From positions 126,001 through 190,000 of the forward strand of contig MFIU01000001.1 of NCBI GenBank assembly GCA_001778985.1: DNA of 64,000 nucleotides, read 5' to 3'. This DNA comes from Candidatus Giovannonibacteria bacterium RIFOXYD1_FULL_48_21. Lineage in GTDB: Bacteria > Patescibacteriota > Minisyncoccia > JACPKW01 > UBA11713. A model generated the notes under the pieces. The model saw only the letters and a list, made by a program, of their open reading frames with translations. It searched no databases and had not been told where the DNA came from. This document shows positions 1 through 64,000 of this stretch, piece by piece (positions within the stretch are counted from its first letter, which is position 1; the number at the start of each line of letters is the position of its first letter). Position numbers and translations under genes: made by a program.

Positions 1-521
1 TTGCTTTAGTTGTGATTGTAGCCGGAGACGGCGAAGTTTCTCTCAAAAAGCTCTCGGTAGTATAGGTCCAGGTCCTGGAGTTTTCTGGTTTGTGCGTCCA
101 TTAGCCGAGAAGTTTCTTCTTCTCTTCGATTATTCTTTTCGCAGTGGCACTGGGCCCTAACGATCATGATTGCCTTTTTGAACCGCGGCGGGAGCTCGCT
201 ATGTTTTAGTGGAACCATCTTTGACCTCCTTTATAATTCAGATTTCCCCAATCGTGTTATAACTTTATTTTCTATTTTTTGAAAAGTCAAGTATAATACA
301 CTTTCACATGAAGCGTTTGTCGAAGAGTGTTCGAAAGTTTATTCGCAAAGAAAAATGCCGTCTCAGGCGGCAATTTTTGGATATTAAAACCCAGAACGAA
401 AAAATTAAAGAGTTACTTGCTACCTTGAGATCTACCCACAAAATTCTTTGACGGCAACTTTTATCGGCGCTAGTCTGATATTAAAGTTCTTGCGGTAAAA
501 ATTTTAGAAGAGGAGGTATGT

Positions 522-740
522 ATGGGCGCAAGCGATGCAGGCGAGGGAGACGCAGTAATTTTTCTGAGGGAACGGGAAGGAGCACACGGCCGGAATATAG
601 AGATTCCGCTGGGGAACGGAAAAGTTCCCATCCCGAGTTTGGACGTGGCGCGATATGTGGCAATGCAAACTGCGCCACAGCAAAATGGAGATATTCGCAT
701 CGCGTTCCGCTTTGGGGGCGAACTTTATCAGATAGTTTGA
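522..740 (+). CDS. hypothetical small protein (72 aa)
   Basis: ATG preceded by canonical SD AGGAGG about 7 nt upstream (aagaggaggtatgtATG); followed by a hairpin plus T-run terminator; no family recognised. Confidence 0.35.
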   Translation: MGASDAGEGDAVIFLREREGAHGRNIEIPLGNGKVPIPSLDVARYVAMQTAPQQNGDIRIAFRFGGELYQIV

Positions 741-764
741 TAATCTTGTCCTCGAGATTTTTCG

Positions 765-795
765 AGCCCTGGACTTTTCGGGGCTCCCTTTTTAT
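765..795 (+). terminator. putative rho-independent terminator
   Basis: GAGCCC...GGGCTC stem followed by CCTTTTTAT. Confidence 0.4.
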
Positions 796-812
796 GCTAG
801 GATTTAAAAATC

Positions 813-1550
813 ATGGAAAACTTCTTAAGATTTAAAGGAATTATTTCAATCGTAGGTATTTTGCTGGCTATTTTTCTGGCGGTCAAATCCTGGGAATCTT
901 TTCAGGAACTGCGCCTGCCGCGCTTTGACCGGCCTTCGATTTCCATCACCGGAGAAGGCAAGGTTTTCGCGAAGCCGGACATTGCCCAGATTCAGTTCGC
1001 GACTTCGGTGGACCGGACCAGCGTGGCGGAGGCGCAAGAGCGCGCCACTGAACTCATCAACCGAGTCATCGGGGTTTTGAGAGAGAAGGGGGTCGAGGAG
1101 AAAGACATAAAAACAACTTCATATTCTATAAATCCGCGCTACGATTATTCGGACGGAAGACAAATTTTGCGCGGCTACAACGTTACCCAGAATCTGGAAG
1201 TCAAAGTCCGCGACCTCACTAAGGTTGGCGAAATATTAGCGGCCGCGGCCGGGGCCGGAGTGAATCAAATCGGAGGACTTTCGTTTACGACCGAGGACCC
1301 GCAGAGACTTCAGCAAGAAGCGCGAGACAAGGCGATTGAAGATGCAAAACGAAAAGCAGACGAGCTCGCCTCCAAGGTTGGCGTGAGGCTTGGCAAGGTT
1401 GTCGGATTTTTTGAATCCGGAGGCTTCCCGCCGCCGATTCCCCTCTACGGCAAAGGCGGAGATATGGGCATCGCGGAACGGGCGCCGGAGATTCCGGTGG
1501 GCGAGAACGAAATCGTTGTCAACGTTACAATTACTTATCAGTTGAAATAA
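813..1550 (+). CDS. SIMPL/DUF541-domain protein (BP26/OMP28-like periplasmic protein) with N-terminal TM helix
   Basis: N-terminal hydrophobic helix; ISITGEGKVFAKPDIAQIQF...VTQNLEVKVRDL...NEIVVNVTITYQL pattern typical of the SIMPL domain. Confidence 0.55.
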   Translation: MENFLRFKGIISIVGILLAIFLAVKSWESFQELRLPRFDRPSISITGEGKVFAKPDIAQIQFATSVDRTSVAEAQERATELINRVIGVLREKGVEEKDIKTTSYSINPRYDYSDGRQILRGYNVTQNLEVKVRDLTKVGEILAAAAGAGVNQIGGLSFTTEDPQRLQQEARDKAIEDAKRKADELASKVGVRLGKVVGFFESGGFPPPIPLYGKGGDMGIAERAPEIPVGENEIVVNVTITYQLK

Positions 1551-1610
1551 AAAGTAAGGCTCCATACTTGGAAAGCACGGAGCCTTAACTTAGAAAACAG
1601 ATACCACTGA

Positions 1611-3146
1611 TTATTCAAGCTCGATTGTGGCTGGCGGTTTTGAAGTTTCATCAAACCACACTCGGGTTACGGCCGGATGCGTGGTCAAAGTGCGGATAAT
1701 TTCTCTGCGCACTTGGGATGGAAGTTCTACGCCCCAGGCGGTCATGAAATCAGAGGTTCTGACGGCTCGGACCACGATTGGATAACCGTAGCTGCGGCCG
1801 TCTCCCTTCACTCCGACGGTCTTTGCGCCGATAAGGGCAACCACGAGCTGCGAGATTTTTCTCTCGAGTTGCGCCTCTTTAATGATGTGCGAGACCTCCC
1901 GGTCCGCCCAGCGCACGATGCCGAGCCGTTCTTCGGTAGCCGGCAGGCCGACCACACGGCAGAAAAGTCCTGGCCCAGGGAATGGCATCCGCTCGGAAAC
2001 TTTCTCCGGAAGGCCTAGGGCTCGAGCTAGATCCCGCACCTCATCTTTGAACAACGCTCGGAGAGGATGGAGCTGCTTGAGGCGCGAGTTGCCAAGATTA
2101 TGGTGGGTCTTTATGTGCGCGGCTTCGCCAACTTTCCCCGATTCGATAATATCGGGGGCGAGCGTGCCTTGAATCAGAAGTTCGATGCCACGACGCGCGG
2201 AGTATTCTTCCAGCGTGGCGAAATATGTTTCTTGGAAGTGTGCTCTTTTCTCTTCTGCATCGGCTAATAACTCGATTCGCCGGAAGGCCGTTGGGTTAGA
2301 GATGATTTCCGCGTTGCTTCCTGCACTCTTCGCATTTTCTTGAATTTCTTCCAGTTCTCCCTCGCGCAGTTGACCCCCATCAATCGTGACCAGGGTAAGC
2401 CGTTCTCCCAAAACCAGTTTTAGAATGCTGGCGAGAATGGTCGAGTCCACTCCGCCGGAATAAGCGAGGAGACAGTTGGCATTTCTAGGAACTTTGGCTG
2501 AAATTTCTTCGCGAATTTCCGCAATCACGTTTTGCGCCGACCAGTCTGGCACAGCCCCACAGATATCCAGAAAGTTTTTAAGAATACGCGGGCCGTACTC
2601 CGTCTGTTCCACTTCCGGATGAAACTGTAGTCCCCAAATGGGGCGCTCTTTGTGACGGATTGCGGCAATCGTCCTGCCATCGCCACTTTCACCTATATCG
2701 TCAAACCAAAGTGGCATTACCCTTACGCTGTCGCCATGACTTGCCCAAATTGTGCTGTACTTAGGGACATTTCGAAGGTCATAACCCCAAGGAACTCCTT
2801 CCAGGAGGCCAGTGGGACTTCCAGAAAATTGGGCGGGTCCATATTCAATAAGTGTCTCTTCTCGCCGTATCTCACCACCAAAGACTTGAACCAGCCAATG
2901 CATCCCAAGACAGATTCCTAGAATAGGAACATTCAGTTTCAGAATGTTTTCGGGGGGTTGAGGCGAGTCCGAATCATAGATGCTGGCGGCTCCTCCGGAG
3001 AGAATAATGCCTCTGGGAGTTTCTTTGGCGAGATATTCTTCTACTTCCCGCGGGGGGAGAATTAGGGAGCGCACTCCCAACTCCCGCAAACGCCGTCCAA
3101 TAAGCAAGGTGTACTGCGAACCCAGGTCAATAATCAGTATCTGCAT
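1611..3146 (-). CDS. guaA: GMP synthase (glutamine-hydrolysing)
   Basis: N-terminal class-I GATase (MQILIIDLGSQYT...GICLGMH) and ATP-PPase SGGVDS motif; 511 aa. Confidence 0.9.
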   Translation of the reverse strand: MQILIIDLGSQYTLLIGRRLRELGVRSLILPPREVEEYLAKETPRGIILSGGAASIYDSDSPQPPENILKLNVPILGICLGMHWLVQVFGGEIRREETLIEYGPAQFSGSPTGLLEGVPWGYDLRNVPKYSTIWASHGDSVRVMPLWFDDIGESGDGRTIAAIRHKERPIWGLQFHPEVEQTEYGPRILKNFLDICGAVPDWSAQNVIAEIREEISAKVPRNANCLLAYSGGVDSTILASILKLVLGERLTLVTIDGGQLREGELEEIQENAKSAGSNAEIISNPTAFRRIELLADAEEKRAHFQETYFATLEEYSARRGIELLIQGTLAPDIIESGKVGEAAHIKTHHNLGNSRLKQLHPLRALFKDEVRDLARALGLPEKVSERMPFPGPGLFCRVVGLPATEERLGIVRWADREVSHIIKEAQLERKISQLVVALIGAKTVGVKGDGRSYGYPIVVRAVRTSDFMTAWGVELPSQVRREIIRTLTTHPAVTRVWFDETSKPPATIELE

Positions 3147-3209
3147 TTTTCCTTCCCCTTTCTATAAAAGAAGTTTTCAACATCATAACATATGTTATAC
3201 TGACTTTAT

Positions 3210-4151
3210 ATGGAACCAAAAACCGGCCCCAAAGACGTCTTTCTGCATCTGCTCTCGATAATCGCGCTTTATGTCGCGGCTGGAAGTTTTATCGCGCTCG
3301 TTTTCCAATATATAAATGTTCTCTTTCCAGACCCCCTGACGAGCGGGTACAACTACCTCGCTTCGGCTTATAGCGGCATTCGCTGGTCTATCTCGGTTTT
3401 GATTGTGGTTTTTCCGGTATATCTTTGGTCCATCTGGTTTCTGAACAAAAATTACGCGCTCTCTCCGGAGAAAAGAGAATTGAAATCCAGAAAATGGCTT
3501 ATCTATTTCACGCTTTTCGCGGCCGCGCTTATCATCATCGGTGACCTGATTACTTTGATTTTTAACTTTTTGCAGGGCGAACTATCCCTCCGCTTTTTCC
3601 TGAAAATCATCGCGGTCGGTGTCGTAGCGGCGGTGATTTTCTGGTACTACCTTTCAGAGCTCCGGAGCCGCGCAGGATTTTCCGCTAAATATTTCGCTTA
3701 TCCCGTAAGCGCCGCGGTGCTCCTTGCGGTTATTGCCGGTTTTTTCGTAGTTGGCTCGCCGCAAGAGGAGCGGGTTTTCAGGTTTGACGAGCAAAGAGTT
3801 TATGATTTACAGATGATTCAGGGACAACTTGTGAGTTTTTGGCAGACCAAAGAGAAATTGCCGCAAAATCTTTCCGAACTTTCCGACCCTATCTCCGGAT
3901 TTGTCGCACCGAAAGACCCCGAGTCTGGACAAGATTACGCTTACAAGAAGACAGGCAATTTGAGTTTCAAACTCTGCGCCAATTTTTCGCGTCCGAGCCG
4001 CGAGCCCGGCACTCCCGGCGCAAAACCGGCAGCCGGCCTCGAAGCCCCTTTCCCTTACTTTGGGTCAGAAAATTGGCAGCATGAAACCGGCTCGGTCTGC
4101 TTTGAGAGGACGATTGACCCGGAAAGATATCCGCCTCTGCCCAAGCGTTGA
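3210..4151 (+). CDS. hypothetical membrane protein (multi-TM N-terminus, soluble C-terminal domain)
   Basis: several hydrophobic helices in the first 180 aa; no motif recognised. Confidence 0.45.
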   Translation: MEPKTGPKDVFLHLLSIIALYVAAGSFIALVFQYINVLFPDPLTSGYNYLASAYSGIRWSISVLIVVFPVYLWSIWFLNKNYALSPEKRELKSRKWLIYFTLFAAALIIIGDLITLIFNFLQGELSLRFFLKIIAVGVVAAVIFWYYLSELRSRAGFSAKYFAYPVSAAVLLAVIAGFFVVGSPQEERVFRFDEQRVYDLQMIQGQLVSFWQTKEKLPQNLSELSDPISGFVAPKDPESGQDYAYKKTGNLSFKLCANFSRPSREPGTPGAKPAAGLEAPFPYFGSENWQHETGSVCFERTIDPERYPPLPKR

Positions 4152-4600
4152 AGCGAGAAATTTTTCTCATCCTCCACAACATTCGGAGTCTATATAATGT
4201 AGGCGCGATTTTTCGGACCGCGGACGCGGCCGGGGTCTCAAAAATTTTTTTGACCGGATATACTCCTTTGCCCGCCGCCAAAACTGCGCTCGGAGCCGAA
4301 AAGTACGTCCCTTGGGAAAAGCTTCGATATATCGAAGCAGCAGTAAGGAGATTAAAAAAAGAAAAAGTTCCAATAGTTGCGCTTGAGCAATCGTCCAAAG
4401 CAACTGATTATCGAAAATTCAAGCCGAAGTTTCCGATGGCGCTCGTTCTCGGCAACGAAGTCCGTGGACTTTCAAAACCTCTTTTGAAAAAGTGCGATAA
4501 AATAATTTACATTCCGCTCTACGGCAAAAAAGAGTCTCTTAACGTTTCTGTCGCCGCCGGCGTGGCACTTTTCGGCTTAATACGAAACTTCAGAGATTAA
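4148..4600 (+). CDS. SpoU/TrmH-family RNA 2'-O-methyltransferase
   Basis: FLILHNIRSLYNVGAIFRTADAAGVSKIFLTGY...LVLGNEVRGLS...IYIPLYG SPOUT motifs; ATGA overlap with the upstream gene. Confidence 0.7.
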   Translation: MKREIFLILHNIRSLYNVGAIFRTADAAGVSKIFLTGYTPLPAAKTALGAEKYVPWEKLRYIEAAVRRLKKEKVPIVALEQSSKATDYRKFKPKFPMALVLGNEVRGLSKPLLKKCDKIIYIPLYGKKESLNVSVAAGVALFGLIRNFRD

Positions 4601-5431
4601 ATTTCCGGCCTGGTCAAAGATGCGCACGGAGTCGTGGCGGTTGGACCAGAATTCGCTCTCTCTTCCCATAAAAATCCGCCATTCTTTCTGGTCAAAATCC
4701 GCGTCGTTTTTGAAATCTTTAACACAGCCGGTGTAGTTCGCGTGCTCTGCCACAAACTGGGAACATTCGTCGTCAATGCCCGAGGAGAAATTAATGGTCG
4801 GAGAGGTGCAGTAGGCGATGCGCTCGACGAAAATTTGGCATTTCTCTTTTAAGTTTTTGAATTTGGCAAGCTCGTCCAGCCGCGGGCAGGAGAAAGGCAG
4901 GTCGGGATAATAAGTTTTATTCTGCGCCAGATAGCCCGAGCATTTGTTAACCTTGAAATTGAATCCGCGGGGGCTCTCGCCAGTGGCGATAACGGCGCGC
5001 TCGCCGGGATTTAGAAAAATCGCGCTTCCGAATTCGTCCCGGCCCACTTCAATGGTTTCATTGTTCCGGTTTTTCAGGATAAGGCCGGTTATGACCACTT
5101 TTATTTTGTTCAGGTTTGGAGCGGAGATTTGAATATGCTCACGTTCAAGTTCCAGCCGCGTGCCTCCGGAAGACAGGAGGTTTAGTTGGCCTGGGCTTAT
5201 TGGGACGATGGGCGTTGGCAGAGGTGCCGGTGCCGGAGGAGTGGGTGAGGGAGCTGGAGAGGGAGCTGGCCGTAATTCTTCTTCCACGGTTCCTTCTCTG
5301 GAAGGGGAACCGAAACGAATGCCCGAGCCGCCGAAAAGCCCATCGCCTCTGGAAGAGATTAAAATCACTCCGAGCACAATCAGAAAAAGCCAAATCCAAT
5401 GGTCACCGGCTGGTTTTTCATTGTCCGCCAT
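4577..5431 (-). CDS. hypothetical membrane-anchored/secreted protein with Pro-rich linker and Cys-rich C-terminal domain
   Basis: N-terminal TM helix, PAPSPAPSPTPPAPAPLPTP linker, 6+ Cys in the C-terminal part. Confidence 0.45.
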   Translation of the reverse strand: MADNEKPAGDHWIWLFLIVLGVILISSRGDGLFGGSGIRFGSPSREGTVEEELRPAPSPAPSPTPPAPAPLPTPIVPISPGQLNLLSSGGTRLELEREHIQISAPNLNKIKVVITGLILKNRNNETIEVGRDEFGSAIFLNPGERAVIATGESPRGFNFKVNKCSGYLAQNKTYYPDLPFSCPRLDELAKFKNLKEKCQIFVERIAYCTSPTINFSSGIDDECSQFVAEHANYTGCVKDFKNDADFDQKEWRIFMGRESEFWSNRHDSVRIFDQAGNLISEVSY

Positions 5432-5510
5432 AGTTATATTTTATCGCTTTTGTAACCCTTTTGACAATAAAGCTAGAATATAGTAATATATTGACGGATA
5501 AGGAGGATTT

Positions 5511-5678
5511 ATGAAGAAAGAACAACTAGAGGAAGAGTTATTTTTGTTGCCTCCGGATGATAAAGAGAAGAGTTTGAAACGCATCCAAAAAGCAGCGCGG
5601 CGGAGGCATAAGTCTTCGAGATGGATAAGAGACCTTTCGATCCTGAAAGCCAAGTTGGATCGGAAGAAATCCAACTGA
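5511..5678 (+). CDS. small ORF (55 aa, basic)
   Basis: ATG 7 nt downstream of GGAGG; below the ORF-track length cut-off; no homology recognised. Confidence 0.25.
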   Translation: MKKEQLEEELFLLPPDDKEKSLKRIQKAARRRHKSSRWIRDLSILKAKLDRKKSN

Positions 5679-5722
5679 CTGAAAGACTTGGCAAATTCAG
5701 AAGATTGGCATAGGATATCCCT

Positions 5723-6124
5723 ATGCCATCTTTGTTTCCGGACCTTTTTGTTTTCGAACAATTCGCTCCACTGATTTTACGCCTGGTCTTGGGTGCGGTT
5801 TTTATAGTTCATGGCTATCCCAAGCTTTTCACTCAATTTGCCGAAACGGCCCAATTTTTTGAAGCCGTAAATATCAGGCCCGCGAAGTTCTTGGTTTTTG
5901 TCGTGGGTATTGTTGAATTTTTCGGCGGAATATTTTTGGTCGCTGGTTTTTTGACCCAGCTTGTCGCGGCCTTGATTGCGATAGATATGATGGTCGCGAT
6001 TTGGAAAGTAAAATTTCGACAAGGTTTTTTCGGAGGTTATGAGTTTGATTTGGCGCTTCTGGCCATGGCGGTTTCTTTAATATTGCTGGGTCCTGGAAAA
6101 TTTTCCTTAGATTTGCCATTTTAG
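5723..6124 (+). CDS. DoxX-family membrane protein
   Basis: FAPLILRLVLGAVFIVHGYPKLF...; four-TM, 133 aa DoxX pattern. Confidence 0.7.
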   Translation: MPSLFPDLFVFEQFAPLILRLVLGAVFIVHGYPKLFTQFAETAQFFEAVNIRPAKFLVFVVGIVEFFGGIFLVAGFLTQLVAALIAIDMMVAIWKVKFRQGFFGGYEFDLALLAMAVSLILLGPGKFSLDLPF

Positions 6125-6131
6125 ATTAAAT

Positions 6132-6620
6132 ATGCCGGAGAAAGCAAAATTCATGAGCGCGGGACTTAGCTTAAGCTTCGACGAGCTCGTCGAGCGGCTG
6201 ATTGAATTTGTCAAAGAACAGCCGCAGCGCGAATATAAAATCGTGGTGGGGACGGATTCCAAGGCCGAACAAAGGGTGCGATTTGTGACCGCGGTTGCGA
6301 TTCTACGCGTCAGAAACGGGGCAAGGTACTTCTGGACTCGAAGCGAGGAATTTTTTGTTCCCACTCTACGGGACAGAATTTATAAAGAAACCATGTACTC
6401 GATTGCCTTCACCCAGGAGCTTCGCTCGCGCCTGAAGGATAAACTCGGAGAGGAATTTTTCTGGGACGGAAAAATCTCGGTGCACTTGGACGTGGGTCAA
6501 AACGGCCCGACCAAAGAACTGATTGACGCGGTGGTGGGGATGGTAAGGGGCTACGGCCTGGAAGCGGTCATTAAGCCGGATTCTTTCGGCGCCTTCGTAG
6601 TGGCCGATAGACATACTTAA
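6132..6620 (+). CDS. DUF458/YkuK-like (RNase H-fold) protein
   Basis: KIVVGTDSKAEQRVRFVTAVAILRVRNGARYFW resembles the YkuK family core; recognised from memory only. Confidence 0.4.
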   Translation: MPEKAKFMSAGLSLSFDELVERLIEFVKEQPQREYKIVVGTDSKAEQRVRFVTAVAILRVRNGARYFWTRSEEFFVPTLRDRIYKETMYSIAFTQELRSRLKDKLGEEFFWDGKISVHLDVGQNGPTKELIDAVVGMVRGYGLEAVIKPDSFGAFVVADRHT

Positions 6621-6625
6621 TTTTT

Positions 6626-6697
6626 GTCCCCATAGCTTAACGGATAAAGTACAGCCCTCCGAAGGCTGGGATCGAGGTTCAATTCCTCGTGGGGACG
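6626..6697 (+). tRNA. tRNA-Arg (anticodon CCG)
   Basis: manual cloverleaf: acceptor GTCCCCA/TGGGGAC, D-stem GCTT/AAGT, anticodon stem CAGCC/GGCTG with loop CTCCGAA, T-arm CGAGG-TTCAATT-CCTCG; 72 nt. Confidence 0.7.
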
Positions 6698-6698
6698 C

Positions 6699-6769
6699 CG
6701 GGCTGTAGTATAGCGGTAGTACACAAGGCTGGGGGTCTTGTAGCCGGGGTCCGACTCCCCGCAGCCCGA
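6699..6769 (+). tRNA. tRNA-Pro (anticodon GGG)
   Basis: acceptor CGGGCTG/CAGCCCG, anticodon stem CAAGG/TCTTG with loop CTGGGGG (G37), T-arm CGGGG-TCCGACT-CCCCG; begins 1 nt after tRNA-Arg. Confidence 0.65.
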
Positions 6770-6781
6770 CACTTCGACTTT

Positions 6782-9307
6782 TTATAATATCGCCAGCTCT
6801 TCTGGAGTTAGAGAAAATTCTGCTCCTGGTTTGAGTTCTCCTCGGATGATTTTCTCGGAAATCAGTTTTTCGATTTTGTCCTGAATGAAGCGCTGCATGG
6901 GGCGCGCTCCAAGCGAAGGATTGTAACCTCCTTGAGTTACGGCCTCAATCAGCGCCTCATTTATCCGCAAGAGATAATTTTGCTTTTCGAGTCTTTCCTG
7001 AAGTTTTTTTAAGGCGAGCTCGGAGATTTTTTTCAAAACTTTGAAGCCGAGCGGCCGAAAGACAATCACGGCGTCAAAACGATTCAAAAGTTCCGGACTT
7101 ATGATTTTTTCTCTCTGAATGTGGGTGATAATTTTTTCCTGAAGCTTGGTTTTGTCCAATCCTTGTTTCACGAGTTCCCAGATAATTTCGCTTCCGGCGT
7201 TGGAGGTCGCGACAATGATGGTATTTCGCATATTGATGCGCTTCCCCAGATAATCAGTGAAAAATCCTTCGTCTAAAACCTGCAGGAAAAGATTTCGGAC
7301 TTTGGGATTTGATTTTTCAAATTCGTCGAGGAGTACGACGCTATACGGCGAGGAAAGAATTTTGGAGGCGAGCAGGCCCGGCTCGTTTTTGGCGAAAGAG
7401 CCGACCAATCTCTCCAGGCTGTCCTCGCTTTGATACTCGGACATATCGAAACGCAGCATGGCTTCTTCGTTGCCGAAGTAGATGTGGGCGAGGGTTTTGG
7501 CGGTTTCGGTTTTTCCCACGCCAGTCGGCCCCAGGAACATGAAACTGCCGATTGGTTTTTGGGGATTTCTGATTCCGGAGCGGGCCCGGCGAATCGCGTT
7601 CGCGATAGAATTGATGGCCTCCTCCTGGTCCACCACTCTTTGGTGCAAAATTTCTTCAAGCCCCAGAAGTTTTTTCTTCTCTTCTTCGGAAATCTCGCCT
7701 AATGGCATTTTGGTCTTGCGGCTCACGATTTCCAGCGCCAGCCCAGGCTCGATAATGGCCTGATGCCGCCCAGCCCCTTCTTTGAAGACCTCCTCCATTA
7801 AATCCACGGCGCGTTTCGGCAAGGAGCCCTCGACCAGATTTTGGGTGGCGGCCTCTGCGATTTTTTGAAGCGCGGCGTACGAGAAAAGAGCGCGTCCAGA
7901 GAAGGCTCTTTCCAATTCCGGAGCCAAGTCTTCCAGAATTCTCATAAGATTTTCCAGGTTGGGTTCCGGAAGTTCAATCCGCTCAAAAAATTTCATTAAA
8001 GCCTGGTTGGGTTCAAGAATTCTTCTGGCGCTCGTCCGGTCGGCTAAGGCCAAGATGTGGAGTTTTGAGCTTCCCAGATACGGCGACAAAAGTTCCAAGA
8101 TATTTATGCCCAGGGTGGAAAGAGATTGGGTGAATTCAGGAAAATTGTCGATTGCAAAAATTATGTTTCCGGCCCGGACCGCCTCATTGAAAAGCCTTAT
8201 CAAAATAGCTTCAATTTCCCCCTTATCTTTTCCGGATGCCACGGCCGACTCCGCGTAAAGTTTGAAAACGCGTTTATGTTCGAGCTCTGGAAAAATTTTT
8301 CCTTGCGAGATCATCCGGACCAGGCCCAGCAACACGGTGTGCTTGCCGACTCCGGGTTCTCCAACAATAAGAACGTTTGCCCCGGAGCTTTTCAGGAGAG
8401 CTTTTTCAACCAGTTCCACTTCCCGGCCCCGGCCCACGAGTTTTTCTTTTCTGGACGACGCTTCGCCAACCAGGTCATAGGCGAATCTTTCCAAAAAATA
8501 CGTTTCGCCGTAGGCAAAATCCTTGCCTATTCCTGGAATCCTGGCGAGATTTTCCCGGCGCCACCAGCGCTTTCTTTGATTTTCGGCGAGGGCTTCCCGC
8601 TCCGTCCAGCGAACCGCCTTTGCCGCACCCTCCGGCGTAGTTCCTTTTTCAATCAGGAATTCCCGAAAAGCTCTATGATTTTCAAAAAGCGCGAAGACCA
8701 AATCCGAGAAAAATATTTCACTCCCCGTCTCCTTTTTAGTCTCGAGGTAGTTGAGAAATTCCTGAAGTGAGAGGACTTCTCGAGGAGATTTTTCAAGAAT
8801 CTTTCCGTATTCTCGAGCAGTGAGTCCCAAGCGCCCAAGCGACTTTTGGCCGAGTTTGATTTGTCCAAGGGAGCGAAGAAGCCCGTTTAAGTCCGCCCTC
8901 GGAGAAAAATATATTTGGTACCAGAGCCAGGCGGCGTAGAGATTAAACATTTTGGCGAGATTTTTGGCGCCCGTTTCTCCGTTTGGATTTCTTGTTTTGG
9001 AATTGAAAAAACTTTGAAGGGCGAGAAGCCCGAGCCGCAAGGAAAGAAGAATATATAAAATCCCGAGCCAGAATTCGAAGGGCAGTCCCAGAAGACTGGG
9101 CGGTGCGAGCGGCAGGCGGTAGCCGTAAAAAGACGGCAGGTTTTGAAAAAGTTTTACCAAAAGCGAATATAGGAGCGGCAGAGAAAAAATAAGCAAAGCC
9201 CAGTTTAAAGCGCGCCCGATTTTGCGCCGAAGGCCGGAAGGAAAAATATTTTCCAAAACCAAGGCGCCGAAGAAGCGGTTTTCCGGAAAATTAAAGTAGG
9301 CCGGCAT
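6782..9307 (-). CDS. Clp/Hsp100-family AAA+ ATPase (ClpC/ClpB-like) with unusual N-terminal transmembrane region
   Basis: two Walker-A modules (LIVGEPGVGKHT; FMFLGPTGVGKTETAK), sensor/arginine finger regions; the first ~120 aa are hydrophobic helices, not a Clp_N domain. Confidence 0.8.
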   Translation of the reverse strand: MPAYFNFPENRFFGALVLENIFPSGLRRKIGRALNWALLIFSLPLLYSLLVKLFQNLPSFYGYRLPLAPPSLLGLPFEFWLGILYILLSLRLGLLALQSFFNSKTRNPNGETGAKNLAKMFNLYAAWLWYQIYFSPRADLNGLLRSLGQIKLGQKSLGRLGLTAREYGKILEKSPREVLSLQEFLNYLETKKETGSEIFFSDLVFALFENHRAFREFLIEKGTTPEGAAKAVRWTEREALAENQRKRWWRRENLARIPGIGKDFAYGETYFLERFAYDLVGEASSRKEKLVGRGREVELVEKALLKSSGANVLIVGEPGVGKHTVLLGLVRMISQGKIFPELEHKRVFKLYAESAVASGKDKGEIEAILIRLFNEAVRAGNIIFAIDNFPEFTQSLSTLGINILELLSPYLGSSKLHILALADRTSARRILEPNQALMKFFERIELPEPNLENLMRILEDLAPELERAFSGRALFSYAALQKIAEAATQNLVEGSLPKRAVDLMEEVFKEGAGRHQAIIEPGLALEIVSRKTKMPLGEISEEEKKKLLGLEEILHQRVVDQEEAINSIANAIRRARSGIRNPQKPIGSFMFLGPTGVGKTETAKTLAHIYFGNEEAMLRFDMSEYQSEDSLERLVGSFAKNEPGLLASKILSSPYSVVLLDEFEKSNPKVRNLFLQVLDEGFFTDYLGKRINMRNTIIVATSNAGSEIIWELVKQGLDKTKLQEKIITHIQREKIISPELLNRFDAVIVFRPLGFKVLKKISELALKKLQERLEKQNYLLRINEALIEAVTQGGYNPSLGARPMQRFIQDKIEKLISEKIIRGELKPGAEFSLTPEELAIL

Positions 9308-9310
9308 AAA

Positions 9311-9742
9311 CTAGAGTAGAGCCATGGTTAATCCGGCCAAGAAAAGCAGAGGAATTAAAAGCGGCAGAAAAATCCAGGCCGCAAAGACCGGGATTAAGGC
9401 CAATAAAAGAAAAAGCTCGACCAAGAGGCCGGCCAGAAGAAGAATGGTTCTTAGGATAAATCCGACGAGGCGCGAGATGAGATTTACGATAAGCGTTTCA
9501 AAAAGCGCCTGGGGGTCAAAGCCGCGGCGGTATTTTTCCGAAAGCCGCCAGATGGGGGAGAGAAGAGTTTTGGCCAAAAGCGGGATAGAGAAAAAGTGAT
9601 AGAAAAACCAGAAGAAATTTTTGGCGAGCTCGAGAATATCTTTCAGGGCAGAGCCGTAATGCCAGATAAAATATTCGCGGATGAAGATAGCCAGCGCCAC
9701 TCCTATATTATAGCAGAACAAGTTTGATTTTGGTCCGCCCAC
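9311..9742 (-). CDS. small hypothetical membrane protein
   Basis: 143 aa, 3-4 hydrophobic helices; probably co-transcribed with the Clp ATPase gene. Confidence 0.4.
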   Translation of the reverse strand: MGGPKSNLFCYNIGVALAIFIREYFIWHYGSALKDILELAKNFFWFFYHFFSIPLLAKTLLSPIWRLSEKYRRGFDPQALFETLIVNLISRLVGFILRTILLLAGLLVELFLLLALIPVFAAWIFLPLLIPLLFLAGLTMALL

Positions 9743-9801
9743 CAGGCCTCGAACCTAACCAACAGCAGTTCGTGTATCCTGTGTGGTATACTTGGTTGTA
9801 C

Positions 9802-10542
9802 ATGAAAGATTTCGGTCTTCTTAAGAATCAAGCTTTAAATCTAAGAAAAAAAGGGTTAAGTTATAGTGAAATCCGTAGTAAGATTAAAGTTTCAAAAAGC
9901 ACTTTAAGCATGTGGCTAAAGGGCGTGAAGCTGAAACCTGAACACCGAGCGAGATTATATACTAAGCAAATTCAAATACTTTCACGCGGCCCACAAAGCC
10001 AAAAGGAAAGGAGGGCGAGAGAAATTAAAGAAATTGTAAAAGAAGCAAGCAATGAGATTAAACTTCCCCTCTCGTCCGAAGCCCACCGTCTTATTGGGGT
10101 GGGGTTATACTGGGCGGAAGGATCGAAAGGCAAAATGTTTCAAATAACGAATTCTGACCCGTATTTAATTCTTTTCATGGTGCGGTGGATAGAAAAGATT
10201 TTTAGTATTTCTGTAGAAACTTTAAGAGCACGGCTGAATATTTACCCCCAGCAGGGCGATCTGAAAATTAAGAAATTCTGGTCGAATCTTACAGGGATTC
10301 CGTTGAAAAATTTTAAAAAAAGTTATATAAAGCCGCTTAGTACAGGATATAAGAAGAATAATCTTTATTATGGGACAATTAGGATCGAAGTTCCTAAAAG
10401 TGCCAACTTTGTTTGTAAAACGTTCGGATGGGTTCAAGGACTATTGGCGGATATTAAGCCGCAAGTTGATTTTGTTCAAAAGAAATGGCGTCATCTTTCA
10501 AAAGTGCCCCGGCCTGTGAATTTAAATCCCCCCATAGCTTAA
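9802..10542 (+). CDS. LAGLIDADG-like homing-endonuclease-fold protein with N-terminal HTH
   Basis: LIGVGLYWAEGSKG fits the single LAGLIDADG motif; N-terminus LRKKGLSYSEIRSKIKVSKSTLSMWLKG is HTH-like; start chosen at the second Met (ORF opens at 9724); the stop codon lies inside tRNA-Lys. Confidence 0.4.
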   Translation: MKDFGLLKNQALNLRKKGLSYSEIRSKIKVSKSTLSMWLKGVKLKPEHRARLYTKQIQILSRGPQSQKERRAREIKEIVKEASNEIKLPLSSEAHRLIGVGLYWAEGSKGKMFQITNSDPYLILFMVRWIEKIFSISVETLRARLNIYPQQGDLKIKKFWSNLTGIPLKNFKKSYIKPLSTGYKKNNLYYGTIRIEVPKSANFVCKTFGWVQGLLADIKPQVDFVQKKWRHLSKVPRPVNLNPPIA

Positions 10543-10599
10543 CGGTAAAGCACCCGCCTCTTAAGCGGTGAGTTCTAGGTTCAAATCCTAGTGGGGGGA
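10528..10599 (+). tRNA. tRNA-Lys (anticodon CTT)
   Basis: acceptor CCCCCCA/TGGGGGG, D-stem GCTT/AAGC, anticodon loop CTCTTAA, T-arm CTAGG-TTCAAAT-CCTAG. Confidence 0.65.
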
Positions 10600-10633
10600 C
10601 AAACAACAACATTCGGTGTAAAATATATACACC

Positions 10634-11749
10634 ATGGATGCCGAAAAATTACTCAGGATTCTCAACGATCTGCAAGAGGACGAAGAGAGGCTGAATATCA
10701 AAGGGAAAATAGATGAAATCCGTAATGACCTTGCCCAGAATAACCAAGCTGGATTTGATTCTGCAAAAACTAAATTCGCAGATTTCATTAAAGAAATCCA
10801 GGAGAATAGTATTTCCCAAACTTTTTCCAGAACGGAATCCCTGGCTTTAAAACAAATAAGTGGCGAGGAATATTTTGGTAATGGCCTTATAGCTCAACTT
10901 GAGAAAATTTTTTCTACTCCTGGTTTTGAACTTCCTAGTAAAATTAACGAATATCGCAGCGGACGAAATTCTTTTTTAGAGAAAGTGCAAGGCTTACGTG
11001 CGAGTCTCGAGAAAATTGGAATAGAAGAATATCGTCCAGAATCTTATGAAATTGGCATTGTAATACCGGAAGAAGAAGCTGATTTTGATAAAATTATTAG
11101 GAGAATTAAAGATTTTAAACTACTAATTGCTGGTCTTATAGAAGCGGCGGATTTTGATCTTAAAGGTGTTAAAATAACACGTCTTAATAACGGATCCCTG
11201 GAATTCTTTTCGCTTCAACCTGCAGAAGTAGCAGTTCTTTTAACTACTCTTCTCTTAAATGTCAGCACAATATGGGACAAAATAACTAAGTATCGAAAGA
11301 AGATAGAAGAAACTGAAAATACCGATTTATTAACTCCCGAGAGTAAAAAAGAAATGATAGAAATCTGGAATAGAGAATCAGGAAAAATGAAAAACGCGAT
11401 TTTAGAAGAACTGCCTGAAAGAATTCTCAAGGAATTCAAAAAAATTGAAGATGGTAGAAAAAATGAAATTAGAAATCAGATAAAGATTGGTATAAAAACA
11501 ATTTTTGCTTGGCTCGAAGTGGGAATTGAAATAGACATCACTCCCGTGCGTGTAGATAGTTCGGAAAATATGACAAAAAAGGAAATTACTCAAATAAAAT
11601 CCGTTCAGCAAACTAATGCTACATTACGAGAAATCTATAAATTACCGAAAGAACTAAAGAAGCTACCTTTTAAATTACCAGATATTTCAATACCAGAAGG
11701 GGAAACTCCTATCGGAAAGAGGAAGGGGAAGAGAAAAGCCCAAAAATAA
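10634..11749 (+). CDS. hypothetical protein, K/E-rich, predicted coiled-coil
   Basis: 371 aa, no recognisable catalytic motif. Confidence 0.4.
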   Translation: MDAEKLLRILNDLQEDEERLNIKGKIDEIRNDLAQNNQAGFDSAKTKFADFIKEIQENSISQTFSRTESLALKQISGEEYFGNGLIAQLEKIFSTPGFELPSKINEYRSGRNSFLEKVQGLRASLEKIGIEEYRPESYEIGIVIPEEEADFDKIIRRIKDFKLLIAGLIEAADFDLKGVKITRLNNGSLEFFSLQPAEVAVLLTTLLLNVSTIWDKITKYRKKIEETENTDLLTPESKKEMIEIWNRESGKMKNAILEELPERILKEFKKIEDGRKNEIRNQIKIGIKTIFAWLEVGIEIDITPVRVDSSENMTKKEITQIKSVQQTNATLREIYKLPKELKKLPFKLPDISIPEGETPIGKRKGKRKAQK

Positions 11750-11874
11750 ATTTTGGTCCCGTATCATCTTTGCCTAACGGCGGGTAGGCTCGCCGCCTAC
11801 GGCGCGAAATGCGTTAGAACTATTTCAATAATACTGGACCAATTTGAATCACATAAGGAAGAAGCGGGTTGGTT

Positions 11875-12492
11875 TTATTTCTTTTTCCAGGAGCGGAACT
11901 TCGGGTCGCGGGTTCTGAACCACTTATCTTTTTCATCGAACCACCAATGATCGGGATGAGTTTTCATTAGGAGTTTTGCTATTTCTTTTGCGGCTGGTGT
12001 CTTGAGACGAACCACCACGCCTTTTATCCAAGATTCTGCTTTATTATTTCCTTTTTCAATTTCTTGCCGTAACGTTGCTATCCACTCCAGCTGATCCGCG
12101 TCCTTAGCTATTTTCGCTTCGAGTGTTTTTCGCTCCCGCTCTTCCCTGAAAGCTTCTTGAATATCTTTTCCAAACGGCAGACTCTTTGCGATATCCGCTA
12201 TGGCTTCCGCTTCTGCCAGGCGACCGTAGCGCTGGTGCACGTAATTAAGATCCGAAGTTCTGGATTCTCCTAAATCATGAGCTAGGCATAAAAAAATTAC
12301 TCTGTCTTTATCCGCTTTTGGCGTAAGTCTGGCAAGAATGTATCCGATAATAGCAGTGCGGAACAAATGCTCGGCTACGGATTGTTTTCCAGTTCCGAGG
12401 AACCATAAGCCAGAGCGGGGCGTCCGTTCCAAAATACCAACTTCGTAGATAAAATCAACGATTGAATTCCAGTCTTTTTTCCTGAGTTCCAT
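11875..12492 (-). CDS. HD-domain phosphohydrolase (YfbR-like 5'-deoxynucleotidase family)
   Basis: H...HD motif (CLAHDLGESRTSDL) and overall YfbR-like layout. Confidence 0.65.
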   Translation of the reverse strand: MELRKKDWNSIVDFIYEVGILERTPRSGLWFLGTGKQSVAEHLFRTAIIGYILARLTPKADKDRVIFLCLAHDLGESRTSDLNYVHQRYGRLAEAEAIADIAKSLPFGKDIQEAFREERERKTLEAKIAKDADQLEWIATLRQEIEKGNNKAESWIKGVVVRLKTPAAKEIAKLLMKTHPDHWWFDEKDKWFRTRDPKFRSWKKK

Positions 12493-12501
12493 GCCGATAT
12501 T

Positions 12502-12759
12502 CTAACGCGACTTGTGCAAAATGGCGAGAATTAGAACCGACCATGAACCGACTACTCCGAGGATAAAGCTTATCATTATTGTGAAATTGTTCAGATAAAT
12601 TCCGTAAATAAACCAAGCCAACGTCCCCAGACTAAAAATTATGAAAGAGGGGATTGATATATCGTCAGCAGATTTTGTTTTGAAGATCTTATAGGCTTGA
12701 GGATAGTAGCCTAATGACATCAGTATCCCCATAACAACTGCAAATATTTCTATTAACAT
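12502..12759 (-). CDS. PQ-loop/SemiSWEET-family small transporter
   Basis: 85 aa, three TM helices, PQ motif in TM1 (YYPQAYKIFKTKSADDIS). Confidence 0.55.
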   Translation of the reverse strand: MLIEIFAVVMGILMSLGYYPQAYKIFKTKSADDISIPSFIIFSLGTLAWFIYGIYLNNFTIMISFILGVVGSWSVLILAILHKSR

Positions 12760-12760
12760 T

Positions 12761-12961
12761 TTATTTAGGCTTGTAATTCAAATGTTTTCCTTTCTTCAGG
12801 CAATCGGTGCAGATTTTTATTCTTCCTCCTTGAGGCAAGTGGCCCCACTGGAGGTTGGGATATTTTCTTGTTTTTTTGGTGGGGTTGTATTTTCCGCGGA
12901 GCAAAACCCGGGTCGTCGACATCTGGGAGCCTTTTTTGCAGAGGGGGCAAACTTTAGCCAT
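12761..12961 (-). CDS. rpmB: 50S ribosomal protein L28
   Basis: MAKVCPLCKKG...PNLQW...ICTDCLK: L28 signature (PNLQ) and C4 zinc ribbon; alternative upstream Met at 12970. Confidence 0.7.
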   Translation of the reverse strand: MAKVCPLCKKGSQMSTTRVLLRGKYNPTKKTRKYPNLQWGHLPQGGRIKICTDCLKKGKHLNYKPK

Positions 12962-12975
12962 AATGGGCATTATAT

Positions 12976-13578
12976 ATGCTTGATTTAATTTTTTCAATCG
13001 CGGTTCTGATTATGTCCGTGGTGATTCATGAAGTCTCTCACGGCGCCTTGGCCAATCTGCTCGGCGACCAGACGGCTAAAGATGCCGGACGCCTGACCTT
13101 AAATCCTCTAAAACATCTGGACCCTTTCGGCTCGGTGCTTCTGCCTTTTATTACTTATCTCTTAGGCGGCTTTATCATCGGCTGGGCCAAACCCGTTCCG
13201 TATAATCCTTATAATCTTTCCAACCAGCGCTGGGGTCCGGCTTTGGTGGGCGCGGCCGGCCCGGGTTCGAATATTTTAATTGCTCTCGCCTTCTCTCTGG
13301 TTGTGCGGAGTTTAGATGGCGCTCTGCCGGCCTCCCTCGCCGAAATCTTAACTACTATTATACTAATCAACATCCTGCTCGCGATTTTTAACCTCGTGCC
13401 GATTCCGCCCTTGGACGGTTCCAAAGTTTTATTCGCTCTTCTGCCCGCCAGTTTTTATCGCCTCCAGGGCTTTCTGGAAGAGTATGGTTTTTTCCTTTTG
13501 CTGATATTCATCTTTCTTCTCTGGCGCTGGCTTTTGCCGCTCGTGTTCTTTATCTTCAGAATTTTCGTCGGGGCTTGA
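12976..13578 (+). CDS. site-2 protease (M50) family membrane metalloprotease, short form
   Basis: HEVSHG (HExxH) in TM1 and NLVPIPPLDGSKV (LDG motif). Confidence 0.7.
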   Translation: MLDLIFSIAVLIMSVVIHEVSHGALANLLGDQTAKDAGRLTLNPLKHLDPFGSVLLPFITYLLGGFIIGWAKPVPYNPYNLSNQRWGPALVGAAGPGSNILIALAFSLVVRSLDGALPASLAEILTTIILINILLAIFNLVPIPPLDGSKVLFALLPASFYRLQGFLEEYGFFLLLIFIFLLWRWLLPLVFFIFRIFVGA

Positions 13579-13592
13579 CCCGCCAAGGCGGG

Positions 13593-13621
13593 TTGACTCT
13601 TAATTTTATTTCTGCTAAAAT
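13593..13621 (+). promoter_or_regulatory. sigma70-like promoter for rpsL-rpsG-fusA
   Basis: TTGACT - 17 nt - TAAAAT; the -10 ends only 9 nt before the rpsL GTG start (near-leaderless). Confidence 0.45.
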
Positions 13622-13630
13622 TTTTGCATT

Positions 13631-14053
13631 GTGCCTACGATTCAGCAATTAATAAAAAAGGGGCGAAAGCCCATCCATAAAAAATCCAAAGCCGTGGCCC
13701 TGGCCAGGGGTTTTAATCTTTTGAAAAACCGCCCGGTTTTATACCCCTCGCCCTTCAAGCGCGGAGTTTGCCTAAAAGTTTTTACCACCACGCCCAAAAA
13801 GCCGAACTCGGCCTTGCGCAAAGTCGCGCGGGTCCGGCTTACGAACGGCATGGAGGTTACGGCCTACATCCCCGGCGAAGGCCACAATCTTCAGGAGCAC
13901 TCCGTGGTCATGATTCGGGGCGGAAGGGTGAAAGATTTGCCGGGGGTTCGCTACCACATTGTCCGCGGGGTTTTAGACACCGGGGGCGTGGAAAATAGAA
14001 AACAGCAAAGAAGTAAATACGGCACCAAACAGCCGCAAGAGAAAAATGCGTAG
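13631..14053 (+). CDS. rpsL: 30S ribosomal protein S12
   Basis: [12 protein letters not shown]...[19 protein letters not shown]. Confidence 0.95.
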
Positions 14054-14516
14054 GAAAGCCAGGAGAAAATTTTCCAGAAGTCCTGACCCGTTGTACCAAT
14101 CCAAGCTGGTCGAACAGCTGACGAATTACGTGATGCATGACGGCAAAAAAGCCACGGCCCGAAAAGTGGTCTGGGGCGCTTTTGAAATTTTAAAAACAAA
14201 AACCAAAAACAGCGAGCCGCTTAGAGTTTTGGAAGAAGCGGTGAAAAACGCCTCGCCGGTTTTGGAAGTTCGCTCCCGACGGGTCGGCGGCGCCACTTAC
14301 CAGGTGCCGCGGGAAGTTCGGCCGGAGCGGAGAGTGACTTTGGCCTTTCGCTGGATTATCGGAGCGGCGCGCGCCAAAAAAGGAAAGCCTATGGCTGAAA
14401 AATTATCAGAAGAAATCTTGGCGGCCTCCAAGAACGAAGGCGCGGCCATTAAGAAAAAAGAAGACACCCATAAGATGGCCGAGGCCAACCGCGCCTTCGC
14501 CCACTTCGCCTGGTAA
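14046..14516 (+). CDS. rpsG: 30S ribosomal protein S7
   Basis: [35 protein letters not shown]. Confidence 0.95.
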
Positions 14517-14519
14517 TTT

Positions 14520-16613
14520 ATGCCTAGAGGTTATCCTATTGAGCGAACTCGGGATATCGGCATTATTGCCCACATTGACGCCGGAAAAACCACGGTTTCC
14601 GAGCGGATTTTATTTTACACCGGGGTTTCGCACAAAATCGGTGAGGTGCATGAGGGCGAGGCGATTATGGACTGGATGGAGCAGGAGCGGGAGCGCGGGA
14701 TTACTATTACCGCCGCGGCCACGACCTGCTTTTGGACGCCGACCCACGGCGGGAGCGAAGAGCATCGCATCAATATTATCGATACTCCCGGCCACATTGA
14801 TTTCACGGTGGAGGTTCAGCGCTCTTTGAGAGTTTTGGACGGCGGGGTGGTGGTTTTTGACGGGGTGGCCGGAGTGGAGCCCCAGTCGGAAACCGTCTGG
14901 CGGCAAGCCGATAAATATAAAGTTCCCAGAATCTGTTTCATCAACAAACTTGACCGCTTGGGCGCTTCTTTTGAAAATTCATTGAAGTCCATTCAAGAAA
15001 GATTGACGCCGAACGCCGTGCCGGTGACTATTCCCATCGGGCTCGAATCCAATTTTGAAGGGATAATCGACCTTTTCAGAAGTAAGGCGATTTATTTCGA
15101 AGGCGAGCACGGCGAGAAAATGGCGGAAAAAGAAATCCCGGACCAGATGAAAGCCCAAGCTGAAAAGTGGCGGCATAATTTAATTGAGAAGATTTCCGAG
15201 ACCGAGGACGAGCTCACCCAGATGTATTTGGAAGGGAGGGAAGTTCCGGTTGAGAGGTTGCGCCAAGCTCTTAGAAAAGCTTCTCTTTCCTATCAGTTGG
15301 TTCCGGTTTTCTGCGGCTCGGCCCTCAAGAACAAGGGCGTGCAGCTTTTGCTCGACGGCGTGGTTGATTATCTTCCTAGTCCGGCTGACCTGCCGCCGGT
15401 CAAAGGTCTCGATCCAAAAACCGGGGAAGAAATTTCCCGCGAACCGTCTGACGCCGCGCCTTTCGCGGCCCTGGCTTTCAAACTTCAGTCTGACCCTTAC
15501 GTTGGCCAGCTGACTTTTTTTAGAGTCTATTCCGGAATGCTAAAGGCCGGTTCCTACGTTCTTAATTCCGCTACCGGGGACCAGGAACGGGTGGGACGGA
15601 TTTTAAGACTGCACGCCAACCATCGCGAAGAGGTCAAAGAAATTTTTGCGGGGGAGATTGGGGCGGCGGTCGGACTTAAGAACACAAAAACTGGCGATAC
15701 GCTTTCTGATCCGGAAGAGCCCATTCGGCTCGAGAAAATTGAATTTCCCGAGCCGGTAGTCGCGATGCGGATTGAACCCAAAACCAAACAGGACCAGGAG
15801 CGGATGGGCCTGGCCTTGAAGAGGCTTTCCGAAGAAGACCCGACCTTTAGAATAAAATCCGACGAAGAAACTTTGGAAACCATCATCTCCGGCATGGGCG
15901 AATTGCACCTGGAGATTATCGTGGACCGGATGAAAAGAGAATTTAAGGTGGAGGCCAACGTGGGCCGGCCCCAGGTGGCCTATAAAGAGACCATAAGAAA
16001 CACCGCTGAGGCCGAAGGAAAATATATCCGGCAGTCGGGCGGCCGGGGGCAGTACGGCCACGTTTGGCTTAGAGTTGAACCCCAAGAGAGGGGAGCGGGC
16101 TACGAATTCGAAAACGCGATTCGCGGCGGAGTGATTCCGCAGGAGTTCGTGCCGGCGGCGGAGAAAGGAGTTAAAGAAGGTTTAGAAAAAGGAGTAGTCG
16201 CGGGTTATCCCTTGGTTGACATTAAGGTCACGCTTTACGACGGCTCATACCATGAAGTGGACTCTTCGGAGATCGCGTTCAAAATCGCTTCCTCCATCGC
16301 TCTGCAGGAGGCCGCTAAAAGAGCCAAGCCGGTTTTGCTCGAACCCGTCATGAAAGTCGAGGTGATAGTTCCGGATAAATTCATGGGCGACGTGACCGGC
16401 GACCTCAATTCCAAGCGCGCCCGGATTGAACAGATTTCCGACCGCGCAAATCTGAAAGTGATTGACGCCAAAGTGCCCCTTTCCGAAATGTTCGGCTACG
16501 TGACTAAACTTCGGAGCATTACCGAGGGGCGAGCTTCCTATACTATGGAATTCGACCATTACGAAGAAGTCCCGGCCAATATCGCGGAGTTGATTAAAGA
16601 GGGGAAGAAATAA
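14520..16613 (+). CDS. fusA: elongation factor G
   Basis: [21 protein letters not shown], full 697-aa EF-G. Confidence 0.95.
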
Positions 16614-16622
16614 AAGTCGCTC

Positions 16623-16742
16623 GCTAGTTCCGCTTGAGACACAAATGCCGGCCAGCGCCGGCATTTTCTGGGATTGCTCGCGACTCCGATAACCATCGGA
16701 GACCGTGCTCGCTCGCAATCTATGGTCTCAAACGAAACTAGC
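16623..16742. repeat. nested inverted-repeat structure downstream of fusA
   Basis: outer IR GCTAGTTCCGCTTGAGAC / GTCTCAAACGAAACTAGC encloses a terminator hairpin and a second hairpin CTCCGAT-AACC-ATCGGAG. Confidence 0.35.
16643..16667 (+). terminator. rho-independent terminator after fusA
   Basis: AAATGCCGGC-CAGC-GCCGGCATTT followed by TTTTCT. Confidence 0.5.
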
Positions 16743-16810
16743 TCACTGGGCAGAAACGCCCTTTTTTATTTTTAGCGGATTTGCTATGCTTTTTTTAAAA
16801 GAGGTGTTCT

Positions 16811-17239
16811 ATGATTAGATCATTTTTCGCGCATCTTGCGGCAATGTCGCCCAAAGATTTCTGGTTGGGTATGGTCGGAATATTGGGTCTCGGTGGATTC
16901 GTCATTATGGCCGTCACCGATGTCCTGAAAGAGTTTAAAAAGAAGATCGCCGCTGGTAGGTGGGACGTGAAGCCGAGTATGGTGGTCTACGGTCCAGATC
17001 GCGAAGTGAAAGCGAAGTATTTCGAGGCCGACGAGGCCACCGCGGGATACATCCCAGTTTTCCTGCTCGTCAAGATAGTGTTCGTTCTTTCGCTGGTATC
17101 TCTCATCACGGATTACTTCTACGGTATCGGTTTTCCGTTTCACCCGGTCTTCGCCGTCATCATGTTCTTTTTCTGCGGCGCCGTTCTCGTATTTATGTTT
17201 TTTGTAAACCGTTTCGAACGCAAACACACTACCGCGTAA
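16811..17239 (+). CDS. hypothetical membrane protein
   Basis: 142 aa, 3 TM helices; sits between fusA and tuf. Confidence 0.4.
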   Translation: MIRSFFAHLAAMSPKDFWLGMVGILGLGGFVIMAVTDVLKEFKKKIAAGRWDVKPSMVVYGPDREVKAKYFEADEATAGYIPVFLLVKIVFVLSLVSLITDYFYGIGFPFHPVFAVIMFFFCGAVLVFMFFVNRFERKHTTA

Positions 17240-17247
17240 AGCGCTGA

Positions 17248-17290
17248 AAGGGCACGTCCACTTCTTATGGAAACGGCCCTTTTTTGTTTT
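17248..17290. terminator. putative bidirectional terminator
   Basis: AAAGGGC...GCCCTTTTTTGTTTT between convergent genes. Confidence 0.4.
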
Positions 17291-17504
17291 AGAGAAGTTT
17301 TTTAAATTCGCCGTCGGTGAGTCCAGCGTCACGGATTATTCCCTTCAAGGTATAAGGATTCAATCTGCTATGTCTGGGAATGGTAATTTTCCTAGTTCCG
17401 TTTGTCATACCGATATGTTTCCTTCCCTGGGTTTTTGAAATCCAAAAACCAGCCTTTGTAAAAGCCTTGACGGCCAGATGAGAGGAGATGTCGGTGAAAA
17501 GCAT
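17289..17504 (-). CDS. hicA: HicA-family toxin (mRNA interferase)
   Basis: SSHLAVKAFTKAGFW...TNGTRKITIPRHS...LKGIIRDAGL typical HicA. Confidence 0.75.
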   Translation of the reverse strand: MLFTDISSHLAVKAFTKAGFWISKTQGRKHIGMTNGTRKITIPRHSRLNPYTLKGIIRDAGLTDGEFKKLL

Positions 17505-17704
17505 TATGCCAAGGCGACTTCCACCTCTCGCACTTCGGCTCCTTTGAGTTCTGCTTTCCCCATCTCTAGATAGGTAAAGATAGCGTCTTTTATATTATCG
17601 AGTGCCTCTTTTTGAGTTTCGCCTTGACTATGGCATCCCGGCAGGGCTGGAACGTGAATATCATAACCATATTTCGTTTTGCGAAGGATAACGGAGTATT
17701 TCAT
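17504..17704 (-). CDS. hicB: HicB-family antitoxin (UPF0150)
   Basis: KYGYDIHVPALPGCHSQGETQKEALDNIKDAI; 1-nt overlap with hicA. Confidence 0.75.
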   Translation of the reverse strand: MKYSVILRKTKYGYDIHVPALPGCHSQGETQKEALDNIKDAIFTYLEMGKAELKGAEVREVEVALA

Positions 17705-17822
17705 GCCTTAAGTATAGCACGGATATGTTGGGTTTCCAAGGGTATTGACGTTTTTTTATGCTTCGATTACCATATTAAATACACTTACAATTTAGTGGTT
17801 ATCGGTTAATTTTTTTGTTTTT

Positions 17823-19013
17823 ATGGCTAAATTTGAGAGGACCAAGCCCCACCTGAACGTGGGCACTATCGGACACGTTGACCACGGCAAAACTTCGCTG
17901 ACCGCGGCTATTTTGCATGTTATGAACCTGGCCGGAAAAAAGGTGAAGCTGGAGTCCGTGGACCAGATTGACAACGCTCCGGAAGAGCGCCAGCGCGGCA
18001 TCACCATTGCCCTTCATCACTCGGAGTACGAGACTGACAAGCGCCATTACGCCCACATCGACGCTCCGGGGCACGCGGACTACATTAAGAATATGATTAC
18101 CGGCGCGGCGCAGATGGATGGTGCCATTCTGGTGGTTTCAGCCTCCGACGGCCCCATGCCCCAGACTCGAGAGCACATTTTGCTCGCGCGCCAGGTAGGC
18201 GTTCCGGTGATTATCGTTTTTTTGAATAAAGTTGACACGGTGGATGACAAGGAATTGGTGGACTTGGTGGAAACCGAAGTGCGGGAACTTCTCAATAAAT
18301 ATGAATATCCCGGCGAGAAGACTCCGATTATCCGCGGCTCGGCGATGAAAGCGCTCGAAGCCAAATCGGCCGAGGACGAATGGGCCAAGCCGATTTTGGA
18401 ACTCATGAAAACTTTGGATGAATACATTCCGGAGCCGGTTCGGGAAATCGACAAACCTTTCTTGATGCCGATTGAAGACGTCTTCTCGATTGAAGGCCGA
18501 GGCACGGTGGTGACCGGACGCGCGGAGCGTGGCAAAATTAAGCTGAACGACGAGGTTGAAATTGTGGGACTGAAACCCACCCAAAAAACCATCGTAACCG
18601 GCATTGAGATGTTCAATAAACAGCTGGACGAGGGCCTGGCCGGAGACAACGCCGGAATTCTTTTGCGCGGCGTTAAAAAAGAGGACGTGGAACGCGGCCA
18701 GGTGATAGCCAAACCAGGTTCGATTACCCCCCATACGGATTTCGAATCTGAGGTTTACATCCTGACCAAAGAGGAGGGAGGCAGGCATACTCCCTTTTTT
18801 ACCGGCTATAAACCCCAGTTTTATATCCGCACCACGGACGTGACCGGCGAGGTGACGCTGGCCGAGGGGATTGAAATGGTCATGCCCGGCGATACGATTC
18901 AGTTCACAGTGAAACTGATTGCGCCGGTGGCGCTCGAAGAGAAACAGCGCTTCGCGATCCGCGAGGGCGGCAAGACCGTGGGAGCCGGGGTGGTGACCAA
19001 AATTATCAAATAA
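17823..19013 (+). CDS. tuf: elongation factor Tu
   Basis: [26 protein letters not shown]. Confidence 0.95.
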
Positions 19014-19081
19014 GTAACCCCGACGCCTTTGGGTCGTGGTCCCGACCGAAGCGTCGGGATTGACAAAACAATAAATAAATA

Positions 19082-19420
19082 ATGGCCAAGCCTTCCAAAA
19101 GTGAAACTGAAGAGCTCCAGAAGCTTAGAATCCGCGTCCGCGGATACGACCATAAGATTTTGGATTCTTCGGTGAAGCAGATTGTGGACACGGCGCTCCG
19201 CTACGGGGGAGAGGTGGTCGGTCCGGTGCCCCTGCCGACCGAAATCAGGAAATACACCGTCAACCGCTCCACCTTCGTTCATAAAAACGCCCGGGAGCAG
19301 TTTGAGATGCGGATTCACAAGCGGCTTTTGGACATCATTCAGGTAACGCCAAAAATTATTGACGCTCTGACCAATCTTAACCTGCCGGCCGGAGTGGACA
19401 TTGAAGTGAAAATGATTTAG
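19082..19420 (+). CDS. rpsJ: 30S ribosomal protein S10
   Basis: [20 protein letters not shown]... Confidence 0.95.
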
Positions 19421-19477
19421 CGGGTTTATCTCTCGGGAGAGAGTTCTGCCCCGGAAGGGGCATTTTGTTTAAGAAAT

Positions 19478-20053
19478 ATGAAATATATGCTGGCTCAAAA
19501 AATTCAGATGTCCCAAATATTTGATGAAGCCGGGAACGTAATTCCGGTGACGATTTTGCGCGCTAAGCCGGTTATAGTGACCCAAGTCAAAACCAAGGAA
19601 CGGGACCGCTACGAAGCCGTGCAGGTTGGCCTCGGAGAAAAGAAGAAGAAGGGCTCGAGCTCTTTTCGCTGGCTGCGGGAATTTCCGATAAGTCCGGCGG
19701 ACTTGAAGCTTGGCGACAAGATCGAGCTCACTATTTTTAAGGAAGGCGAGCCGGTTCAGATACGCGGCGTTTCCAAAGGCAAGGGTTTTCAGGGCGTGGT
19801 CAAGCGCCATGGTTTTCACGGCGGCCCCAGAACCCACGGCCAGAAACACTCCGAGCGCGAACCCGGCTCAATCGGCGCCACCTGGCCCCAGCGGGTTTTA
19901 AAGGGAAAGAAAATGGCCGGTCGGATGGGAGGAGAGCGGGTTACAATTAAAAATTCCCAAATCGTTAAAATTGAGCCTGATAAAAATCTTTTGTACGTGA
20001 AGGGGGCGGTGCCTGGGGCGCGGGGCAGTTTAATCCAAGTCGGCTCTGAATAA
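19478..20053 (+). CDS. rplC: 50S ribosomal protein L3
   Basis: MLAQKIQMSQIFDEAGNVIPVT...; the start may be 9 nt downstream. Confidence 0.9.
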   Translation: MKYMLAQKIQMSQIFDEAGNVIPVTILRAKPVIVTQVKTKERDRYEAVQVGLGEKKKKGSSSFRWLREFPISPADLKLGDKIELTIFKEGEPVQIRGVSKGKGFQGVVKRHGFHGGPRTHGQKHSEREPGSIGATWPQRVLKGKKMAGRMGGERVTIKNSQIVKIEPDKNLLYVKGAVPGARGSLIQVGSE

Positions 20054-20059
20054 TAAAAT

Positions 20060-20713
20060 ATGGAAGTGAAAGTTTACAGCCAGGAAGGGAGGGAAGTCAA
20101 AGCCCTGAAAGTGTCAGAGCGGCTGTTCGGCTCCCCTTGGAAGCCCCAATTTGTTCATCAGGTGTGGCTGATGGAAGAGGCGGGAAGGCGGCGGGGCACT
20201 GCGCATACCAAGGACCGGAGCGAAGTTTCCGGCGGCGGCCGGAAACCTTGGCGCCAGAAAGGCACGGGCCGCGCCAGACACGGCTCGATCCGCTCGCCCC
20301 TTTGGATCGGCGGCGGCGTCACCCACGGCCCCCGGACGGCAAAAGTTTACGCGCGAAAGATAAATAAAAAAGCGCGGAGAAAAGCGCTCTTGACCGTCCT
20401 CGCGCAGAAGCTTCGCGATCGGGAAATTTTATTTTTGGAGGACCTGAAGGTTCCCGAAGCTAAAACCAAAAAAGGCCTGGAAATTTTAAAAAAGCTTTCT
20501 AAGATTTCAGGATTCGAAAAAGTTGACCCTAAGGCCAGCACCTTGGTGGTTCTTCCCCGGAAGGATGAGGCCGTCTGGCGGGCGTTTCGGAACATCGGGC
20601 ATATTTCTTTAAGCGAGGCCAGAAATTTGAACATTGCGGACTTGCTCTCGCATAAATTTTTGATTTTTCCAGAGGAAGTCCATCGGGTTTTAGAGGAGAC
20701 TTTTTTGAGATAA
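20060..20713 (+). CDS. rplD: 50S ribosomal protein L4
   Basis: gene order and L4-like sequence. Confidence 0.9.
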   Translation: MEVKVYSQEGREVKALKVSERLFGSPWKPQFVHQVWLMEEAGRRRGTAHTKDRSEVSGGGRKPWRQKGTGRARHGSIRSPLWIGGGVTHGPRTAKVYARKINKKARRKALLTVLAQKLRDREILFLEDLKVPEAKTKKGLEILKKLSKISGFEKVDPKASTLVVLPRKDEAVWRAFRNIGHISLSEARNLNIADLLSHKFLIFPEEVHRVLEETFLR

Positions 20714-20714
20714 T

Positions 20715-20984
20715 ATGGACCAGATTTTAGTGAAGCCGATGGTAAGCGAAAAAAATACCTTACTCTCCAGCCGAGGCGTTTATGTTTTTCAGGTGGAAAA
20801 TGAGGCCAATAAGATCACGATTAAAAAAGCGGTGGAGCGTCTTTATAAGGTGAGGGTTGAGAGAGTCAATTTAGTGAAAGTTTTACCAAAGAAACGAATC
20901 TTGCGGGGCCGGGTTGGGTTTCGTCCCGGCTATAAAAAGGCGCTGGTCTTTTTGGCCGCGGGGCAGAAAATTGATTTAACATGA
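20715..20984 (+). CDS. rplW: 50S ribosomal protein L23
   Basis: MDQILVKPMVSEKNTLL... Confidence 0.9.
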   Translation: MDQILVKPMVSEKNTLLSSRGVYVFQVENEANKITIKKAVERLYKVRVERVNLVKVLPKKRILRGRVGFRPGYKKALVFLAAGQKIDLT

Positions 20985-20985
20985 A

Positions 20986-21094
20986 TCCCGTTAGAAATTC
21001 AACCAAGATTATTATAAGATATTTTGCAGTGAGCGAACTCACCTTTGGTTTTTATAATTGCGGCAAAGGCTTATTAGTAAAATTTCTAACGGGA
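20986..21094. mobile_element. MITE-like TIR element, subtype B copy 1 (109 bp)
   Basis: TIR TCCCGTTAGAAAT / ATTTCTAACGGGA; flanked by direct TGAA (20982-85 and 21095-98); the last A of the element plus TG of the repeat form the rplB ATG. Confidence 0.6.
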
Positions 21095-21921
21095 TGAAAA
21101 CTTATCGCGCCTTCACTCCATCCCGCCGGCAGATGACCGGGATTGAATATAAAAAGATTTTAACTCGTTCCGAACCCGAGAAGAGTTTGACTTTTGGCCG
21201 GAAGAGAGCTTTCGGCCGGTCGAACCAGGGACGGATTACGACCCGTCATAAGGGCGCGGGCGCGAAACGGCTTTGGCGCGAGGTGGATTTTTCTATGGAG
21301 AAAAAAGATATTCCGGCCAAAGTGCTTTCGATTGAATATGACCCCAACCGCACCGCCTTCATCGGTCTCGCGGCCTACCGCGACGGTGCGAAGCGCTACC
21401 TGGTTTTGCCCTCCGGCGTCGGCGTCGGCGATGAAATTTTAACTTCTGAAAAAGCGCCGCTGAAGCGCGGCAACCGCTTGCCTCTTAAAAATATTCCGGT
21501 CGGCAGTCAGGTCTATAATATAGAAGTTTATCCCGGCGGCGGAGCCAAACTGGTCAGGGGCGCGGGAACCTTCGCCCAGATTCTGGCGCAGGACGCGCCC
21601 ATAACTTTGCTTAAACTTCCTTCCGGGGAGATTCGAAAATTACAGGATCGCGCTTGGGCGTCTTTGGGCCAGGTTTCGAATCAGGACGCGAATTTGGTGG
21701 TGATTGGAAAAGCCGGACGTTCGCGCTGGCTCGGCATCAGGCCCACGGTTCGCGGCTCAGCCATGAACCCCGTGGATCATCCCTATGGGGGCGGCGAAGG
21801 CCGGGCGCTCCGAGGCACCAGGCGCCCTAAAAACAAGTGGGGCAAGGGGGGGCGGGGAGTGAAAACCCGTTCCAGAAAGAAGTGGTCGGCGAGTCTGATT
21901 GTTGCGAGAAGAACGAAATAA
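21094..21921 (+). CDS. rplB: 50S ribosomal protein L2
   Basis: [14 protein letters not shown]...; start placed at the Met immediately after the element (the ORF track starts inside the element at 21058). Confidence 0.9.
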
Positions 21922-21922
21922 T

Positions 21923-22249
21923 ATGGCGCGCTCTCTTAAAAAAGGTCCCTGGGTTGACCCCAAACTTTTAAAAAAAATCTCCCGCCTTGGGCGGGGCGAT
22001 AGAAGTGCGATTAAAACTTGGTCCCGGGCTTCCCAGATTTCTCCGGAGATGGTTGGTTTTACCTTTGGAGTTCATAACGGCCGCGAGTTTATCCCGGTGA
22101 CGGTCACTGAAGAAATGGTGGGACACCGCCTGGGAGAGTTTTCGCTCACTCGAAAATTTGTCAGACACGGCGGCAAGATGCAGCGGGAGCTCGAAGCCCA
22201 AGCGAAAAGCGCCGAAGTCCCTGCGGCCGCTCCCCCTGCCAAGAAATGA
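21923..22249 (+). CDS. rpsS: 30S ribosomal protein S19 (C-terminal Ala/Pro-rich extension)
   Basis: [18 protein letters not shown]...GHRLGEFS. Confidence 0.9.
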
Positions 22250-22593
22250 ATTCCATGAAAGAAGTCCCAGCTCAATTGAATTATCTAAGGATGTCTCCAC
22301 GGAAGGTGCGCGAGGTGGCTGACGTGATTCGAGGGCGTCCGGTCCAGGCCGCCCAGGAATATCTGAAATTTTTGTCCAAATCTCCCCGAGCGCCGCTCGA
22401 GAAGCTGTTGAAGTCGGCCGTCCACAACGCTAAACATAATTACGGACTCGAACCGGAGAAATTATTTATCAAAGAGCTTCGGGTGGATGGGGGCCCGACT
22501 TTGAAGCGCCAGATGCCGCGGGCTTTTGGCCGAGCTTTTCCCATTCGAAAACGCTCGAGTCACATCACCCTGGTTTTAGGAGAGAAAATATGA
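22246..22593 (+). CDS. rplV: 50S ribosomal protein L22
   Basis: L22 pattern; ATGA overlap with rpsS. Confidence 0.9.
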
Positions 22594-23243
22594 GTCATAC
22601 CGTGCATCCTTATTCATTTCGAATTGGCGTCATTAGGGATTGGAAATCTCGCTGGTTTCACGGCCGGGCCTCCTATCAGCGGACTTTAAAAGCTGATGTG
22701 ATTTTACGCGCCTGGTTGGAAGAGCGGCTTCGCGGCCGATATGTGGCCGAGATTGAAATCGAGCGCGGCCGGAACGAGCTAAATTTGATTCTAAAAACCT
22801 CGCGGCCGGGACTGCTCATCGGCCGGGGCGGAGAAGGAGTTGAAAAACTGAAAAAAGAGATTTTGACCTACGCCCAGAAACAGAAGCTCGAACTGCCCAA
22901 GAGTTTCAAGGTCACGGTTCAGGAGATTAAAGCGCCGGAAACCCACGCCAAGATTGTCGCCCAGATGATAGCGGAGGATTTGGAAAAAAGAGTTAATTTC
23001 CGGCGGGCCCTGAACCAGTCTTTGGATAAAATTATGGCCAACAAAGAAGTGAAGGGCGCCAAAGTCGCCCTCTCCGGAAGATTGGACGGCGCGGAGATGG
23101 CCCGCTATGAATGGTCCAAGCGGGGGCAGGTGCCGCTGACTACTTTGCGGGCGGATATCGATTTTGCGAAAGAGCGAGCGCACCTTCCGTACGGAGATAT
23201 CGGGATTAAAGTCTGGATTTATAAAGGCGAAAAATTTTCTTAA
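22590..23243 (+). CDS. rpsC: 30S ribosomal protein S3
   Basis: KH domain LLIGRGGEGVEKLKKEI. Confidence 0.9.
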   Translation: MSHTVHPYSFRIGVIRDWKSRWFHGRASYQRTLKADVILRAWLEERLRGRYVAEIEIERGRNELNLILKTSRPGLLIGRGGEGVEKLKKEILTYAQKQKLELPKSFKVTVQEIKAPETHAKIVAQMIAEDLEKRVNFRRALNQSLDKIMANKEVKGAKVALSGRLDGAEMARYEWSKRGQVPLTTLRADIDFAKERAHLPYGDIGIKVWIYKGEKFS

Positions 23244-23246
23244 TCC

Positions 23247-23660
23247 ATGCTTTTTCCAAAAAAAGTTAAATATAGAAAGTGGCAGAGGCTTCGCGGACAG
23301 TTCAAGGGCACAGAAAGCCGCGGGACCAAGGTGGCTTTTGGCAGCGCCGGGATTAAGGCTTTGGAATCCGGACGCATCAACTCCCAGCAGATTGAAGCCG
23401 GCCGTAAAGTTTTAACCCGCTATGTGGCCAAAGGCGGCAAGATTTGGATTCGCATTTTCCCGGACCAGCCTATAACCCAAAAACCTCCGGAAGTGACCAT
23501 GGGCGCGGGCAAAGGCGACCCGGTAGGCTATGTGGCGGTGGTGAAGCCGGGCCGGATTATTTTCGAGATTGACGGCCTTCCGAAAGAGACCGCCGTCCAA
23601 GCGCTGAAACTGGCCCAAGCCAAGCTTCCGGTCAAAACCAAGCTGGTCTCCAGACGCTAA
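23247..23660 (+). CDS. rplP: 50S ribosomal protein L16
   Basis: [14 protein letters not shown]... Confidence 0.9.
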
Positions 23661-23664
23661 TACC

Positions 23665-23862
23665 ATGAAGACGAAAGAACTTCGCGAAAAATCAAGAGAA
23701 GAATTGCTGAAACTGCTGGAAGATAAGGGAGCTTCGCTTCGCGCTTTTCGGTTTGACCTAAGTTTTAGCAAAACCAAGAATATCAAAGTCGGCCGGAATC
23801 TTAAGAAAGAGATTGCCAGAATTTTAACTCTGCTTAATGAGGAGCAACATGCCAGAAGCTAA
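23665..23862 (+). CDS. rpmC: 50S ribosomal protein L29
   Basis: MKTKELREKSREELLKLLED. Confidence 0.9.
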   Translation: MKTKELREKSREELLKLLEDKGASLRAFRFDLSFSKTKNIKVGRNLKKEIARILTLLNEEQHARS

Positions 23863-24094
23863 GCGCCCGAAAACTTTTAAAGGAGCGGTGGTGTCGGGAA
23901 AACTGCCTAAAACGCGGGTGGTTCAAGTGGACCGTTTCGTGAAAATGGCCAAGTATGGAAAATATCTTAAACGCTCCAAGCGCTTCAAAGCCCACGATGA
24001 AAATAATGAATATAAACTGGGCGACCGGGTTATTATTCAGGAGACGCGCCCGCTCTCAAAAGAAAAAAGGTGGAGGATAATTGCAAAGATATGA
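23849..24094 (+). CDS. rpsQ: 30S ribosomal protein S17
   Basis: ...[25 protein letters not shown]. Confidence 0.85.
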
Positions 24095-24456
24095 TTCAGC
24101 ATCGAACCATGTTAAAAGTTGCCGATAATACCGGAGCCGTGCTGGTCCAGTGCATTAAAGTTTTGGGCGGAACCCGGCGGCGCTGGGCCCAGCTCGGAGA
24201 TATCATCGTGGTCAGCGTGAAGAAGGCGGAGCCGCGGAAAATAGTAAAGAAAAAGGAGGTCTTGCGAGCGGTGGTGGTGCGCCAGAAAAATTCTTACCGC
24301 CGTCAGGATGGCTCCTACCTCCGGTTTGACGATAACGCGGTGGTGATTGTGGACGGCAAAGAGCCCAAGGGCGGCCGGATTTTCGGGCCGGTGCCTCGGG
24401 AACTTCGCGATAAAGGTTTTGTCAAAATTATTTCCTTGGCTCCGGAGGTGGTGTAA
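24091..24456 (+). CDS. rplN: 50S ribosomal protein L14
   Basis: [16 protein letters not shown]; SD GGTGGAGG; ATGA overlap. Confidence 0.9.
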
Positions 24457-24457
24457 T

Positions 24458-24772
24458 ATGGCGTCTCGCATCAAAAAAGGCGATATGGTCAGAATTATTT
24501 CCGGCAAAGATAGAGGCCGGGAGGGGAAGGTAATCAAAGTTTATCCAAAAGAGGAGCGGGTGCTTGTGGAAGGCTTGAATTTAAGGAAACGTCACCGCCG
24601 TCCCAGGAAAGCCGGTGAGAAAGGAAGCGTGGTTGAACTTCCGACGCCTTTTCCTTGGGCGAAAGTAATGCCGAAGTGTCCGGGGTGCGGAAAGCCGGTC
24701 CGGGTCGGCGTAAAAATTTTAGAAGACGGCGGGAGAAAGCGAATTTGTAAGAAATGCGGCTATGAATTTTAA
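24458..24772 (+). CDS. rplX: 50S ribosomal protein L24 with C-terminal CxxC...CxxC zinc-ribbon extension
   Basis: KOW motif GDMVRIISGKDRGREGKV, then CPGCGKP...CKKCGYEF. Confidence 0.85.
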   Translation: MASRIKKGDMVRIISGKDRGREGKVIKVYPKEERVLVEGLNLRKRHRRPRKAGEKGSVVELPTPFPWAKVMPKCPGCGKPVRVGVKILEDGGRKRICKKCGYEF

Positions 24773-25295
24773 GGAAAAATACGACAAAGAAGTTCGTCCG
24801 AAAATCATGAAGCAGCATGGCTATAAGTCTTTCTTGGCGGTGCCGCGCCTGATTAAAATCGTGGTTAACAGCGGCGTGGGAAAGGCTCGGGACGACAAAG
24901 AGAAAGAAACAATCGCCAAGCAGCTTTCCTTGATTGTGGGGCAGAAAGTTCAGGAGCGGCCGGCTAAAAAATCCATCGCTTCCTTCAAAACCCGTCAGGG
25001 CATGATCATCGGTTTTTCGGCCACGCTTCGCGGCCGGCGGATGTATGATTTTCTCTCGCGCCTGGTGGAGGTGGCCTTGCCGCGTTCCCGCGATTTTCGC
25101 GGGATTCCCGAGACGAGCCTGGACGAATCCGGCAACCTCACCCTCGGAATTCGGGAGTATATTGCTTTTCCGGAGATTATCGGGGAAGATATTAAGGCCA
25201 TATTCGGGCTGGAGGCCACTTTGGTCACGAACGCCAAAAGTCGAGAAGCGGCCTTGGAATTATACCGGGAATTAGGCCTGCCTTTTAAGAAATAG
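24762..25295 (+). CDS. rplE: 50S ribosomal protein L5
   Basis: YKSFLAVPRLIKIVVNSGVG. Confidence 0.9.
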   Translation: MNFKEKYDKEVRPKIMKQHGYKSFLAVPRLIKIVVNSGVGKARDDKEKETIAKQLSLIVGQKVQERPAKKSIASFKTRQGMIIGFSATLRGRRMYDFLSRLVEVALPRSRDFRGIPETSLDESGNLTLGIREYIAFPEIIGEDIKAIFGLEATLVTNAKSREAALELYRELGLPFKK

Positions 25296-25296
25296 T

Positions 25297-25482
25297 ATGG
25301 CGAAGACTTCCGTAATTGCGCGCTCAAAGAAAAAACCGAAATTTTCTAGCCGCATCGTCAGGCGCTGTTTTCGCTGCGGCCGGAAACGAGGCTATATGAG
25401 AGATTTTGAATTATGCCGCATCTGCTTTAGGGAGTTGGCTAACGAAGGCGTTATTCCCGGAATTAGGAAATCGAGCTGGTAA
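25297..25482 (+). CDS. rpsZ: 30S ribosomal protein S14 type Z (zinc-binding)
   Basis: 61 aa, CFRCGRKRGYMRDFELCRICFRE. Confidence 0.9.
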   Translation: MAKTSVIARSKKKPKFSSRIVRRCFRCGRKRGYMRDFELCRICFRELANEGVIPGIRKSSW

Positions 25483-25483
25483 G

Positions 25484-25585
25484 CCCCGTTAGAAAATCTA
25501 CATGCAATACTATTCACAAAAAATAAATATCTCTCGCAAAAACTGGTCTTGGTCGCATCAGCTTATTAGAGATTTTCTAACGGGG
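25484..25585. mobile_element. MITE-like TIR element, subtype A copy 1 (102 bp)
   Basis: 16-bp perfect TIR CCCCGTTAGAAAATCT / AGATTTTCTAACGGGG; between the rpsZ stop and the rpsH start. Confidence 0.6.
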
Positions 25586-25590
25586 TAAAT

Positions 25591-25980
25591 ATGGACCCGA
25601 TTGCGGACATGTTAACCCGAATTAAGAACGCCGCCCTTGTTAAAAAGGAGACGGTTTTAGTTCCATATTCCCAGATGAAGTTTGAGATTGCCAATATTTT
25701 GAAAGAGCGAGGCTATATTTCGCTGGTGGAGCGGCGGGGGCGCAAGAACAGAAAGTTTTTGGAACTTGGGCTGGCCTACGAACCGGACGGCTCGCCGCGG
25801 CTGCACGGCGCCAAAAGAGTTTCCAAGCCCTCCCGGCGGATTTACCGCAAAGTAGCGGAAATAAGACCGGTCCGGCGAGGTTTTGGGCTGGCAATTATTT
25901 CCACCCCGAAAGGACTCAAAGGCGACGCCGCCGCTAGGCGCGAGCGGGTCGGCGGCGAAGTTATTTGCGAAATTTGGTAA
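25591..25980 (+). CDS. rpsH: 30S ribosomal protein S8
   Basis: MDPIADMLTRIKNA. Confidence 0.9.
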   Translation: MDPIADMLTRIKNAALVKKETVLVPYSQMKFEIANILKERGYISLVERRGRKNRKFLELGLAYEPDGSPRLHGAKRVSKPSRRIYRKVAEIRPVRRGFGLAIISTPKGLKGDAAARRERVGGEVICEIW

Positions 25981-25984
25981 TTCA

Positions 25985-26086
25985 CCCCGTTAGAAAATCT
26001 ACATGCAATACTATTCACAAAAAATAAATATCTCTCGCAAAAACTGGTCTTGGTCGCATCAGCTTATTAGAGATTTTCTAACGGGG
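25985..26086. mobile_element. MITE-like TIR element, subtype A copy 2 (100% identical to copy 1)
   Basis: identical 102-bp sequence; flanks TAATTCA and TAAATG. Confidence 0.6.
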
Positions 26087-26089
26087 TAA

Positions 26090-26632
26090 ATGTCGCGATT
26101 AGGAAAAAAACCTATTTTGATTCCGAGCGGGGTCGTGGTTAAAATCCAGGGTTCGAAAGTTTCCGTCCAAGGGCCGAAGGGAGAGCTTTCGCGCGATTTT
26201 CGGAATGAGATTTCAATCGAGTCTGACGGTCAAATCGTTAAGCTTGCGCCCCGCGTCCACAGCCGGCTTTCGAAAAAACTTTGGGGCACTTACGTTTCCT
26301 TGATTAAGAACATGTTAAAGGGAGCGAGCGAAGAATTTTCCAAAAAACTTATTTTGGAGGGAATCGGTTACCGGGCCGAGCTCGCCGGCAAAGATTTGGT
26401 TCTCTTTTTGGGATTTTCGCATCCGGTAAAGTTTTCGGCTGAAGCCGGCATTAATTTTCAGGTTGAAAAAAATTTGATAACCGTTTCTGGAATCGATAAA
26501 GAAAAAGTCGGGGCTGCGGCGGCGAGGCTCCGCTCTCTTAAGAAGCCCGATCCTTACAAGGGCAAGGGTATCCGCTACGAGGGCGAGGTTATCCGCAGGA
26601 AGGCCGGCAAGAAAGCGGTCAGCACCACATAA
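26090..26632 (+). CDS. rplF: 50S ribosomal protein L6
   Basis: MSRLGKKPILIPSGVVVKIQG. Confidence 0.9.
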   Translation: MSRLGKKPILIPSGVVVKIQGSKVSVQGPKGELSRDFRNEISIESDGQIVKLAPRVHSRLSKKLWGTYVSLIKNMLKGASEEFSKKLILEGIGYRAELAGKDLVLFLGFSHPVKFSAEAGINFQVEKNLITVSGIDKEKVGAAAARLRSLKKPDPYKGKGIRYEGEVIRRKAGKKAVSTT

Positions 26633-26633
26633 G

Positions 26634-26966
26634 ATGAAATCAAAAAGATTAAGCCATCATCGAAGAATTCGGGCAAAAATTTTCGGAACGGCCGAGCGGC
26701 CGCGCCTGGCGGTTTTCCGTTCTGCGAAGCACCTCGAGGTACAGCTGGTGGACGATGCCCAGCGTAAGACCCTGTGGGGCGCGAAGGATTTAAAGATTAA
26801 AAAAGGCACCAAAACCGAACGCGCCGCCAAATTCGGCGGCGAGGCCGCGAAAGGAATTTTAGCCAAGGGTTATAAAAAAATTGTTTTTGACCGCGGCCGC
26901 TGCCAGTATCAAGGCCGCGTTAAGGTCCTGGCCGAAGCTTTAAGAAAGGGTGGTTTAGAGTTTTGA
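26634..26966 (+). CDS. rplR: 50S ribosomal protein L18
   Basis: RPRLAVFRSAKHLEVQLVDD. Confidence 0.9.
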   Translation: MKSKRLSHHRRIRAKIFGTAERPRLAVFRSAKHLEVQLVDDAQRKTLWGAKDLKIKKGTKTERAAKFGGEAAKGILAKGYKKIVFDRGRCQYQGRVKVLAEALRKGGLEF

Positions 26967-26970
26967 TTCA

Positions 26971-27072
26971 CCCCGTTAGAAAATCTACATGCAATACTAT
27001 TCACAAAAAATAAATATCTCTCGCAAAAACTGGTCTTGGTCGCATCAGCTTATTAGAGATTTTCTAACGGGG
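26971..27072. mobile_element. MITE-like TIR element, subtype A copy 3 (100% identical)
   Basis: identical 102-bp sequence; flanks TGATTCA and TAAATG. Confidence 0.6.
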
Positions 27073-27075
27073 TAA

Positions 27076-27543
27076 ATGGCTGGGCGCAGAGAAAAATCAG
27101 AATTTTCCGAAAAACTTATTGACTTAAGAAGAGTTTCCCGTGTTATGGCTGGCGGCAGACGTTTCAGTTTTCGCGCCACGGTTGTGATAGGAGACAGAAA
27201 GGGTCGGGTGGGGGTCGGCGTCGGCAAAGGGACGCATACCGCTCTGGCTATGGAAAAAGCGGTTAGGGTTGCCAAAAAAAATATGGTGGAAGTTCCGCTC
27301 TCGGAAAACGGCTCGATTCCTTTTGAAGTCCAAGCCAAATACGGCGCCGCCAGGATTATAATGCGCCCGGCCAAAGCGGGGCGGGGGCTTACGGCCGGAG
27401 GCGCGGCGCGGATTGTTCTGGAGTTGGCCGGCGTGAGCAACGCCTCGGCCAAGGTCCTTTCCCACACTAAAAATAAAATTTCCAACGCTCGGGCGGCGCT
27501 GGAGGCCTTAAGACATTTAAGATATGCAGCTTCACGAACTTAA
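27076..27543 (+). CDS. rpsE: 30S ribosomal protein S5
   Basis: LIDLRRVSRVMAGGRRFSFRATVVIGD. Confidence 0.9.
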   Translation: MAGRREKSEFSEKLIDLRRVSRVMAGGRRFSFRATVVIGDRKGRVGVGVGKGTHTALAMEKAVRVAKKNMVEVPLSENGSIPFEVQAKYGAARIIMRPAKAGRGLTAGGAARIVLELAGVSNASAKVLSHTKNKISNARAALEALRHLRYAASRT

Positions 27544-27967
27544 ACCTGACAACAAGATGAAAAAGAAAAAACGGGTGGGGCGCGGCGGCAAGCGCGGCAC
27601 TTATTCCGGCCGCGGAATCAAAGGGCAGAAGGCCCGGGCCGGACGCAGGATTCGGCCGGCGTTGCGCGATATCCTTAAAAAATTTCCCAAAAAACGCGGA
27701 TATCGAGTCAAAGTTAAGCCGCGAAGTAGTGCCGTGGTAAATTTGGAGCTTCTTGAAAAAAAGTTTGAGATAAATTCCGAGATTTCTCCCCGGACTTTAT
27801 TCGAGGCCGGGCTCGTCCGAAAAATTTCCGGAAAAATTCCGCAAGTGAAAATATTGGGCCGAGGAAAAATTACAAAAAGTTTCGCGGTTAAAGACTGCTT
27901 TTTCTCCAAAAGCGCGGAAGATGCTATAAAGAAAGCAGGAGGCAGAATATGGAAAAACTCTGGCTGA
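27524..27967 (+). CDS. rplO: 50S ribosomal protein L15 (no L30 gene precedes it)
   Basis: LHELKP...KKKRVGRGGKRGTYSGRG. Confidence 0.9.
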   Translation: MQLHELKPDNKMKKKKRVGRGGKRGTYSGRGIKGQKARAGRRIRPALRDILKKFPKKRGYRVKVKPRSSAVVNLELLEKKFEINSEISPRTLFEAGLVRKISGKIPQVKILGRGKITKSFAVKDCFFSKSAEDAIKKAGGRIWKNSG

Positions 27968-29211
27968 TTTTTAAAGATAAGGACCTGCGGAAGAAAATTC
28001 TTTTCGTATTGGGAGCGCTCGCGGTTTTCCGAATCGCCGCGGCTCTGCCGATTCCCGGAGTCGATCTTTTGCGGCTGAAATCTTTTTTTGAAGGCAACCA
28101 GTTTCTGGGGCTTTTGAATCTTTTCTCCGGAGGCGCCTTGGACAATCTTTCGGTGGTGATGCTGGGGGTCGGCCCCTATATCACTTCTTCAATTATCATG
28201 CAGCTTTTGACCATGATTTTTCCGCGCTTGAAGGAGATGTATCACGAAGAAGGCGAAGAGGGCCGGAGAAGATTCAACCAATATTCGCGCTTTTTAACAG
28301 TTCCTTTGGCGGTTCTGCAGGGTTTCGCGCTTTTGACGCTCTTGGAGCGGCAGGGAGTTTTGGGAGCGCTTTCTTTGCCGGAGCGATTGGTCAATGTCGC
28401 CGTGGTCGCGGCCGGCTCTATTTTTCTGATGTGGCTGGGCGAGCTCATCTCGGAGTATGGAATCGGGAACGGAATTTCGCTTCTGATTTTCGCAGGCATC
28501 GTGTCCGGAGTTCCTGTCTCAATTCAACAGACTTTTTTGGCGTTCGAACCCTCCCAGCTTCCGGTTATTTTAGGATTTCTGGCGGCCGGGCTCGCCATCA
28601 TCGCGGGCGTGGTGATAATAAGCGAGGGAGAGCGGCCGATTCCTGTTTCCTACGCCAAGCGGATTCGCGGCATGAGAATATACGGAGGCGTCTCCACGCA
28701 CCTGCCGCTTCGCGTCAATCAGGCCGGAGTGATTCCGATTATCTTCGCGCTCTCGATTCTTTTGTTTCCGCAGATGCTCATAAACTTCATCGCCCAGAGC
28801 CAGAATGAAATTCTGCGAAGCGTCGCCAACGCCATTTTGGGATTTTTAGGCAGCACTCTTTTTTACAGCTTGGCTTATTTTATTCTGGTTTTTCTCTTTA
28901 CCTACTTTTATACCGCGGTGACTTTTGACCCGGAGCAGATTTCTTCAAACCTGCAGAAAAGCGGGGCTTTTGTGCCCGGAATTCGGCCCGGCCGGCCCAC
29001 TGCGGATTTTCTTTCGAGGGTTTTGACTCGGATTACTTTAATCGGCGCTCTGTTTTTGGGTTTGATTGCGGTTATGCCTCTGGTGATGCAGGCCGCGACC
29101 GGATTGGCGGCGCTCACCATCGGCGGCACCGGCCTTTTGATTGTGGTTTCGGTGGTGCTGGAAACCGTGAAGCAGGTTGAAGCCCAGCTCGTGATGCGGG
29201 AATATGAGTAA
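27949..29211 (+). CDS. secY: preprotein translocase subunit SecY
   Basis: 10 TM helices, position after rplO, SecY motifs. Confidence 0.9.
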   Translation: MEKLWLIFKDKDLRKKILFVLGALAVFRIAAALPIPGVDLLRLKSFFEGNQFLGLLNLFSGGALDNLSVVMLGVGPYITSSIIMQLLTMIFPRLKEMYHEEGEEGRRRFNQYSRFLTVPLAVLQGFALLTLLERQGVLGALSLPERLVNVAVVAAGSIFLMWLGELISEYGIGNGISLLIFAGIVSGVPVSIQQTFLAFEPSQLPVILGFLAAGLAIIAGVVIISEGERPIPVSYAKRIRGMRIYGGVSTHLPLRVNQAGVIPIIFALSILLFPQMLINFIAQSQNEILRSVANAILGFLGSTLFYSLAYFILVFLFTYFYTAVTFDPEQISSNLQKSGAFVPGIRPGRPTADFLSRVLTRITLIGALFLGLIAVMPLVMQAATGLAALTIGGTGLLIVVSVVLETVKQVEAQLVMREYE

Positions 29212-29315
29212 GGATATTCACACCCTCTCTTGAAATAGTCGAACTTTTAGTAGACCTTTTACGTTTAGTTAAGGAGTTACTTGATTTTTTTAAATATTTC
29301 TGATATATTTTTTAC

Positions 29316-29504
29316 ATGACAACTTCCATTCAGGAGAAAAAAATTGAGGAGGCAATAATAAGGGTTTTACAGACAATGATGGCTGACCCGGATTTCGGGT
29401 TGGAACTGCGCCCCGAATTTGAGAGAAAATTAATGAAATCCGCTGCTTCCAGGAAAGCCGGGCACCTTAAAGATTTCAGAGAGGTGCTTGCTTCGCTTTT
29501 GTGA
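29316..29504 (+). CDS. small hypothetical protein (62 aa), possible antitoxin-like partner
   Basis: its stop overlaps the GTG of a RelE/ParE-like remnant (GTGA). Confidence 0.3.
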   Translation: MTTSIQEKKIEEAIIRVLQTMMADPDFGLELRPEFERKLMKSAASRKAGHLKDFREVLASLL

Positions 29505-29611
29505 GCGATAGCTGGAGAATTAAATTCACTCCCGAAGGAGAACAAGATTTAACCAGACTCGATAGAATTGAGCTTAGAGATAAAGTTTATAAGAAGAGAA
29601 GGAAAAGATGA
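29501..29611 (+). pseudogene. truncated RelE/ParE-family toxin-like remnant (36 codons)
   Basis: translation SDSWRIKFTPEGEQDLTRLDRIELRDKVYKK matches the N-terminal helix pattern of RelE/ParE toxins (I/V-x-F-T-x-x-A/G-x-x-D-L-x-x-L) but stops after 36 aa; its stop overlaps the adk ATG. Confidence 0.25.
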
Positions 29612-30195
29612 TTTCCAAATCCACCACTCTGGTTTTTCTGGGGCGGTCGGGAAGCGGGAAAGATACCCAGATTGATTTTTTATTCAAGCGTCCTGATTTT
29701 GCGGGCGCGATTAGAACCGACACCGGCGGGCGTTTCCGAGAACTGGCCCAGCGCGATTCAGTGCTTTGGAAAAAAGCTAAAGACGTTTTGGATCGAGGCG
29801 CTCGCCAGCCGGACTGGTTTGCGTTCTCGCTCTGGCTTTTTTTGGTTGGAGAGAAATTAAAAAGCGATGAGATACTTGTTTCCAGCGGTTCGCCGCGCTC
29901 CTTGCGGGAAGCGAGGCTCATTGACGAGGCCCTCGCGTTTATGGAAAGGCCTCTGGCGGTCGCGGTTTTGGTTGAGGTGAGCCCCCCAGAAGCCACAAAG
30001 AGACTTTTCGCGAGGGGGCGCACGGATGATAACAAAAAGGGCATCGCAGAGCGCATGGCTTGGTTTGAAACCGATGTTATGCCGGCGGTCGAATACTATA
30101 GCGAAGAAAAACGCCTCATCGAAGTTGGCGGCGAGCCTAGTCCGGAAGAGGTTTTTAAAGAATTGGAAGAAAAGCTGGAAAAATATTTTCGATGA
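29608..30195 (+). CDS. adk: adenylate kinase (short-LID type, divergent)
   Basis: P-loop LVFLGRSGSGKDTQ, ARGRTDDN LID motif, conserved position after secY. Confidence 0.6.
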   Translation: MISKSTTLVFLGRSGSGKDTQIDFLFKRPDFAGAIRTDTGGRFRELAQRDSVLWKKAKDVLDRGARQPDWFAFSLWLFLVGEKLKSDEILVSSGSPRSLREARLIDEALAFMERPLAVAVLVEVSPPEATKRLFARGRTDDNKKGIAERMAWFETDVMPAVEYYSEEKRLIEVGGEPSPEEVFKELEEKLEKYFR

Positions 30196-30953
30196 GCGTA
30201 AAAACTCAGGAAGAAATTCAAATTTTGCGCGAAGGCGGCAGAAAACTAGCCGTCGTTTTGGACGCCTTAAAAAGAGAGCTCTCTGACGGAGTTTCGGCCG
30301 AAGACCTGGACCGCCTCGCGGAAAAATTAATCCGCGAGGCCGGGGGCGAGCCGTCTTTCAAAGGCTATCAAGGCGCTAAAGACAAATATCCTTATTCGGC
30401 CACCGTCTGTTTCTCCATCAACGACGAAGTGGTCCACGGGCTTCCGGACGGCAAAAAAATTAAGGACGGAGATATTATCGGTCTGGATATCGGCATGAAA
30501 TATAAAAATCTTTTTACGGATATGGCTCAGACGATTGGGATTGGTAAAATCGATGAATCTGGCGAAAGATTGATTAGAGTCACGAAAGAAACTCTGGATT
30601 TTGCCATCTCCAAAGTCCGGCCCGGAATTAAAACTGGGGATTTAGGCGAAGCAATTCAGAACTTTGTTGAATCCCGTGGTTTCGGCGTGGTGCGGAATTT
30701 GGTGGGACACGGCGTCGGCTATCAGGTTCACGAAGAGCCGCAGATTCCGAACTGGGGGAAATCAGGCACGGGCCTAGAGCTGGTGGAGGGGATGGTGATT
30801 GCGATTGAGCCCATGGTCACGGAGGGGGATTATAATTTGAAGCTCGCCAAGGACGGCTGGACCTGGAAGACTAAAGACGGCAAACGAGCCGCGCATTTTG
30901 AACATACTTTGGTTATAACCAAAACCGGCGCCGAAGTGCTGACTATGTGCTAA
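30192..30953 (+). CDS. map: methionine aminopeptidase type I
   Basis: pita-bread fold motifs (VVHG, DIGM, GHGVG, HFEHT). Confidence 0.85.
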   Translation: MSVKTQEEIQILREGGRKLAVVLDALKRELSDGVSAEDLDRLAEKLIREAGGEPSFKGYQGAKDKYPYSATVCFSINDEVVHGLPDGKKIKDGDIIGLDIGMKYKNLFTDMAQTIGIGKIDESGERLIRVTKETLDFAISKVRPGIKTGDLGEAIQNFVESRGFGVVRNLVGHGVGYQVHEEPQIPNWGKSGTGLELVEGMVIAIEPMVTEGDYNLKLAKDGWTWKTKDGKRAAHFEHTLVITKTGAEVLTMC

Positions 30954-30963
30954 AATAAATCTA

Positions 30964-31776
30964 ATGCCGCAGCCGGATATCTACCCCGTTAGAAGTAAGT
31001 CGCCGTCGGCGACTGCCGTTCCTTTCTCGGAACGGACTTCTAACGGGGTCTATCTCTCCGTCATAATTCCCGCGTACAACGAGGCGGAGCGATTGCCTAA
31101 AACTTTAAGAAGATTTCAGGAATATTTTCAATCCAAACCCTTTTCTTATGAGATTATCGTGGCCGCGGACGGCCCTTCTGACAATACGATTGAAATTGCC
31201 CAAAATATGGCCGCGGAGATAAAAAATCTTAAGGTTTTGGAACGAAGGCAAAACCGCGGCAAAGGTTACACCGTCCGGGAAGGGATGCTGGCCGCCCAAG
31301 GCCGCCTCCGGCTTTTCGCCGACGCCGACAATTCCACGGATATTTCTCATTTTGACAAAATGCGCTCTCTTTTTGATAAGGGCTGCGACGTGGTCATTTG
31401 CTCCCGCGACGAAAAGGATGCCCCGGGCGCGAAACAAGCGGTTCCTCAAGCGTGGCCTAAGCGCCTTTTAGGGAATATGGGAAACCTTTTTATCCAATTC
31501 ATTGCGGTTCGGGGGATTTGGGACACCCAGTGCGGTTTTAAGGCTTTTCGCTCCGCGGCGGCTCAAAATATTTTCTCGCGCGCCAGAATAAACCGCTGGG
31601 GCTTTGACATCGAAGTTTTGGCGCTGGCCCGCGCTTTGAATTATAAAATCGGCATCATCCCCGCCAACTGGATAAACGACCCCAAAAGCCACGTGAAATT
31701 GTCCGGGTATTTGCAGGTTTTGTGGGAGACCGTCAAAATAAGATGGAATTTAATGACGGGCCGATATAATTTATGA
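30964..31776 (+). CDS. family-2 glycosyltransferase (DPM1-like) carrying a 23-codon in-frame element insertion near the N-terminus
   Basis: LSVIIPAYNEAERL...IIVAADGPSDNT... Confidence 0.7.
   Translation: MPQPDIYPVRSKSPSATAVPFSERTSNGVYLSVIIPAYNEAERLPKTLRRFQEYFQSKPFSYEIIVAADGPSDNTIEIAQNMAAEIKNLKVLERRQNRGKGYTVREGMLAAQGRLRLFADADNSTDISHFDKMRSLFDKGCDVVICSRDEKDAPGAKQAVPQAWPKRLLGNMGNLFIQFIAVRGIWDTQCGFKAFRSAAAQNIFSRARINRWGFDIEVLALARALNYKIGIIPANWINDPKSHVKLSGYLQVLWETVKIRWNLMTGRYNL
30984..31048. mobile_element. MITE-like TIR element, subtype D (65 bp), inserted in frame in the GT2 gene
   Basis: TIR CCCCGTTAGAAGT / ACTTCTAACGGGG; perfect 4-bp direct repeat TCTA on both sides; 65+4=69 bp keeps the reading frame. 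Confidence 0.6.
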
Positions 31777-32744
31777 CCCGTTCCGAATTTCGAAAAGATA
31801 TTGTTTCCGGGGATTGGATTTTGGTGGCCGGCGGTCTCAAGAAGAAGCCGAATTTTTTCGCGAAAGCCCCGAAAAAAATAAAGATATCAAAAAAGGGATG
31901 CCCCTTTGAAAATGTGAAAGAGGGACATAAATTAATTTTATCTTCCGAGTTTGCTAAAGTGGTTTTGAATAAATTTCCTATTTTGACTCCGCGCAAGGTC
32001 TGCCCCATTCCTCTTTCCGAAGCTCCTTACGAAAAAATGGCCGGCGTAGGTTTTCAGGAACTCGTCATCACTCCGGACCATTCGCGCTCTTTGGGAGATA
32101 TGATGAAAGAGGAAATCCTTTCCGTCCTTGAAGCTTATCTCTCGCGCTACCAGGCGCTGAAAAAGGAGAAATGCATCGAATATATTTTGATTTTTCACAA
32201 CCACGGACCCTCGGCCGGCGCCACCGTGCCGCATCCGCACTCGCAAATTTTAGCTCTGCCCATAATCCCTTTGGATGTTGAAAGGAGCCTTTCCGGCTCG
32301 GCCAGCTACTTTAAGAAATACTCCCGCTGTGTTCACTGCGCCATTCTTAAAAAAGAGCTTCGGAATAAAAAAAGAATCATCTACAAAAATAAAGACTTCA
32401 TTGCGATTGCGCCCTACGCCTCGCATGTTTCTTTCGAAACCAGGCTTTACCCCTTGAAGCACGGTTCCAATTTCGAAGAGATGAGCCAGGCGGAGAAAGA
32501 AAATTTCGCGGATATGATGCGAGCCGTCTTCGCCAAACTTAAAAATGGGATGAATAATCCGGATTATAATTTTTTCATCCATACTGCCCCGGTCAAGGCC
32601 GACCACGTGAAACATTATCACTGGCATCTCGAGATTCTGCCGCGGACCAACATCTGGGGCGGGGTGGAGCTCGGCACCGGAACCGAAGTGATTAAAATGC
32701 CTCCCGAAGAATCCGCCAAAATTTTACGCGAAGCCAGGACATGA
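31773..32744 (+). CDS. galactose-1-phosphate uridylyltransferase-family (HIT branch) nucleotidyltransferase
   Basis: HPHSQ (H-x-H-x-Q) active-site motif and CxxC zinc site upstream. Confidence 0.5.
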   Translation: MTRSEFRKDIVSGDWILVAGGLKKKPNFFAKAPKKIKISKKGCPFENVKEGHKLILSSEFAKVVLNKFPILTPRKVCPIPLSEAPYEKMAGVGFQELVITPDHSRSLGDMMKEEILSVLEAYLSRYQALKKEKCIEYILIFHNHGPSAGATVPHPHSQILALPIIPLDVERSLSGSASYFKKYSRCVHCAILKKELRNKKRIIYKNKDFIAIAPYASHVSFETRLYPLKHGSNFEEMSQAEKENFADMMRAVFAKLKNGMNNPDYNFFIHTAPVKADHVKHYHWHLEILPRTNIWGGVELGTGTEVIKMPPEESAKILREART

Positions 32745-33358
32745 TGGAAAGTTTTTTCGGATTCGATTTGGTTTCTTTGATTAAAACCGCGGGCTACCTC
32801 GGGCTTTTCGGGATTATCTTTGCCGAATCCGGGCTTTTGATTGGTTTTTTTCTGCCCGGAGACAGCTTGTTGTTTACGGCCGGTTTTCTGGCTTCCCAAG
32901 GGGTTTTGAATGTTTGGCTCCTGGTCCCGTTGACTTTTATTGCCGCGGTCTTGGGAGATAATTTCGGCTATGCCTTCGGGCGGAGAGTCGGGCCCGCGAT
33001 TTTCAGGAAGGAAAACTCGCTTTTCTTCCGCAAAGAATATTTGGAACGCGCCCGAATTTTTTACGAAGTGCACGGCGGGAAAACTCTGATACTCGCCAGA
33101 TTTTTGCCTGTCATCAGAACTTTCGCGCCCATTTTGGCCGGGGTGGGGGGAATGCGCTACCGAGCTTTTCTTTTTTATAATTTTTTGGGCGCGGTCTTGT
33201 GGGCCATCGGCCTGACGCTTTTGGGTTTCTATCTGGGAAATTTCATTCCCGGGGTAGACCGTTACTTTATCCCCATTGTTCTGGCGATTATCATTTTTTC
33301 CAGCCTCCCCGGTCTGGTGCATCTTTTCAGAAACAGGAAACTTTTGACTAAGCCGTGA
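32741..33358 (+). CDS. DedA/SNARE-associated family membrane protein
   Basis: GLFGIIFAESGLLIGFFLPGDSLLFTAGFLA. Confidence 0.75.
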   Translation: MMESFFGFDLVSLIKTAGYLGLFGIIFAESGLLIGFFLPGDSLLFTAGFLASQGVLNVWLLVPLTFIAAVLGDNFGYAFGRRVGPAIFRKENSLFFRKEYLERARIFYEVHGGKTLILARFLPVIRTFAPILAGVGGMRYRAFLFYNFLGAVLWAIGLTLLGFYLGNFIPGVDRYFIPIVLAIIIFSSLPGLVHLFRNRKLLTKP

Positions 33359-34104
33359 AAAAGACCATTATTGCCAATTGGAAGATGGATCCGACAAGCG
33401 CCCGAGAGGCCCGACAGCTTTTCGCGCAGATAAAAAACAAAGTCCGGAAGTTGAGAGGCGTGGAAACGGTAATCGCGCCGCCCTTCGTCTATCTGCCGCT
33501 TTTTAGGCCGACGAGTCATTTTAAACTTGGCGCCCAAGATGTTTCTTTCGCCAGCGAAGGCGCTTGGACCGGAGAGATTTCGGCCAAGATGCTCCTGGAT
33601 TTAAAAGTTTCTTATGTCCTCGTTGGCCATTCGGAACGAAGAGAGCTCGGCGAAACCCATAATTCCGTGCATCAAAAACTGGCGGCCGCCCTTTCCAAAG
33701 GACTTCGCGCGGTTTTATGCGTGGGCGAGAAGGAGCGAAGCCGCGAAGCTTTCCCGGCGCTGGTGCGCGAGGAAGTAAAGTCGGCTCTGAAGGGCGTGCC
33801 GAGGCGTTTTGCCGCCAGAGCCCTCATCGCCTATGAGCCGGTTTGGGCCATCTCTTCTCACTCCGGCGGCAGGGCCGACACCTCTCAGAATTTTTTTGAG
33901 ATGTCCATTTTTATCCGGCGCCTTGTTCTCGATATCTGGGGCAAGTCCGCGGCGCTGAAACTTCCGATTCTCTACGGCGGCTCGGTCAATTCCAAAAATG
34001 CCGCCGGATTTTTGGGAGTGAAAAGCTCCGGAGGGCTTCTGGTCGGCCAGGCGAGTTTGAACCCCGGGGAGTTTAGCAAAATACTCGAGGCGGCGTCACG
34101 ATGA
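33355..34104 (+). CDS. tpiA: triosephosphate isomerase
   Basis: ANWKM, VGHSERR, YEPVWAI. Confidence 0.85.
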   Translation: MKKTIIANWKMDPTSAREARQLFAQIKNKVRKLRGVETVIAPPFVYLPLFRPTSHFKLGAQDVSFASEGAWTGEISAKMLLDLKVSYVLVGHSERRELGETHNSVHQKLAAALSKGLRAVLCVGEKERSREAFPALVREEVKSALKGVPRRFAARALIAYEPVWAISSHSGGRADTSQNFFEMSIFIRRLVLDIWGKSAALKLPILYGGSVNSKNAAGFLGVKSSGGLLVGQASLNPGEFSKILEAASR

Positions 34105-35063
34105 GGAATTTGAGAAAGGCCGAAGTTCGGGGAAAACGCGTTTTGGTACGGGTTGATTTTAACGTTTCCCTGATTGGGCGCGGTGAGAGGAGAATAGAAA
34201 AAACTTTGCCGACCCTGCGCTATCTTCTCGGAAAAGGGGCCAAACTGGTTCTGGCCACACATATGGAGAAGAATGACGGGATTCGCCCCAGCACCAAAAA
34301 GCTTTCTGAATTTCTTAGAAAAACTTATTTTCGGCGAGAGAAAAATTTAGAAATTCTCGAAAACCTTCGCTGGAACCCTGGCGAGGAAAATTGTTCTTTG
34401 GGGTTTGCGAAGCGCCTGGCCCGGGGCGCGGATTTATACGTGAATGAGGCTTTCGCGGCATCGCACCGCCGGCACGCCTCGATCGTCCTTTTGCCGCGGC
34501 TTTTGCCGTCTTATTGCGGTTTTTTGTTCGAAAACGAAATTAAAAATCTCTCCAAAGTTTTTCGGCCGCCCCATCCTTTCACTTTTATTTTAGGCGGCGG
34601 GAAAGTTGAAACCAAACTCCCAATTTTGAAAAGCCTCCTTCCGAGAGCTGACCGGGTCTTGGTCGGCGGCAAACTGCTGGACCTTTTTGCCCTAGGAAAA
34701 AAGCCGCCCCCTTCCAAAAAAATAATTTTGCCGAAAGAAATCATAGTTTTGAGAAAGAAAGTCGTGGACGTCGGGCCGGGAAGTTTTGAGGAGTGGGCCA
34801 GAGTTATCAAAGAATCAAAGCTAGTGGTCTGGAACGGCCCTTTGGGATATATCGAGAAAGGGTTTAATGGCGGCACCAAGAAATTGATTTCGATTTTGAA
34901 GAAGACGAGGGCCGAAGTTATCATCGGCGGCGGGGACACGCTCGATTTCTTGCCCCAGACTCTCCCGAAGAATATTTTTGTTTCCACTGGCGGCGGTGCT
35001 ATGCTGGAATATCTGGCAAAAGGCACCTTGCCAGGGATGCGGGCATTAGAAATTAGGAATTAG
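34101..35063 (+). CDS. pgk: phosphoglycerate kinase (compact, 320 aa)
   Basis: RVDFNV, NPGEE, ASHRRHAS, GGGKVETK, WNGPLG, GGGDT. Confidence 0.8.
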   Translation: MRNLRKAEVRGKRVLVRVDFNVSLIGRGERRIEKTLPTLRYLLGKGAKLVLATHMEKNDGIRPSTKKLSEFLRKTYFRREKNLEILENLRWNPGEENCSLGFAKRLARGADLYVNEAFAASHRRHASIVLLPRLLPSYCGFLFENEIKNLSKVFRPPHPFTFILGGGKVETKLPILKSLLPRADRVLVGGKLLDLFALGKKPPPSKKIILPKEIIVLRKKVVDVGPGSFEEWARVIKESKLVVWNGPLGYIEKGFNGGTKKLISILKKTRAEVIIGGGDTLDFLPQTLPKNIFVSTGGGAMLEYLAKGTLPGMRALEIRN

Positions 35064-35076
35064 AAATTTAAGAAGT

Positions 35077-35871
35077 ATGTGGTTCAAGGATGCGGAAAAT
35101 TTCAAAAAATACTGCGGTTACGAAATAAACGGCGTTTGGTATCCGCGGGTCACGAAGATTATTGATATTAAATCCAAACCGGCGCTTGAATTTTTTTATA
35201 AAGACATGGAGAATTTTTCAGCCGCCAGGCAGGTTTCCTCGAAGTCCGCCCAAGAGGGCTCTTTGGTTCATGAGGTGGTTCAAAAATTGGCGGTGGGAGA
35301 GAAAACCGATATCCCTCCGGAAATTAAATCCGCGGTGGAAGCTTTTCAGGAGATGCAGGAGGAAAAAAATATTGTTTTTTATCCCGAGTTCATAGAAAAA
35401 AGAGTCTGGTCAGCGGAGAATCGTTACGCCGGAACCCTCGACGCCCTGGCCACCATTGACGGCAAGTTTGGGGTTTTAGATATCAAGACCTCGGCCGGCT
35501 TTTATCCGGAATACAATTTACAGACCGCGGCCTACCTCCAGGCCCTGCGGGAGGAGGAAGTGAAAAGCGACTTGGCCCTTCCGGAAGAAGTCCAGACCCG
35601 CTGGATTTTACGCGTAAATCAGCACCGGGTCTGCAAAAAATGCGGCGCAAAACTTCGGGAGAAGGGCGGCCGGAGCAAGGTGACTTTGGCCAAAAATAAC
35701 GGCATTAAGCCCTGTAAAGATGAGGAACACGATTGGAGTCTGGTCATCGGCGACGTGGAGCTGAAAGAATTCCCGTACTACGCCCGAGATATCAAAGCGT
35801 TTCTCGCCGCCAAAATCCTCTGGGAGTGGGAGAACGATTACTGGCTCAGGCAGATTGGCTATTCCAGATGA
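35077..35871 (+). CDS. Cas4/RecB-like PD-(D/E)XK nuclease with 4-Cys (Fe-S) signature, stand-alone
   Basis: LDAL...IDG...VLDIKTS (D-EXK) and QTAAY (QxxxY); one N-terminal Cys plus C-terminal CKKC...C. Confidence 0.5.
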   Translation: MWFKDAENFKKYCGYEINGVWYPRVTKIIDIKSKPALEFFYKDMENFSAARQVSSKSAQEGSLVHEVVQKLAVGEKTDIPPEIKSAVEAFQEMQEEKNIVFYPEFIEKRVWSAENRYAGTLDALATIDGKFGVLDIKTSAGFYPEYNLQTAAYLQALREEEVKSDLALPEEVQTRWILRVNQHRVCKKCGAKLREKGGRSKVTLAKNNGIKPCKDEEHDWSLVIGDVELKEFPYYARDIKAFLAAKILWEWENDYWLRQIGYSR

Positions 35872-36326
35872 CGTTTAAAGCGGCCTCTGAAAAACTGATT
35901 GTCTATACTGACGGAGGGGCGAGAGGAAACCCCGGGCCGGCGGCTTTGGGAGTTGTGATTCAGGACGCGAAAGGCCGCGCTATTAAAAAATATGGGGAGC
36001 GCTTGGGGATTAAAACTAACAATGAAGCCGAATATGAGGCGGTTATTTTCGCCCTTCAGAAATTAAAAGCGCTTTACGGCAGAGAAAAAACAAAAAAAAT
36101 GCAGATTGACATGCGGATGGATTCGGAGTTTGTGGCCAAGCAGTTGAACGGCGCGTACAAAGTTGAAGAGGAGCGGCTTTTCCCGCTTTTCATCAAAGTT
36201 TGGAATTTGAAGATGGATTTTAGGGGAATCAGTTTTACGCATGTTCCCCGCACTCAAAATAAAGAAGCGGATAAGATTTTGAATGAAGTTTTGGACGGGA
36301 AAGGGGCGCCGACGCTTTTCGGATGA
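35868..36326 (+). CDS. rnhA: ribonuclease HI
   Basis: VYTDGGARGNPGPAALGVVI...TNNEAEYEAVI...MDSEFV; ATGA overlap with the upstream gene. Confidence 0.8.
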   Translation: MTFKAASEKLIVYTDGGARGNPGPAALGVVIQDAKGRAIKKYGERLGIKTNNEAEYEAVIFALQKLKALYGREKTKKMQIDMRMDSEFVAKQLNGAYKVEEERLFPLFIKVWNLKMDFRGISFTHVPRTQNKEADKILNEVLDGKGAPTLFG

Positions 36327-37654
36327 GAAATTTTTTCGTTGTTATCCTGGCTGGATTTTTTTCAGGAGTGTTCATTCGCTCCTTTTTTGATTTTGGCTTT
36401 GAGTTTGCGGCACTTTTTATATTTTTAGGAGCTATTCTGGGGTTTCTTTTTTGGCGTTTTTTGTTTTCAAATTTTATTATTTTTTCAGCGATATTTTTCG
36501 TATCTTTTAGCTTGGGTGTTCTCCGTTATGAGATTCGAGACGCCCGCCCCGCCCTAACACCCGGGGAAGTTAAACTTTCCGGAACGATTATCGACGACCC
36601 CCAGAGACTCGATAAGTTCACGCGAGCCGTATTTGAAACAAGTGAGAGTGCGAAAGTTCTTTTGACCTTGCCGCATTATCCCGAAGTTAATTACGGCGAC
36701 AAACTTACCGTCGAAGGCCGTCTCGAAGAGCCTGCCCGGCAGCTGCCGGGTTCAGATTTCGACTGGAAGTCGTATTTAGCCAAAGATAATATTTATTTTG
36801 AAATCTTTTTGCCTAAAATAATCGTGCGAGAAGAAGGAGGCGGTTTTTGGCTGAAGCGATTTTTATTCGCGGTCAAGCATCGGTTCTTGGAAAATCTTTC
36901 AAGGGTTTTGCCGGAGCCGCATAGCGCGTTTCTGGCCGGACTTACGGTGGGCGAGCGGACTTCGCTTCCGGAGGAGCTCGAAGAAAATTTCAGAAAAGTG
37001 GGAGTGGTTCATATCATCGTTCTTTCCGGATATAACATTTCAATTATTGCTGACAGCTCCCTGAAACTTATCGGATATTTGCCGATTGCCAAGGTTTTCA
37101 GAACGCTTCTGGCGACTGGCGGTATTTTACTCTTCGCGATTTTAACGGGCGCCTCGGCGACCGTCGTCCGAGCCGCGATTATGGGTATTTTGCTTCTCTG
37201 GGCCAGAGAAACCGGGAAAATTTATCAGGCACTCGCGGCTTTGATTTTCGCGGCCTTTTTGATGACTTTGGTGAATCCAAAGGTTTTGCGCTTTGACGCC
37301 TCGTTTCAGCTGTCATTTTTAGCCACCGCTGGCTTGATTTTTCTGGTTCCAAGGCTCGAGAAATATTTTAAGTGGTTTCCTAATTTCTGGAAATTCCGCG
37401 AGCATCTTTTAGCCACCATCTCCACGCAAATTTTTGTCTTACCGCTTTTGCTCTCGTTAGGCGGGACATTTTCCTGGGCAACTATTCCCGCGAATCTTCT
37501 GATTTTAAGCGCGATTCCTTCCACCATGTTTTTCGGTTTTATTTCAGGCCTGGCCGGTTTTTTCTCCTACTATCTTTCCTGGCTCTTGGCCTGGCCCGCG
37601 TATTTTCTTTTGGCCTATGAGCTTTGGGTGGTTAAAATTTTCGCCGGACAGTGA
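36323..37654 (+). CDS. comEC: ComEC/Rec2 competence channel, N-terminal and competence domains (split gene, part 1)
   Basis: multi-TM; VHIIVLSGYNISII motif. Confidence 0.7.
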   Translation: MRNFFVVILAGFFSGVFIRSFFDFGFEFAALFIFLGAILGFLFWRFLFSNFIIFSAIFFVSFSLGVLRYEIRDARPALTPGEVKLSGTIIDDPQRLDKFTRAVFETSESAKVLLTLPHYPEVNYGDKLTVEGRLEEPARQLPGSDFDWKSYLAKDNIYFEIFLPKIIVREEGGGFWLKRFLFAVKHRFLENLSRVLPEPHSAFLAGLTVGERTSLPEELEENFRKVGVVHIIVLSGYNISIIADSSLKLIGYLPIAKVFRTLLATGGILLFAILTGASATVVRAAIMGILLLWARETGKIYQALAALIFAAFLMTLVNPKVLRFDASFQLSFLATAGLIFLVPRLEKYFKWFPNFWKFREHLLATISTQIFVLPLLLSLGGTFSWATIPANLLILSAIPSTMFFGFISGLAGFFSYYLSWLLAWPAYFLLAYELWVVKIFAGQ

Positions 37655-38499
37655 AAAAAAGATTTAAGTATCTTTTTATTTTAGGGCTGGTCGCGATTAC
37701 GGCTCTGCTTTGGCGGCAAGTTTTTTATTTAGAGAAGAGAGAGCTGAAGTTTTACGTTCTGGACGTGGGCCAAGGGGACGCGATTTTCATTGAGACGCCG
37801 ACGAAAAACCAGATTTTAATAGACGGCGGACCGGAGCGGAGCGTTTTGGAAGAGCTCGGCGAAGTCATGCCGTTTTACGACCGCACGATTGATTTAGTTC
37901 TGCTTACGCATCCAAATTTAGACCACGCGGCCGGTTTGGTGAACGTGCTTAAAAGTTACGAAGTCAAATATTTTGTCGATACGGATGATTCTTATTATCT
38001 CGCGGAGTATGAGGAATTGAAGAAAATTGTCGAAGAGAAAAATATTTCTCGTGTTATAGCTCGTCGGGGAACGAAAATTGTTTTAGATCGCGGGGCGGAG
38101 CTTGTTATTCTTCATCCGGATAAGTTGGCCAAGGGCGAACCGAATCAAAATAGCATCATCACCCAACTCTCTTTTGGAGATATTGATTTTCTCCTTACGG
38201 GTGACGCGGAAAAAGGCGAGGAGTTAAAATTGATAGAGAATGGCGACGACCTTCAGAGCGAAGTTTTAAAAGTCGGACATCACGGCTCCAAAACTTCTTC
38301 CAATCCTTTGTTCCTGGAAAAAGTTAAGCCGCGATACGCTTTAATCTCCGTTGGCCGCCAAAACCGCTACGGCCATCCCGCGAGCGAAGTCTTAAATAGC
38401 CTCGCGCTCGCCGGCGCAAAAATTTTTCGAACCGACGCGGACTCCCGGATTAAGATTGAAAGCAACGGGACAGATTTGACTGTAAGCCCAGAAAAGTAG
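37651..38499 (+). CDS. ComEC C-terminal metallo-beta-lactamase domain protein (split gene, part 2)
   Basis: DVGQGDAIFIETP, LTHPNLDHAAGL, VGHHGSKTSS. Confidence 0.7.
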   Translation: MKKRFKYLFILGLVAITALLWRQVFYLEKRELKFYVLDVGQGDAIFIETPTKNQILIDGGPERSVLEELGEVMPFYDRTIDLVLLTHPNLDHAAGLVNVLKSYEVKYFVDTDDSYYLAEYEELKKIVEEKNISRVIARRGTKIVLDRGAELVILHPDKLAKGEPNQNSIITQLSFGDIDFLLTGDAEKGEELKLIENGDDLQSEVLKVGHHGSKTSSNPLFLEKVKPRYALISVGRQNRYGHPASEVLNSLALAGAKIFRTDADSRIKIESNGTDLTVSPEK

Positions 38500-38521
38500 T
38501 ATTATCAGAAATACTTATTTT

Positions 38522-39613
38522 ATGAAAAATTTTGATTTCCCGATTTTTAAGACAAAAACAGAAGGGGTTACGGAAAAATTTTCTCTGGAAGACCCGGTGG
38601 GGCGGCGCAAATACTTTGAAGCCAAGGCCGGGGCGGAGATAGAAAAACTTAGGGATTGGCTCTCGGGGAATAATTTCGTTGCTTTTCTTTTGGGCCCCAA
38701 AAATTCAGGCAAGGGGACATATACGAAATTATTCATGGAGGCCGTGGGTTTGGACCGAGTGGCGCATATTTCGATTGGCGATGTCGTCCGTGGCGCTCAC
38801 CAGGATTTGAGCCACGCTGCTTCCAAAAAAGAACTCGTCGAGTTTCTGAAAAAAAGATACCGCGGCGTAGTTTCCATTCAAGAAATTTGCAAGCTGATTC
38901 TCGGCTGGGGAGTTTCAACGCCGCTTTTGCCCACGGAAGCGATTTTGGCTCTGGTGGAGCGGGAAGTTTCTCGAATCGGCCGCAAGGTTATTTTCATAGA
39001 CGGCTTTCCGAGGAATCTTGACCAAATTTCACTTTCTCTTTATTTCCGAGCGCTCATCGGCTATCGCGACGACCCTGACTTTTTTGTGTTCATAGATGTT
39101 CCCGAAGCGGTGATTGACGAACGGCTGAAATTCCGCGTAATCTGTCCGCTTTGCCAAACCCCGCGCAATACGAAACTTTTACGCACGAAAGAGGTCGGCT
39201 ACGATGCGAGCAAAAAAGAGTTTTATCTTATTTGCGACAACCCAACCTGCCAGGGGTTTGGAACAGCACGGATGGTTTCGAAACAAGGAGACGAACTCGG
39301 CATTGAAGCCATTCGGGAACGGATTGAGGTTGACCGCATGGTTATGAAAACTCTCTTGGAGCTCGAAGGCGTTGACAAAATATTTCTTCGAAACAGCGTC
39401 CCGGCGGATAAAGCCGGAGAATATGTTGATGATTATGAAATAACCCCAGCTTATCTTTACGAATGGGATGAAAAACAAAAGAAAGTTTTAGTTCGAGAAG
39501 AACCCTGGACCATAAAAGACGACTCTGGAAAAGATTCATATAGCTTGTTACCGCAGCCAGTGGCCCTCGCGCTTATAAAACAACTTGCAAACAATTTATT
39601 AACAATTTATTGA
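38522..39613 (+). CDS. adenylate-kinase-family NMP kinase-like protein (long zinc-LID form with terminal extensions)
   Basis: P-loop GPKNSGKGT, FIDGFPRNLDQ (AK DGFPR motif), Zn-LID CPLC...C..C. Confidence 0.45.
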   Translation: MKNFDFPIFKTKTEGVTEKFSLEDPVGRRKYFEAKAGAEIEKLRDWLSGNNFVAFLLGPKNSGKGTYTKLFMEAVGLDRVAHISIGDVVRGAHQDLSHAASKKELVEFLKKRYRGVVSIQEICKLILGWGVSTPLLPTEAILALVEREVSRIGRKVIFIDGFPRNLDQISLSLYFRALIGYRDDPDFFVFIDVPEAVIDERLKFRVICPLCQTPRNTKLLRTKEVGYDASKKEFYLICDNPTCQGFGTARMVSKQGDELGIEAIRERIEVDRMVMKTLLELEGVDKIFLRNSVPADKAGEYVDDYEITPAYLYEWDEKQKKVLVREEPWTIKDDSGKDSYSLLPQPVALALIKQLANNLLTIY

Positions 39614-39842
39614 TACGCTTTCAACAGCGAATTCAATTACAACATAACTCCTGGACGCTGGGAACTTCACAAGCTTTTTGTGAGCGCTAGAGTGAAACTG
39701 AAGGTATCGCCAGAGCTACTACACCAAGTTATCACTCCGAAACCTCCCTATGTGCAGCCTTGCCCGTGGGCAGGCGCCGGGGACACATTATGGAGTAAAG
39801 GTAGTCTAGCAACGGCGGTGCCTTTTTGGATACAATTAGGGA

Positions 39843-40247
39843 ATGCCGGCTTTTATACCTTCCGGGAAATTTTTGTCCTGGTTTTTAATCGGCCTTCTCT
39901 TGACCCAAGGCTGGGCGTTAATCACCTCGGCCTATTTTTATATCTGGTGGCTGGATTTACTGATGCATCTCGCCGGCGGATTTTGGGCGGGCGGTCTGGG
40001 CGTTTATCTTCTCCGAGAAACTCCGCTCTCTAAATTTTTATTTTTCTTGACGGTGGTGAGTTTCGCGGCTTTAGTCGGAGTGCTGTGGGAATTTTTTGAA
40101 TTTATGACCGATCCGCTCTGGAGCATCTTGGGCCGCGAGACTTTTTTTCAAGCAGGGCTGGAAGATACTTTGGGAGATTTGTTGTCCGATCTCGTCGGCG
40201 GAGCGCTGGCCGCTATCCTTTTCCGAAAAGAAGAAAAGAAATTATAA
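39843..40247 (+). CDS. hypothetical small membrane protein
   Basis: 134 aa, 4 TM helices. Confidence 0.35.
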   Translation: MPAFIPSGKFLSWFLIGLLLTQGWALITSAYFYIWWLDLLMHLAGGFWAGGLGVYLLRETPLSKFLFFLTVVSFAALVGVLWEFFEFMTDPLWSILGRETFFQAGLEDTLGDLLSDLVGGALAAILFRKEEKKL

Positions 40248-40261
40248 TTAGGGGTAATGAA

Positions 40262-40370
40262 CCCCGTTAGAAATTCAGACGAGGCTATCATAAGATATTT
40301 TACATTGAGCAAATTCGCCTTCGGCTTTTTTAACCGCAACAAAAGTTTATTGGTAAAATTTTTAACGGGG
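40262..40370. mobile_element. MITE-like TIR element, subtype B copy 2 (109 bp, ~78% identical to copy 1)
   Basis: TIR CCCCGTTAGAAATTC / AAATTTTTAACGGGG; direct TGAA flanks (40258-61 and 40371-74); the last G plus TG form the GTG start of the downstream gene. Confidence 0.6.
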
Positions 40371-41737
40371 TGAAAATTTCTTTTTTCGGAGGAGCGCAAG
40401 AAGTGACCGGCTCCTGTTTTCTTTTCGATTCAGGCAAAACCAAGGTTTTGGTGGATTGCGGGCTTTTCCAGTGCCCGCGTTTTTGCGATATTCGTTCCAA
40501 AGAGCCCTTTCCTTTTAACCCTAAAGAAATTTCCGCGCTTTTTGTAACTCACGCCCACATCGACCATACCGGAAGGATTCCAAAACTGATTAAAGCGGGT
40601 TTTTCCGGGAAGATTTTTTCCACCCCGCCCACGAAAGAGCTTGCGGAACTGATGCTTTCCGATAGTTTGGGGGTGCTCGAAAAAGAAGCCAAGCGCCATA
40701 ATGAACCTTTGTTCTATGAAGAACGTGATATCGCCGCCGCGCTCGAGCTTTGGAAGGGAATCGATTATTATCAGAAACTTGAGATCGGCGATTTCAAAAT
40801 AAGACTGCTCGATTCCGGCCATGTTTTAGGGTCGGCCATGGTTGAGTTTGAGGTCGGCACCCGCCTGTCGGACGGGCAGGGGAAGAAAATAGTACTCACC
40901 GGAGACTTGGGAAATCCTCCCACCCCGCTTCTTCGAGATCCGGAGGAAGTGCGGGATGCCCAAGTTCTTCTCATTGAGTCTACCTACGGCAACCGCGTTC
41001 ATGAGAATCGGCCGGAGCGCAAGCTTAAGCTCGAGCGCGTCATCGAGGACACTCTTAAAGCCGGAGGGGTTCTGATGATTCCGGCTTTTTCTCTCGAGCG
41101 CACTCAAGAGCTTTTGGCCGAGATAGACGATTTGGTGCAGTTCGGCCGGATTCCCCAGGTTCCGATTTTTCTGGATTCGCCTTTGGCGATTAAAGCCACC
41201 GCCGTTTATAAAAAATACAAAAGTTATTTTAACAAAGAGGTGCACCTTAAAATCAAATCCGGAGACGACCTCTTCCGCTTTCCAGGACTTCGCTTCACGC
41301 TTACCACCGCCGAGTCAAAACAAATCAACGAGGTGCCGCCTCCGAAAATCATTATCGCGGGTTCGGGGATGTCGACCGGAGGACGGATTTTGCATCACGA
41401 ACGGCGCTATCTTTCCGACCCCAAGAGCACTCTTTTGATGGCGGGCTATCAGGCCGCGGGCTCATTGGGGAGGGTACTTCAAGACGGAGCCAGCGAGGTT
41501 ACGATTTTCGGGGAGAAAATCCCAGTGAGGGCCAGAGTTGAAACGCTTCAAGGTTATTCCGCCCATCCGGATCGGGAGCAGCTTCTGGAGTTCGTTTCCA
41601 AGAGCAAAGATTCGCTGGAGGAGGTTTTCGCGATTCAGGGCGAACCAGCGTCGTGCCTTTTCATGGTGCAGCGGATTCGGGATTATTTGGGGATTGACGC
41701 CTCGGCGCCGAAATACGGAGAAACATATGAAATATGA
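40370..41737 (+). CDS. beta-CASP family MBL-fold ribonuclease (RNase J/CPSF-like)
   Basis: VDCGLFQ, VTHAHIDHTGRIP, beta-CASP motifs; apparent GTG start created at the element junction. Confidence 0.65.
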   Translation: MKISFFGGAQEVTGSCFLFDSGKTKVLVDCGLFQCPRFCDIRSKEPFPFNPKEISALFVTHAHIDHTGRIPKLIKAGFSGKIFSTPPTKELAELMLSDSLGVLEKEAKRHNEPLFYEERDIAAALELWKGIDYYQKLEIGDFKIRLLDSGHVLGSAMVEFEVGTRLSDGQGKKIVLTGDLGNPPTPLLRDPEEVRDAQVLLIESTYGNRVHENRPERKLKLERVIEDTLKAGGVLMIPAFSLERTQELLAEIDDLVQFGRIPQVPIFLDSPLAIKATAVYKKYKSYFNKEVHLKIKSGDDLFRFPGLRFTLTTAESKQINEVPPPKIIIAGSGMSTGGRILHHERRYLSDPKSTLLMAGYQAAGSLGRVLQDGASEVTIFGEKIPVRARVETLQGYSAHPDREQLLEFVSKSKDSLEEVFAIQGEPASCLFMVQRIRDYLGIDASAPKYGETYEI

Positions 41738-41783
41738 CCCTTCAATAAGCTCAGGGTCATGGTGAGCTAAGTCGAATCCATGA
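41731..41783 (+). repeat. intergenic hairpin repeat, copy 1
   Basis: ATATGACCCTTC...CTCAGGGTCATGGTGAG.TAA.TCGAA.CCATGA; begins on the upstream stop codon. Confidence 0.5.
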
Positions 41784-41795
41784 TAAAATTATTTT

Positions 41796-42371
41796 ATGAA
41801 ACCTTCGCCGCATTCTCATCTAAAATTTAAAATCTGCGTTTCTGGCGCGGCCGAAACTGGTCATTGCGGCCCCGAAGCCCTGGAAATGGCCAAAGAGCTT
41901 GGGAGAGAAATCGCGCGTCATAAAGCCGTCTTGGTTACGGGAGCCACGACCGGCGTTCCTTTCTGGGCTTGTATCGGCGCCAAAGAAGAGGGAGGCTTTT
42001 CCATCGGACTTTCGCCGGCCCGAAACGAGAAAGAGCATATCGAAGAGTATAAACTGCCGGTGGACTATATGGACATGATTGTTTACACCGGCTTCGGCTA
42101 CGCTGGAAGGAATCTTTTGCTGACGCGCTCGGCCGATGCTGTGATTTTTGGGTGCGGCCGGATGGGAACTTTGAACGAATTTACGATTGCGTTTGAAGAC
42201 CAAAAACCAATGGGAGTTTTGGACGGCTCTTGGGAAACCGCGGATTTATTCAAAGAAGTAGTGGAAAAATCCTATCGCGGCCCGGGCAAAATTGTCTATG
42301 ATTCCGACCCGAAACGGCTTGTCGAAAAAGTGATTGAACTGATTCGCAAAGAAAAAGTGATTGAGATATGA
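41796..42371 (+). CDS. LOG/TIGR00730-like Rossmann-fold nucleotide-binding protein
   Basis: GCGRMGTLNE (GGxGTxxE) and PGGxGT-like upstream motif. Confidence 0.5.
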   Translation: MKPSPHSHLKFKICVSGAAETGHCGPEALEMAKELGREIARHKAVLVTGATTGVPFWACIGAKEEGGFSIGLSPARNEKEHIEEYKLPVDYMDMIVYTGFGYAGRNLLLTRSADAVIFGCGRMGTLNEFTIAFEDQKPMGVLDGSWETADLFKEVVEKSYRGPGKIVYDSDPKRLVEKVIELIRKEKVIEI

Positions 42372-42418
42372 CCCTTCGATTTATACTCAGGGTCATGGTG
42401 AGTAATATCGAACCATGA
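42366..42418 (+). repeat. intergenic hairpin repeat, copy 2 (~85% identical)
   Basis: same ATGACCCT...AGGGTCAT hairpin and tail; ends on the start codon of the next gene. Confidence 0.5.
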
Positions 42419-43524
42419 AGACGATTGAGGGGCTGGGGCTCTTGTTGGGAATGATTATAGGCGCAGGGCTTTTCGCCCTGCCGTATAGTTTTTTAAAATC
42501 CGGAATTTTGTGGGGCGGCTTGCTTTTTGTTTTAGTTTTTCTGATAAGCTGGCTTTTGCATTCGCTCTACGCCGCCATAATCTATATCACTCCCGGTAAA
42601 CACCGCTTCCCCGGATACATTAAATTACATCTGGGCGAGCGAGCGGAAACTCTGGCGGCGATTTTCACCTTTCTCTCTTACTACGGAGCTATGCTCGCCT
42701 ATGGCCTTTTGGGCGCGATTTTTCTCCAGACTATTTTTGGGCTTGATTTTTTATGGAGCGGAATTTTATTCTTCATCGCCGGGGGAGCGCTCTTTTTTTT
42801 GTCGCTGCGGGTGGTTGGAAAAATAAATTTCTATCTCACCCTCCCGCTTTTGGCCTTCATCCTTATTCTGGTGGTCCAATTATTTCCGGATGTGGCGAGA
42901 GAAAACTTTACCCTGCCGTCCGGCCCGGACTTTCTCCTGCCTTACGGAGTTTTTCTCTTCGCTTTCGGAGGGTACGCCGCCCTTCCGGATTTGCATGATG
43001 TTTTGGGCGCCAATCGGAGAAAACTTTCCAAAAAAATAATTTTTGCGAGCCTCGCGATTTCGGCTCTTTTTTACCTCATTTTCATTCTCGCGGTCCTGGG
43101 CGCCTCCGGCGCCCGGACTTCCCCTGACTCTTTCTCCGGGCTTCTGCCAGTCGCGGCGGGGAGCGTGGTTTTAATCGGTTCTATAATCGGAATTTTAACC
43201 GTATTTACATCGTATATCGTCTTCGGCGTCGATTTAAAACTGACTTTCCGTTACGATTACAAATTTTCAGAGGCTCATTCCTGGATTTTGGCGTTCGGAC
43301 CGCCTATTTTGCTTTTCGCTTTTGGCTTTACTGACCTGATTAAAATTTTGAGCCTCGTCGGCTCGGTCGGCCTCGGGGTTTTCGCGGTTTTTATTTTGCT
43401 GATTTCCTGGCGGGAGCGCGAAAAACTCGCGTCTTTTCTGGGTTTTGTCCCGCGGGCCTGGTGGCTTTTGCCTTTGGGAATTTTGGTTGTTCTGGGCGCC
43501 TTGCAGGATATACTTAATCTATGA
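42415..43524 (+). CDS. amino-acid permease (HAAAP/Trp-Tyr permease-like)
   Basis: 11 TM; N-terminus GLLLGMIIGAGLFALPYSF. Confidence 0.5.
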   Translation: MKTIEGLGLLLGMIIGAGLFALPYSFLKSGILWGGLLFVLVFLISWLLHSLYAAIIYITPGKHRFPGYIKLHLGERAETLAAIFTFLSYYGAMLAYGLLGAIFLQTIFGLDFLWSGILFFIAGGALFFLSLRVVGKINFYLTLPLLAFILILVVQLFPDVARENFTLPSGPDFLLPYGVFLFAFGGYAALPDLHDVLGANRRKLSKKIIFASLAISALFYLIFILAVLGASGARTSPDSFSGLLPVAAGSVVLIGSIIGILTVFTSYIVFGVDLKLTFRYDYKFSEAHSWILAFGPPILLFAFGFTDLIKILSLVGSVGLGVFAVFILLISWREREKLASFLGFVPRAWWLLPLGILVVLGALQDILNL

Positions 43525-43525
43525 A

Positions 43526-43628
43526 TCCCGTTAGAAAATCTACGAGCTTTTATATTTTAGATTCAAGCATTCTTGTTTTAGAGGGTCGGCTATGGTCAAG
43601 TCGGCCTATGGTAGATTTTCTAACGGGA
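43526..43628. mobile_element. MITE-like TIR element, subtype C (103 bp)
   Basis: TIR TCCCGTTAGAAAATCTA / TAGATTTTCTAACGGGA; direct TGAA flanks (43522-25 and 43629-32); the last A plus TG form the downstream ATG. Confidence 0.6.
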
Positions 43629-44869
43629 TGAAAATAGCGGCGGACCTTCATATCCATTCCAAATTCTCCCGGGCGGTTTCCAAGGAGATGACTTTGGAGA
43701 ATTTGGATACTTGGGCGAGAAAAAAAGGCATCAATGTTTTGGGTACAGGGGATTTCACGCATCCGCAGTGGTTTAGGGAAATAAAAGCCAAGCTTGAACC
43801 AAGCGAGGCAGGACTATACAAATTAAAGGGTTCTGATTCTGGAACGAGATTCATTCTGACGGTGGAAATTTCGAATATCTACACCAAGAATAAAAAAGGC
43901 CGAAGGGTTCATAACTTAATTTTCGTGCCGACCATCGAAGCGGCGGAGAAAATTAATGAGCGTTTGGGCTGGCAGGGGAATTTGCGCTCGGACGGCCGTC
44001 CGATTCTGGGTCTCGATTCGAAAGAACTTTTGAAAATTGTTCTCGACATTGAGCCCCGTTCGCTTTTTGTTCCGGCTCACGCCTGGACGCCTTGGTTTTC
44101 GATTTTCGGCTCCATGTCCGGTTTTGATTCCATCGAAGAATGTTTTGACGAGTATTCAAAATATATTTATGCGATTGAAACCGGGCTCTCTTCCGACCCG
44201 GCCATGAACTGGCGGCTTTCGAAGCTAGATAAAATCGCCTTGATTTCAAATTCGGACAGCCATTCCTTGGAGCGAATCGGACGGGAAGCCAATGTTTTCG
44301 ATTGCGAGCTTTCTTATGACGCGATTGTCGAGGCGATAAAATCCAAAAATCCCAAAAAGTTTCTCTATACCATCGAATTTTTTCCGGAAGAAGGAAAGTA
44401 TCACTATGATGGGCACCGGCTTTGCAATTTTTCACAAGACCCGGCCGTGACCAAAGAGAAAGGCAAAATCTGTCCAGTCTGCAAGCGGCCGATGACCATC
44501 GGAGTTTTGTACCGGGTGGAAGAGTTGGCGGATAGACCATCCGGAACAAAACCGGCCAATGCCGTCCCCTTTAAGAGTTTGGTCACGCTCGATAAAATTA
44601 TCGGCGATGCTTTGGGAGTGGGTGAGAAGTCAAAAGCCGTGCAGAGAGAATATGAAAGTTTGATTCAAAAGTTCGGAAACGAGCTCGCGGTTTTGCTTGA
44701 TGTTCGGGAATCTGATTTGAAATCCGCCACAGATTCACGAATTTCCGAAGGAATTTTGAAAGTCCGCGAAGGCAAGGTGAAAGTCACACCCGGCTATGAC
44801 GGCGAGTATGGAAAAATTTCCATTTTTAATGCCGAAGATTTAAAAGTCCCCCAAGAGAGTTTATTTTAA
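43628..44869 (+). CDS. PHP-domain protein with C-terminal zinc ribbon
   Basis: MKIAADLHIHSKFS (PHP motif I), conserved His/Asp in later motifs, CPVCKRP. Confidence 0.5.
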   Translation: MKIAADLHIHSKFSRAVSKEMTLENLDTWARKKGINVLGTGDFTHPQWFREIKAKLEPSEAGLYKLKGSDSGTRFILTVEISNIYTKNKKGRRVHNLIFVPTIEAAEKINERLGWQGNLRSDGRPILGLDSKELLKIVLDIEPRSLFVPAHAWTPWFSIFGSMSGFDSIEECFDEYSKYIYAIETGLSSDPAMNWRLSKLDKIALISNSDSHSLERIGREANVFDCELSYDAIVEAIKSKNPKKFLYTIEFFPEEGKYHYDGHRLCNFSQDPAVTKEKGKICPVCKRPMTIGVLYRVEELADRPSGTKPANAVPFKSLVTLDKIIGDALGVGEKSKAVQREYESLIQKFGNELAVLLDVRESDLKSATDSRISEGILKVREGKVKVTPGYDGEYGKISIFNAEDLKVPQESLF

Positions 44870-44873
44870 AATT

Positions 44874-45509
44874 ATGCTAAAAAAAATTTCAACCATACTT
44901 CTGATTCTGACCTGGGTGGATGTTTTGATTTTGTCGGCTTTTGGGCTTTTGTCCCCGGTTTTTGCGATTTTCGTGACTGGGCAGATCGAAGGCGGAACAG
45001 CCACGGTGGTCGGCTTCGCTACCGCGATTTATTTTATCGCTAAATCCATTTTCCAAATTCCCGTAGGCCGCTATATCGATAAACATTCCGGCGAGCGGGA
45101 CGACTTCTGGGTTTTGTTAGCCGGTTATATAGTTTTGACCGCAGTTCCCTTCCTTTATCTTTTGGCATCCTCCCCCCTTCACGTTTATTCTCTGCAGTTT
45201 TTGTTGGGAGTGGCGGATGCGCTCTCCGTCCCAGCCTACCTTGCCGTTTTCTCCAGGCACCTCGATAAAGAACATGAAGGCACGGAATGGTCTATCCGTT
45301 CGGTCTTCACCGGCGGAGCGGCTGCTGTCGCCGGCGCGGTCGGAGGAATAGTGGTGGATACTTTCGGGTTTCAAACCCTTTTCCTGGCCGCTGGAATACT
45401 TTCGGTTTTTTCCACCCTTTCCATTTTTTTGATAAAACCTTTTCTCTATGAAGAGCGGGCCAGAGCCATTCCGCCTGGGATTACCCATATTGGCTCGAGC
45501 GAAGTGTGA
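44874..45509 (+). CDS. half-size MFS-like membrane protein
   Basis: 6 TM, GRYIDKHSGER resembles MFS motif A. Confidence 0.35.
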   Translation: MLKKISTILLILTWVDVLILSAFGLLSPVFAIFVTGQIEGGTATVVGFATAIYFIAKSIFQIPVGRYIDKHSGERDDFWVLLAGYIVLTAVPFLYLLASSPLHVYSLQFLLGVADALSVPAYLAVFSRHLDKEHEGTEWSIRSVFTGGAAAVAGAVGGIVVDTFGFQTLFLAAGILSVFSTLSIFLIKPFLYEERARAIPPGITHIGSSEV

Positions 45510-47230
45510 AGAACCAAGAGATTTCCAAAATCTTTTTTGAGCTGGCCGAGCTTTACGACATGAAAGAAGCGCCGTTTAAGCCGCGCGCCTTCGAAAAAGC
45601 TTCAAGTTCTATCGCGAATCTCGAAGAAGACATAGCGGACATTTACAAAAAAGGCGGCCTTCGAGCACTCGAAAATATTCCGGGCGTGGGCAGGGGAATC
45701 GCCGAACGGATTGAAGAATATTTGAAAACCGGCCGAATCAAAGAATATCAGCGTCTCAAGCGAGATTTCCCGGTGGACATCGCCGAATTGTCTTCCATTG
45801 AGGGGATTGGGCCTAAACTTATCAAGGTTTTATATACCAGATTAAGGATTAAAAATATATCTGACTTGGAAAAAGCCGTAAAGCAGGGGAAATTGCGCCA
45901 CCTTCCCAGGATGGGCGAAAAGCTAGAGGCCAAGATTATGAAAGGAATTGAGTTTAAAAAAGAAGGCGGAGGCAGGTTCGCCTTGGGGGAAATTTTGCCG
46001 TTCGCGCGCGAAATTAAAGCTCGACTCTTAAAGCTGAAGGGCGTGGAGGCCGTAGAGATTGCAGGTTCTTTGAGGAGATGGCAGGAGACTATTGGGGATG
46101 TGGATATACTCGCCATTTCAGAAGACCCGCCCAAAACCTGCGATTATTTTGCGAAAATGCCAGAGGTTGGACATGTCTACGCTCACGGCGATACCAAGGT
46201 GCTGGTTAGACTAAAAATGGGAATTGATGCCGACTTGCGGGTGGTGCCTAAAGAATCTTTTGGCGCGGCCCTCCAATATTTCACCGGCAACAAAGACCAC
46301 AACGTTGAAGTCCGGAAAATAGCGATTAAAAAAGGATACAAGTTAAATGAATACGGATTGTTTAAGGGTAAAAAAATAATCGCGGCCCGGAGCGAAGAAG
46401 AAATTTACGAAAAACTCGGAATGGAAACCCCGCCTCCCGAGATTAGATTAAACGACGGAGAAATAGAAGCCGCGCTTAAACATCAACTTCCCAAATTAAT
46501 TGGCTATGACGATTTGAAGGGGGATTTGCAAACGCAGTCGGACTGGACCGATGGCTCGAATTCCATTGAGGAGCTCGCTCGAGAAGCGGAAAAGATGGGC
46601 CATGAGTATATCGCGATTACCGACCATACCAAATCATTGGCGATGACCGGCGGTTCGGATGAAAAAAAACTTCTGCGCCAAATGGCGGAAATAGACAAGA
46701 TTCAGAAAAAATTTTCAAAAATAAAAATTTTGAAGAGTGCAGAAGTTAATATTATGAAAAATGGCTCTTTGGATATCGCGAACGAAGTTTTGGCGAAATT
46801 GGACGTGGTAGGGGCGGCCGTGCATTCGCTTTTTAATCTTTCAAGAAACGAGCAGACCGCGCGCATTATTCGCGCCATGGGAAACCCCCATTTGGATATT
46901 CTTTTTCATCCTACCGGCCGGATAATCAACCGCAGAAAACCTTATGATGTCGATATTGAAGCCGTAATTAAAGCCGCGAAGCGCACCGGGACTATTCTGG
47001 AAATAGACGCTCATCCCTGGCGCCTGGATTTAAAAGATGAACATATTAAAATGTCGCGCGAAGCCGGAGTGAAAATGGTTATAGACACAGACGCTCACTC
47101 CGTTCCCGAGCTTCATTATCTTGAATACGGCATCGCCCAAGCGCGGCGCGGTTGGTGCGCTAAAAAAGATATTATAAATACCCTCCCCCTGAAGGAGTTT
47201 TTGAAAGCACTGAAAAAAGTCCGAAAATAA
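45506..47230 (+). CDS. polX: family X DNA polymerase with C-terminal PHP domain
   Basis: HhH N-terminus, Pol beta-like palm, PHP His motifs. Confidence 0.8.
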   Translation: MKNQEISKIFFELAELYDMKEAPFKPRAFEKASSSIANLEEDIADIYKKGGLRALENIPGVGRGIAERIEEYLKTGRIKEYQRLKRDFPVDIAELSSIEGIGPKLIKVLYTRLRIKNISDLEKAVKQGKLRHLPRMGEKLEAKIMKGIEFKKEGGGRFALGEILPFAREIKARLLKLKGVEAVEIAGSLRRWQETIGDVDILAISEDPPKTCDYFAKMPEVGHVYAHGDTKVLVRLKMGIDADLRVVPKESFGAALQYFTGNKDHNVEVRKIAIKKGYKLNEYGLFKGKKIIAARSEEEIYEKLGMETPPPEIRLNDGEIEAALKHQLPKLIGYDDLKGDLQTQSDWTDGSNSIEELAREAEKMGHEYIAITDHTKSLAMTGGSDEKKLLRQMAEIDKIQKKFSKIKILKSAEVNIMKNGSLDIANEVLAKLDVVGAAVHSLFNLSRNEQTARIIRAMGNPHLDILFHPTGRIINRRKPYDVDIEAVIKAAKRTGTILEIDAHPWRLDLKDEHIKMSREAGVKMVIDTDAHSVPELHYLEYGIAQARRGWCAKKDIINTLPLKEFLKALKKVRK

Positions 47231-47257
47231 GGGCTTTTTTAACTTCTCCGTGGGCTT

Positions 47258-47286
47258 GACTTTTTTATTGTTTGGATGTTTAATTG
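47258..47286 (+). promoter_or_regulatory. sigma70-like promoter upstream of the DGR target gene
   Basis: TTGACT - 17 nt - TTTAAT. Confidence 0.4.
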
Positions 47287-47407
47287 TCATTAAAGCTGGA
47301 AATGTAGGGCTGTCTTACATTTTCGAAGCTGTGGTCCTTTAACTCACCTCTGCGAAAAAGGCTATTCGCAGAAGGTTATGCTCCCAATGGGAAGCGAAGG
47401 AGGTTTT

Positions 47408-48058
47408 ATGAAGCCAAGTTTTGAACAAGGGATTTTGTTTGACCGGAATGTCGTAGAACTCAAGGCGAAGCTTGACCACGACGAAATGCAACGGCTGATT
47501 GAGGGCTTCAATCTTGTCTACGGCATCGCCAAAGGCAAGGTCAAGAGAACGGCGTCAGTATTATTAAATCTTGTCGTTTCCGGAGTGAGCATTACCGCAG
47601 CGCCCGCCGCGAAAACGGATGACTGTTTCAAGGTCGGGGACGGCGTCTTCGCTTATCGTGACCAGGATTTTGACCGCTGGTTGCCGGCAACGGTTCCGGC
47701 CGTGGGCGCGGGCAACGCCTCGACGTTTGAGTTTGAAATAGATCTCAACTTTCAGGAAATTGTAGAGGCGCACCTCGGCACCAAAGGCTCAATCGATGAG
47801 CTCAAAAAAGCGCTTATCGAGAATGGAAAGTGCTGGAGCCCGAAGCAGATAGATAAGCTCATCCGCAACTGCGAGAATGGCGACAATCCCTTAAAACTGC
47901 GGACTGACGGCTATGCCAATTTCTTCTTTATTGATATTGGCGGCGGCGTCTTCGCGGTCAGCGCCTATCGGTTCTCGGACGGCTGGGACATGTATGTCTA
48001 CGAGTTCGCGGACACCAATCGCTGGCGCGTCGAGGACCGCGTTTCTTTCCGCAACTGA
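47408..48058 (+). CDS. DGR target protein (variable C-terminus)
   Basis: strong SD GAAGGAGG 5 nt before ATG 47408; the last ~36 codons are the VR. Confidence 0.7.
   Translation: MKPSFEQGILFDRNVVELKAKLDHDEMQRLIEGFNLVYGIAKGKVKRTASVLLNLVVSGVSITAAPAAKTDDCFKVGDGVFAYRDQDFDRWLPATVPAVGAGNASTFEFEIDLNFQEIVEAHLGTKGSIDELKKALIENGKCWSPKQIDKLIRNCENGDNPLKLRTDGYANFFFIDIGGGVFAVSAYRFSDGWDMYVYEFADTNRWRVEDRVSFRN
47947..48055 (+). repeat. DGR variable repeat (VR)
   Basis: 109 bp, 89% identical to the TR; all 12 mismatches fall at positions where the TR has A. Confidence 0.8.
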
Positions 48059-48089
48059 TTCTTTGTTTCTTTGTCCCTCCGCATCCTAA

Positions 48090-48120
48090 ACGCCGGGTGT
48101 TCATCCTGAACATCCGGCGT
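48090..48120 (+). other. GC-rich hairpin immediately downstream of the VR (DGR target-recognition hairpin)
   Basis: ACGCCGGGTGTTCA-TCC-TGAACATCCGGCGT, 14-bp stem with 3-nt loop. Confidence 0.55.
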
Positions 48121-48326
48121 ATCTTTTTTAATGCTATACTCAATATGAATTTCGCTGGCATCCCCGGTCAAGGCTTGGGGTGGCGAAATTCCGGTCTGAA
48201 ATTTTTATTTCCGCCCGTCAAAAAACAAACAGTTGGTGCGGTCTGCTAGGAAACATTAAGGTTTCAAATACTATACAGCCCCGAGAGTATTCAAAGGGCA
48301 GTGGATTGGGCGGCAGGCGGCACGAA

Positions 48327-48435
48327 ACGTCTTCGCGGTCAACGCCAATCGGAACTCGGACGGCTGGAACATGAATGTCAACGAGTTCGCGAACACCAAT
48401 CGCTGGAACGTCGAGAACCGCGTTTCTTTCCGAAA
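48327..48435 (+). repeat. DGR template repeat (TR)
   Basis: nine AAC/AAT codons aligned to diversified VR codons. Confidence 0.8.
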
Positions 48436-48789
48436 CTATTTGTTTTCTCCCGCTGCGCTCTGGCGGGAGTTTTTGCTCCAACCGTAGAGCATTTTCCCGA
48501 CCTCATTCAGATGCTTGGAAAGCAGAATATACTTTTTATTGTTAAGCATCTTTATTTCCCAAGATACTTGCAGAAAGAATTTAAGAATGTCCAGTTTATT
48601 TTGGGCTTTATCCAAATACGGCAATTTCTCTTGTCTCGGCAGATAACTTGCTATGAATAACGATTCAAGGGTTTCCAGGAAGAGTAAATCTATTTTAGCG
48701 CCGAGCGTCAGGCGCAATGTTTTTGGGAGATTTTCAAAAACCCCATGCCACGATTTGTAGACCGCAACCAAGCGCCCGATGATGAGCAC
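48436..48789 (-). CDS. avd: Avd-like four-helix-bundle protein (accessory variability determinant)
   Basis: 117 aa; C-terminal LNEVGKMLYGWSK resembles the TIGR02436/bAvd EIGxxLxGW tail; GTG start; opposite strand to TR/RT. Confidence 0.55.
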   Translation of the reverse strand: MLIIGRLVAVYKSWHGVFENLPKTLRLTLGAKIDLLFLETLESLFIASYLPRQEKLPYLDKAQNKLDILKFFLQVSWEIKMLNNKKYILLSKHLNEVGKMLYGWSKNSRQSAAGENK

Positions 48790-48889
48790 GGTTCCGTAAG
48801 GGGGGGGGCTTAAAGGAAGAATTCAATTCGGACATAGTTTTGAAGATATCATTTCGGTTGAAAATCTCCTAGCGGCTTGGAAAGAATTT

Positions 48890-49777
48890 TTGAAAGGGAA
48901 ACGCAATAAACCTGATGTCCAAGAATTTTCGATACGGCTCATGGATAATATTCTAGCACTTTACCAAGAACTTGCCTCTAAAACTTACGAGCACGGCGGC
49001 TATAAATCCTTTCACATCTTTGACCCCAAGCCGAGGCATATCCACAAAGCCAGTGTTCGCGATAGATTATTACACCATGCCATTTACCGGAAGCTCTATA
49101 CGTTCTTTGACAGAACTTTCATTACCGATTCATTTTCCTGCCGCAAGAACAGAGGAACACATAAGGCACTAAACGGGTTTAAAGCGTTTGGGCAAAAAGT
49201 AAGTCGAAACAACACCAAAATCTGCTGGGTTTTGAAAGGCGACATCCGAAAGTTCTTTCAGAACATTGACCATGAAGTTTTAATGAATACTTTATCGCAG
49301 CATATCCCTGATAAAAATATTCTCTGGCTTCTAAAAAAAGTTATTGAGAGTTTTTCTCCCGGTCTACCCCTCGGCAACCTAACTTCCCAGCTTTTCGTTA
49401 ATATCTATATGAACGAATTTGACCAATTTGTGAAACATAAATTGAAAGTAAAATATTATATTCGCTACGCGGACGACTTCGTGATTTTGTCGGAAGATAA
49501 AAGCGAACTCCATAATCTAATTCCAAAAATCAGAGATTTTTTTCAAGACACCCTGCGTCTCGAACTCCATCCCGACAAAGTTTTTATCAAAACTCTTGCT
49601 TCCGGCGTTGACTTTTTGGGCTGGGTTCATTTTCCGGACAATAGGGTATTGCGAACGGCGACCAAAAGGCGGATGATTAAAAGGATACAAGATAATCTAA
49701 ATCCCCAGACCTTGAATTCATACCTCGGTTTTCTGAAACACGGAAATACATATAAACTTCGGAAAGAAATTTACTGA
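48890..49777 (+). CDS. DGR-type reverse transcriptase
   Basis: YADD box (IRYADDFVIL) and the DGR-specific PLGNLTSQ motif; conserved N-terminal residues (FEDIISVENLLAAWKEF) lie in frame upstream of the called TTG start, back to ~48800. Confidence 0.8.
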   Translation: MKGKRNKPDVQEFSIRLMDNILALYQELASKTYEHGGYKSFHIFDPKPRHIHKASVRDRLLHHAIYRKLYTFFDRTFITDSFSCRKNRGTHKALNGFKAFGQKVSRNNTKICWVLKGDIRKFFQNIDHEVLMNTLSQHIPDKNILWLLKKVIESFSPGLPLGNLTSQLFVNIYMNEFDQFVKHKLKVKYYIRYADDFVILSEDKSELHNLIPKIRDFFQDTLRLELHPDKVFIKTLASGVDFLGWVHFPDNRVLRTATKRRMIKRIQDNLNPQTLNSYLGFLKHGNTYKLRKEIY

Positions 49778-49778
49778 T

Positions 49779-50204
49779 ATGCCTGTGATTCGTTCGGCGG
49801 GGGCAATTGTTTTCAGAGAAACTAAAAAAGGCCGGGAGTACCTTTTGATTAAACATGCCCCGCCCTATGGACATTGGGATTTTCCGAAAGGACACATCGA
49901 GAAAAGGGAGAAGACCGAGGAAGCAGTCAGGCGCGAAGTTGAAGAAGAAACAGGAATTTCCAAAATCGAAATTATTCCGGGTTTCAAAGAGACGATTCGC
50001 TACTTCGTGAAATACACCGGCGAGAAGGCGCTGAAATTCGTCGCGTATTTTTTGGCAAAGACCAACGAGAAAAAAGTTAAACTCTCCCATGAGCACGAGG
50101 ATTTCGCTTGGCTGCCTTTTGAGGAAGCGTACAAGAAGATTACTTACAACACTTCAAAAAAGCTTTTAAAAAAAGCCGATGAATTTCTCGAAAAAAGTTC
50201 TTGA
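49779..50204 (+). CDS. NUDIX hydrolase
   Basis: Nudix box GHIEKREKTEEAVRREVEEETGI. Confidence 0.75.
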   Translation: MPVIRSAGAIVFRETKKGREYLLIKHAPPYGHWDFPKGHIEKREKTEEAVRREVEEETGISKIEIIPGFKETIRYFVKYTGEKALKFVAYFLAKTNEKKVKLSHEHEDFAWLPFEEAYKKITYNTSKKLLKKADEFLEKSS

Positions 50205-50430
50205 GGTTGTTCGGAAAATTCCGCGCGGAAAAACGCTGACTTACAAAGAAGTGGCGCGCCGGGCAGGCTCGCCCCGAGCTTGTCGAGGGGTGGGAAACAT
50301 TTTGAAGAAAAATTTTGACCCGAAAATTCCCTGCCACAGAGTTATTCGCTCGGACGGAAAGCCGGGCGGGTATAATCGAGGTCGGCGTGCTAAAATGCGG
50401 TTATTAAAAAAAGAGGGAATTTTGTTATGA
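50179..50430 (+). CDS. MGMT-family (methylated-DNA-protein-cysteine methyltransferase DNA-binding domain) protein
   Basis: IPCHRVI active-site motif, 83 aa. Confidence 0.65.
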   Translation: MNFSKKVLEVVRKIPRGKTLTYKEVARRAGSPRACRGVGNILKKNFDPKIPCHRVIRSDGKPGGYNRGRRAKMRLLKKEGILL

Positions 50431-51164
50431 CGCTTCTGGCAGCAATTTTATTGTCCTCTTTAGCCGCCGCGCTGGTTTCTTTTGTCGGCGGCATTTTGGC
50501 TATTTTTAACGAGGAAAAGGTGCGGCGGGCAACGCATTTTATCGTGAGTTTCGCCATCGGCGCTCTTTTTTCTGTGGCTCTTTTGGACCTTATTCCGGAA
50601 GCGTTAGAGATTGGTTCAACCAAACTTGTAATGTCTTTTGTACTCTTGGGAGTTTTGCTGTTTTTTCTTCTGGAAAAATTTATCTTTTGGTATCACTGCC
50701 ACGACGGCCAGTGTCCTATCCATACTTATTCTTATTTGATTCTCTGGGGCGATTTTCTGCACAATTTTGTGGACGGAATTATTTTGGCTTTGACTTTCCT
50801 CGTTGATTTGCGGCTGGGGCTTCTAACCACGGTAGCCGTGATTCTTCATGAAATTCCGCAGGAGATTGGCGATTTTGGAATTTTGATTCATGGCGGATTT
50901 TCACGCAGAAAAGCGCTCTGGTATAATTTTCTTTCTGCGATCTCCGTGGTTATCGGCGCCGTTTTGACCTACGCTCTGGGAGCAGTACTCGAGCCGTTCT
51001 TGCCCTTGGGTTTGGCGCTCGTTGCGGGCGCCTTTATCTACCTCGCCGCAGTTGACCTTATGCCGGAGCTTCACGAAACGACAGGATTTTCGCACGCTCT
51101 TATCCAGATCGTTTTTATCGCCATGGGAGCGCTTTTGGTGATAGCCCCAGATTTTATTTTTTAA
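50427..51164 (+). CDS. ZIP-family divalent metal transporter (ZupT-like)
   Basis: HEIPQEIGDFGIL motif, 8 TM. Confidence 0.75.
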   Translation: MTLLAAILLSSLAAALVSFVGGILAIFNEEKVRRATHFIVSFAIGALFSVALLDLIPEALEIGSTKLVMSFVLLGVLLFFLLEKFIFWYHCHDGQCPIHTYSYLILWGDFLHNFVDGIILALTFLVDLRLGLLTTVAVILHEIPQEIGDFGILIHGGFSRRKALWYNFLSAISVVIGAVLTYALGAVLEPFLPLGLALVAGAFIYLAAVDLMPELHETTGFSHALIQIVFIAMGALLVIAPDFIF

Positions 51165-51170
51165 AAAATG

Positions 51171-51196
51171 AAAGGCGGCCCTGCAGGGTCGCCTTT
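51171..51196. terminator. bidirectional hairpin terminator
   Basis: AAAGGCG-GCCCTGCAGGGT-CGCCTTT between convergent genes, T-runs on both sides. Confidence 0.45.
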
Positions 51197-51209
51197 CTTG
51201 GTCACGTCT

Positions 51210-51434
51210 TCAGAGCGTTTGTATTTCCTCGAGTAATCTCGCCGCCTCCTTGTAGTCTGCTTTTTTGAGCGCTTGGGAGTAAAGCTCCTCAAGTTCTTTC
51301 TTTCTTTTTTTTCTTTTCTCTTTCTCGCACGCTTCTTGCACTGCATTCATTTTTGGCTCTCCTTTCTTCCCATTTGAGCTTGGAACAAAATATATCCCTT
51401 CATGAGTTTCCCTCCCCAGTTTGTTAAACAACAA
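51210..51434 (-). CDS. small K/E-rich hypothetical protein
   Basis: internal Met at ~51347 preceded by AAGGAGAG may be the true start (46 aa). Confidence 0.3.
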   Translation of the reverse strand: MLFNKLGRETHEGIYFVPSSNGKKGEPKMNAVQEACEKEKRKKRKKELEELYSQALKKADYKEAARLLEEIQTL

Positions 51435-51645
51435 AATTACCGACCTTGTGGGTCGGCTCCGTCCTTTTAACTATTTACCATTCAACTACTCAACTAATAA
51501 CAGAGGCCGACCCTTAAACTCGTAAAAAAAGAAGCTAAAAAAGAAATTGAATCGGCTTAAATCTGTCATCAATTTTATTCTAGCAAGCCCTAAAAACGAG
51601 TCAAGGGGAGGTCTATCTAAACCTCCCCATTTTGGAATTCGAGCT

Positions 51646-51762
51646 CTAGTCGCCGCCCGCGTAGCGCAGAGTTTCGAATGCTTCGCGGAGTTCTTTTATT
51701 TCTTTCTCCGTAAGCCTTCGCTCCTTTTGGCGTTTCAGTAACTCCTCTATTTTCTTTTCCAT
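51646..51762 (-). CDS. small ORF (38 aa, charged helical)
   Basis: GGGAGGA SD 5 nt before ATG; hairpin GGGGAGG...CCTCCCC downstream. Confidence 0.3.
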   Translation of the reverse strand: MEKKIEELLKRQKERRLTEKEIKELREAFETLRYAGGD

Positions 51763-51786
51763 TTTTCCTCCCTAAAGAACAAAATT

Positions 51787-51805
51787 CCGGTTCTTGGAGA
51801 ACCGG
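51787..51805 (-). terminator. rho-independent terminator after rplT
   Basis: CCGGTTC-TCCAA-GAACCGG followed by AATTTTGTTCTTT on the minus strand. Confidence 0.45.
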
Positions 51806-51923
51806 TTTCTGGAAGTATCTTTATTTCGTCAGGATATGTCCAAAGACCGGCGCTCCAATGAGTCCTTAATGACTACGAGGATAAGAGCCAGTCGTCCTTT
51901 CATATCCATAATTACATACCTTA

Positions 51924-52274
51924 TCACGCTCCTTTTACTTTTTCAACCAGGGCTAGGAAGGCCTGGGGATAATTTTGGGCGAGCTCTGCCAGAATTTTCC
52001 GGTCAAGTTCAATACCGGCCCTTTTTAATTTGTGCGTAAAAACGCTGTAAGAAAGGCCAGACTCGCGCGCCGCGGCGTTTATTTTTATTTGCCAGAGTTT
52101 CCTGAAGTTTCTTTTCTTTTTGCGGCGGTCCTGAAAAGAATGAACGGCGGCGTGCAGTAACCGCTCCCTCGCCAATCTTTCTTTGGATTTTCCGCCCCAG
52201 CGAAAACCTTTGGTGCGGCGCAAAATGTTGCGCCTCTTCTTTAACGAAATTTTTCCTCTTTTTACCCGCGCCAT
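51924..52274 (-). CDS. rplT: 50S ribosomal protein L20
   Basis: [24 protein letters not shown]. Confidence 0.9.
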
Positions 52275-52277
52275 AAT

Positions 52278-52466
52278 TTAAATATAAGGCAAATAATGCT
52301 TAAGAGTTTGCCTATCAATGCTAAAATTTTTCCAGCCTTTCAGGTGGAGCTGTTTAAGCCTTCTCGTTTTGGCGTTGAAATGATTCTGGCCCGGAATCCG
52401 GGCGAACACCTTGCCCGTCGGCGTCACTTTCAGGCGCTTTAGAAATGATTTATTAGTTTTATTCAT
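52278..52466 (-). CDS. rpmI: 50S ribosomal protein L35
   Basis: 62 aa, KSFLKRLKVTPTGKV. Confidence 0.85.
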   Translation of the reverse strand: MNKTNKSFLKRLKVTPTGKVFARIPGQNHFNAKTRRLKQLHLKGWKNFSIDRQTLKHYLPYI

Positions 52467-52975
52467 TTTTTCTCGATGATAAGATGGATTCCGCGCGGCC
52501 CCTGTTTCGGCCCTTCGGAGACTTTGTAGTCCCGCGGAATGAAATGCAGTATTCGCTCCATTCTCTCTTTTATGAAATTTTTGTCAAGATATTTTGCCCG
52601 GCCTCTTAACGCGAGCCCTATTTTTACCTTGTCGCCTTCGTCCAGAAACTCGCCGATTTTCTTCGCTTTCATCTCCAGGTCGTGCTCCGAGGTGTTTAGC
52701 CCCACCCGTACTTCGCGCACCTCGGCGAGGTGGGCCTTTTTGCCCGCCTCCCGGCGCTTTCTATCCTGCTGGTAGGACCACTTGCCGAAGTCCATTATTT
52801 TGACCACCGGAGGCTTGGCCGTGGGAGAGATTTCGATTGCGTCCAGCCCTTTTTCCTGGGCAATTCTAAGGGCCTCGGAAATTTCAATGACACCATAGTT
52901 GGTGCCATCATCGCCGATAACCCTGACGGGGTTCGCGATTATCTGATTATTTATTCTAACGCGCTCTTGAGCCAG
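52463..52975 (-). CDS. infC: translation initiation factor IF-3
   Basis: the ORF track shows only the C-terminal domain (52463..52807); the conserved N-terminal domain (ERVRINNQIIANPVRVIGDDG...ISPTAKPPVVKIMDFGKWSY) continues in frame upstream with no ATG, so a non-AUG start (AUU/AUA/CUG type) is likely; 5' end approximate. Confidence 0.75.
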   Translation of the reverse strand: MAQERVRINNQIIANPVRVIGDDGTNYGVIEISEALRIAQEKGLDAIEISPTAKPPVVKIMDFGKWSYQQDRKRREAGKKAHLAEVREVRVGLNTSEHDLEMKAKKIGEFLDEGDKVKIGLALRGRAKYLDKNFIKERMERILHFIPRDYKVSEGPKQGPRGIHLIIEKK

Positions 52976-53006
52976 ATAGTTTAATTATAGAGTAATTGAA
53001 TTTTGT

Positions 53007-53276
53007 TGTGGAGATGGCGGGAATTGAACCCGCGTCAGAAGAAATTTTGAACCGCGGTTGACAGGCTTAAAACTTTTGAAGGTTTTTCTCGCTTATAACA
53101 CCCGCGACCCTCTAGCGAGAATCAAGGACGGATGCTTACACAGACTTAATTAAGCAACTGCGTAAGAAGGTTGGAATAAGTTTGCACTTACTACATTGAG
53201 AGATTTTTAAGAGCTAACTCTCGTCCTCTGCCTGAGCGCCTGCTCAAACTTTTCCTCCTCGAGGCCGATCATCCCC
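53007..53276 (-). ncRNA. ssrA: tmRNA (ssrA), about 270 nt
   Basis: 5' GGGGATG pairs with 3' CATCTCC-A (G3:U wobble), T-arm GCGGG-TTCAATT-CCCGC, tag reading frame GCA AAC TTA TTC CAA CCT TCT TAC GCA GTT GCT TAA (ANLFQPSYAVA*) at 53150-53185. Confidence 0.65.
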
Positions 53277-53715
53277 GTTTTAAAGTTCTACTGATTTCTC
53301 TTTCAATGTCGCGTTTCTTTATCTTTTCCCTCTTCTCGAATCTCTTTTTGCCTCGGACGACAGCGATTTCTATCTTGATTCTGCAGTGCGTAGTATACAC
53401 CTTGGTGGGGATTACAGTCAAGCCCCTTTCCTCTGCCTTTCCAGCCAGGCGCGAGATTTCTTTTTTATGCAACAAAAGTTTTCGCGTTCTTTGCGGCTCG
53501 TAATCTGGAGGCGTGTTTTTCGGCTGATAGGGCGGGATATCCATCCCGACAATATGGGCTTCATTGCCCCGGATGATGACGCGCGCGCCCATGATATTTC
53601 CGCGCTTTGATTTCAAAGATTTCACTTCAAATCCCTTCAATTCCAACCCGGCCTCGTATTTCTCAAGGATTTCATAATTGAAATATGCTTTTTTGTTTTC
53701 CAAAAGCGCGGGCAT
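53269..53715 (-). CDS. smpB: SsrA-binding protein SmpB
   Basis: KAYFNYEILEKYEAGLELKGFEVKS... Confidence 0.85.
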   Translation of the reverse strand: MPALLENKKAYFNYEILEKYEAGLELKGFEVKSLKSKRGNIMGARVIIRGNEAHIVGMDIPPYQPKNTPPDYEPQRTRKLLLHKKEISRLAGKAEERGLTVIPTKVYTTHCRIKIEIAVVRGKKRFEKREKIKKRDIEREISRTLKRG

Positions 53716-53790
53716 GGTTCCATTTTATCATAATTTGACTTTTATTTTTGGATTTGCTATAGTTTTTAAAAATCCAGTTGAGGGGGAATT

Positions 53791-54183
53791 ATGAAAGTTC
53801 TTATAGTGGAAGATTTTCGCGATTTGGTTGACATCTTGAAGCTTCAATTCGCAAGAATGGGGAACGCCGATGTGAAGGCCGTAGAGGATGGGCTTCAGGC
53901 CTGCTTTTTTCTCGAAGAGCAGGGGGAGCTCATAAGTTTGATTGTCGCTTGCTGGGAGCAATCGAGGAATATGCGCCTGACTCTCGGCGAGGGGACATTG
54001 GAGATGGCGCGAAAAAAGAATCCCAACGTCAAGATAATTCTGGTGACTACCAATCCGAGGCTGGGGCACTTGGATTATCTGAGGTCTATTGGGGCCGACT
54101 ACGTGCTTGTCAAACCATTTATGTACAGGGACCTTATCAACGCGATAAACATTGTCAGGCCAGAGGCCCCACTCTTACATTAA
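53791..54183 (+). CDS. stand-alone receiver (REC) domain protein, atypical
   Basis: CheY-like fold (VLIVEDFRD...KIILVTT...VLVKPF); the expected phospho-acceptor Asp position reads LIVACW. Confidence 0.5.
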   Translation: MKVLIVEDFRDLVDILKLQFARMGNADVKAVEDGLQACFFLEEQGELISLIVACWEQSRNMRLTLGEGTLEMARKKNPNVKIILVTTNPRLGHLDYLRSIGADYVLVKPFMYRDLINAINIVRPEAPLLH

Positions 54184-54264
54184 TGTAAGGTCAGTAATGA
54201 ATGATCAAAGGCATCCTGCGCGGGTGCCTTTGTTCTTTTTGAAGCTCTTGGCTAAACTTAAGCT

Positions 54265-55776
54265 ATGCTTCGTGAAATTATTAGAGGAGAACTCGCCAAA
54301 ATAATAAATGACGACTTGGAGATTAAAATCTCCGAGCCGGAGCGGTCGGAGAATGGCGACTATTCAACCAACGTCGCCTTTTTGCTGGCGAAGAAAGAGG
54401 GGAGGAAACTACAGGAGGTGGCGAAGGAGCTCGCCCTTCGATTGAGCTCAGGGCAATTCGCAGAGCGAGTTGCTGCCAAAAATGGATTCGTGAACATCTT
54501 TTTAAAAGACGAGGTTTTGCTAAAAGCGCTCGGAGAAAAAGAAAAATTTCCCAAGAAAAAAGAGAAAATCAATGTTGAATTTGTCTCGGCAAATCCCACC
54601 GGGCCTTTGACCATGGCCAACGGCCGCGGCGGGTTTTACGGCGATGTTTTATCTAATGTTTTAAAAAAAACCGGCTACGACGTTACGCGCGAATACTATA
54701 TTAATGACGCTGGGAATCAAATAAAGCTTTTAGGCGAGTCCATTCAGGCGGCCGAAGGAAAAATTCCGGAGAAAGAGGAGTATTACAAGGGTGAGTATAT
54801 AAAAAAACTCAAAGGAAAGAGCGCTGCGGAGGCCGCGTCGATTCTGTTGAAAGAAATAAAAAATTCGCTCAAGAAAGCAGGCATAAAATTTGATGTTTGG
54901 TTTTCGGAAGAAAAAAATCTGCGAAAAACCGGCGAATTAAAAAAAGTCCTCGAACTTTTAAATAAAGAAGGAGTGATTAAAGAGGGCGCGGGCGCCCTGT
55001 GGCTTGATGATAACGTTTTGGTTAAGTCAAACCAGGAGTTCACGTATTTTTTGTCGGATTTGGCGTATCACTACGATAAATTTATAAAAAGAAAATTCGA
55101 CGTCGCGATAGATATTTGGGGGGCTGACCATCACGGATATGTCGCACGGATGAAAAGGGGAACGGTGATGCTGGGCGTGAATCCAGAATGCCTTAAAATA
55201 ATTATTATGCAGTTGGTGCGTTTGACGAGAGACGGCAAAGAGGTGCGGATGGGGAAAAGAACAGGCGAATTCGTAACTATGGATGAGCTTTTGGACGAAG
55301 TTGGGCTTGATGCCGCGCGGTGGTTTTTTCTTTCGCATGCGCCCGAGACCCACATGGATTTTGACTTGGATTTGGCAAAAGAGCGGAGCGAGAAAAATCC
55401 GGTCTATTATGTGCAATACGCTCACACAAGAATGCAGAGCATTCTGCGTAAATCAGAAATCCGAAATCAGAAATCCGAAATAAAATCATTTGAACATCCA
55501 GCAGAGAGAGCTTTGGTTATGAAAGTTCTTCGCTGTCCCGAAATTCTGGAAGATATTTCCAAAGATTACCAAGTGCACCGCCTTACAACTTACGCCTACG
55601 AGCTTGCGCAGACGTTCTCCGCGTTTTATAGAGATGTGAAAGTTATTGGCCCGCCTAGACTCGGCGAGGCTGGCTCTGAGCGCGAAGCGGAACTTTTGTA
55701 TCTGGTTTCCAAAGCTAAAGAAACTTTAGCGGATTTGCTCAAATTAATGGGCATTTCTCAACCCGAGGAGATGTAG
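54265..55776 (+). CDS. argS: arginine--tRNA ligase
   Basis: class-I core plus DALR anticodon-binding domain, C-terminal ...EEM. Confidence 0.85.
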   Translation: MLREIIRGELAKIINDDLEIKISEPERSENGDYSTNVAFLLAKKEGRKLQEVAKELALRLSSGQFAERVAAKNGFVNIFLKDEVLLKALGEKEKFPKKKEKINVEFVSANPTGPLTMANGRGGFYGDVLSNVLKKTGYDVTREYYINDAGNQIKLLGESIQAAEGKIPEKEEYYKGEYIKKLKGKSAAEAASILLKEIKNSLKKAGIKFDVWFSEEKNLRKTGELKKVLELLNKEGVIKEGAGALWLDDNVLVKSNQEFTYFLSDLAYHYDKFIKRKFDVAIDIWGADHHGYVARMKRGTVMLGVNPECLKIIIMQLVRLTRDGKEVRMGKRTGEFVTMDELLDEVGLDAARWFFLSHAPETHMDFDLDLAKERSEKNPVYYVQYAHTRMQSILRKSEIRNQKSEIKSFEHPAERALVMKVLRCPEILEDISKDYQVHRLTTYAYELAQTFSAFYRDVKVIGPPRLGEAGSEREAELLYLVSKAKETLADLLKLMGISQPEEM

Positions 55777-56548
55777 CGGTTGGAAAAAGATCGTTCTCTC
55801 TGACGAATTTCTCGAAGTTTTCTGGGTTGCCCGTTGTAATATAGCGGCGCGCGCCGTTTTTAGAGAGTTTTTGCTCGATTTCCGGATGGCGCGAGAAATA
55901 ATTTTCAAGCGCGGCCGGGATTGTTGAAGGGGAGTCGAAAATTTTGGCGTCGGGCATCTCGGCCTGAATCAGGTGTTTTATAAAAGGATAGTGGGTACAG
56001 CCGAGGACGATATTTTGGATGGATTCTGTTTTGAAAGGATTGAGATATTTTTTAAGCGCACGCGACATATCGCTATGATATATCATAGCGGCTTCGATTA
56101 ACGGAACAAGCAGGGGAGCAGCCTGTTGGATTATCTTTATGTCTGGAGATATTTTATGAATCTCGCGGATGTATGCTTCTGATTTGACGGTGGCTTCTGT
56201 CGCGAGAATGCCTACCGTATGTGCTTTGCTGGCCGCGACAGCTTCCGCTACGGGAATCAGAACCCCCAAAACCTTTCTTTCGGGTCCGCCAGCTGGCGGA
56301 CCCTTTTGAATCCTGCGAAGGGCGGCAGCTGCCGCCGTGTTGCAGGCGAGAATCACAAGCCTACACCTTTCGCGAAAAAGCCAATCCACGCATTCTTCGG
56401 TATATTGGTAAATCGTCTCGGACGAGCGCGAGCCGTAAGGTGCTCTGGCGTTGTCGCCAAAGTATATAAAATCATATTTTGGAAATTTTTTGTCCAATTC
56501 CCGAAAAACCGTCAGCCCTCCGTATCCCGAATCAAAAACCCCAATCAT
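55739..56548 (-). CDS. murI: glutamate racemase
   Basis: IGVFDSGYGGLTV, LACNTAAA, GCTHYP. Confidence 0.85.
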   Translation of the reverse strand: MIGVFDSGYGGLTVFRELDKKFPKYDFIYFGDNARAPYGSRSSETIYQYTEECVDWLFRERCRLVILACNTAAAAALRRIQKGPPAGGPERKVLGVLIPVAEAVAASKAHTVGILATEATVKSEAYIREIHKISPDIKIIQQAAPLLVPLIEAAMIYHSDMSRALKKYLNPFKTESIQNIVLGCTHYPFIKHLIQAEMPDAKIFDSPSTIPAALENYFSRHPEIEQKLSKNGARRYITTGNPENFEKFVRENDLFPTATSPRVEKCPLI

Positions 56549-56585
56549 GGCTTGATTATATCTTTATTTTCAGTAGAATAGAGCT

Positions 56586-59500
56586 ATGGCCGATGAGAAA
56601 GGTCACCCTATATACGATTCCGTGTCTCCTCGGGCCGAAGAGGAGATTCTTTCATTTTGGAAGGAAAACGGGATTTTTAAGAAGAGTGTAGCCCTTCGAC
56701 AAGCTCAGGGCAAAAAAGACAAAAGTAAGACGTTTGTCTTTTTTGAAGGGCCGCCATATGCTAACGGTTTGCCCGGGATTCATCACGTTGAATCGCGCTC
56801 TTTTAAAGATATAATTTTGCGCTATAAGACCATGCAAGGTTTTTACGTTCCTCGCAAGGCCGGCTGGGACACGCACGGGCTTCCCACGGAAATGGCCGTG
56901 GAAAAAGAACTAGGCATCAATTCCAAGCGCGAGATTGAAGAAAAAATCGGCGTAGAAAAATTCATCCAGGCCGCGAAGAAAAATGTTTTCTTTTATAAAG
57001 AAGCTTGGGAAAAACTGACCGAGCGGATGGCCTACTGGCTGGATTTGGCCAATGCCTACGTCACGATGACGAACGATTACATTGAATCTTTGTGGCAGGT
57101 CGTTTCGCAGATTTCCCAAAAAGGGCTTTTGTACGAAGATTATCGAATTTTACCTTGGTGTTCTCGTTGCGGCACTTCGCTTTCATCCCATGAACTTGCG
57201 CTCGGGTATAAATTCGTGAAAGAGGAGTCGATTTACGTAAAATTCCCGCTGAAGCAAAAGCCGGGAGTAAAACAACTTTCAAGTTTTCTCGTCTGGACAA
57301 CAACCCCGTGGACTTTGCCGGGCAATGTCGCCTTGGCCGTCAATCCCAAAGCGGATTATGTCACTGTGGAGACGGAGACTTCTCCGGGCGAGTGGCTGAT
57401 TTTGGCGGAGGAGAGGTTGGGCGTCCTCGCCGGAAAATATAAAATAATAAACCGCGAGAAAGGAAAAAATCTGGTCGGGACGGCGTACGAAAGTTTGTAC
57501 AGGGATGAGCCGGGGAAGGTGGTCGCGGCGGATTTTGTTTTGACTGAAGACGGCACGGGCATTGTGCACATCGCGCCTGCTTTCGGGGCTGAAGACTTGG
57601 AAGTCGGCAAAAAACACAGTCTTCCGATATTCATGACGGCTGGAGAGGACGGGAAAATGGTGTCGCCCGGCAAGCCGTGGGACGGGAAATTCGTAAAAAC
57701 GGCCGACCCCCTGATAGTCGCGGACTTGAAAGAACGCGGACTTTTGTATAAAACCGAATTTTACGAGCACGACTACCCGTTTTGCTGGAGATGCGAAACG
57801 CCCTTAATGTATTACGCTAAAAACTCGTGGTTTTTCAAAACCACGGCCGTCAAAGACAAAATGCTTTCGGAGAATTCTAAAATCGACTGGCATCCGGGTT
57901 ATTTGAAAGATGGGCGTTTCGGCGAGTGGCTCAAGGAAAACGTGGACTGGTCCATTTCTCGCGAGCGCTATTGGGGAACTCCTTTGCCGGTGTGGAGATG
58001 CGAAACCCGCCTGCCGGACGGGCAGGAATGTAAGAAGGTAAAAGTCATCGGTTCGCTTAAGGAACTGGACGAGTTGGACCCCCATCCGACTGAGCTTATA
58101 GTGATGCGCCACGGCGAAACCTCGATTAACGTCAAAAAATCTCTCTATGCTCTTTCGCCTGATGATGACAGAAAAATCCATATCACGGGGAAAGGGAGAG
58201 ATGACGTGTTGAAAGCCGCAAGAGAGCTTAAGAAAGAGAAGATTGACGTCATTGTTGCTTCGCCAGCGACCAGGACAAAAGAAACAGCCGAAATTTTAGC
58301 GCGAGAGCTGGGCCTCTCTGACTTTGAAACCATTCCGGAATTTTACGACATTCTTATAGGCGCCGCTTTTGAAGGGAAGCAAGAAGAAGAATTTAATAAA
58401 GAATTTGAAATCTGGGAAGAGAGATTTTGGAAGAAGCCAGAGGGGTCGGAGAACTGGCGGGAGCTTCGAAGGCGCGTTATGGCGGGAGTGAAGAAGCTTT
58501 GCGAGAAATACCGAGGCAAGAAAATTTTGCTGGTGGGGCACGGCGACCCTTTGTGGGTTATGCTGGCGGCGCTGGAGGGACTGGCGGAGAAGGATTACAA
58601 AAAAATACCGTATCCCCAGACAGGAACATTCAGAAAAATCCGGCTTCATAACTGGCCTTACAATGCCGAAGGCGAACTGGATTTGCACAAACCCTATGTT
58701 GATTCCATAAAATTTCGCTGTGATTGCGGGAGCGAGATGGGGCGCGTTAAAGAAGTGATTGATGTCTGGTTTGATTCGGGCGCGATGCCTTTTGCCGCGC
58801 AGGGTTTTGGAAGTCCGACTTCCAAGGGGAAGTCGGACTTCCTCTATCCCGCCGATTATATTTCGGAGGCGATTGACCAAACCCGCGGCTGGTTTTACAC
58901 GCTTTTGGCGGTCTCGTCTTTATTGGGTTTGGAATCTTCCTATAAACGCGTTCTCTCGCTGGGGCTCGTCTTGGATGAGAAGGGAGAGAAGATGTCCAAG
59001 TCCAAAGGAAACGTGGTGGACCCGGTTAAACTCATTGAAAAATACGGGGCGGACGCGGTCCGGTGGTATTTTTATACCGTAAATCAGCCTTGGGACGACA
59101 AGCTTTTCCGAGAGAGAGACATTCAGGATGCCAGACGCAGATTTTTGATGATTTTGTGGAATTCATTCGTCTACTGGCAAACTTACAAAGAAGTCCAACT
59201 TCCAATTGGAAGTTGGACTTCCAAGCCGAAACTAATCATAAACAAATGGATTCTTGCGAAATGGAACGTGATTTTGAAGGAAGTTACCGAAAAACTTGAA
59301 AAATATGATATTGTTTCCGCGGCGCGAATTTTAGAAAATTTCGTGGTGGAAGATATCTCGCACTGGTATATCCGCCGAATCCGGAAATATATGAAGTCTG
59401 AAGATAAAGAGTGTTCTCGAGTGTTGGGCAATATTCTTTTGGAGCTTTCCAAATCGCTCGCGCCTTTCGCGCCGTTTATAGCGGAGGGGATTTATAAAGG

Positions 59501-60041
59501 TACTGACGGCAAAAAGGAGAGCGTGCATTTGGAAGATTGGCCGGAAGCTAAAAAACTAAAAGCTGGAGGCTATAAACTGATTAAAGATATGGAAAAAGTG
59601 CGGGAGATTGTTTCCAAAGCGCTCGAACTTCGACAGAAAGCCGGAATAAAAATCCGACAGCCCCTGCAAAAATTACAAATCACAGACAAATTACCAGCAG
59701 AGTTTCTGGAGTTAGTTAAAGGAGAGGTGAACGTGAAAGAAATTGCTTTTAGCGATAAATTTGAACTGGACACGAAACTTACCGAAGATTTGAAAGAAGA
59801 AGGACTTGTTCGTGAATTCATCCGCCAAGTGCAGGATTTCCGAAAAGAACTCAAGCTGAAACCGCAGGAGAAAGTGGAGCTCTCCGCCTCGGGCGAAAAA
59901 TCTCTTGAAAAAATTCTACAAAAACACGAGAAACTTATTAAAAAAGAAATAGCACTTTCGGAATTTGAAATCGGAAAAGGAAAAGGCCGCAAAAAAGAGC
60001 TTAAATTAGGTGACTCTGTGGTTGAAGTCTACATCTCTTAA
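56586..60041 (+). CDS. ileS: isoleucine--tRNA ligase carrying an inserted histidine-phosphatase domain
   Basis: PGIHH (HIGH), GWDTHGLP, CP1 editing domain, KMSKS; 1151 aa. Confidence 0.9.
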   Translation: MADEKGHPIYDSVSPRAEEEILSFWKENGIFKKSVALRQAQGKKDKSKTFVFFEGPPYANGLPGIHHVESRSFKDIILRYKTMQGFYVPRKAGWDTHGLPTEMAVEKELGINSKREIEEKIGVEKFIQAAKKNVFFYKEAWEKLTERMAYWLDLANAYVTMTNDYIESLWQVVSQISQKGLLYEDYRILPWCSRCGTSLSSHELALGYKFVKEESIYVKFPLKQKPGVKQLSSFLVWTTTPWTLPGNVALAVNPKADYVTVETETSPGEWLILAEERLGVLAGKYKIINREKGKNLVGTAYESLYRDEPGKVVAADFVLTEDGTGIVHIAPAFGAEDLEVGKKHSLPIFMTAGEDGKMVSPGKPWDGKFVKTADPLIVADLKERGLLYKTEFYEHDYPFCWRCETPLMYYAKNSWFFKTTAVKDKMLSENSKIDWHPGYLKDGRFGEWLKENVDWSISRERYWGTPLPVWRCETRLPDGQECKKVKVIGSLKELDELDPHPTELIVMRHGETSINVKKSLYALSPDDDRKIHITGKGRDDVLKAARELKKEKIDVIVASPATRTKETAEILARELGLSDFETIPEFYDILIGAAFEGKQEEEFNKEFEIWEERFWKKPEGSENWRELRRRVMAGVKKLCEKYRGKKILLVGHGDPLWVMLAALEGLAEKDYKKIPYPQTGTFRKIRLHNWPYNAEGELDLHKPYVDSIKFRCDCGSEMGRVKEVIDVWFDSGAMPFAAQGFGSPTSKGKSDFLYPADYISEAIDQTRGWFYTLLAVSSLLGLESSYKRVLSLGLVLDEKGEKMSKSKGNVVDPVKLIEKYGADAVRWYFYTVNQPWDDKLFRERDIQDARRRFLMILWNSFVYWQTYKEVQLPIGSWTSKPKLIINKWILAKWNVILKEVTEKLEKYDIVSAARILENFVVEDISHWYIRRIRKYMKSEDKECSRVLGNILLELSKSLAPFAPFIAEGIYKGTDGKKESVHLEDWPEAKKLKAGGYKLIKDMEKVREIVSKALELRQKAGIKIRQPLQKLQITDKLPAEFLELVKGEVNVKEIAFSDKFELDTKLTEDLKEEGLVREFIRQVQDFRKELKLKPQEKVELSASGEKSLEKILQKHEKLIKKEIALSEFEIGKGKGRKKELKLGDSVVEVYIS
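58085..58675 (+). other. histidine phosphatase (phosphoglycerate-mutase family) domain inserted inside ileS (approximate bounds)
   Basis: LIVMRHGETS (RHG catalytic motif) ... ILLVGHGDPLWV (second catalytic His); about 195 aa between the IleRS zinc-knuckle region and DLHKPYVD. Confidence 0.6.
58809..58842. repeat. in-frame palindromic insertion in ileS (copy 1)
   Basis: GGAAGTCCGACTTCC-AAGG-GGAAGTCGGACTTCC. Confidence 0.55.
59190..59221. repeat. in-frame palindromic insertion in ileS (copy 2)
   Basis: GAAGTCCAACTTCCAA / TTGGAAGTTGGACTTC, a perfect 16+16 palindrome related to copy 1. Confidence 0.55.
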
Positions 60042-60049
60042 ATCTGAAT

Positions 60050-60538
60050 ATGTCTAACGGACTATATCAAACCGAGGGGATAATTTTGAACCGGCTCGAT
60101 GTCGGGGAGGCGGACCGGATTTTGACGGTTTTCACCAAGGACTTCGGGCTTTTGCGGCTTTTCGGCCGCGGGACTAGGAGGGTTAGCTCGAAGCTCAATA
60201 AATTTTTAAATCTTTTTTCGTACGGCCGCTTCAGTTTCGTTTCCGGAAAAGAAACTTGGCATCTCATTGACGCCGAGGATTTGGAGCGCTTTGGCGAGGA
60301 CAAATTCGAAACTCTTGGCCGCGCGTCCAATTTTATCGGACGCTTCTGCCGCGGCGAAGGCCAGGAGGAAAAATTATGGGAGGCGTTTTTGACTTTTATC
60401 AAATCCGGAGACGAGCTTTTGTTTTACGCTCGAGGTTTGGCCGCTTTGGGCTATCTTGATGAAAAAGAAATTGCAAAAAACTCCAGAGAAGATTTAGCCA
60501 GACTGACTAAAGACGCCATCGCCCGAAGCCAGCTCTAA
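60050..60538 (+). CDS. recO: RecO-like recombination mediator (short form)
   Basis: N-terminal OB-fold pattern GIILNRLDVGEADRILTVFTKDFGLLRLFGRGTRR. Confidence 0.45.
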   Translation: MSNGLYQTEGIILNRLDVGEADRILTVFTKDFGLLRLFGRGTRRVSSKLNKFLNLFSYGRFSFVSGKETWHLIDAEDLERFGEDKFETLGRASNFIGRFCRGEGQEEKLWEAFLTFIKSGDELLFYARGLAALGYLDEKEIAKNSREDLARLTKDAIARSQL

Positions 60539-60554
60539 GTGTTAGAATAGAATT

Positions 60555-62429
60555 GTGGCTGACCCCTTAGAGGAATTAAGAAAACGTCTTTACAAAAAAG
60601 AGGGGTCTTTTGAGGCCCGCCTGCGGCGTCCGGAACTGACTCCCCACCCCGAAAAAGCGCCTCTTTCTTGGAAAGAAGAAACCATGCCCAAATCACCCCC
60701 GCCTTACTCGCGAAAAAGGCTTTGGATAATTTTTTTCTCGCTGATTTTTCTGGCGGCGGCCGGAGGAATTTTTTATTTTTTTATCTTCTCTCAGGCGGTT
60801 TCCAGCCGGAAAATCGATTTGGTCATTTTGGCTCCGGACTCGGCCGTGGGCGGGGAGCGGATAGTTTGGGAGGTGGCGCTCGCCAATAATAATAAAAAAG
60901 CTCTGGAATCCTCCGAACTCGTTTTTGAGTATCCCCCCGGTTCCAAAATTTTAGAATCAGGAGCGCGGGGGTTGAGGCTTAGAAAAAGCTTGGGCCGGAT
61001 TGGGGCCGGAGAAATTGTGAAAATTTCTTTCAGCGCTTTTCTCTTTGGTTTCGAAGGCGAAGAAAAAAGGGTTAGGGCTTCTTTGGAGTACCGGCCCGAA
61101 GATTCGAGCGCTATTTTGGTGAAAGAAGGGGAACTCTCCACTTTTATTTCGCGCGCTCCGGTAGGAATTTCTTTTGAACTTCCGTCTGAAATTCGGGCGG
61201 GTCAGGAGCTCGAGGTTAAAATCAATTATGTTTCTAACTCTGAAAGCACGCTGGAGAATCTGATGTTGGAACTGGAAACGCCGCCGGGCTTCGCTTTCAA
61301 AAAGAGCACCCCGTTGCCCGAGGCGGGCGGACGCTCCTGGAAGATAGGCAGTCTGGAGCCGGGCGAGAAAGGTTCCATCATCGTGGGCGGCGTCTTGTCC
61401 GGCGGCGAGCTCGAGGAGAAAAGTTTTAAAGCCCGTACGGGCGTAAAAGATAATTTGGGCGACTTCAGCGTTTACGGCCAAGGGGTGGGCACATTAACTC
61501 TGCGGCGCCCCTTTTTGGAGGTGGACGCAAAAGTAAACGGCGCGGACAGTTATGTGGCTAGGCCAGGCGAGAGTTTAGAAGCGGAGATATTTTTTAAAAA
61601 TAATTTATCAGTTCCGGTGCAGAACGTGGTGATTGAGGGGACTTTTCTCGGCCGCGGGCTGGACGAACGGCAGATTCGGGTTCGGGACGGAAATTATCGC
61701 AGCGCGGACAAAAAAATTATCTGGAACGCTTCTTCGGCCGATTCTCTCCGGCAGTTGGAGCCCGGCAAAGAAAGTTCTTTTCGGCTGCAGTTCGCTTTCC
61801 TGGAGGATATTTCGGTTAGGACTTCGGCCGACCGGGAATTCAAGGTGGTTTTGAGTCTGAAAATTACGCCCGGCATCCTGCCTTCGGGATTTTTTGGAAC
61901 GGATGTGACCGGCGAGGATATTTTGGAAATGAAGCTCGCGACGCGCCTGCAGCTCGTCCGGCGCGGTTTTTACTTCTCTCCGCTCGTTTCGAACTCCGGT
62001 CCCATGCCGCCCAAGGTTGGCCAGGAGACGACCTTTAGCGTGACCTGGTCCTTGATTAATTCCACCAACGATCTGGAAAATGTTTTAGTGCGTTCAAGCC
62101 TCCCGTCTTATATGAATTGGAAGGGAATTTTGATACCGGGCGATGCCGCCGTAAACTACGACCCTAATTCCGGCGAGATTTTGTGGCGAGTGGGGGAATT
62201 AAAAGCCGGGGTAGGTTATCTTTCTCCAGCCCGAGAGCTTACTTTTCAAATCGGTTTTGTCCCTTCTTCCAACCAGGTGGGCCAGGCTCCGGACTTGATC
62301 CCGAAGGTTACGGCCGAAGGCAAGGATACTTTCATTGATTCTTTGCTTTCAGTCGAAGCGCCGGCCTTGACCTTGGAACTCGAGGATGACCCCAAGATTG
62401 AAATCGGCCAGACCAGAGTGGTACCATAG
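60555..62429 (+). CDS. hypothetical cell-surface protein (N-terminal TM anchor, repeated beta-rich domains)
   Basis: TM helix at aa 55-77, then about 540 aa with repetitive Ig/CARDB-like stretches. Confidence 0.4.
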   Translation: MADPLEELRKRLYKKEGSFEARLRRPELTPHPEKAPLSWKEETMPKSPPPYSRKRLWIIFFSLIFLAAAGGIFYFFIFSQAVSSRKIDLVILAPDSAVGGERIVWEVALANNNKKALESSELVFEYPPGSKILESGARGLRLRKSLGRIGAGEIVKISFSAFLFGFEGEEKRVRASLEYRPEDSSAILVKEGELSTFISRAPVGISFELPSEIRAGQELEVKINYVSNSESTLENLMLELETPPGFAFKKSTPLPEAGGRSWKIGSLEPGEKGSIIVGGVLSGGELEEKSFKARTGVKDNLGDFSVYGQGVGTLTLRRPFLEVDAKVNGADSYVARPGESLEAEIFFKNNLSVPVQNVVIEGTFLGRGLDERQIRVRDGNYRSADKKIIWNASSADSLRQLEPGKESSFRLQFAFLEDISVRTSADREFKVVLSLKITPGILPSGFFGTDVTGEDILEMKLATRLQLVRRGFYFSPLVSNSGPMPPKVGQETTFSVTWSLINSTNDLENVLVRSSLPSYMNWKGILIPGDAAVNYDPNSGEILWRVGELKAGVGYLSPARELTFQIGFVPSSNQVGQAPDLIPKVTAEGKDTFIDSLLSVEAPALTLELEDDPKIEIGQTRVVP

Positions 62430-62435
62430 AAATTT

Positions 62436-63692
62436 ATGCCTGATTTGGAGACAATTGTTGCTTTGGCGAAACGCCGGGGTTTTGTATTTCCGAGCTCGGA
62501 GCTCTACGGCGGTCTTGCCGGCACCTGGGACTTTGGGCCGCTCGGCGCCGAACTCGCTCACAACATCAAGGAACTTTGGTGGGAGCATTTTGTGAAGAGC
62601 CGCGAAGAAATGTACGGATTGGCGTCGAGTATTTTAATGCCGGAGGCGGTTTGGAAAGCCTCGGGGCATCTGGAGGGCTTCGCGGACCCGTTGGCGGAAT
62701 GCAAAAAATGCAAAAAAAGATTCCGGGCGGATGAGTTCTCCGGCAAGAAATGCCCTGAATGCGCCGGCGCTCTTTCAGAGCCGAAGCAATTTAATCTAAT
62801 GTTCAAAACCGAAAATTCCTATCTCCGTCCTGAAATCGCCCAGGGGATGTTCGTGAATTTTAAAAATGTTTTGGATACCATGCGCCCGACTTTGCCGTTC
62901 GGCATCGCCCAGATAGGGCGCGCCTTCAGAAATGAAATCGCCCCGAGAGATTTTCTTTTTAGGGTCCGCGAGTTTGACTTGATGGAATTTGAATATTTTG
63001 TCAAAGAGTCAGAATGGGAAAAATATTTTGAAAAATGGAGAGAAGAAATTTGGGCCTGGCTCGAGAAAGTCGGCATTGATAAGAAAAGCGTGCACGAGCT
63101 CGAAGTTCCAAAAGAAGAGCGGGCGCATTATTCCAGGCGCACGATTGATTTTGAATTTGACTTTCCTTTCGGCAAGAAGGAACTCTACGGCCTTGCTTAT
63201 CGCGGAGATTACGATTTGACTCAGCATATGAAGCATTCCGGGGTTGATTTGCGTTATACCGATTCTGCCTCGAGAGAAAAGTTTATTCCGCACGTGGTGG
63301 AACCGACCTTTGGCTTGGGCCGCACCGTGCTCGCGGTTCTACTTTCAGTCTATCGCGAAGACGGCGAGAGAGTTATTCTTTCTCTCCCGCCAAAAATCGC
63401 ACCTTATAAAGTCGCTGTTTTTCCGCTCGTTTCGAATAAAGAAAATCTTGTTTCCAAAGCCCGCGAGATTTATAACGAACTTCGCAAGCATTTCACCGCG
63501 GCTTTTGACGACCGCGGCAATATCGGCAAACGCTACTATTCCCAGGACGAAATCGGCACCCCTTGGTGCGTGACGATTGATTACCAAACTTTGGAAGACG
63601 GCACGGTAACGGTGAGGGACCGCGATTCCGGCTCCCAAGTTCGCCACCCTGCCGCAGAGCTTGACAAGTACTTTTCCGAGAAACTTTCTTGA
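62436..63692 (+). CDS. glyQS: glycine--tRNA ligase (dimeric alpha2, archaeal/eukaryotic type)
   Basis: N-terminus LAKRRGFVFPSSELYGGLAGTWDFGPLG, class II motifs. Confidence 0.85.
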   Translation: MPDLETIVALAKRRGFVFPSSELYGGLAGTWDFGPLGAELAHNIKELWWEHFVKSREEMYGLASSILMPEAVWKASGHLEGFADPLAECKKCKKRFRADEFSGKKCPECAGALSEPKQFNLMFKTENSYLRPEIAQGMFVNFKNVLDTMRPTLPFGIAQIGRAFRNEIAPRDFLFRVREFDLMEFEYFVKESEWEKYFEKWREEIWAWLEKVGIDKKSVHELEVPKEERAHYSRRTIDFEFDFPFGKKELYGLAYRGDYDLTQHMKHSGVDLRYTDSASREKFIPHVVEPTFGLGRTVLAVLLSVYREDGERVILSLPPKIAPYKVAVFPLVSNKENLVSKAREIYNELRKHFTAAFDDRGNIGKRYYSQDEIGTPWCVTIDYQTLEDGTVTVRDRDSGSQVRHPAAELDKYFSEKLS

Positions 63693-63750
63693 GGCGGCTG
63701 GGCCGATTTTTTTGATTGATTTTTGTTTGGAGATTTGATACTATTTTTAC

Positions 63751-63972
63751 ATGGCTAAACAATTACCCCTTTTCGTAGAAAAAGACGAAGATGGTTTTTA
63801 TATTGTAGAATGCCCGGTTTTGGAGGGGTGTTATGCGCAAGGCAAAACTTTGGACGAGGCTTTGAAGAACATTCGCGAGGTCATTCAATTGATATTGCGG
63901 GAAACAGAAAGCCGTGAGGTTCTGAAATCCTATCGTCCTAAGGAATTGAGTCTTCATACCATCACGCTCTAG
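63751..63972 (+). CDS. hicB: HicB-family antitoxin (second copy)
   Basis: FYIVECPVLEGCYAQGKTLDEALKNIREVI; paralog of 17504-17704. Confidence 0.7.
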   Translation: MAKQLPLFVEKDEDGFYIVECPVLEGCYAQGKTLDEALKNIREVIQLILRETESREVLKSYRPKELSLHTITL

Positions 63973-63975
63973 CTA

Positions 63976-64000
63976 ATGACGCGCTTACCGTTTCTTTCCG
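63976..64000 (+). CDS. possible start of the HicA partner (truncated by the window end)
   Basis: ATG 3 nt after the hicB stop, MTRLPFLS... Confidence 0.25.

Follow-up and report, generated by a model that had tools for sequence, protein, structure and literature searches.

MIRU are short intergenic units of operons, and their small ORFs overlap the neighboring stop and start codons, which preserves translational coupling. The Correia elements of Neisseria (CREE/NEMIS), which are restricted to one genus, possess 26-bp terminal inverted repeats (TIRs), a TA duplication, internal promoters and an IHF site. The stem formed by the Correia TIRs is a substrate of RNase III and alters the fate of the mRNA (PMC10969869). 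Chunjie, a MITE of Geobacter uraniireducens, is inserted within operons (Chen et al. 2008, cited in PMC10969869).

In the window, i.e., the whole 64-kb stretch of DNA that was analysed, one 102-nt string occurs exactly three times on the + strand with 0 mismatches, at 25484-25585 (e2), 25985-26086 (e3) and 26971-27072 (e4); the chance expectation from 100 shuffles is 0 matches. The three copies fill the rpsZ|rpsH, rpsH|rplF and rplR|rpsE junctions, and Pfam assigns the genes around them to S14, S8, L6, L18 and S5. Specifically, e2 lies between the stop codon of rpsZ (25480-25482) and the ATG of rpsH (25591), e3 between the stop codon of rpsH (25978-25980) and the ATG of rplF (26090), and e4 between the stop codon of rplR (26964-26966) and the ATG of rpsE (27076). 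In each case, the 5' arm begins 1-5 nt past the upstream stop codon, and the distance from the 3' arm to the next ATG is 5 nt for rpsH, 3 nt for rplF and 3 nt for rpsE. The spacers filled in this way measure 108-109 nt, compared to -26 to +6 nt at the other junctions of the cluster, and the sole other long junction, rplW|rplB, holds a fourth element (e1). The sequence-only reading had described three fully identical copies in three consecutive spc gaps, each ending 3-5 nt before the next ATG in an otherwise tightly packed operon, and these measurements bear it out, with rplW|rplB as the exception to the packing.

The common identity of all three copies extends over 107 nt (to 25590, 26091 and 27077), and e3 and e4 are identical over 113 nt (25980-26092 and 26966-27078). 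Each copy is bounded by a perfect 16-bp TIR, CCCCGTTAGAAAATCT/AGATTTTCTAACGGGG, whose arms are located at 25484-25499 and 25570-25585 in e2, at 25985-26000 and 26071-26086 in e3, and at 26971-26986 and 27057-27072 in e4, all on the + strand; the inverted repeat of e3 and e4 measures 21 bp at 95% complementarity. The 4-mers flanking e2 are TAAG (25480-25483) and TAAA (25586-25589), which match at three of four positions. The flanks of e3 (TTCA, 25981-25984; TAAA, 26087-26090) and e4 (TTCA, 26967-26970; TAAA, 27073-27076) are the same in both copies and show no duplication between left and right. A 28-codon ORF, MQYYSQKINISRKNWSWSHQLIRDFLTG followed by a stop codon, lies inside e2 (25502-25588, + strand) and is repeated at 26003-26089 and 26989-27075, in which positions its TAA touches the ATG of the next gene. 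This ORF has no Pfam or NCBIfam match, and its translation is doubtful because no SD-like sequence lies upstream. The promoter and terminator scan returned no promoter- or terminator-like site within the spc copies.

Altogether, the window contains seven elements with common ends, YCCCGTTAGAA…TTCTAACGGGR, and differing interiors. They are 65-109 bp long, and the only ORFs inside them, of 28-38 codons, match no Pfam or NCBIfam entry. Element e1 (20986-21094, + strand, 109 bp), with a different interior, lies between rplW and rplB within a target-site duplication of TGAA (20982-20985 and 21095-21098); the ATG of its 38-codon ORF (20981-21097, + strand) overlaps the rplW stop codon, and the TGA overlaps the rplB ATG. 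Element e6 (40262-40370, + strand, 109 bp) is approximately 70% like e1, lies ahead of a beta-CASP/MBL RNase gene, is flanked by TGAA (40258-40261 and 40371-40374) and carries a relay ORF at 40257-40373 (+ strand); the GTG start codon of the RNase gene (40370) is composed of the terminal G of e6 and the duplication. Element e7 (43526-43628, + strand, 103 bp), located between a permease gene and a PHP-domain gene, resembles the spc copies in its ends and right half, and it also has a TGAA duplication (43522-43525 and 43629-43632) and a relay ORF (43521-43631, + strand). Finally, e5 (30984-31048, + strand, 65 bp), with a short GC-rich interior and a TCTA duplication (30980-30983 and 31049-31052), lies at the N-terminus of a GT2 glycosyltransferase gene (30964-31776). 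Together with its duplication, e5 amounts to 69 nt, an in-frame insertion of 23 codons, and the GT2 domain of this protein begins at residue 32. Over the seven elements, the duplication matches in e1, e5, e6 and e7, matches at three of four positions in e2, and is missing in e3 and e4 (TTCA/TAAA).

The sister genome GCA_964361955.1 (L131), whose L6 is 90% identical, contains no element in 13.5 kb. Its spc junctions measure 1-4 nt and read TGGTGATATGGAC at rpsZ|rpsH, TGGTGATATTATGTCG at rpsH|rplF and TTTTAATTATGGCC at rplR|rpsE. At rplW|rplB, the sister reads AACATGAAAACTT where the window reads ATGAA, the element and ATGAA again, and its GT2 gene is shorter by 23 codons and reads GATATATATCTG at the e5 site, i.e., all five comparable sites are empty. 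The sister junctions do not account for the TTCA/TAAA flanks seen at e3 and e4. Three further Giovannonibacteria-like relatives likewise have tight spc junctions and no element, and the strain-level variants all carry the three spc copies. Recent spread had been proposed from the identity of the copies, with sister genomes as the check and conservation in relatives as the outcome that would speak against it; the four relatives without the element and the strain-level variants with all three copies agree with recent spread.

Another finding is that the family extends far beyond the window. A scan of one genome per species placed it at more than 120 loci, as a lower bound, in approximately 10 phylum-level groups, with Patescibacteria, Omnitrophota, Planctomycetota, Thermodesulfobacteriota, Nitrospirae and others as hosts among the matches listed. 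The family is widespread in uncultivated groundwater and sediment bacteria. In the 134 distinct elements among the matches listed, the TIR is 13 bp long, Y-CCCGTTAGAA-NN (YCCCGTTAGAANN), and in 86-89% of these elements the letters at the two variable inner positions of one end are the complement of those at the other. The interior is typically 40-90 nt long, with a full range of 18 to 110 nt, and varies in sequence between lineages, and 127 of the 150 interiors among the matches listed resemble no other. MITEs do not usually keep a 13-bp end in many phyla while their interiors are unrelated, and this stands against a MITE assignment. Other CPR genomes carry independent elements in their S10-spc clusters, including one at the rpsZ|rpsH junction in L115. 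In other genomes (L003, L006 and L037), the same element occupies several sites in both orientations with different duplications; DX4.bin27 has identical copies at different sites and in both orientations, and nested elements occur in some other genomes. Viral contigs gave six matches, five of which represent one phage locus without the family flank pattern and are uninformative. No Rfam covariance model matched at the gathering score, and a permissive threshold gave just chance-level matches (E > 2) over the elements. A literature search on the end sequences and on MITEs in CPR/Patescibacteria returned no description of the family.

The flanks and positions of the family members are also informative. 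Among the matches listed, the left and right flanking 4-mers agree in 89 of 153 elements (58%), and they are of the TnnA type, mainly TGAA or TAAA. In the other 42%, the differences look like independent draws and not like mutational decay, a pattern that is not accounted for by plain cut-and-paste transposition followed by gap repair. For the spc copies, it can be added that e3 and e4 have no matching duplication yet share their flanks, a point against a MITE assignment. Of 139 elements among the matches listed, 73 adjoin the start or stop of a long ORF on at least one side, compared to 23% of random sites, and 18 do so on both sides, compared to 0.8% at random; only approximately 4% of the copies listed lie within ORFs.

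Based on these observations, it is likely that the spc copies are recent insertions of a non-autonomous, transposase-less MITE-like element, which is tolerated and is not an ancestral control device. As in MITEs, the elements are small and lack a transposase gene, they have TIRs, and their dispersed copies occupy sites that are filled in one genome and empty in another. They are best read as a new family of MITE-like elements, observed here shortly after a local burst, and the element most likely persists as a tolerated, selfish sequence that is not under selection. In this process, one subfamily would have undergone a short-range burst that left three identical copies inside 1.6 kb once the lineage had separated from its nearest sequenced sister species. 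The TnnA targets (TGAA/TAAA) have the look of stop/start junctions (ATGA overlaps, TAA-ATG and ATGAAx starts), so that the element would land at gene boundaries. The duplication would leave a stop codon on the left, and the terminal purine of the element together with the duplication would leave ATG or GTG on the right; both genes would thus remain intact, and the element could sit inside an essential operon. This may show how a tiny, streamlined CPR genome tolerates insertions between r-protein genes, namely those of an element that rebuilds the very stop and start codons it has moved apart.

The proposal that the copies are an operon device kept for function is not supported, since they belong to a dispersed mobile family, with seven members in the window and more than 120 loci at the least, for which both empty sites and target-site duplications are observed, and since the element's own TIR accounts for the stem. 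Nor does the persistence of direct repeats around essential genes imply either low recombination or functional copies, as had been argued, because loss of rpsH or rplF-rplR would be lethal and purged by selection. An odd feature of an essential operon is in this way explained as ordinary mobile DNA.

With respect to the mobilising enzyme, no Pfam match to a transposase, Y1/RAYT or integrase was obtained in approximately 60 window ORFs, and no transposase lay beside solitary ends, whose 10 adjoining ORFs were all housekeeping genes. Long TIR pairs with matching duplications at a spacing of 300-5000 bp amounted to two spurious pairs in 145 loci (~1 Mb), and the elements contained no transposase-sized ORF. 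In the same fetched loci (~1 Mb), tblastn with 40 diverse IS1380 transposases gave no homologue; these members were taken from a full HMMER scan, the ISEcp1 homologue list consisting of just near-identical proteins. The lack of an autonomous partner in these searches is a further observation against a MITE assignment.

IS1380 nevertheless provides a weak lead. Like those of the family, IS1380 ends begin with CC(C), as in ISEcp1 (CCTAGATTCTACGT) and other members ((A)CCCGAAAATTGCG, (A)CCCAGATTCTGC and (A)CCTAAAAGTTCC), and the duplication of 4-5 bp, with T first in the one case read (TGATA), may be set beside the 4-bp TnnA of the family. The IS1380 traits of CC-start ends and a 4-5-bp duplication are present in the family, but they are not specific. 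The four IS1380 ends read differ in sequence and have just the CC(C) start in common, with all sampled ends beginning CC(C/T). The TIR likeness is limited to CCC…TAGA/AAAAT and could be due to chance, and the fetched loci yielded no IS1380-type gene with family ends. PiggyBac has 13-bp TIRs (CCCTAGAAAGATA) and a TTAA duplication, and TTAA is a special case of TnnA. IS1380 serves as the prokaryotic outgroup of piggyBac (PMC10813416).

A broader reading, which we consider doubtful, is a hitherto undescribed cross-phylum superfamily of gene-junction MITEs whose 13-bp end would be read by a widespread transposase, possibly IS1380/piggyBac-like, that seeks T(G/A)AA junctions, rebuilds both codons and makes coupling hairpin-gated, with the frequent non-matching TnnA flanks as the footprint of piggyBac-style excision. 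In such excision, 4-nt donor flanks would be carried to the new site, including the TTCA/TAAA of e3 and e4. If true, this would be the first sign of piggyBac-style excision chemistry on bacterial MITEs, and identification of the transposase could allow a new IS group to be defined by the 13-bp end together with the 4-bp target.

Whatever their origin, the spc copies may affect the expression of the genes that they precede. The stem is predicted to fold with an MFE of -29.7 kcal/mol (z = -3.2), in keeping with the earlier suggestion that CCCC pairs with the GGGG near the start codon. The folding check proposed with it points the same way: the predicted cost of opening the region from -18 to +10 around the start is 21.5 kcal/mol for rpsH, 18.9 kcal/mol for rplF and 20.9 kcal/mol for rpsE, compared to 6-10 kcal/mol for most neighboring genes (the PHP gene, at 19-22 kcal/mol, is like the spc three). 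When the footprint of a ribosome is held on the upstream stop codon, the predicted cost becomes 11-12.5 kcal/mol. A stem of 16-21 bp, starting right past the upstream stop codon and ending 3-5 nt before the next ATG, would bury the GGGG/SD-like stretch and the initiation region, and a ribosome terminating upstream would unzip the 5' arm and free the downstream start. The original direct coupling would in this way be replaced by hairpin-gated coupling. We infer from these predictions that, since the hairpin would bury the ribosome-binding regions, translation of rpsH, rplF and rpsE probably depends on upstream ribosomes opening the stem.

It is a further step, and an unlikely one, that selection now maintains the stems because they gate translation or are processed by RNase III and so adjust how much S8, L6/L18 and S5 are made relative to one another, in the manner of Correia elements in the transcripts of Neisseria. 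The strong predicted stem over the SD-like GGGG and the initiation region is consistent with such co-option, as are the same orientation of the three copies, the TAA immediately before the ATG, the independent elements at r-protein junctions of other CPR genomes, and the documented RNase III cleavage of Correia TIRs in mRNAs (PMC10969869). On the other hand, the sister and the three Giovannonibacteria-like relatives have tight junctions without the element, so any regulatory role would be very recent, and 100% identity leaves no time for visible selection. Moreover, identical ends precede genes that are unrelated and, in e5, interrupt a coding region, and the spc copies have no promoter- or terminator-like site. 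If the hairpins do gate translation or are cleaved, they would represent a natural experiment in rewiring r-protein stoichiometry.

It is more improbable still that mobilisation proceeds through a folded single-stranded hairpin and a tyrosine/HUH-type enzyme, in the style of attC or REP/REPIN-RAYT, and does not involve a DDE transposase. As in attC, only the base of the stem is conserved while the interior varies in sequence and length (18-110 nt), GTTAG/CTAAC in the conserved core is reminiscent of attC core sites, covariation is seen at the inner positions of the TIR, and the fetched loci yielded no transposase. However, the order of the motifs is opposite to that of attC, R''(RYYYAAC)…R'(GTTRRRY), with GTT here at the 5' side and AAC at the 3' side, and the arms are perfect, with no extrahelical bases. 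In addition, neither integrons nor REP/RAYT nor IS200/605-type mechanisms generate target duplications of 4 bp with clean empty sites such as those observed here, and no integrase or Y1 transposase Pfam match exists in the window.

There is a very slight possibility that the elements are genes for small proteins (MNPVR…FLTG, ~36 aa) whose translation is coupled to that of the adjacent genes, with palindromic ends as a by-product. This reading accounts for the ATG of the e1 and e7 ORFs overlapping the upstream stop codon, for the native RBS kept by the e6 ORF, and for the TGA of the e1, e6 and e7 ORFs overlapping the downstream start. Yet the relay frame is closed after 14 codons in the spc copies, the interiors are unrelated and have no Pfam or NCBIfam match, and what is conserved in the ends is their nucleotide sequence, in the form of perfect inverted repeats. 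Among the matches listed, element length modulo 3 is uniform (48/46/48), a frame stays open through the element in 71 of 142 compared to 58±5 in shuffles, which is only a slight enrichment, and a full relay ORF occurs in just 9 of 50 start-flanked elements. As a family property, protein coding was rejected on open-frame enrichment, length modulo 3 and stop position.

That an assembler placed one repeat three times can practically be dismissed, even though L123, L133 and L134 break or collapse at the copies, because unique essential genes separate the copies, at least six independent assemblies from differing samples and assemblers agree with 0-1 mismatches, and the errors observed lower the copy number and never raise it. 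The same three-copy layout was found over 6.5 kb in GCA_003510385.1, GCA_001778665.1, ENA ERZ28563774 and several others, which answers the initial concern about a collapsed repeat. Among the faulty assemblies, the JGI contig L123 begins within a copy, L133 has a 100-N gap in place of exactly one 501-bp period, and the L134 scaffold omits rpsH. The L134 'deletion', the only one observed, is the expected product of a short-read assembler at a 102-bp repeat and, without reads, is indistinguishable from a real variant. The family breaks short-read assemblies at r-protein operons, with rpsH collapsed in one public scaffold, and such breaks bear on MAG quality and marker-gene phylogenies.

Among known systems, integron attC sites, which form imperfect stems with extrahelical bases and lie near an integrase or in cassette arrays, differ from the family, whose motif order is reversed (5' CCCGTTAGAA … TTCTAACGGG 3') and whose arms are perfect, and the context here is ribosomal and housekeeping genes with no integrase match in the window ORFs. 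REP/REPIN-RAYT systems have no target duplication, their REPs are imperfect palindromes with a GTAG-type head, and their genomes carry a RAYT (Y1 transposase) gene. Assignment to these systems was likewise rejected: the family shows clean empty sites and a duplication of 4 bp, its 13-bp end taken alone is no palindrome, and the window ORFs scanned gave no Y1 transposase match. Rickettsia palindromic elements (RPE) are similar in that they form in-frame, translated insertions, as e5 does by adding 23 codons to an unbroken glycosyltransferase, but RPE are ~100-150 bp long, encode conserved peptides and lie inside ORFs in about half of cases, compared to ~4% and no conserved peptide in the family. 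Like those of MIRU, the ORFs of e1, e6 and e7 bridge the upstream stop and the downstream start; MIRU, however, consist of direct repeats in tandem and lack both TIRs and target duplications, and the relay ORF is not family-wide here. Correia elements share with the family the palindromic MITE structure (~100-150 bp in Correia), the absence of a known transposase, a frequent position immediately upstream of genes, and co-transcription, and they could provide the best functional analogy for a possible role of the spc hairpins. Membership in Correia/CREE was nonetheless rejected, as the family has a 13-bp TIR (YCCCGTTAGAANN) of unrelated sequence, a 4-bp TnnA duplication, hosts in CPR and other phyla, and spc copies without a promoter-like site. 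Chunjie is likewise small and non-coding, has TIRs and direct repeats, forms a stable hairpin, was recently active and sits in an operon that remains unbroken. However, it is 178-235 bp long and known from one genome only, compared to the 65-110 bp, the 13-bp TIR and the unrelated interiors across many phyla in the family, which, unlike Chunjie, targets stop/start junctions and regenerates both codons.

The window contains exactly three copies of the 102-nt sequence CCCCGTTAGAAAATCT…AGATTTTCTAACGGGG, at 25484-25585, 25985-26086 and 26971-27072, all on the + strand and with 0 mismatches, where no occurrence is expected by chance. The identity extends to 107 nt across all three copies and to 113 nt between copies 2 and 3, and each copy carries a perfect 16-bp terminal inverted repeat. 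Gene calls and Pfam matches on an identical public contig place these copies (e2, e3 and e4; the spc copies) in the series S14 | S8 | L6-L18 | S5, at the junctions rpsZ|rpsH, rpsH|rplF and rplR|rpsE. The spacers that hold them are 108-109 nt long, whereas the other S10-spc junctions measure -26 to +6 nt, except for rplW|rplB (109 nt). The exact matches and spacer lengths confirm the claim of the sequence-only reading that three 100%-identical copies occupy gaps of the spc operon, and the three-copy finding itself is genuine.

An assembly artefact, the possible refutation named in that reading, is rejected, because independent assemblies that stem from several samples and pipelines (GCA_003510385.1, GCA_001778665.1, a 292-kb ENA scaffold and others) show the same layout, with 0-1 mismatches over 6.5 kb, and it is the faulty assemblies that lose copies. 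Three public contigs are of this kind: scaffold L134 joins rpsZ-element-rplF at 2640-3010, with rpsH missing; L133 has a 100-N gap (2822-2921) in place of exactly one 501-bp period; and L123, a JGI contig, begins within a copy. The deletion of rpsH that the close repeats were suggested to allow is thus present as a product in L134, but we read it as a collapse, because a repeat of 102 bp leads short-read assemblers to make exactly such a product, and rpsH is an essential gene. L134 and L133, both from public assemblies of the same organism, are probably repeat-induced assembly collapses within an essential marker-gene cluster.

By L6, the nearest relatives are Candidatus Giovannonibacteria-like Parcubacteria. 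In the sister genome GCA_964361955.1 (L6 90% identical), the 13.5-kb contig contains no element from tuf to the glycosyltransferase gene, and its spc junctions read TGG-TGA-T-ATG, TGG-TGA-TATT-ATG and TTT-TAA-TT-ATG. Its rplW|rplB junction is AACATGAAAACTT, in which stop and start codon (TGA and ATG) overlap; the window, which holds element e1 here (20986-21094), reads AAC-ATGAA-[TCCCG…CGGG]-ATGAA-AACTT, with TGAA duplicated and T…A as the end bases of the element. Similarly, within the 5' end of the glycosyltransferase gene (e5, 30984-31048), the window has CCCC…GGGG and a second TCTA compared to the sister, that is, exactly 23 extra codons before the catalytic domain. In another MAG, one 92-bp element is located at several sites, in both orientations and with differing duplications. 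Judged from these sequence comparisons, the family elements are evidently insertions. Three more distant relatives likewise lack them. The recent spread proposed earlier is supported, and conservation is not found in the relatives compared. For the spc copies, the best explanation is a local burst of a MITE-like element that took place very recently. The idea that they were kept as an operon device is disfavoured, since they belong to a widespread family rather than representing an operon-specific regulatory invention.

A search with the inverted-repeat core revealed seven elements in the window with the common ends YCCCGTTAGAA…TTCTAACGGGR and differing interior types; besides those described, e6 (40262-40370) lies upstream of a beta-CASP RNase gene and e7 (43526-43628) upstream of a PHP-domain gene. 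The interior of e1 is like that of e6, e7 bears a loose resemblance to the spc copies, and e5 has a short, GC-rich interior. When the pattern CCCGTTAGAA-N60-90-TTCTAACGGG was scanned in one genome per species, at least 120 loci matched, where we estimate about 17 by chance, and nearly all of them also carry the 4-bp TnnA flank pattern. By MAG labels, the hosts among the matches listed include many Patescibacteria lineages, Omnitrophota, Planctomycetota, Thermodesulfobacteriota/Deltaproteobacteria, Nitrospirae, Gammaproteobacteria, Bdellovibrionales, Clostridia, Cloacimonadota and others; some are clearly non-CPR, such as L051, where FabF is encoded on a 1.2-Mb contig. The family is widespread, and we could not find a description of it. 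Across 134 distinct elements, the inverted repeat comprises 13 bp, namely Y, CCCGTTAGAA and two variable inner positions, which are complementary between the ends in 86-89% of elements; further in, complementarity is at background. The interiors bear no relation to one another (127 of 150 lack a match in any other element), and the two ends are roughly 18-110 nt apart. In a Bdellovibrionales MAG (L071, 5058-5165), a pair of family ends surrounds a complete tRNA-Ala(CGC) gene (5074-5147), which is either cargo or flanked by chance.

Among 139 cases, there are 73 in which at least one end of the element lies at the start or stop codon of a long ORF, compared to 23% of random positions, and 18 in which both ends do, compared to 0.8%. 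The preferred target is T(G/A)AA within RTGAAY or RTAAAY, which has the look of ATGA overlaps, TAA stops and ATGAAx starts. On the left, the duplication preserves a stop codon; on the right, the terminal purine of the element together with the duplicated TGAA yields ATGAA or GTGAA, and the gene downstream of e6 now starts with GTG at 40370. With the stop kept and the start rebuilt, insertion at such sites is nearly harmless, which is probably why independent members occupy S10-spc junctions in five other Patescibacteria genomes (L058, L074, L087, L008 and L115); that of L115 is at rpsZ|rpsH, a junction also filled in the window, with ATGAGT on either side. In addition, e1, e6 and e7 contain a 36-38-codon ORF (MNPVR…FLTG) that begins at the duplicated ATG and ends with a TGA overlapping the next start, and which would relay ribosomes. 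As a family rule, such a relay ORF is rejected: length modulo 3 is uniform, and a full one is present in just 9 of the 50 start-flanked elements. Open frames through elements are no more than mildly enriched (71/142 vs 58±5 in shuffles), the relay frame is closed in the spc copies, and the small ORFs have no protein-family match.

For the spc copies, folding of the + strand RNA predicts the long stem suggested earlier over the start-site region (-29.7 kcal/mol, z = -3.2). Opening positions -18 to +10 into single strand is predicted to cost 21.5 kcal/mol at rpsH, 18.9 at rplF and 20.9 at rpsE, compared to 6-10 for most other cluster genes, among which rplX is highest (16.8). The 5' arm starts 1-5 nt past the upstream stop, and placing a ribosome-sized single-stranded stretch on that stop lowers the modelled opening cost to 11-12.5 kcal/mol. 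From these models we infer that translation of S8, L6 and S5 would now depend on ribosomes completing the upstream cistron, with structure-mediated coupling replacing the ancestral gene adjacency. In the sister, rpsE is preceded by a GGAG inside rplR, which in the window now lies approximately 110 nt from the rpsE ATG. The GGGGTAA-ATG of the element resembles the native AGGGGTA-ATG ahead of the RNase gene, so that the element's GGGG, when exposed, may act as a weak SD. By analogy with Correia elements, which are known to be cleaved by RNase III (PMC10969869), cleavage of the hairpins could be an alternative or additional fate. No promoter- or terminator-like sites were found inside the spc copies, and a search of Rfam gave no match for the elements. 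On the minus strand (25975-26110), the reverse complement of the element folds more strongly than the mRNA strand (-41.6 kcal/mol, z = -6.0), because its interior folds into one more hairpin, which includes G-U pairs.

The window has other features. Between secY and adk there is a 396-bp insertion (29212-29607), which the sister lacks; there, the stop of secY and the start of adk overlap. The insertion contains a promoter-like site (29281-29309) and a 62-codon ORF (29316-29504) with no Pfam match, downstream of which a short frame, in our reading, resembles a RelE/ParE-type toxin at its N-terminus. A diversity-generating retroelement (47378-49777) comprises a target ORF (47378-48058) with a variable repeat (47947-48064), a template repeat (48328-48445), all repeat mismatches being at template adenines, and a reverse transcriptase (48890-49777, PF00078). 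In an isoleucyl-tRNA synthetase-like ORF (56586-60041, 1151 aa), a histidine-phosphatase domain (PF00300) at residues 504-680 splits the catalytic domain. The tmRNA gene (53006-53276, minus strand) is directly beside smpB (53269-53715, minus strand), and tRNA genes are located at 6626-6697, 6699-6769 and 10528-10599.

The 4-bp TnnA flanks lie outside the repeat, are mostly TGAA and TAAA or their complements, and agree exactly between the two sides in 89 of 153 elements. In the other 64 they differ, mostly at two or more positions, with the T..A form usually kept. Non-identical pairs in which both flanks are TnnA show one difference in 6 cases and two in 16; independent draws predict 39% and 61%, and the differences match such draws rather than single-mutation decay. 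The orientation is also biased, with TTYA left and TRAA right 13 times and the reverse once. Both e3 and e4 have TTCA left and TAAA right and lie precisely between the stop and start codons, and e2 has TAAG/TAAA. Mismatched flanks would be produced by piggyBac-type excision, which releases an element together with 4-nt donor flanks as overhangs, and serial local hops e2→e3→e4 into ATTCAT sites, with TAAA carried along, would give those of e3 and e4 exactly. Recombination between copies may be an alternative source. Nested or abutting elements that share one flank hexamer (L013 7675-7895, L047 2335-2437, L054 2958-3118, L104 2515-2697 and L113 93-256) suggest that insertion favours the flanks of copies already in place.

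Among approximately 60 ORFs of the window there is no transposase, Y1 or integrase match; the ORFs adjoining solitary ends are housekeeping genes, with no transposase among them; the DNA of the retrieved loci contains no long TIR pairs; and 40 diverse IS1380 transposases found no homologue in any retrieved locus. The (Y)CCC ends, the 13-bp repeat and the 4-bp T..A duplication recall piggyBac. The IS1380 family comprises the prokaryotic relatives of piggyBac (PMC10813416). Four IS1380 ends read CCTAGATTCTACGT, (A)CCCGAAAATTGCG, (A)CCCAGATTCTGC and (A)CCTAAAAGTTCC, with a TGATA duplication accompanying (A)CCCAGATTCTGC; they have the CC(C) start in common but little else, and the IS1380/piggyBac link is a weak lead.

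Follow-up and report, generated by a model that had tools for sequence, protein, structure and literature searches.

In-frame insertion of a probable MITE near the start of a GT2 glycosyltransferase gene in Candidatus Giovannonibacteria, and its relatives in other genomes

The sequence comparisons presented here indicated that a non-autonomous transposable element (MITE) has very probably inserted in frame in a GT2 glycosyltransferase gene of Candidatus Giovannonibacteria, and that the gene is presumably still translated through it. The gene lies in the 64,000-nt stretch of DNA that was analyzed (the window). We propose that the element entered a TCTA target just past codon 7 of the gene and duplicated these four bases. 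Because the element and the duplication together make 69 bp and are stop-free in the phase of the gene, the gene stays open, and a 270-aa enzyme would most likely result from translation that starts at the original ATG. The family of the element is probably still active in this lineage or was so until recently. In gene-dense genomes, such a family would persist only at harmless sites; that is, between genes, exactly on start codons, or in frame within tolerant parts of proteins.

The GT2 gene occupies positions 30964..31776 on the + strand and has 270 codons, including the insertion. The open reading frame (ORF) and the Pfam match identified it as dolichyl-phosphate beta-glucosyltransferase-like. 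Specifically, domain PF00535 was found at residues 32-203 (E = 4e-25, 89 bits versus a cut-off of 23.3), and it begins directly past the insert. A total of 7762 homologues were found; most were 247 aa long, and those with names came mainly from Candidatus Giovannonibacteria (CPR/Parcubacteria lineage). The exact 270-aa protein was among the deposited sequences as HBT81677.1, also from Candidatus Giovannonibacteria.

The first-pass annotation of this DNA had described an in-frame 69-bp insertion near the 5' end of the gene, and its coordinates, the TCTA repeat, and the 23 extra residues were all confirmed. The gene starts with the ATG at 30964, and codons 1-7 read MPQPDIY. The left copy of the TCTA duplication (30980..30983, + strand) is followed by a 65-bp MITE-like element (30984..31048), designated subtype D and copy 5 of the family, and then by the right TCTA copy (31049..31052, + strand), past which the frame resumes as LSVIIPAYNE. 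The element is read in frame as PVRSKSPSATAVPFSERTSNG(V), in the codon phase CCC GTT AGA ... TCT AAC GGG. Together with one TCTA it accounts for the 69 bp; these amount to 23 codons (PVRSKSPSATAVPFSERTSNGVY) and introduce neither a stop codon nor a frameshift.

The element is bounded by perfect 13-bp terminal inverted repeats, the left one (CCCCGTTAGAAGT, 30984..30996, + strand) and the right one (ACTTCTAACGGGG, 31036..31048, + strand) having 0 mismatches. As had also been noticed at first pass, the interior consists of two short palindromes. In the predicted single-strand fold, the inverted repeats form a 13-bp outer stem that encloses two 7-bp hairpins: AGTCGCC-GTC-GGCGACT (30998..31014, + strand), of which an expanded version is present in the element of contig L107, and CCGTTCC-TTTCTC-GGAACGG (31016..31035, + strand). 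The predicted fold energy was -43.2 kcal/mol, compared with -19 +/- 2.8 kcal/mol in shuffled sequences (z = -8.8). The 13-mer inverted repeat, with up to 2 mismatches allowed, occurred 12 times in the window versus 1.5 times expected, and 12 occurrences were reached in 0 of 100 shuffles.

Comparison with orthologues supported the insertion. The closest orthologue, P0002, is 95% identical and 247 aa long, has an uninterrupted site, and reads MPNSDIYLSVIIP; P0004 (85% identical) reads MPQPDIYLSVIIP, which is the window sequence minus the element and one TCTA. Hence the proposal that deletion of the element and one TCTA restores a normal GT2 N-terminus held up, since the product of that deletion, MPQPDIYLSVIIPAYNE, equals the N-terminus of P0004 letter for letter. 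P0002, P0004, and P0126 all have the uninterrupted N-terminus MP(Q/N)(P/S)DIYLSVI(I/V)P. Among the best 120 GT2 orthologue clusters, 82 had the standard M-x3-DIYLS spacing, 113 were without any insertion, and 7 had a longer N-terminus. Contig L001, which carries P0002, has the same gene order as the window at 85-93% nucleotide identity. Relative to the window it is without copies 4, 5, and 6 of the family; the missing DNA amounts to 107 bp at the L18/S5 junction, 69 bp in the GT2 gene, and 113 bp where a beta-CASP nuclease gene starts. TCTA is present as a single copy at the GT2 site of L001, and this contig gives empty sites for copies 5 and 6. At the copy 6 site, L001 reads TTAGGGGTAATGAAAATTTC with a single TGAA, and the window reads ...TAATGAA, then CCCC...GGGG, and then TGAAAATTTC; the single TGAA of L001 versus the two in the window is direct proof that 4 bp were duplicated. 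The empty sites may reflect precise loss in sister lineages as well as gain in this one, as the two cannot be strictly separated.

The exact 247-aa deletion form of the window allele was absent from the protein collection, so the insertion allele appears to be fixed in the sampled population. The exact 270-aa product was called on 22 contigs, and because these were assembled independently, the insertion is not an assembly artefact.

Orthologues that share the 23-aa segment had been named at first pass as the observation that would speak against an insertion. The alignment of GT2 orthologues showed the empty site in P0002 and L001, and the segment is not a conserved region; the extra residues found at codon 7 in some orthologues number 23, 24, 24, and 38 aa, with differing inner sequence. 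The DNA behind them belongs to the same element family and, in one case, to another inverted-repeat family. It is very improbable, then, that the enzyme of this lineage has the 23 residues as a native part of its N-terminus, with no insertion involved. Such an origin would fit with the 7 of 120 clusters that have extra residues at the same place, several of which start with PVRS and end with SNGVY. However, the shared residues are the translated inverted repeats, while inner sequences and lengths differ, and the DNA contains both inverted repeats and duplications. Moreover, the carriers are scattered on the tree, their nearest relatives are without the segment, and members of the same family are also found between genes that are unrelated.

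Codon 7 of the GT2 gene has been hit repeatedly. At this codon, contig L002 has a family member of 110 bp whose repeats are perfect and whose duplication is TTTA, and L003 and L004 carry degenerate family members, the L004 copy being homologous to that of L002. In L005, the 65-bp element at the codon has TTTA/TATA flanks and belongs to another inverted-repeat family (CCCCCACACCAAT...ATTGGTGTGGGGG). All of the clear insertions at the site are multiples of three (69, 114, 72, 72, and 69 bp). The degenerate insertions of L003 and L004 are still located in intact ORFs, which suggests long-term tolerance. In a neighbour-joining tree of the GT2 core, the insertion carriers were scattered among insertion-free sequences, a pattern that requires four or more events, with two element families taking part, unless precise loss has occurred repeatedly. 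At the next junction downstream, the ATGA overlap of the GT2 and GalT genes, family members were found in L005 and L006. The recurrent hits fit equally a true hot spot for targeting and a site that is the sole tolerant T-N-N-A near the gene start. Two other long N-termini were considered as possible elements and rejected: that of P0074 has no inverted repeats, and that of P0012 has none recognisable by eye.

An AlphaFold model of the protein, built with 46 aligned sequences (mean pLDDT 89.7, pTM 0.86) displayed the alternating beta/alpha arrangement of a GT-A-type fold, with values above 90 in the core. Residues 1-29 scored 43-57 and had no regular structure, and strand beta-1 was formed by residues 30-37. 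Because the insert falls in the disordered tail ahead of beta-1, the catalytic GT-A core would be untouched, and in this model the insertion would merely lengthen a flexible N-terminal tail. In the 46 orthologues, S32 and P36 were invariant, and Y30, L31, V33, I34, and A37-E40 were nearly invariant. The 270-aa protein is presumably made and active. A tryptic peptide, SPSATAVPFSER, is expected if the element is translated in frame.

Other annotation pipelines call shorter products of this gene on at least 29 contigs, starting from a TTG (227 aa) or from the ATA at 31063 (237 aa). These are precisely the products expected if the element were located in a 5' untranslated leader and the true start lay downstream, at the TTG at about 31093 or at the ATA. 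In addition, the ATG at 30964 has no clear Shine-Dalgarno sequence upstream, and the hairpin of -43 kcal/mol starts only 20 nt downstream of it. Despite these points, we consider a leader position of the element unlikely. The shorter products lose all or part of beta-1, and the 227-aa form also loses the PAYNE motif; a first-pass suggestion to look for alternative internal starts yielded none that would retain both. Indeed, no in-frame ATG, GTG, or TTG was found between the ATG at 30964 and the conserved core, the next being the TTG at about 31093, past the PAYNE motif. No truncated form of about 227 aa occurred among the best 120 clusters, and every clear insertion at the site is a multiple of three. 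The conservation of the N-terminal M-x3-DIY in orthologues also identifies that ATG as the family start, which argues against a leader. The element makes gene callers disagree on the start of an enzyme that is otherwise well conserved (270, 237, or 227 aa).

The same hairpin, 20 nt past the start codon, could reduce expression, and on this basis the insertion might have inactivated or crippled the gene, leaving a pseudogene in the making. To judge from the sequence, this seems quite improbable, as the ORF is intact, 95% identical to the insertion-free orthologue, and retains all of the invariant residues. Furthermore, the same allele is present on 22 contigs, older decayed insertions elsewhere at the site are still in full-length genes, and the insert lies outside the folded core of the AlphaFold model.

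It is also barely credible that the transcript loses the element or that ribosomes pass over it (translational bypassing), so that the normal 247-aa protein would be made. TCTA direct repeats around a strong hairpin superficially resemble bypass elements. The byp elements of yeast mitochondria and the T4 gene 60 insertion are short structured insertions in coding sequences near matching flanking repeats, and their frame need not be kept. In contrast, the GT2 element is both in frame and stop-free, neither of which bypassing requires; every insertion at the GT2 site is likewise in frame and stop-free; and a stop codon at a take-off site is lacking.

We return to the reading of an element that is inserted in frame and presumably translated, and to its family. 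The window contains seven copies that share the ends CCCGTTAGAA and TTCTAACGGG, and three more were found in 20 kb of flanking DNA (10 kb on each side, from other assemblies of the same organism), giving about 1 copy per 8 kb. Copies 1-4 are located in the ribosomal-protein operon. Copy 1 (20986..21094, 109 bp) lies at the overlap of the L23 stop and the L2 start. Copies 2 (25484..25585), 3 (25985..26086), and 4 (26971..27072), each 102 bp long, are identical to one another, which suggests recent activity. Copy 2 fills the spacer upstream of S8 (S14/S8, S14 being presumed) with flanks TAAG/TAAA, and the identical locus was found in metagenome contig L141; copy 3 is in the S8/L6 spacer, and copy 4, which is absent from L001, is in the L18/S5 spacer. 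These three copies are without matching duplications, and one of them adds 107 nt, not 106, relative to L001. Outside the operon, copy 6 (40262..40370, 109 bp) is situated at the start codon of a beta-CASP/RMMBL nuclease gene, and copy 7 (43526..43628, 103 bp) is in an ATGA overlap between the stop of a permease gene and the start of a gene for a PHP-domain protein.

Copies 1, 6, and 7 are all flanked by TGAA and sit on start codons in the same manner. The upstream ATGAA is retained, and the last base of the element together with the duplicated TGAA creates a new start codon: the final A of copy 1 rebuilds the L2 ATG, and the final G of copy 6 gives a GTG. Each of the three also has an ORF (MNPVR...FLTG-stop) of 36-38 codons that opens at the old ATG, crosses the element, and closes on a TGA overlapping the new start; these ORFs are at 20981-21097 (copy 1, 38 codons, ending on the TGA that overlaps the new L2 ATG), 40257-40373 (copy 6), and 43521-43631 (copy 7). 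Whether spurious or real, they appear in annotation as small ORFs between essential genes. Highly reduced CPR genomes are usually regarded as poor in mobile DNA. The window shows that such genomes can hold about one element of this kind per 8 kb, even in the ribosomal-protein operon, with every gene left readable.

To determine how widely the family is distributed, we searched one genome per species for the exact pattern CCCGTTAGAA-N58-88-TTCTAACGGG. At least 120 genome stretches matched, and about 17 matches were estimated to occur by chance over the whole collection. The labels among the matches listed included many CPR classes, Planctomycetota, Thermodesulfobacteriota/Deltaproteobacteria, Omnitrophota, Nitrospirae, KSB1, Cloacimonadota, and others, and a few copies were located in viral contigs. 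One match was located in a complete chromosome (CP113000.1), and many were flanked by lineage-typical genes. Some of the taxon labels may be binning errors. The interiors of the copies were unrelated between genomes, and it is the ends that are conserved across phyla. An exact 4-bp direct repeat was present in 69 of 123 copies from other genomes, in one register only (0-3 copies in other registers). The most common duplications were TTTA, TAAA, TGAA, TTCA, TCCA, and TGAG, most of the form T-N-N-A. The bases adjoining the CCCG/CGGG cores were C..G in 76 of the 123 copies and T..A in 37. This pairing of the end bases and the 4-bp repeat define the element as Y-CCCG...CGGG-R with a 4-bp duplication, and the end formula of the family as Y-CCCGTTAGAA...TTCTAACGGG-R. 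Duplications of 6 bp or of 2-3 bp were rejected, as the outer bases pair within the inverted repeat and TGAG/TGGG repeat all four bases.

Bacterial MITEs are small, non-coding elements with inverted repeats, a target duplication, and many copies, and they are moved by a transposase supplied in trans (PMC10969869). The family has these features: terminal inverted repeats, a length of 65-116 bp with no transposase gene of its own, multiple dispersed copies, and a target duplication seen against the empty sites of L001. Neither an autonomous copy nor a transposase was found in the window or in about 1.2 Mb of fetched DNA. In no fetched locus was a transposase enclosed by paired ends that lay 0.25-4.5 kb from each other and had a matching duplication, and unpaired ends led to no autonomous element either; a metagenome scan with the 20-mer end returned only copies of 68-102 bp, and Pfam searches of the unannotated ORFs of the window detected no transposase. 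The elements are probably moved by a DDE transposase, which, judging by the CC(C) ends and the 4-bp duplication, is possibly of the IS1380/piggyBac type. In the piggyBac superfamily, the 4-bp duplication is TTAA, with variants such as TAAA and TCAA; 5' motifs include CCCTT, and IS1380 is the prokaryotic relative (PMC10813416). The family shares with these elements the 4-bp duplication and inverted repeats that begin with CC(C), but TTAA was found in 0 of 69 duplications and the preferred sites were TGAA/TTCA and TAAA/TTTA. Since no transposase was found, the link to piggyBac and IS1380 is a lead only.

Other classes of small repeats agreed less well with the data. Intragenic ERIC and BOX elements, Anabaena MITEs, and QMITE1 occasionally fuse in frame with host ORFs (PMC10969869), but the ends of the present family are different and its labelled taxonomic spread is far wider. 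Like the REP/REPIN sequences mobilised by RAYTs, the family consists of hairpin-forming repeats of about 100 nt that are present in intergenic spacers in many copies. REPINs are not known to make target duplications, whereas the GT2 element family has them, and no RAYT gene came to notice in the DNA examined. Integron attC sites were also considered and rejected, because the conserved GTT/AAC boxes are oppositely arranged and because copies are located inside a ribosomal operon. A search of Rfam 15 gave no match to the element at the gathering score, and none at E <= 1 over positions 20900-44000, which include all seven copies. Literature searches with the end sequences as text returned only unrelated primers, and searches on MITEs in CPR and on MITEs together with translational coupling returned nothing relevant. 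In sum, this cross-phylum family, found in neither the literature nor the Rfam searches, would be a new one within a known kind of element, the MITEs capable of in-frame insertion.

The arrangement on start codons that was seen in the window is common in the family. In 42 of the 120 copies among the matches listed (about a third), the base after the element began an ATG or GTG that opened an ORF of at least 80 codons. Of these 42 copies, 19 had an interior without stops in the frame set by the duplicated start, compared with 5.3 expected from shuffles; the counts for the other two frames were 8 and 3. In a stricter set that required a copy of the start upstream, 15 of 29 were stop-free versus 3.6 expected, and a value of 15 was reached in 0 of 20,000 simulations. 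Seven of these 15 reads end on a TAA in the right repeat, 4 nt before the new start; 6 end on a TGA overlapping the new start; and 2 run on in frame. We did not find regular rebuilding of start codons by MITEs in our literature searches.

At such sites, the terminal A or G and the duplicated TG rebuild an ATG or GTG, and the small ORFs through the copies may pass ribosomes on to the rebuilt start. A broader proposal, which we put forward tentatively as one possibility, is that the ends of this cross-phylum MITE lineage are adapted to coding sequence and that the start-codon copies function as relay ORFs that hand ribosomes to the displaced gene. The terminal purine and the duplicated TGNN would rebuild the ATG or GTG; the right end TTCTAACGGGR+TGA would place a stop no more than 7 nt from the rebuilt start in two frames and leave the third open (SNG); and the interiors would be kept stop-free in the frame of the duplicated start. 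If so, even in ultra-compact CPR genomes the element could colonise ribosomal-protein operons as well as the N-termini of proteins, and the same permissive codon could be hit repeatedly.

A further step would be that the copies are kept because they benefit the cell, as RNA hairpins or ribosome-relay short ORFs, with the GT2 copy tuning translation. The excess of stop-free interiors in the frame of the duplicated start (19 of 42 and 15 of 29) is consistent with such a benefit, as are the presence of four copies within an essential ribosomal-protein operon and the fact that, in each of the three start-codon copies of the window, the closing TGA overlaps the rebuilt start. Nevertheless, simple survival of harmless insertions gives the same pattern, the close relative L001 manages without such copies, the inner sequences are not conserved between genomes, and no Rfam match was found at E <= 1. 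Retention for a cellular benefit is therefore conceivable but rather doubtful, and survival at harmless sites is the reading that we prefer.

The family is set apart by its spread over many phyla, by the regularity with which it rebuilds start codons, and by its repeated use of one GT2 codon, a single codon of a single gene having been struck repeatedly in related lineages. The comparison with Rickettsia palindromic elements (RPEs) that had been drawn at first pass is apt for behavior, that is, for an in-frame and putatively translated segment, and it makes no claim of family membership. RPEs are short palindromic mobile repeats that are located in frame in unrelated genes and are translated as extra peptides at tolerant places (PMC10969869). 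Similarly, the family of the GT2 element is in frame in the genes for GT2, UvrC, ProB, Xth, and other proteins. In contrast to RPEs, which are about 150 bp long, its members are 65-110 bp long, their terminal inverted repeats are clear, and a 4-bp duplication has been proven; many of the copies lie exactly on start or stop codons; and the hosts are CPR and many other phyla rather than Rickettsia, the host of the window being Candidatus Giovannonibacteria. With Rickettsia as the first, the family would be a second broad example of enzymes that gain peptide segments from mobile palindromes.

Further in-frame copies, a search for which had been suggested at first pass, were found in other genes and in other phyla. 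Among copies that were not on start codons, lengths that keep the frame were enriched (residue classes 37, 23, and 18), and 22 cases spanned an ORF. Internal in-frame copies, which read PVR...SNG, were found with Pfam support in proteins of the Exo_endo_phos, IorA-like oxidoreductase, polyprenyl synthase, UvrC, Memo, and glutamate kinase types, and N-terminal insertions were found in a sulfatase and an NlpC/P60 protein.

The public calls for the GT2 glycosyltransferase gene that carried the inserted element (30964-31776; the protein cluster of P0121) conflicted on the length of the protein because of that element. Annotations on 22 contigs gave a product of 270 aa. Others placed the start at a TTG, for a product of 227 aa (more than 24 contigs), or at an ATA, for a product of 237 aa. 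At the GT2 codon where this insertion lies, L005, another Giovannonibacteria-like contig, carried a 65-bp element (positions 285-349) that belonged to a second inverted-repeat family, with the ends CCCCCACACCAAT...ATTGGTGTGGGGG. A possible additional end was seen in locus L101.

Three identical 102-bp copies of the family (25484-25585, 25985-26086, and 26971-27072) filled successive spacers in the ribosomal spc operon. Two of the three copies had identical flanks (ATTCA and TAAATG), and no matching 4-bp duplication was found at any of the three. Each copy contained an internal ATG that opened a 28-codon ORF, and this ORF stopped at a TAA located immediately 5' of the ATG of the next gene.

In locus L148, a 38-aa gene (1532-1648) was called within a 109-bp family copy located about 8.5 kb beyond the left end of the window, between polA and a response-regulator gene; the called gene had a 4-nt overlap with each of these neighbors. 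Locus L107 contained a 96- to 98-bp element (2621-2718) whose ends and two-hairpin layout were those of the GT2 copy (30984-31048 in the window), with a first hairpin that was 33 nt larger. The L107 contig was binned as Planctomycetota; because the study from which it came also yielded a Patescibacteria bin, it is possible that this label reflects mis-binning. Locus L085 came from a MAG with the label Bdellovibrionales. Here, paired family ends (5058-5165) lay on either side of a complete tRNA-Ala(CGC) gene (5074-5147), and the flanks of this end pair differed from each other.

Approximately 400 nt between secY and adk (29199-29607) were missing from the close relative L001. This segment contained a 62-aa ORF (29316-29504), which had no match in a Pfam search, followed by a 36-codon ORF (VSDSWRIKFTPEGEQDLTRLD...). 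The two ORFs may form a small cassette of the toxin-antitoxin type.

The structural RNA genes in the window included tRNA-Arg and tRNA-Pro (6626-6770), tRNA-Lys (10528-10600), and a tmRNA gene on the minus strand (53006-53276) with the tag peptide ANLFQPSYAVA. The region at 47378-49774 is a diversity-generating retroelement. It contained a reverse-transcriptase ORF (48890-49774; PF00078) and a 118-nt template repeat (48328-48445) that matched a variable repeat (47947-48064) at the 3' end of the ORF at 47378-48055. The two repeats differed at 15 positions, 13 of which were an A in the template and another base in the variable copy.

What the first reader, a model, noticed from the sequence alone, without database searches (positions are those of the whole stretch)
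56586..60041. IleRS carrying an inserted histidine-phosphatase (PGM-family) domain
Between the zinc-knuckle region (PVWRCE...) and the conserved DLHKPYVD...CDCG...DVWFDSG stretch, about 195 aa with RHGE(T/S) and LLVGHGDP motifs are inserted. These are the two catalytic-His signatures of the phosphoglycerate-mutase/histidine-phosphatase superfamily. No intein hallmarks are present (no N-terminal Cys/Ser, no C-terminal HN), so it would be a permanent domain insertion in an essential aaRS. I am not aware of such a fusion being described. Possible roles are tRNA or aminoacyl-adenylate-related phosphatase activity or a moonlighting function.
Basis: partly seen in the sequence, partly recalled or inferred. 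Interest (0 to 1): 0.7.

Follow-up and report, generated by a model that had tools for sequence, protein, structure and literature searches.

The report
Isoleucyl-tRNA synthetase with built-in phosphatase
An essential protein-synthesis enzyme (isoleucyl-tRNA synthetase) of a tiny uncultured Patescibacteria bacterium carries a complete, apparently active phosphatase enzyme spliced into its middle, and this pairing, fused or as neighbouring genes, recurs in hundreds of related species without having been described.

Summary
ORF 56586-60041 encodes a 1151-aa type-2 IleRS. About 200 aa (residues 495-697) are inserted in the loop of a 4-Cys zinc knuckle of the connective-peptide region. The insert is a histidine phosphatase, branch 1 (PF00300, E=6e-32; AF2 pLDDT 92; nearest folds PhoE and metal-independent phosphoserine phosphatases).

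It is not a chimera or an intein. 119 of the 120 best homologue clusters share the architecture, and at least 360 GTDB species genomes encode the domain (76 of the 80 loci inspected have it in-frame in IleRS). Its codon usage matches the host gene. The catalytic residues R508, H509, R563, D/E588 and H652 are invariant, while the domain as a whole diverges faster than the IleRS core.

New here: the same phosphatase clade also occurs in other arrangements.
- A free-standing gene next to ileS (35 of 39 assessable loci).
- Tandem 2x or 4x inserts.
- A second IleRS insertion site.
- A C-terminal fusion to ArgRS.
- Rarely, a fusion to Sua5/TsaC.

One nested orthologue has lost the insert cleanly.

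Best reading: a bifunctional polypeptide, made of a normal editing-competent GXHH-type IleRS plus an autonomous small-molecule phosphomonoesterase captured from the neighbouring gene. The substrate is unknown. No paper describing this was found. It is a new variant of a known kind; interest about 0.6.

The parts
56586..60041 (+). ileS ORF, 1151 aa plus stop: type-2 isoleucyl-tRNA synthetase with an inserted phosphatase
   Evidence: ORF; TIGR00392 ileS equivalog, 846 bits vs cut-off 621.4; the AF2 model superposes on PmIleRS2 with TM 0.83-0.84 and on T. thermophilus IleRS with TM 0.91, both normalised by target
56775..56786 (+). Class I signature motif in the swapped form G64-I-H-H67 (GXHH instead of HXGH)
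   Evidence: The same swap is engineered in PDB 8c8w and is described as conferring mupirocin hyper-resistance in IleRS2 (PMC10485003)
57294..57596 (+). CP1 editing-domain motifs (WTTTPWTLPGN at aa 237-247; GTGIVHIAPAFGAED at aa 323-337), intact
   Evidence: T238-T240, H328 and D337 are invariant in 109 aligned relatives
57999..58031 (+). First half of the 4-Cys zinc knuckle (C472 ... C482), with a lineage-specific 7-aa extra loop TRLPDGQ (aa 474-480)
   Evidence: both Cys are 121/121 invariant; the loop is absent in 110-117 of 121; these align with T. thermophilus IleRS C461/C464
58068..58676 (+). Inserted segment, aa 495-697: histidine phosphatase (branch 1) domain plus its two linkers
   Evidence: boundaries; domain-only AF2 model, pLDDT 92.4, pTM 0.90; Foldseek: PhoE 1H2E at E=1e-13, PspA 4IJ5/4IJ6 at TM 0.82
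58107..58115 (+). R508-H509-G510: phosphate-binding Arg and the nucleophilic His of the phosphatase
   Evidence: R and H 120/120, G 118/120; kept in all fused, tandem, site-B and free-standing copies
58272..58274 (+). R563, the second phosphate-binding Arg (S559-P-x-x-R-x-x-x-T567 motif)
   Evidence: 120/120
58347..58349 (+). D588, the acidic residue aligned with the 'LRE' Glu of PhoE (its proton donor Glu83, assigned from my own knowledge)
   Evidence: alignment to PhoE; D 70 / E 50 of 120, always acidic
58539..58556 (+). H652-G-D-P-L-W657: the second catalytic His within a clade-typical HGDPLW motif
   Evidence: H 120/120; D654 in 63/109 fused and 30/38 free-standing copies; PhoE has HGVVLK here
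58650..58664 (+). C-terminal linker N-W-P-Y-N (aa 689-693), with P691 nearly invariant
   Evidence: P691 118/121; pLDDT ~93-94 across aa 681-700
58719..58727 (+). Second half of the zinc knuckle (C712-D-C714)
   Evidence: 121/121; aligns with T. thermophilus C502/C504
58761..59003 (+). Second half of the catalytic (HUP/Rossmann) core, from DVWFDSG (aa 726-732) to KMSKS (aa 802-806)
   Evidence: KMSKS present in all relatives
59187..59231 (+). Surface loop (aa 868-882) equivalent to 'site B', where some relatives carry a second phosphatase copy; empty in this window
   Evidence: P0144 and P0164: a copy between the C-terminal core segment and Anticodon_1; pLDDT 66 here
59241..60035 (+). Anticodon-binding domain (Anticodon_1, aa 886-1029) and the type-2 C-terminal domain (DUF5915, aa 1061-1150)
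54265..55776 (+). argS (ArgRS), a conserved upstream neighbour of the phosphatase/ileS module in related genomes
   Evidence: (argS ... ileS-recO synteny; in relatives the order is argS, phosphatase, ileS)

Best explanation
The gene encodes a bifunctional polypeptide.

(1) The host is a complete, editing-competent type-2 IleRS that charges tRNA-Ile in the normal way. It has the GXHH signature motif, KMSKS, intact CP1 editing motifs and a type-2 C-terminus.

(2) A ~200-aa histidine phosphatase of the PhoE / metal-independent phosphoserine phosphatase / CobC size class protrudes from the loop of a 4-Cys zinc knuckle in the connective-peptide region. That knuckle lies about 30 residues upstream of the DVWFDSG strand of the catalytic core. 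The phosphatase would work by the standard mechanism of its superfamily: His509 attacks a terminal phosphoryl group to form a phospho-histidine intermediate; R508, R563 and H652 hold the phosphate; D588 acts as the general acid/base.

(3) The module behaves as an autonomous enzyme, not as a part of the aminoacylation machinery. It belongs to a Patescibacteria-specific phosphatase clade that is tied to the argS-ileS locus. The clade occurs as a free-standing gene abutting ileS, inserted at this site (one, two or four copies), inserted at a second IleRS site, or fused to the C-terminus of ArgRS. It can also be lost precisely. The insertion therefore most likely arose by capture of the neighbouring gene. 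It likely persists because it locks the phosphatase's expression and stoichiometry, and possibly its location, to the synthetase.

What is shown: the architecture, the boundaries, the fold, the conservation of catalytic residues, the distribution and the alternative arrangements. What is inferred: catalytic activity, a small-molecule phosphomonoester substrate, gene capture, and autonomy. The substrate itself is unknown.
For: - Architecture and boundaries.
- IleRS integrity: TIGR00392 at 846 bits vs 621; motifs; the model superposes on solved IleRS2 structures at TM 0.83-0.91.
- Phosphatase fold: AF2 pLDDT 92.4. The nearest solved structures are all ~200-aa small-molecule phosphomonoesterases: PhoE, PspA, E. 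histolytica PSP, GpgP, CobC and HFP.
- Selection for catalysis: R508, H509, R563, D/E588 and H652 are invariant in 120/120 clusters, while the insert averages 38% identity to the query against 61% for the IleRS core. The same holds in every tandem, site-B and free-standing copy.
- Distribution: 119/120 best clusters; 360 GTDB species genomes matched one peptide pattern, and 76 of the 80 loci inspected have the domain embedded in-frame.
- Autonomy and capture:
  - A free-standing 191-aa gene ends 1 nt before ileS in L029.
  - 35 of 39 assessable free-standing loci have ileS as the immediate neighbour.
  - Among the 150 best 50%-identity representatives, 95 are single fusions, 6 double, 1 quadruple, and two insertion sites are used.
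  - ArgRS C-terminal fusions exist.
  - Exactly one arrangement is found per locus in 159 of 160 loci.
  - The insert-free orthologue P0102 nests among insert-bearing IleRS and lies in the same synteny.
- Long residence: the insert's codon usage equals that of the host gene.
Against: - No biochemical data exist; activity and substrate are inferred from sequence alone.
- The domain fails the curated cut-offs of every characterised equivalog (dPGM, CobC, PspA, SixA, PRK07238), so substrate transfer by homology is not justified.
- Both linkers are modelled with high confidence and P691 is nearly invariant. This hints at a fixed docking on IleRS, which would fit a mechanistic coupling better than a passive tether.
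- The whole argS...ileS-recO-aaRS-M16 block is syntenic in this lineage. Conserved adjacency alone is therefore weak evidence either for functional coupling or for gene capture, and the direction (insertion versus fission) is not resolved by the crude NJ tree.
- A rare Sua5/TsaC fusion and the ArgRS fusion share with IleRS the ATP -> adenylate + PPi chemistry. This could mean the substrate is linked to that chemistry.
Confidence: 0.7

Rival explanations
1. The phosphatase is mechanistically coupled to adenylate-forming tRNA enzymes. It would clear a product common to IleRS, ArgRS and Sua5/TsaC (AMP or PPi), or heal a 2'/3'-phosphorylated tRNA 3' end so that tRNA-Ile can be charged. That would give the synthetase a third catalytic activity that serves aminoacylation.
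For: - All three host proteins found for this clade use ATP to make an acyl-adenylate plus PPi and act in tRNA biology.
- The Sua5 fusion lies among tRNA-modification genes: CCA-adding enzyme, TGT, Q-salvage and TruD.
- The association with ileS is maintained across IleRS lineages whose flanking segments are only ~35% identical.
- The linkers are confidently modelled.
- The best NCBIfam relative is the phosphatase half of an RNase H fusion.
Against: - Variable position (two IleRS sites, the ArgRS C-terminus, free-standing) and variable copy number (1, 2 or 4) argue against a fixed geometry relative to the active site or tRNA end.
- Precise loss in P0102 leaves a normal IleRS.
- All nearest structures act on small metabolites, none on RNA ends or PPi.
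- Sua5 in Patescibacteria fuses with many unrelated domains, so that fusion carries little weight.
- The ArgRS fusion is explained by adjacency.
Confidence: 0.2
2. The insert is a housekeeping metabolic enzyme that happens to be fused to IleRS. For example, it could be the cell's cofactor-dependent phosphoglycerate mutase or its phosphoserine phosphatase.
For: Structural neighbours include phosphoserine phosphatases and dPGMs. Weak NCBIfam hits to dPGM_arch, GpmB and PspA models are present.
Against: Scores are far below the curated cut-offs: pgm_1 23 vs 81.7; dPGM_arch 62.7 vs 225; PspA 45.9 vs 350; GpmB 43 vs 261. The domain is ~185 aa, shorter than the ~230-250-aa dPGM structures it matches, which it covers less completely (TM normalised by target about 0.6). 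The acidic HGD motif after the second His differs from PhoE's HGV.
Confidence: 0.06
3. The domain is a protein phosphatase that keeps IleRS (and ArgRS) unphosphorylated, for example as in-cis immunity against HipA-like kinase toxins that inactivate aminoacyl-tRNA synthetases.
For: From my own knowledge, branch 1 of the superfamily contains protein phosphatases (SixA, PGAM5, Sts-1). A weak SixA hit is present. Tethering to the putative target would make sense.
Against: The SixA score is below its cut-off (35 vs 74.5). The domain retains the cap region typical of small-molecule enzymes, and its nearest folds are metabolite phosphatases. No kinase gene is conserved nearby.
Confidence: 0.03
4. The insert is an artefact or a selfish element: an assembly chimera, an intein, or a decaying non-functional passenger.
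For: None beyond the unusual architecture. Read support could not be inspected.
Against: The architecture recurs in 119/120 clusters and hundreds of independent assemblies. It is in frame, and its codon usage is that of the host gene. There is no Hint/intein domain or junction residues. The catalytic residues are invariant at 27-48% overall domain identity.
Confidence: 0.01

Closest known systems
Type-2 (eukaryote-like) bacterial IleRS, e.g. Priestia megaterium IleRS2 (PDB 8C8U/8C8V; GXHH mutant 8C8W) and Thermus thermophilus IleRS (1ILE)
   Same: Best sequence and fold matches. Same domain order: HUP core split by CP1/editing and CP2, ARD domains, and a DUF5915 C-terminus. Same 4-Cys knuckle (T. 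thermophilus C461/C464/C502/C504). The GXHH signature is as in naturally hyper-resistant IleRS2.
   Different: The knuckle loop, about 11-13 residues in those enzymes, is replaced by a ~200-aa catalytic domain. No solved or described IleRS has this.
PhoE (YhfR) broad-specificity phosphatase of Geobacillus stearothermophilus (1EBB/1H2E), and the metal-independent phosphoserine phosphatase PspA (4IJ5)
   Same: Closest solved relatives of the insert by sequence (E=3e-12) and by fold (TM 0.77-0.82). Same RHG...R...E/D...H catalytic constellation and the same ~200-aa size with a small cap.
   Different: Only 22-25% identical. The insert has an HGDPLW motif where PhoE has HGVVLK. It is embedded in another enzyme. 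It fails the PspA equivalog cut-off.
NCBIfam NF040702 'isoleucine--tRNA ligase, N-acetyltransferase domain-containing' (ileS_w_GNAT)
   Same: A precedent for a bacterial IleRS carrying an extra catalytic domain inside the polypeptide.
   Different: A different domain (GNAT) at a different place: model positions ~272-494, within the CP1/editing region, are those not matched by ordinary IleRS. The window protein scores 304 vs a cut-off of 1999, so it is not a member.
Bifunctional RNase H / acid phosphatase (PRK07238; Rv2228c/SCO2299 type)
   Same: Best NCBIfam hit of the insert (78 bits). It is another case of a CobC-like histidine phosphatase fused to a nucleic-acid enzyme. From my own knowledge, the role of that phosphatase is also unclear.
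   Different: It is an end-to-end fusion, not an insertion. The score is far below the cut-off (326). The partner enzyme is different.
Domain insertions in class Ia synthetases (CP1 editing domain; LeuRS-specific insertions)
   Same: The same evolutionary principle: the Rossmann/HUP core tolerates whole domains inserted in connective peptides (PMC13114784).
   Different: Those insertions serve aminoacylation fidelity or tRNA binding and are universal in their families. This one is an unrelated hydrolase, is lineage-restricted, and is dispensable (P0102).

Membership tests
Isoleucyl-tRNA synthetase (TIGR00392 ileS equivalog) | Whole-protein score at or above the curated cut-off | tested here: met
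   846 bits vs 621.4, matched in two stretches around the insert
Isoleucyl-tRNA synthetase (TIGR00392 ileS equivalog) | Class I signature motifs HIGH and KMSKS | tested here: met
   KMSKS at aa 802-806. HIGH is present in the swapped GXHH form (G64-I-H-H67), a functional variant documented for IleRS2
Isoleucyl-tRNA synthetase (TIGR00392 ileS equivalog) | CP1 editing domain with the Thr-rich and GTGxVHxAPxxGxxD motifs | tested here: met
   WTTTPWTLPGN at 237-247 and GTGIVHIAPAFGAED at 323-337, invariant in relatives
Isoleucyl-tRNA synthetase (TIGR00392 ileS equivalog) | Aminoacylation of tRNA-Ile; being the only IleRS of the genome | not testable with these tools
   No second ileS in the 64-kb window. 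The whole genome is not available
Type-2 IleRS with GXHH motif (mupirocin hyper-resistant class, PMC10485003) | Type-2 C-terminal organisation (no treble-clef ZBD) and first/third positions of HXGH swapped | tested here: met
   DUF5915 C-terminus. The best PDB and NCBIfam relatives are IleRS2 and MupA/MupB. The motif is GIHH
Type-2 IleRS with GXHH motif (mupirocin hyper-resistant class, PMC10485003) | Millimolar Ki for mupirocin | not testable with these tools
   Needs enzymology
MupA / MupB acquired mupirocin-resistance IleRS (NF000257 / NF000258) | Score at or above the exception-model cut-off of 1900 | tested here: not met
   711 and 769 bits
Histidine phosphatase superfamily, branch 1 (PF00300) | Score above the Pfam gathering threshold | tested here: met
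   111 bits in context and 115 bits alone, vs 21.7
Histidine phosphatase superfamily, branch 1 (PF00300) | Catalytic core: RHG His nucleophile, two Arg, an acidic proton donor and a second His | tested here: met
   R508, H509, R563, D588 and H652; invariant (D/E at 588) in 120/120 clusters and in all copies elsewhere
Histidine phosphatase superfamily, branch 1 (PF00300) | The alpha/beta fold of the superfamily | tested here: met
   AF2 pLDDT 92.4; Foldseek probability 1.00 to PhoE, PspA, GpgP, CobC and dPGMs
Histidine phosphatase superfamily, branch 1 (PF00300) | Phosphatase activity through a phospho-histidine intermediate | not testable with these tools
   Needs biochemistry
Cofactor-dependent phosphoglycerate mutase (TIGR01258 pgm_1; NF038349 dPGM_arch) | Score at or above the curated cut-off | tested here: not met
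   23 vs 81.7 and 62.7 vs 225
Alpha-ribazole phosphatase CobC (TIGR03162) | Score at or above the curated cut-off | tested here: not met
   60.9 vs 162.9 for the insert; 78.9 for the free-standing L029 protein
Metal-independent phosphoserine phosphatase PspA (NF045917) | Score at or above the curated cut-off | tested here: not met
   45.9 vs 350, although the fold match is the best by TM-score
Phosphohistidine phosphatase SixA (TIGR00249) | Score at or above the curated cut-off | tested here: not met
   35.3 vs 74.5, covering the N-terminal half only
Intein | Hint domain; Cys/Ser/Thr at the first residue of the insert; His-Asn at its end followed by Cys/Ser/Thr | tested here: not met
   No Hint/intein family among the Pfam hits. 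The junctions read ...ELDELDPHPTE... and ...NAEGELDLHKP...
IleRS with GNAT domain (NF040702) | Score at or above 1999; GNAT domain inside IleRS | tested here: not met
   304 bits; no acetyltransferase family detected

The most novel reading that the evidence does not exclude
The phosphatase is a true third catalytic centre of the aminoacylation system. It would be a Patescibacteria-specific enzyme that acts on something IleRS (and ArgRS, TsaC) binds or releases: AMP or PPi, or a phosphorylated tRNA 3' end. Translation in these minimal cells would then depend on a synthetase-tethered phosphatase, a kind of coupling not known for any aminoacyl-tRNA synthetase.
Probability: 0.2. Interest if true: 0.85.

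Novelty: new variant of a known kind. Interest (0 to 1): 0.62.

Why it matters
- **A new bacterial aaRS architecture.** Bacterial aminoacyl-tRNA synthetases rarely carry unrelated catalytic domains. Here a second, apparently active enzyme sits inside the catalytic region of an essential class I synthetase, in a large radiation of uncultured bacteria (at least 360 species-level genomes). It had escaped description even in a 2026 survey of 96,219 IleRS sequences.
- **A concrete, testable partnership.** The association recurs as a neighbouring gene, at two insertion sites, as tandem arrays and as an ArgRS fusion. This links a dedicated phosphatase to the argS-ileS translation locus in organisms with minimal metabolism.
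- **A permissive insertion site.** The zinc-knuckle loop of IleRS tolerates a 200-aa (up to ~800-aa) insertion, which is useful for enzyme engineering.
- **An annotation problem.** NCBI's pipeline names most of these proteins only 'class I tRNA ligase family protein'. Metabolic reconstructions may also miscount the insert as a PGM-family enzyme.
- **A resistance-type motif.** The host enzyme carries the GXHH motif associated with mupirocin hyper-resistance.

Tried and rejected
- **Assembly chimera:** rejected.
- **Intein:** rejected.
- **Inactive or structural domain:** rejected, because the catalytic residues are invariant in every copy.
- **Membership in dPGM, CobC, PspA or SixA:** all below their curated cut-offs.
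- **The phosphatase compensates for the GXHH motif:** rejected. Insert-free P0102 also has GIHH, and three insert-bearing proteins have HMGH/HIGH.
- **A second ileS or phosphatase copy in the window:** none found.
- **A fused and a free-standing copy in the same locus:** never seen in 160 loci.
- **Peptide-nucleotide antibiotic (microcin C-type) detoxification:** the paper that mentions Parcubacteria concerns HIT hydrolases and gave no link. A histidine phosphatase also needs a terminal phosphoryl group (own reasoning).
- **Technical dead ends:**
  - The 24-sequence insert alignment was too diverse for the genome scan, so a 7-sequence subset was used.
  - The afdb50 fold library was unavailable.
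- **Not possible with these tools:**
  - The geometry of the phosphatase active site relative to the synthetic and editing sites or to tRNA could not be measured, because model coordinates are not exposed.
  - Whole-genome presence or absence of ppa, gpm and serB could not be assessed.

Full report
**Observation.** The window contains one long ORF at 56586..60041 (+) of 1151 aa. Pfam finds a class I synthetase catalytic domain split in two, an anticodon-binding domain and the type-2 IleRS C-terminal domain DUF5915. Between the two synthetase halves it finds His_Phos_1 (PF00300) at aa 504-680, with E=6.4e-32 and 111 bits against a gathering score of 21.7. The segment alone scores 115 bits. NCBIfam identifies the host as IleRS (TIGR00392, 846 bits, cut-off 621.4). 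MupA/MupB are the next best models, so this is a type-2 IleRS.

**Boundaries and site.**
- phmmer against PDB sequences aligns query 15-473 with P. megaterium IleRS2 11-460, and query 685-1103 with 474-898.
- A close orthologue without the insert (P0102, 940 aa) reads 'KCKEIKVVGSIDELGIKDEIDLHRPYID' across the site.
- A junction with aa 496-695 deleted in silico aligns end to end with T. thermophilus IleRS 446-528.

The extra segment is therefore aa ~495-697 (nt 58068-58676). It replaces an 11-13-residue loop between two Cys pairs: C472/C482 and C712/C714. These align with T. thermophilus C461/C464 and C502/C504 and are invariant in 121/121 relatives. From my own knowledge, these four Cys bind a structural zinc in the T. 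thermophilus enzyme. The P. megaterium papers place the region in the connective peptides (CP1/CP2) that separate the two halves of the HUP core, residues 40-168 and 513-632, and mention zinc ions in 'zinc fingers'. The site is about 30 residues upstream of the DVWFDSG strand of the catalytic core.

**Not an artefact, not an intein.**
- 119 of the 120 best 90%-identity clusters (48-100% identical, from NCBI, JGI, ENA and Logan assemblies) carry PF00300 together with the synthetase domains.
- The insert's GC, GC3 and codon usage are those of the host gene.
- No Hint domain or intein junction residues are present.

**The host is an intact IleRS.** KMSKS, the Thr-rich and GTGxVHxAPxxGxxD editing motifs and the anticodon-binding domains are all present and conserved. 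The HIGH motif is G64-I-H-H67. This swapped GXHH form is known from natural IleRS2 enzymes and confers mupirocin hyper-resistance with only mild catalytic cost (PMC10485003). The best PDB hit is in fact the engineered GXHH mutant 8C8W. An AlphaFold2 model built on 109 relatives has mean pLDDT 90.7 and pTM 0.84. It superposes on P. megaterium IleRS2 (TM 0.83-0.84 normalised by target) and on T. thermophilus IleRS (TM 0.91).

**The insert is a complete, conserved phosphatase.**
- A domain-only model has pLDDT 92.4 and pTM 0.90.
- Its nearest solved structures are PhoE (1H2E, E=1e-13), the metal-independent phosphoserine phosphatases (4IJ5/4IJ6, TM 0.82, rmsd 2.3 A), mycobacterial GpgP, CobC and a riboflavin-pathway HFP. 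All are ~200-aa small-molecule phosphomonoesterases.
- R508, H509, R563 and H652 are invariant in 120/120 clusters. The residue aligned with the 'LRE' Glu of PhoE is always D or E (70/50). E622 and R630 are nearly invariant.
- The insert as a whole is much less conserved than the IleRS core: 38% vs 61% mean identity to the query.

This is the signature of selection on catalysis. The domain does not reach the curated cut-off of any characterised equivalog (dPGM, CobC, PspA, SixA, PRK07238). It also has a clade-typical HGDPLW motif where PhoE has HGVVLK. It is therefore a distinct clade of unknown substrate.

**Distribution.** A scan of one genome per GTDB species with a single peptide pattern from the insert found 360 genomes encoding a relative. 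Of the 80 best loci, 76 have the domain in-frame between both IleRS flanks and 2 more are cut by contig ends. Record titles name Giovannonibacteria, Niyogibacteria, Nealsonbacteria, Harrisonbacteria, Ryanbacteria, Brennerbacteria, Colwellbacteria, Kaiserbacteria, Liptonbacteria, Spechtbacterales and Paceibacterota. These are Parcubacteria/Paceibacteria-type Patescibacteria. The list includes one complete 689-kb genome (CP179887.1). The window's closest named relatives are Giovannonibacteria.

**Other arrangements of the same phosphatase clade (new here).** In L029 and L081 the domain is a free-standing 191-193-aa gene immediately upstream of an insert-free ileS; in L029 the stop is 1 nt before the ileS start. 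argS lies upstream. The partner passes the ileS equivalog cut-off (739 bits).

An exhaustive search of 1.84 billion 50%-identity representatives with the insert found 371 proteins at E<=1e-10. The best 150 break down as follows:
- 95 IleRS with one copy;
- 6 IleRS with two copies;
- 1 IleRS with four copies;
- about 43 free-standing proteins of ~190 aa.

Two-copy forms are of two kinds. Some are tandem at the knuckle site (P0160, P0216, P0246). Others have one copy at the knuckle and one at a second site, between the catalytic core and the anticodon-binding domain (P0144, P0164). All copies keep the catalytic residues.

A metagenome scan seeded with free-standing members returned 39 fused and 41 free-standing loci. 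Of the 41 free-standing loci:
- 33 lie directly upstream of ileS on the same strand;
- L120 has two tandem copies followed by ileS;
- L159 has a convergent ileS 45 nt away;
- 2 have no room on the contig;
- 4 have other neighbours.

So 35 of 39 assessable loci have ileS as the immediate neighbour.

Two further hosts exist. One is ArgRS with the phosphatase at its C-terminus: 3 clusters, followed by a class Ia synthetase in L163, but by recO with ileS missing from the slot in L162. The other is Sua5/TsaC: 4 clusters, in a tRNA-modification neighbourhood. In 159 of 160 loci there is exactly one arrangement, never both a fused and a free copy. In a tree of the IleRS core, the insert-free P0102 nests eight nodes deep among insert-bearing proteins and sits in the same synteny. 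Its lack of the domain is therefore best read as a precise secondary loss.

**Interpretation.** Four facts argue that the phosphatase is an autonomous enzyme rather than a cog of the aminoacylation mechanism:
- it can be free-standing;
- it can be lost;
- its position and copy number vary;
- its structural neighbours are small-molecule phosphatases.

They also suggest that the insertion arose by capture of the neighbouring gene. What fusion provides is then fixed co-expression and stoichiometry with the synthetase, and possibly co-localisation or dimerisation. Dimerisation is speculative: from my own knowledge many enzymes of this superfamily are dimers or tetramers, and tandem 2x/4x copies could mimic that.

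Three points speak for something more specific:
- the association persists across IleRS lineages whose flanks are only ~35% identical;
- the linkers are confidently modelled and P691 is nearly invariant;
- all three hosts (IleRS, ArgRS, TsaC) make an acyl-adenylate and release PPi and AMP.

Two caveats weaken that case. The whole argS...ileS-recO-aaRS-M16 block is syntenic in this lineage, so adjacency by itself is weak evidence. And patescibacterial Sua5 fuses with many unrelated domains. I put about 0.7 on the autonomous bifunctional reading and about 0.2 on a phosphatase that serves aminoacylation directly (AMP/PPi clearance or tRNA-end healing). The remainder is spread over the dPGM/PSP, protein-phosphatase and artefact readings.

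**Comparison with the known, and novelty.** The host is an ordinary member of type-2 IleRS, and the insert is an ordinary member of histidine phosphatase branch 1. The combination is what is new. The nearest precedents are NCBIfam's IleRS with a GNAT domain (a different domain at a different site) and RNase H-acid phosphatase fusions. Six full-text searches found no description (plus checks inside the papers). The 2026 survey of 96,219 IleRS sequences mentions no phosphatase, CPR or Patescibacteria. The sequences themselves are public and carry precomputed Pfam hits, so the architecture is visible in databases but apparently unremarked. I classify it as a new variant of a known kind: an aaRS with an accessory catalytic domain. 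Interest is about 0.6. It is a clear, widespread and well-supported oddity in an essential enzyme, with a testable partnership, but its function is still unknown.

Noticed in passing
window 56775-56786: The IleRS HIGH signature is GIHH (GXHH), the swapped motif reported to give mupirocin hyper-resistance in type-2 IleRS. About 115 of 121 relatives share it, while three insert-bearing relatives have H(M/I)GH.
   Followed up: yes
window 58005-58025: A 7-aa extra loop (TRLPDGQ) lies between the first two zinc-knuckle cysteines. It is absent from 110-117 of 121 relatives, so it is a second, very recent small insertion in the same knuckle.
   Followed up: partly
window 53006-53276 (-): tmRNA gene (Rfam 110 bits) with tag peptide ANLFQPSYAVA. 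In related contigs smpB lies just upstream of argS (L162, L163).
   Followed up: no
window 6626-6770: tRNA-Arg(CCG) and tRNA-Pro(GGG) abut with a 0-1 nt spacer.
   Followed up: no
window 55739-55776: The 3' ends of argS (+) and of a convergent Asp/Glu racemase (murI-like, -) overlap by 38 nt. In relatives with a free-standing phosphatase, the slot between argS and ileS holds the phosphatase gene instead.
   Followed up: partly
window 48890-49777; L001 5987-7142: A ~290-aa RVT_1 reverse transcriptase is present in the window. A similar one, with a DUF5674 gene, sits between argS and ileS on the contig of the insert-free orthologue P0102. It could be a retroelement or a diversity-generating element.
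   Followed up: no
proteins P0273-P0386: Patescibacterial Sua5/TsaC is a fusion hub. Most relatives carry a C-terminal Ogt-like PF01035 domain. Others carry TruB, 2H/CPDase, NUDIX, GNAT, a DNA glycosylase or His_Phos_1.
   Followed up: partly
P0126; L120 4989-6180: Copy-number amplification of the phosphatase: four tandem copies inside one IleRS fragment (P0126), and two tandem free-standing genes in front of ileS (L120). All copies are catalytically intact.
   Followed up: partly
L162 6001-8795: In one lineage an ArgRS-phosphatase fusion is followed directly by recO. ileS is missing from its usual syntenic slot, so the phosphatase stayed at the locus when ileS left.
   Followed up: partly
one search hit table: NCBI's pipeline names most insert-bearing proteins only 'class I tRNA ligase family protein' rather than isoleucine--tRNA ligase. 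This may be a consequence of the insertion.
   Followed up: no
L043, L066, L072: Some GTDB MAGs carrying the fused gene are titled Gammaproteobacteria or Acutalibacteraceae, and many are titled 'Saccharibacteria'. These are probably record-title mislabels or bin contamination rather than spread outside Parcubacteria-type Patescibacteria.
   Followed up: no
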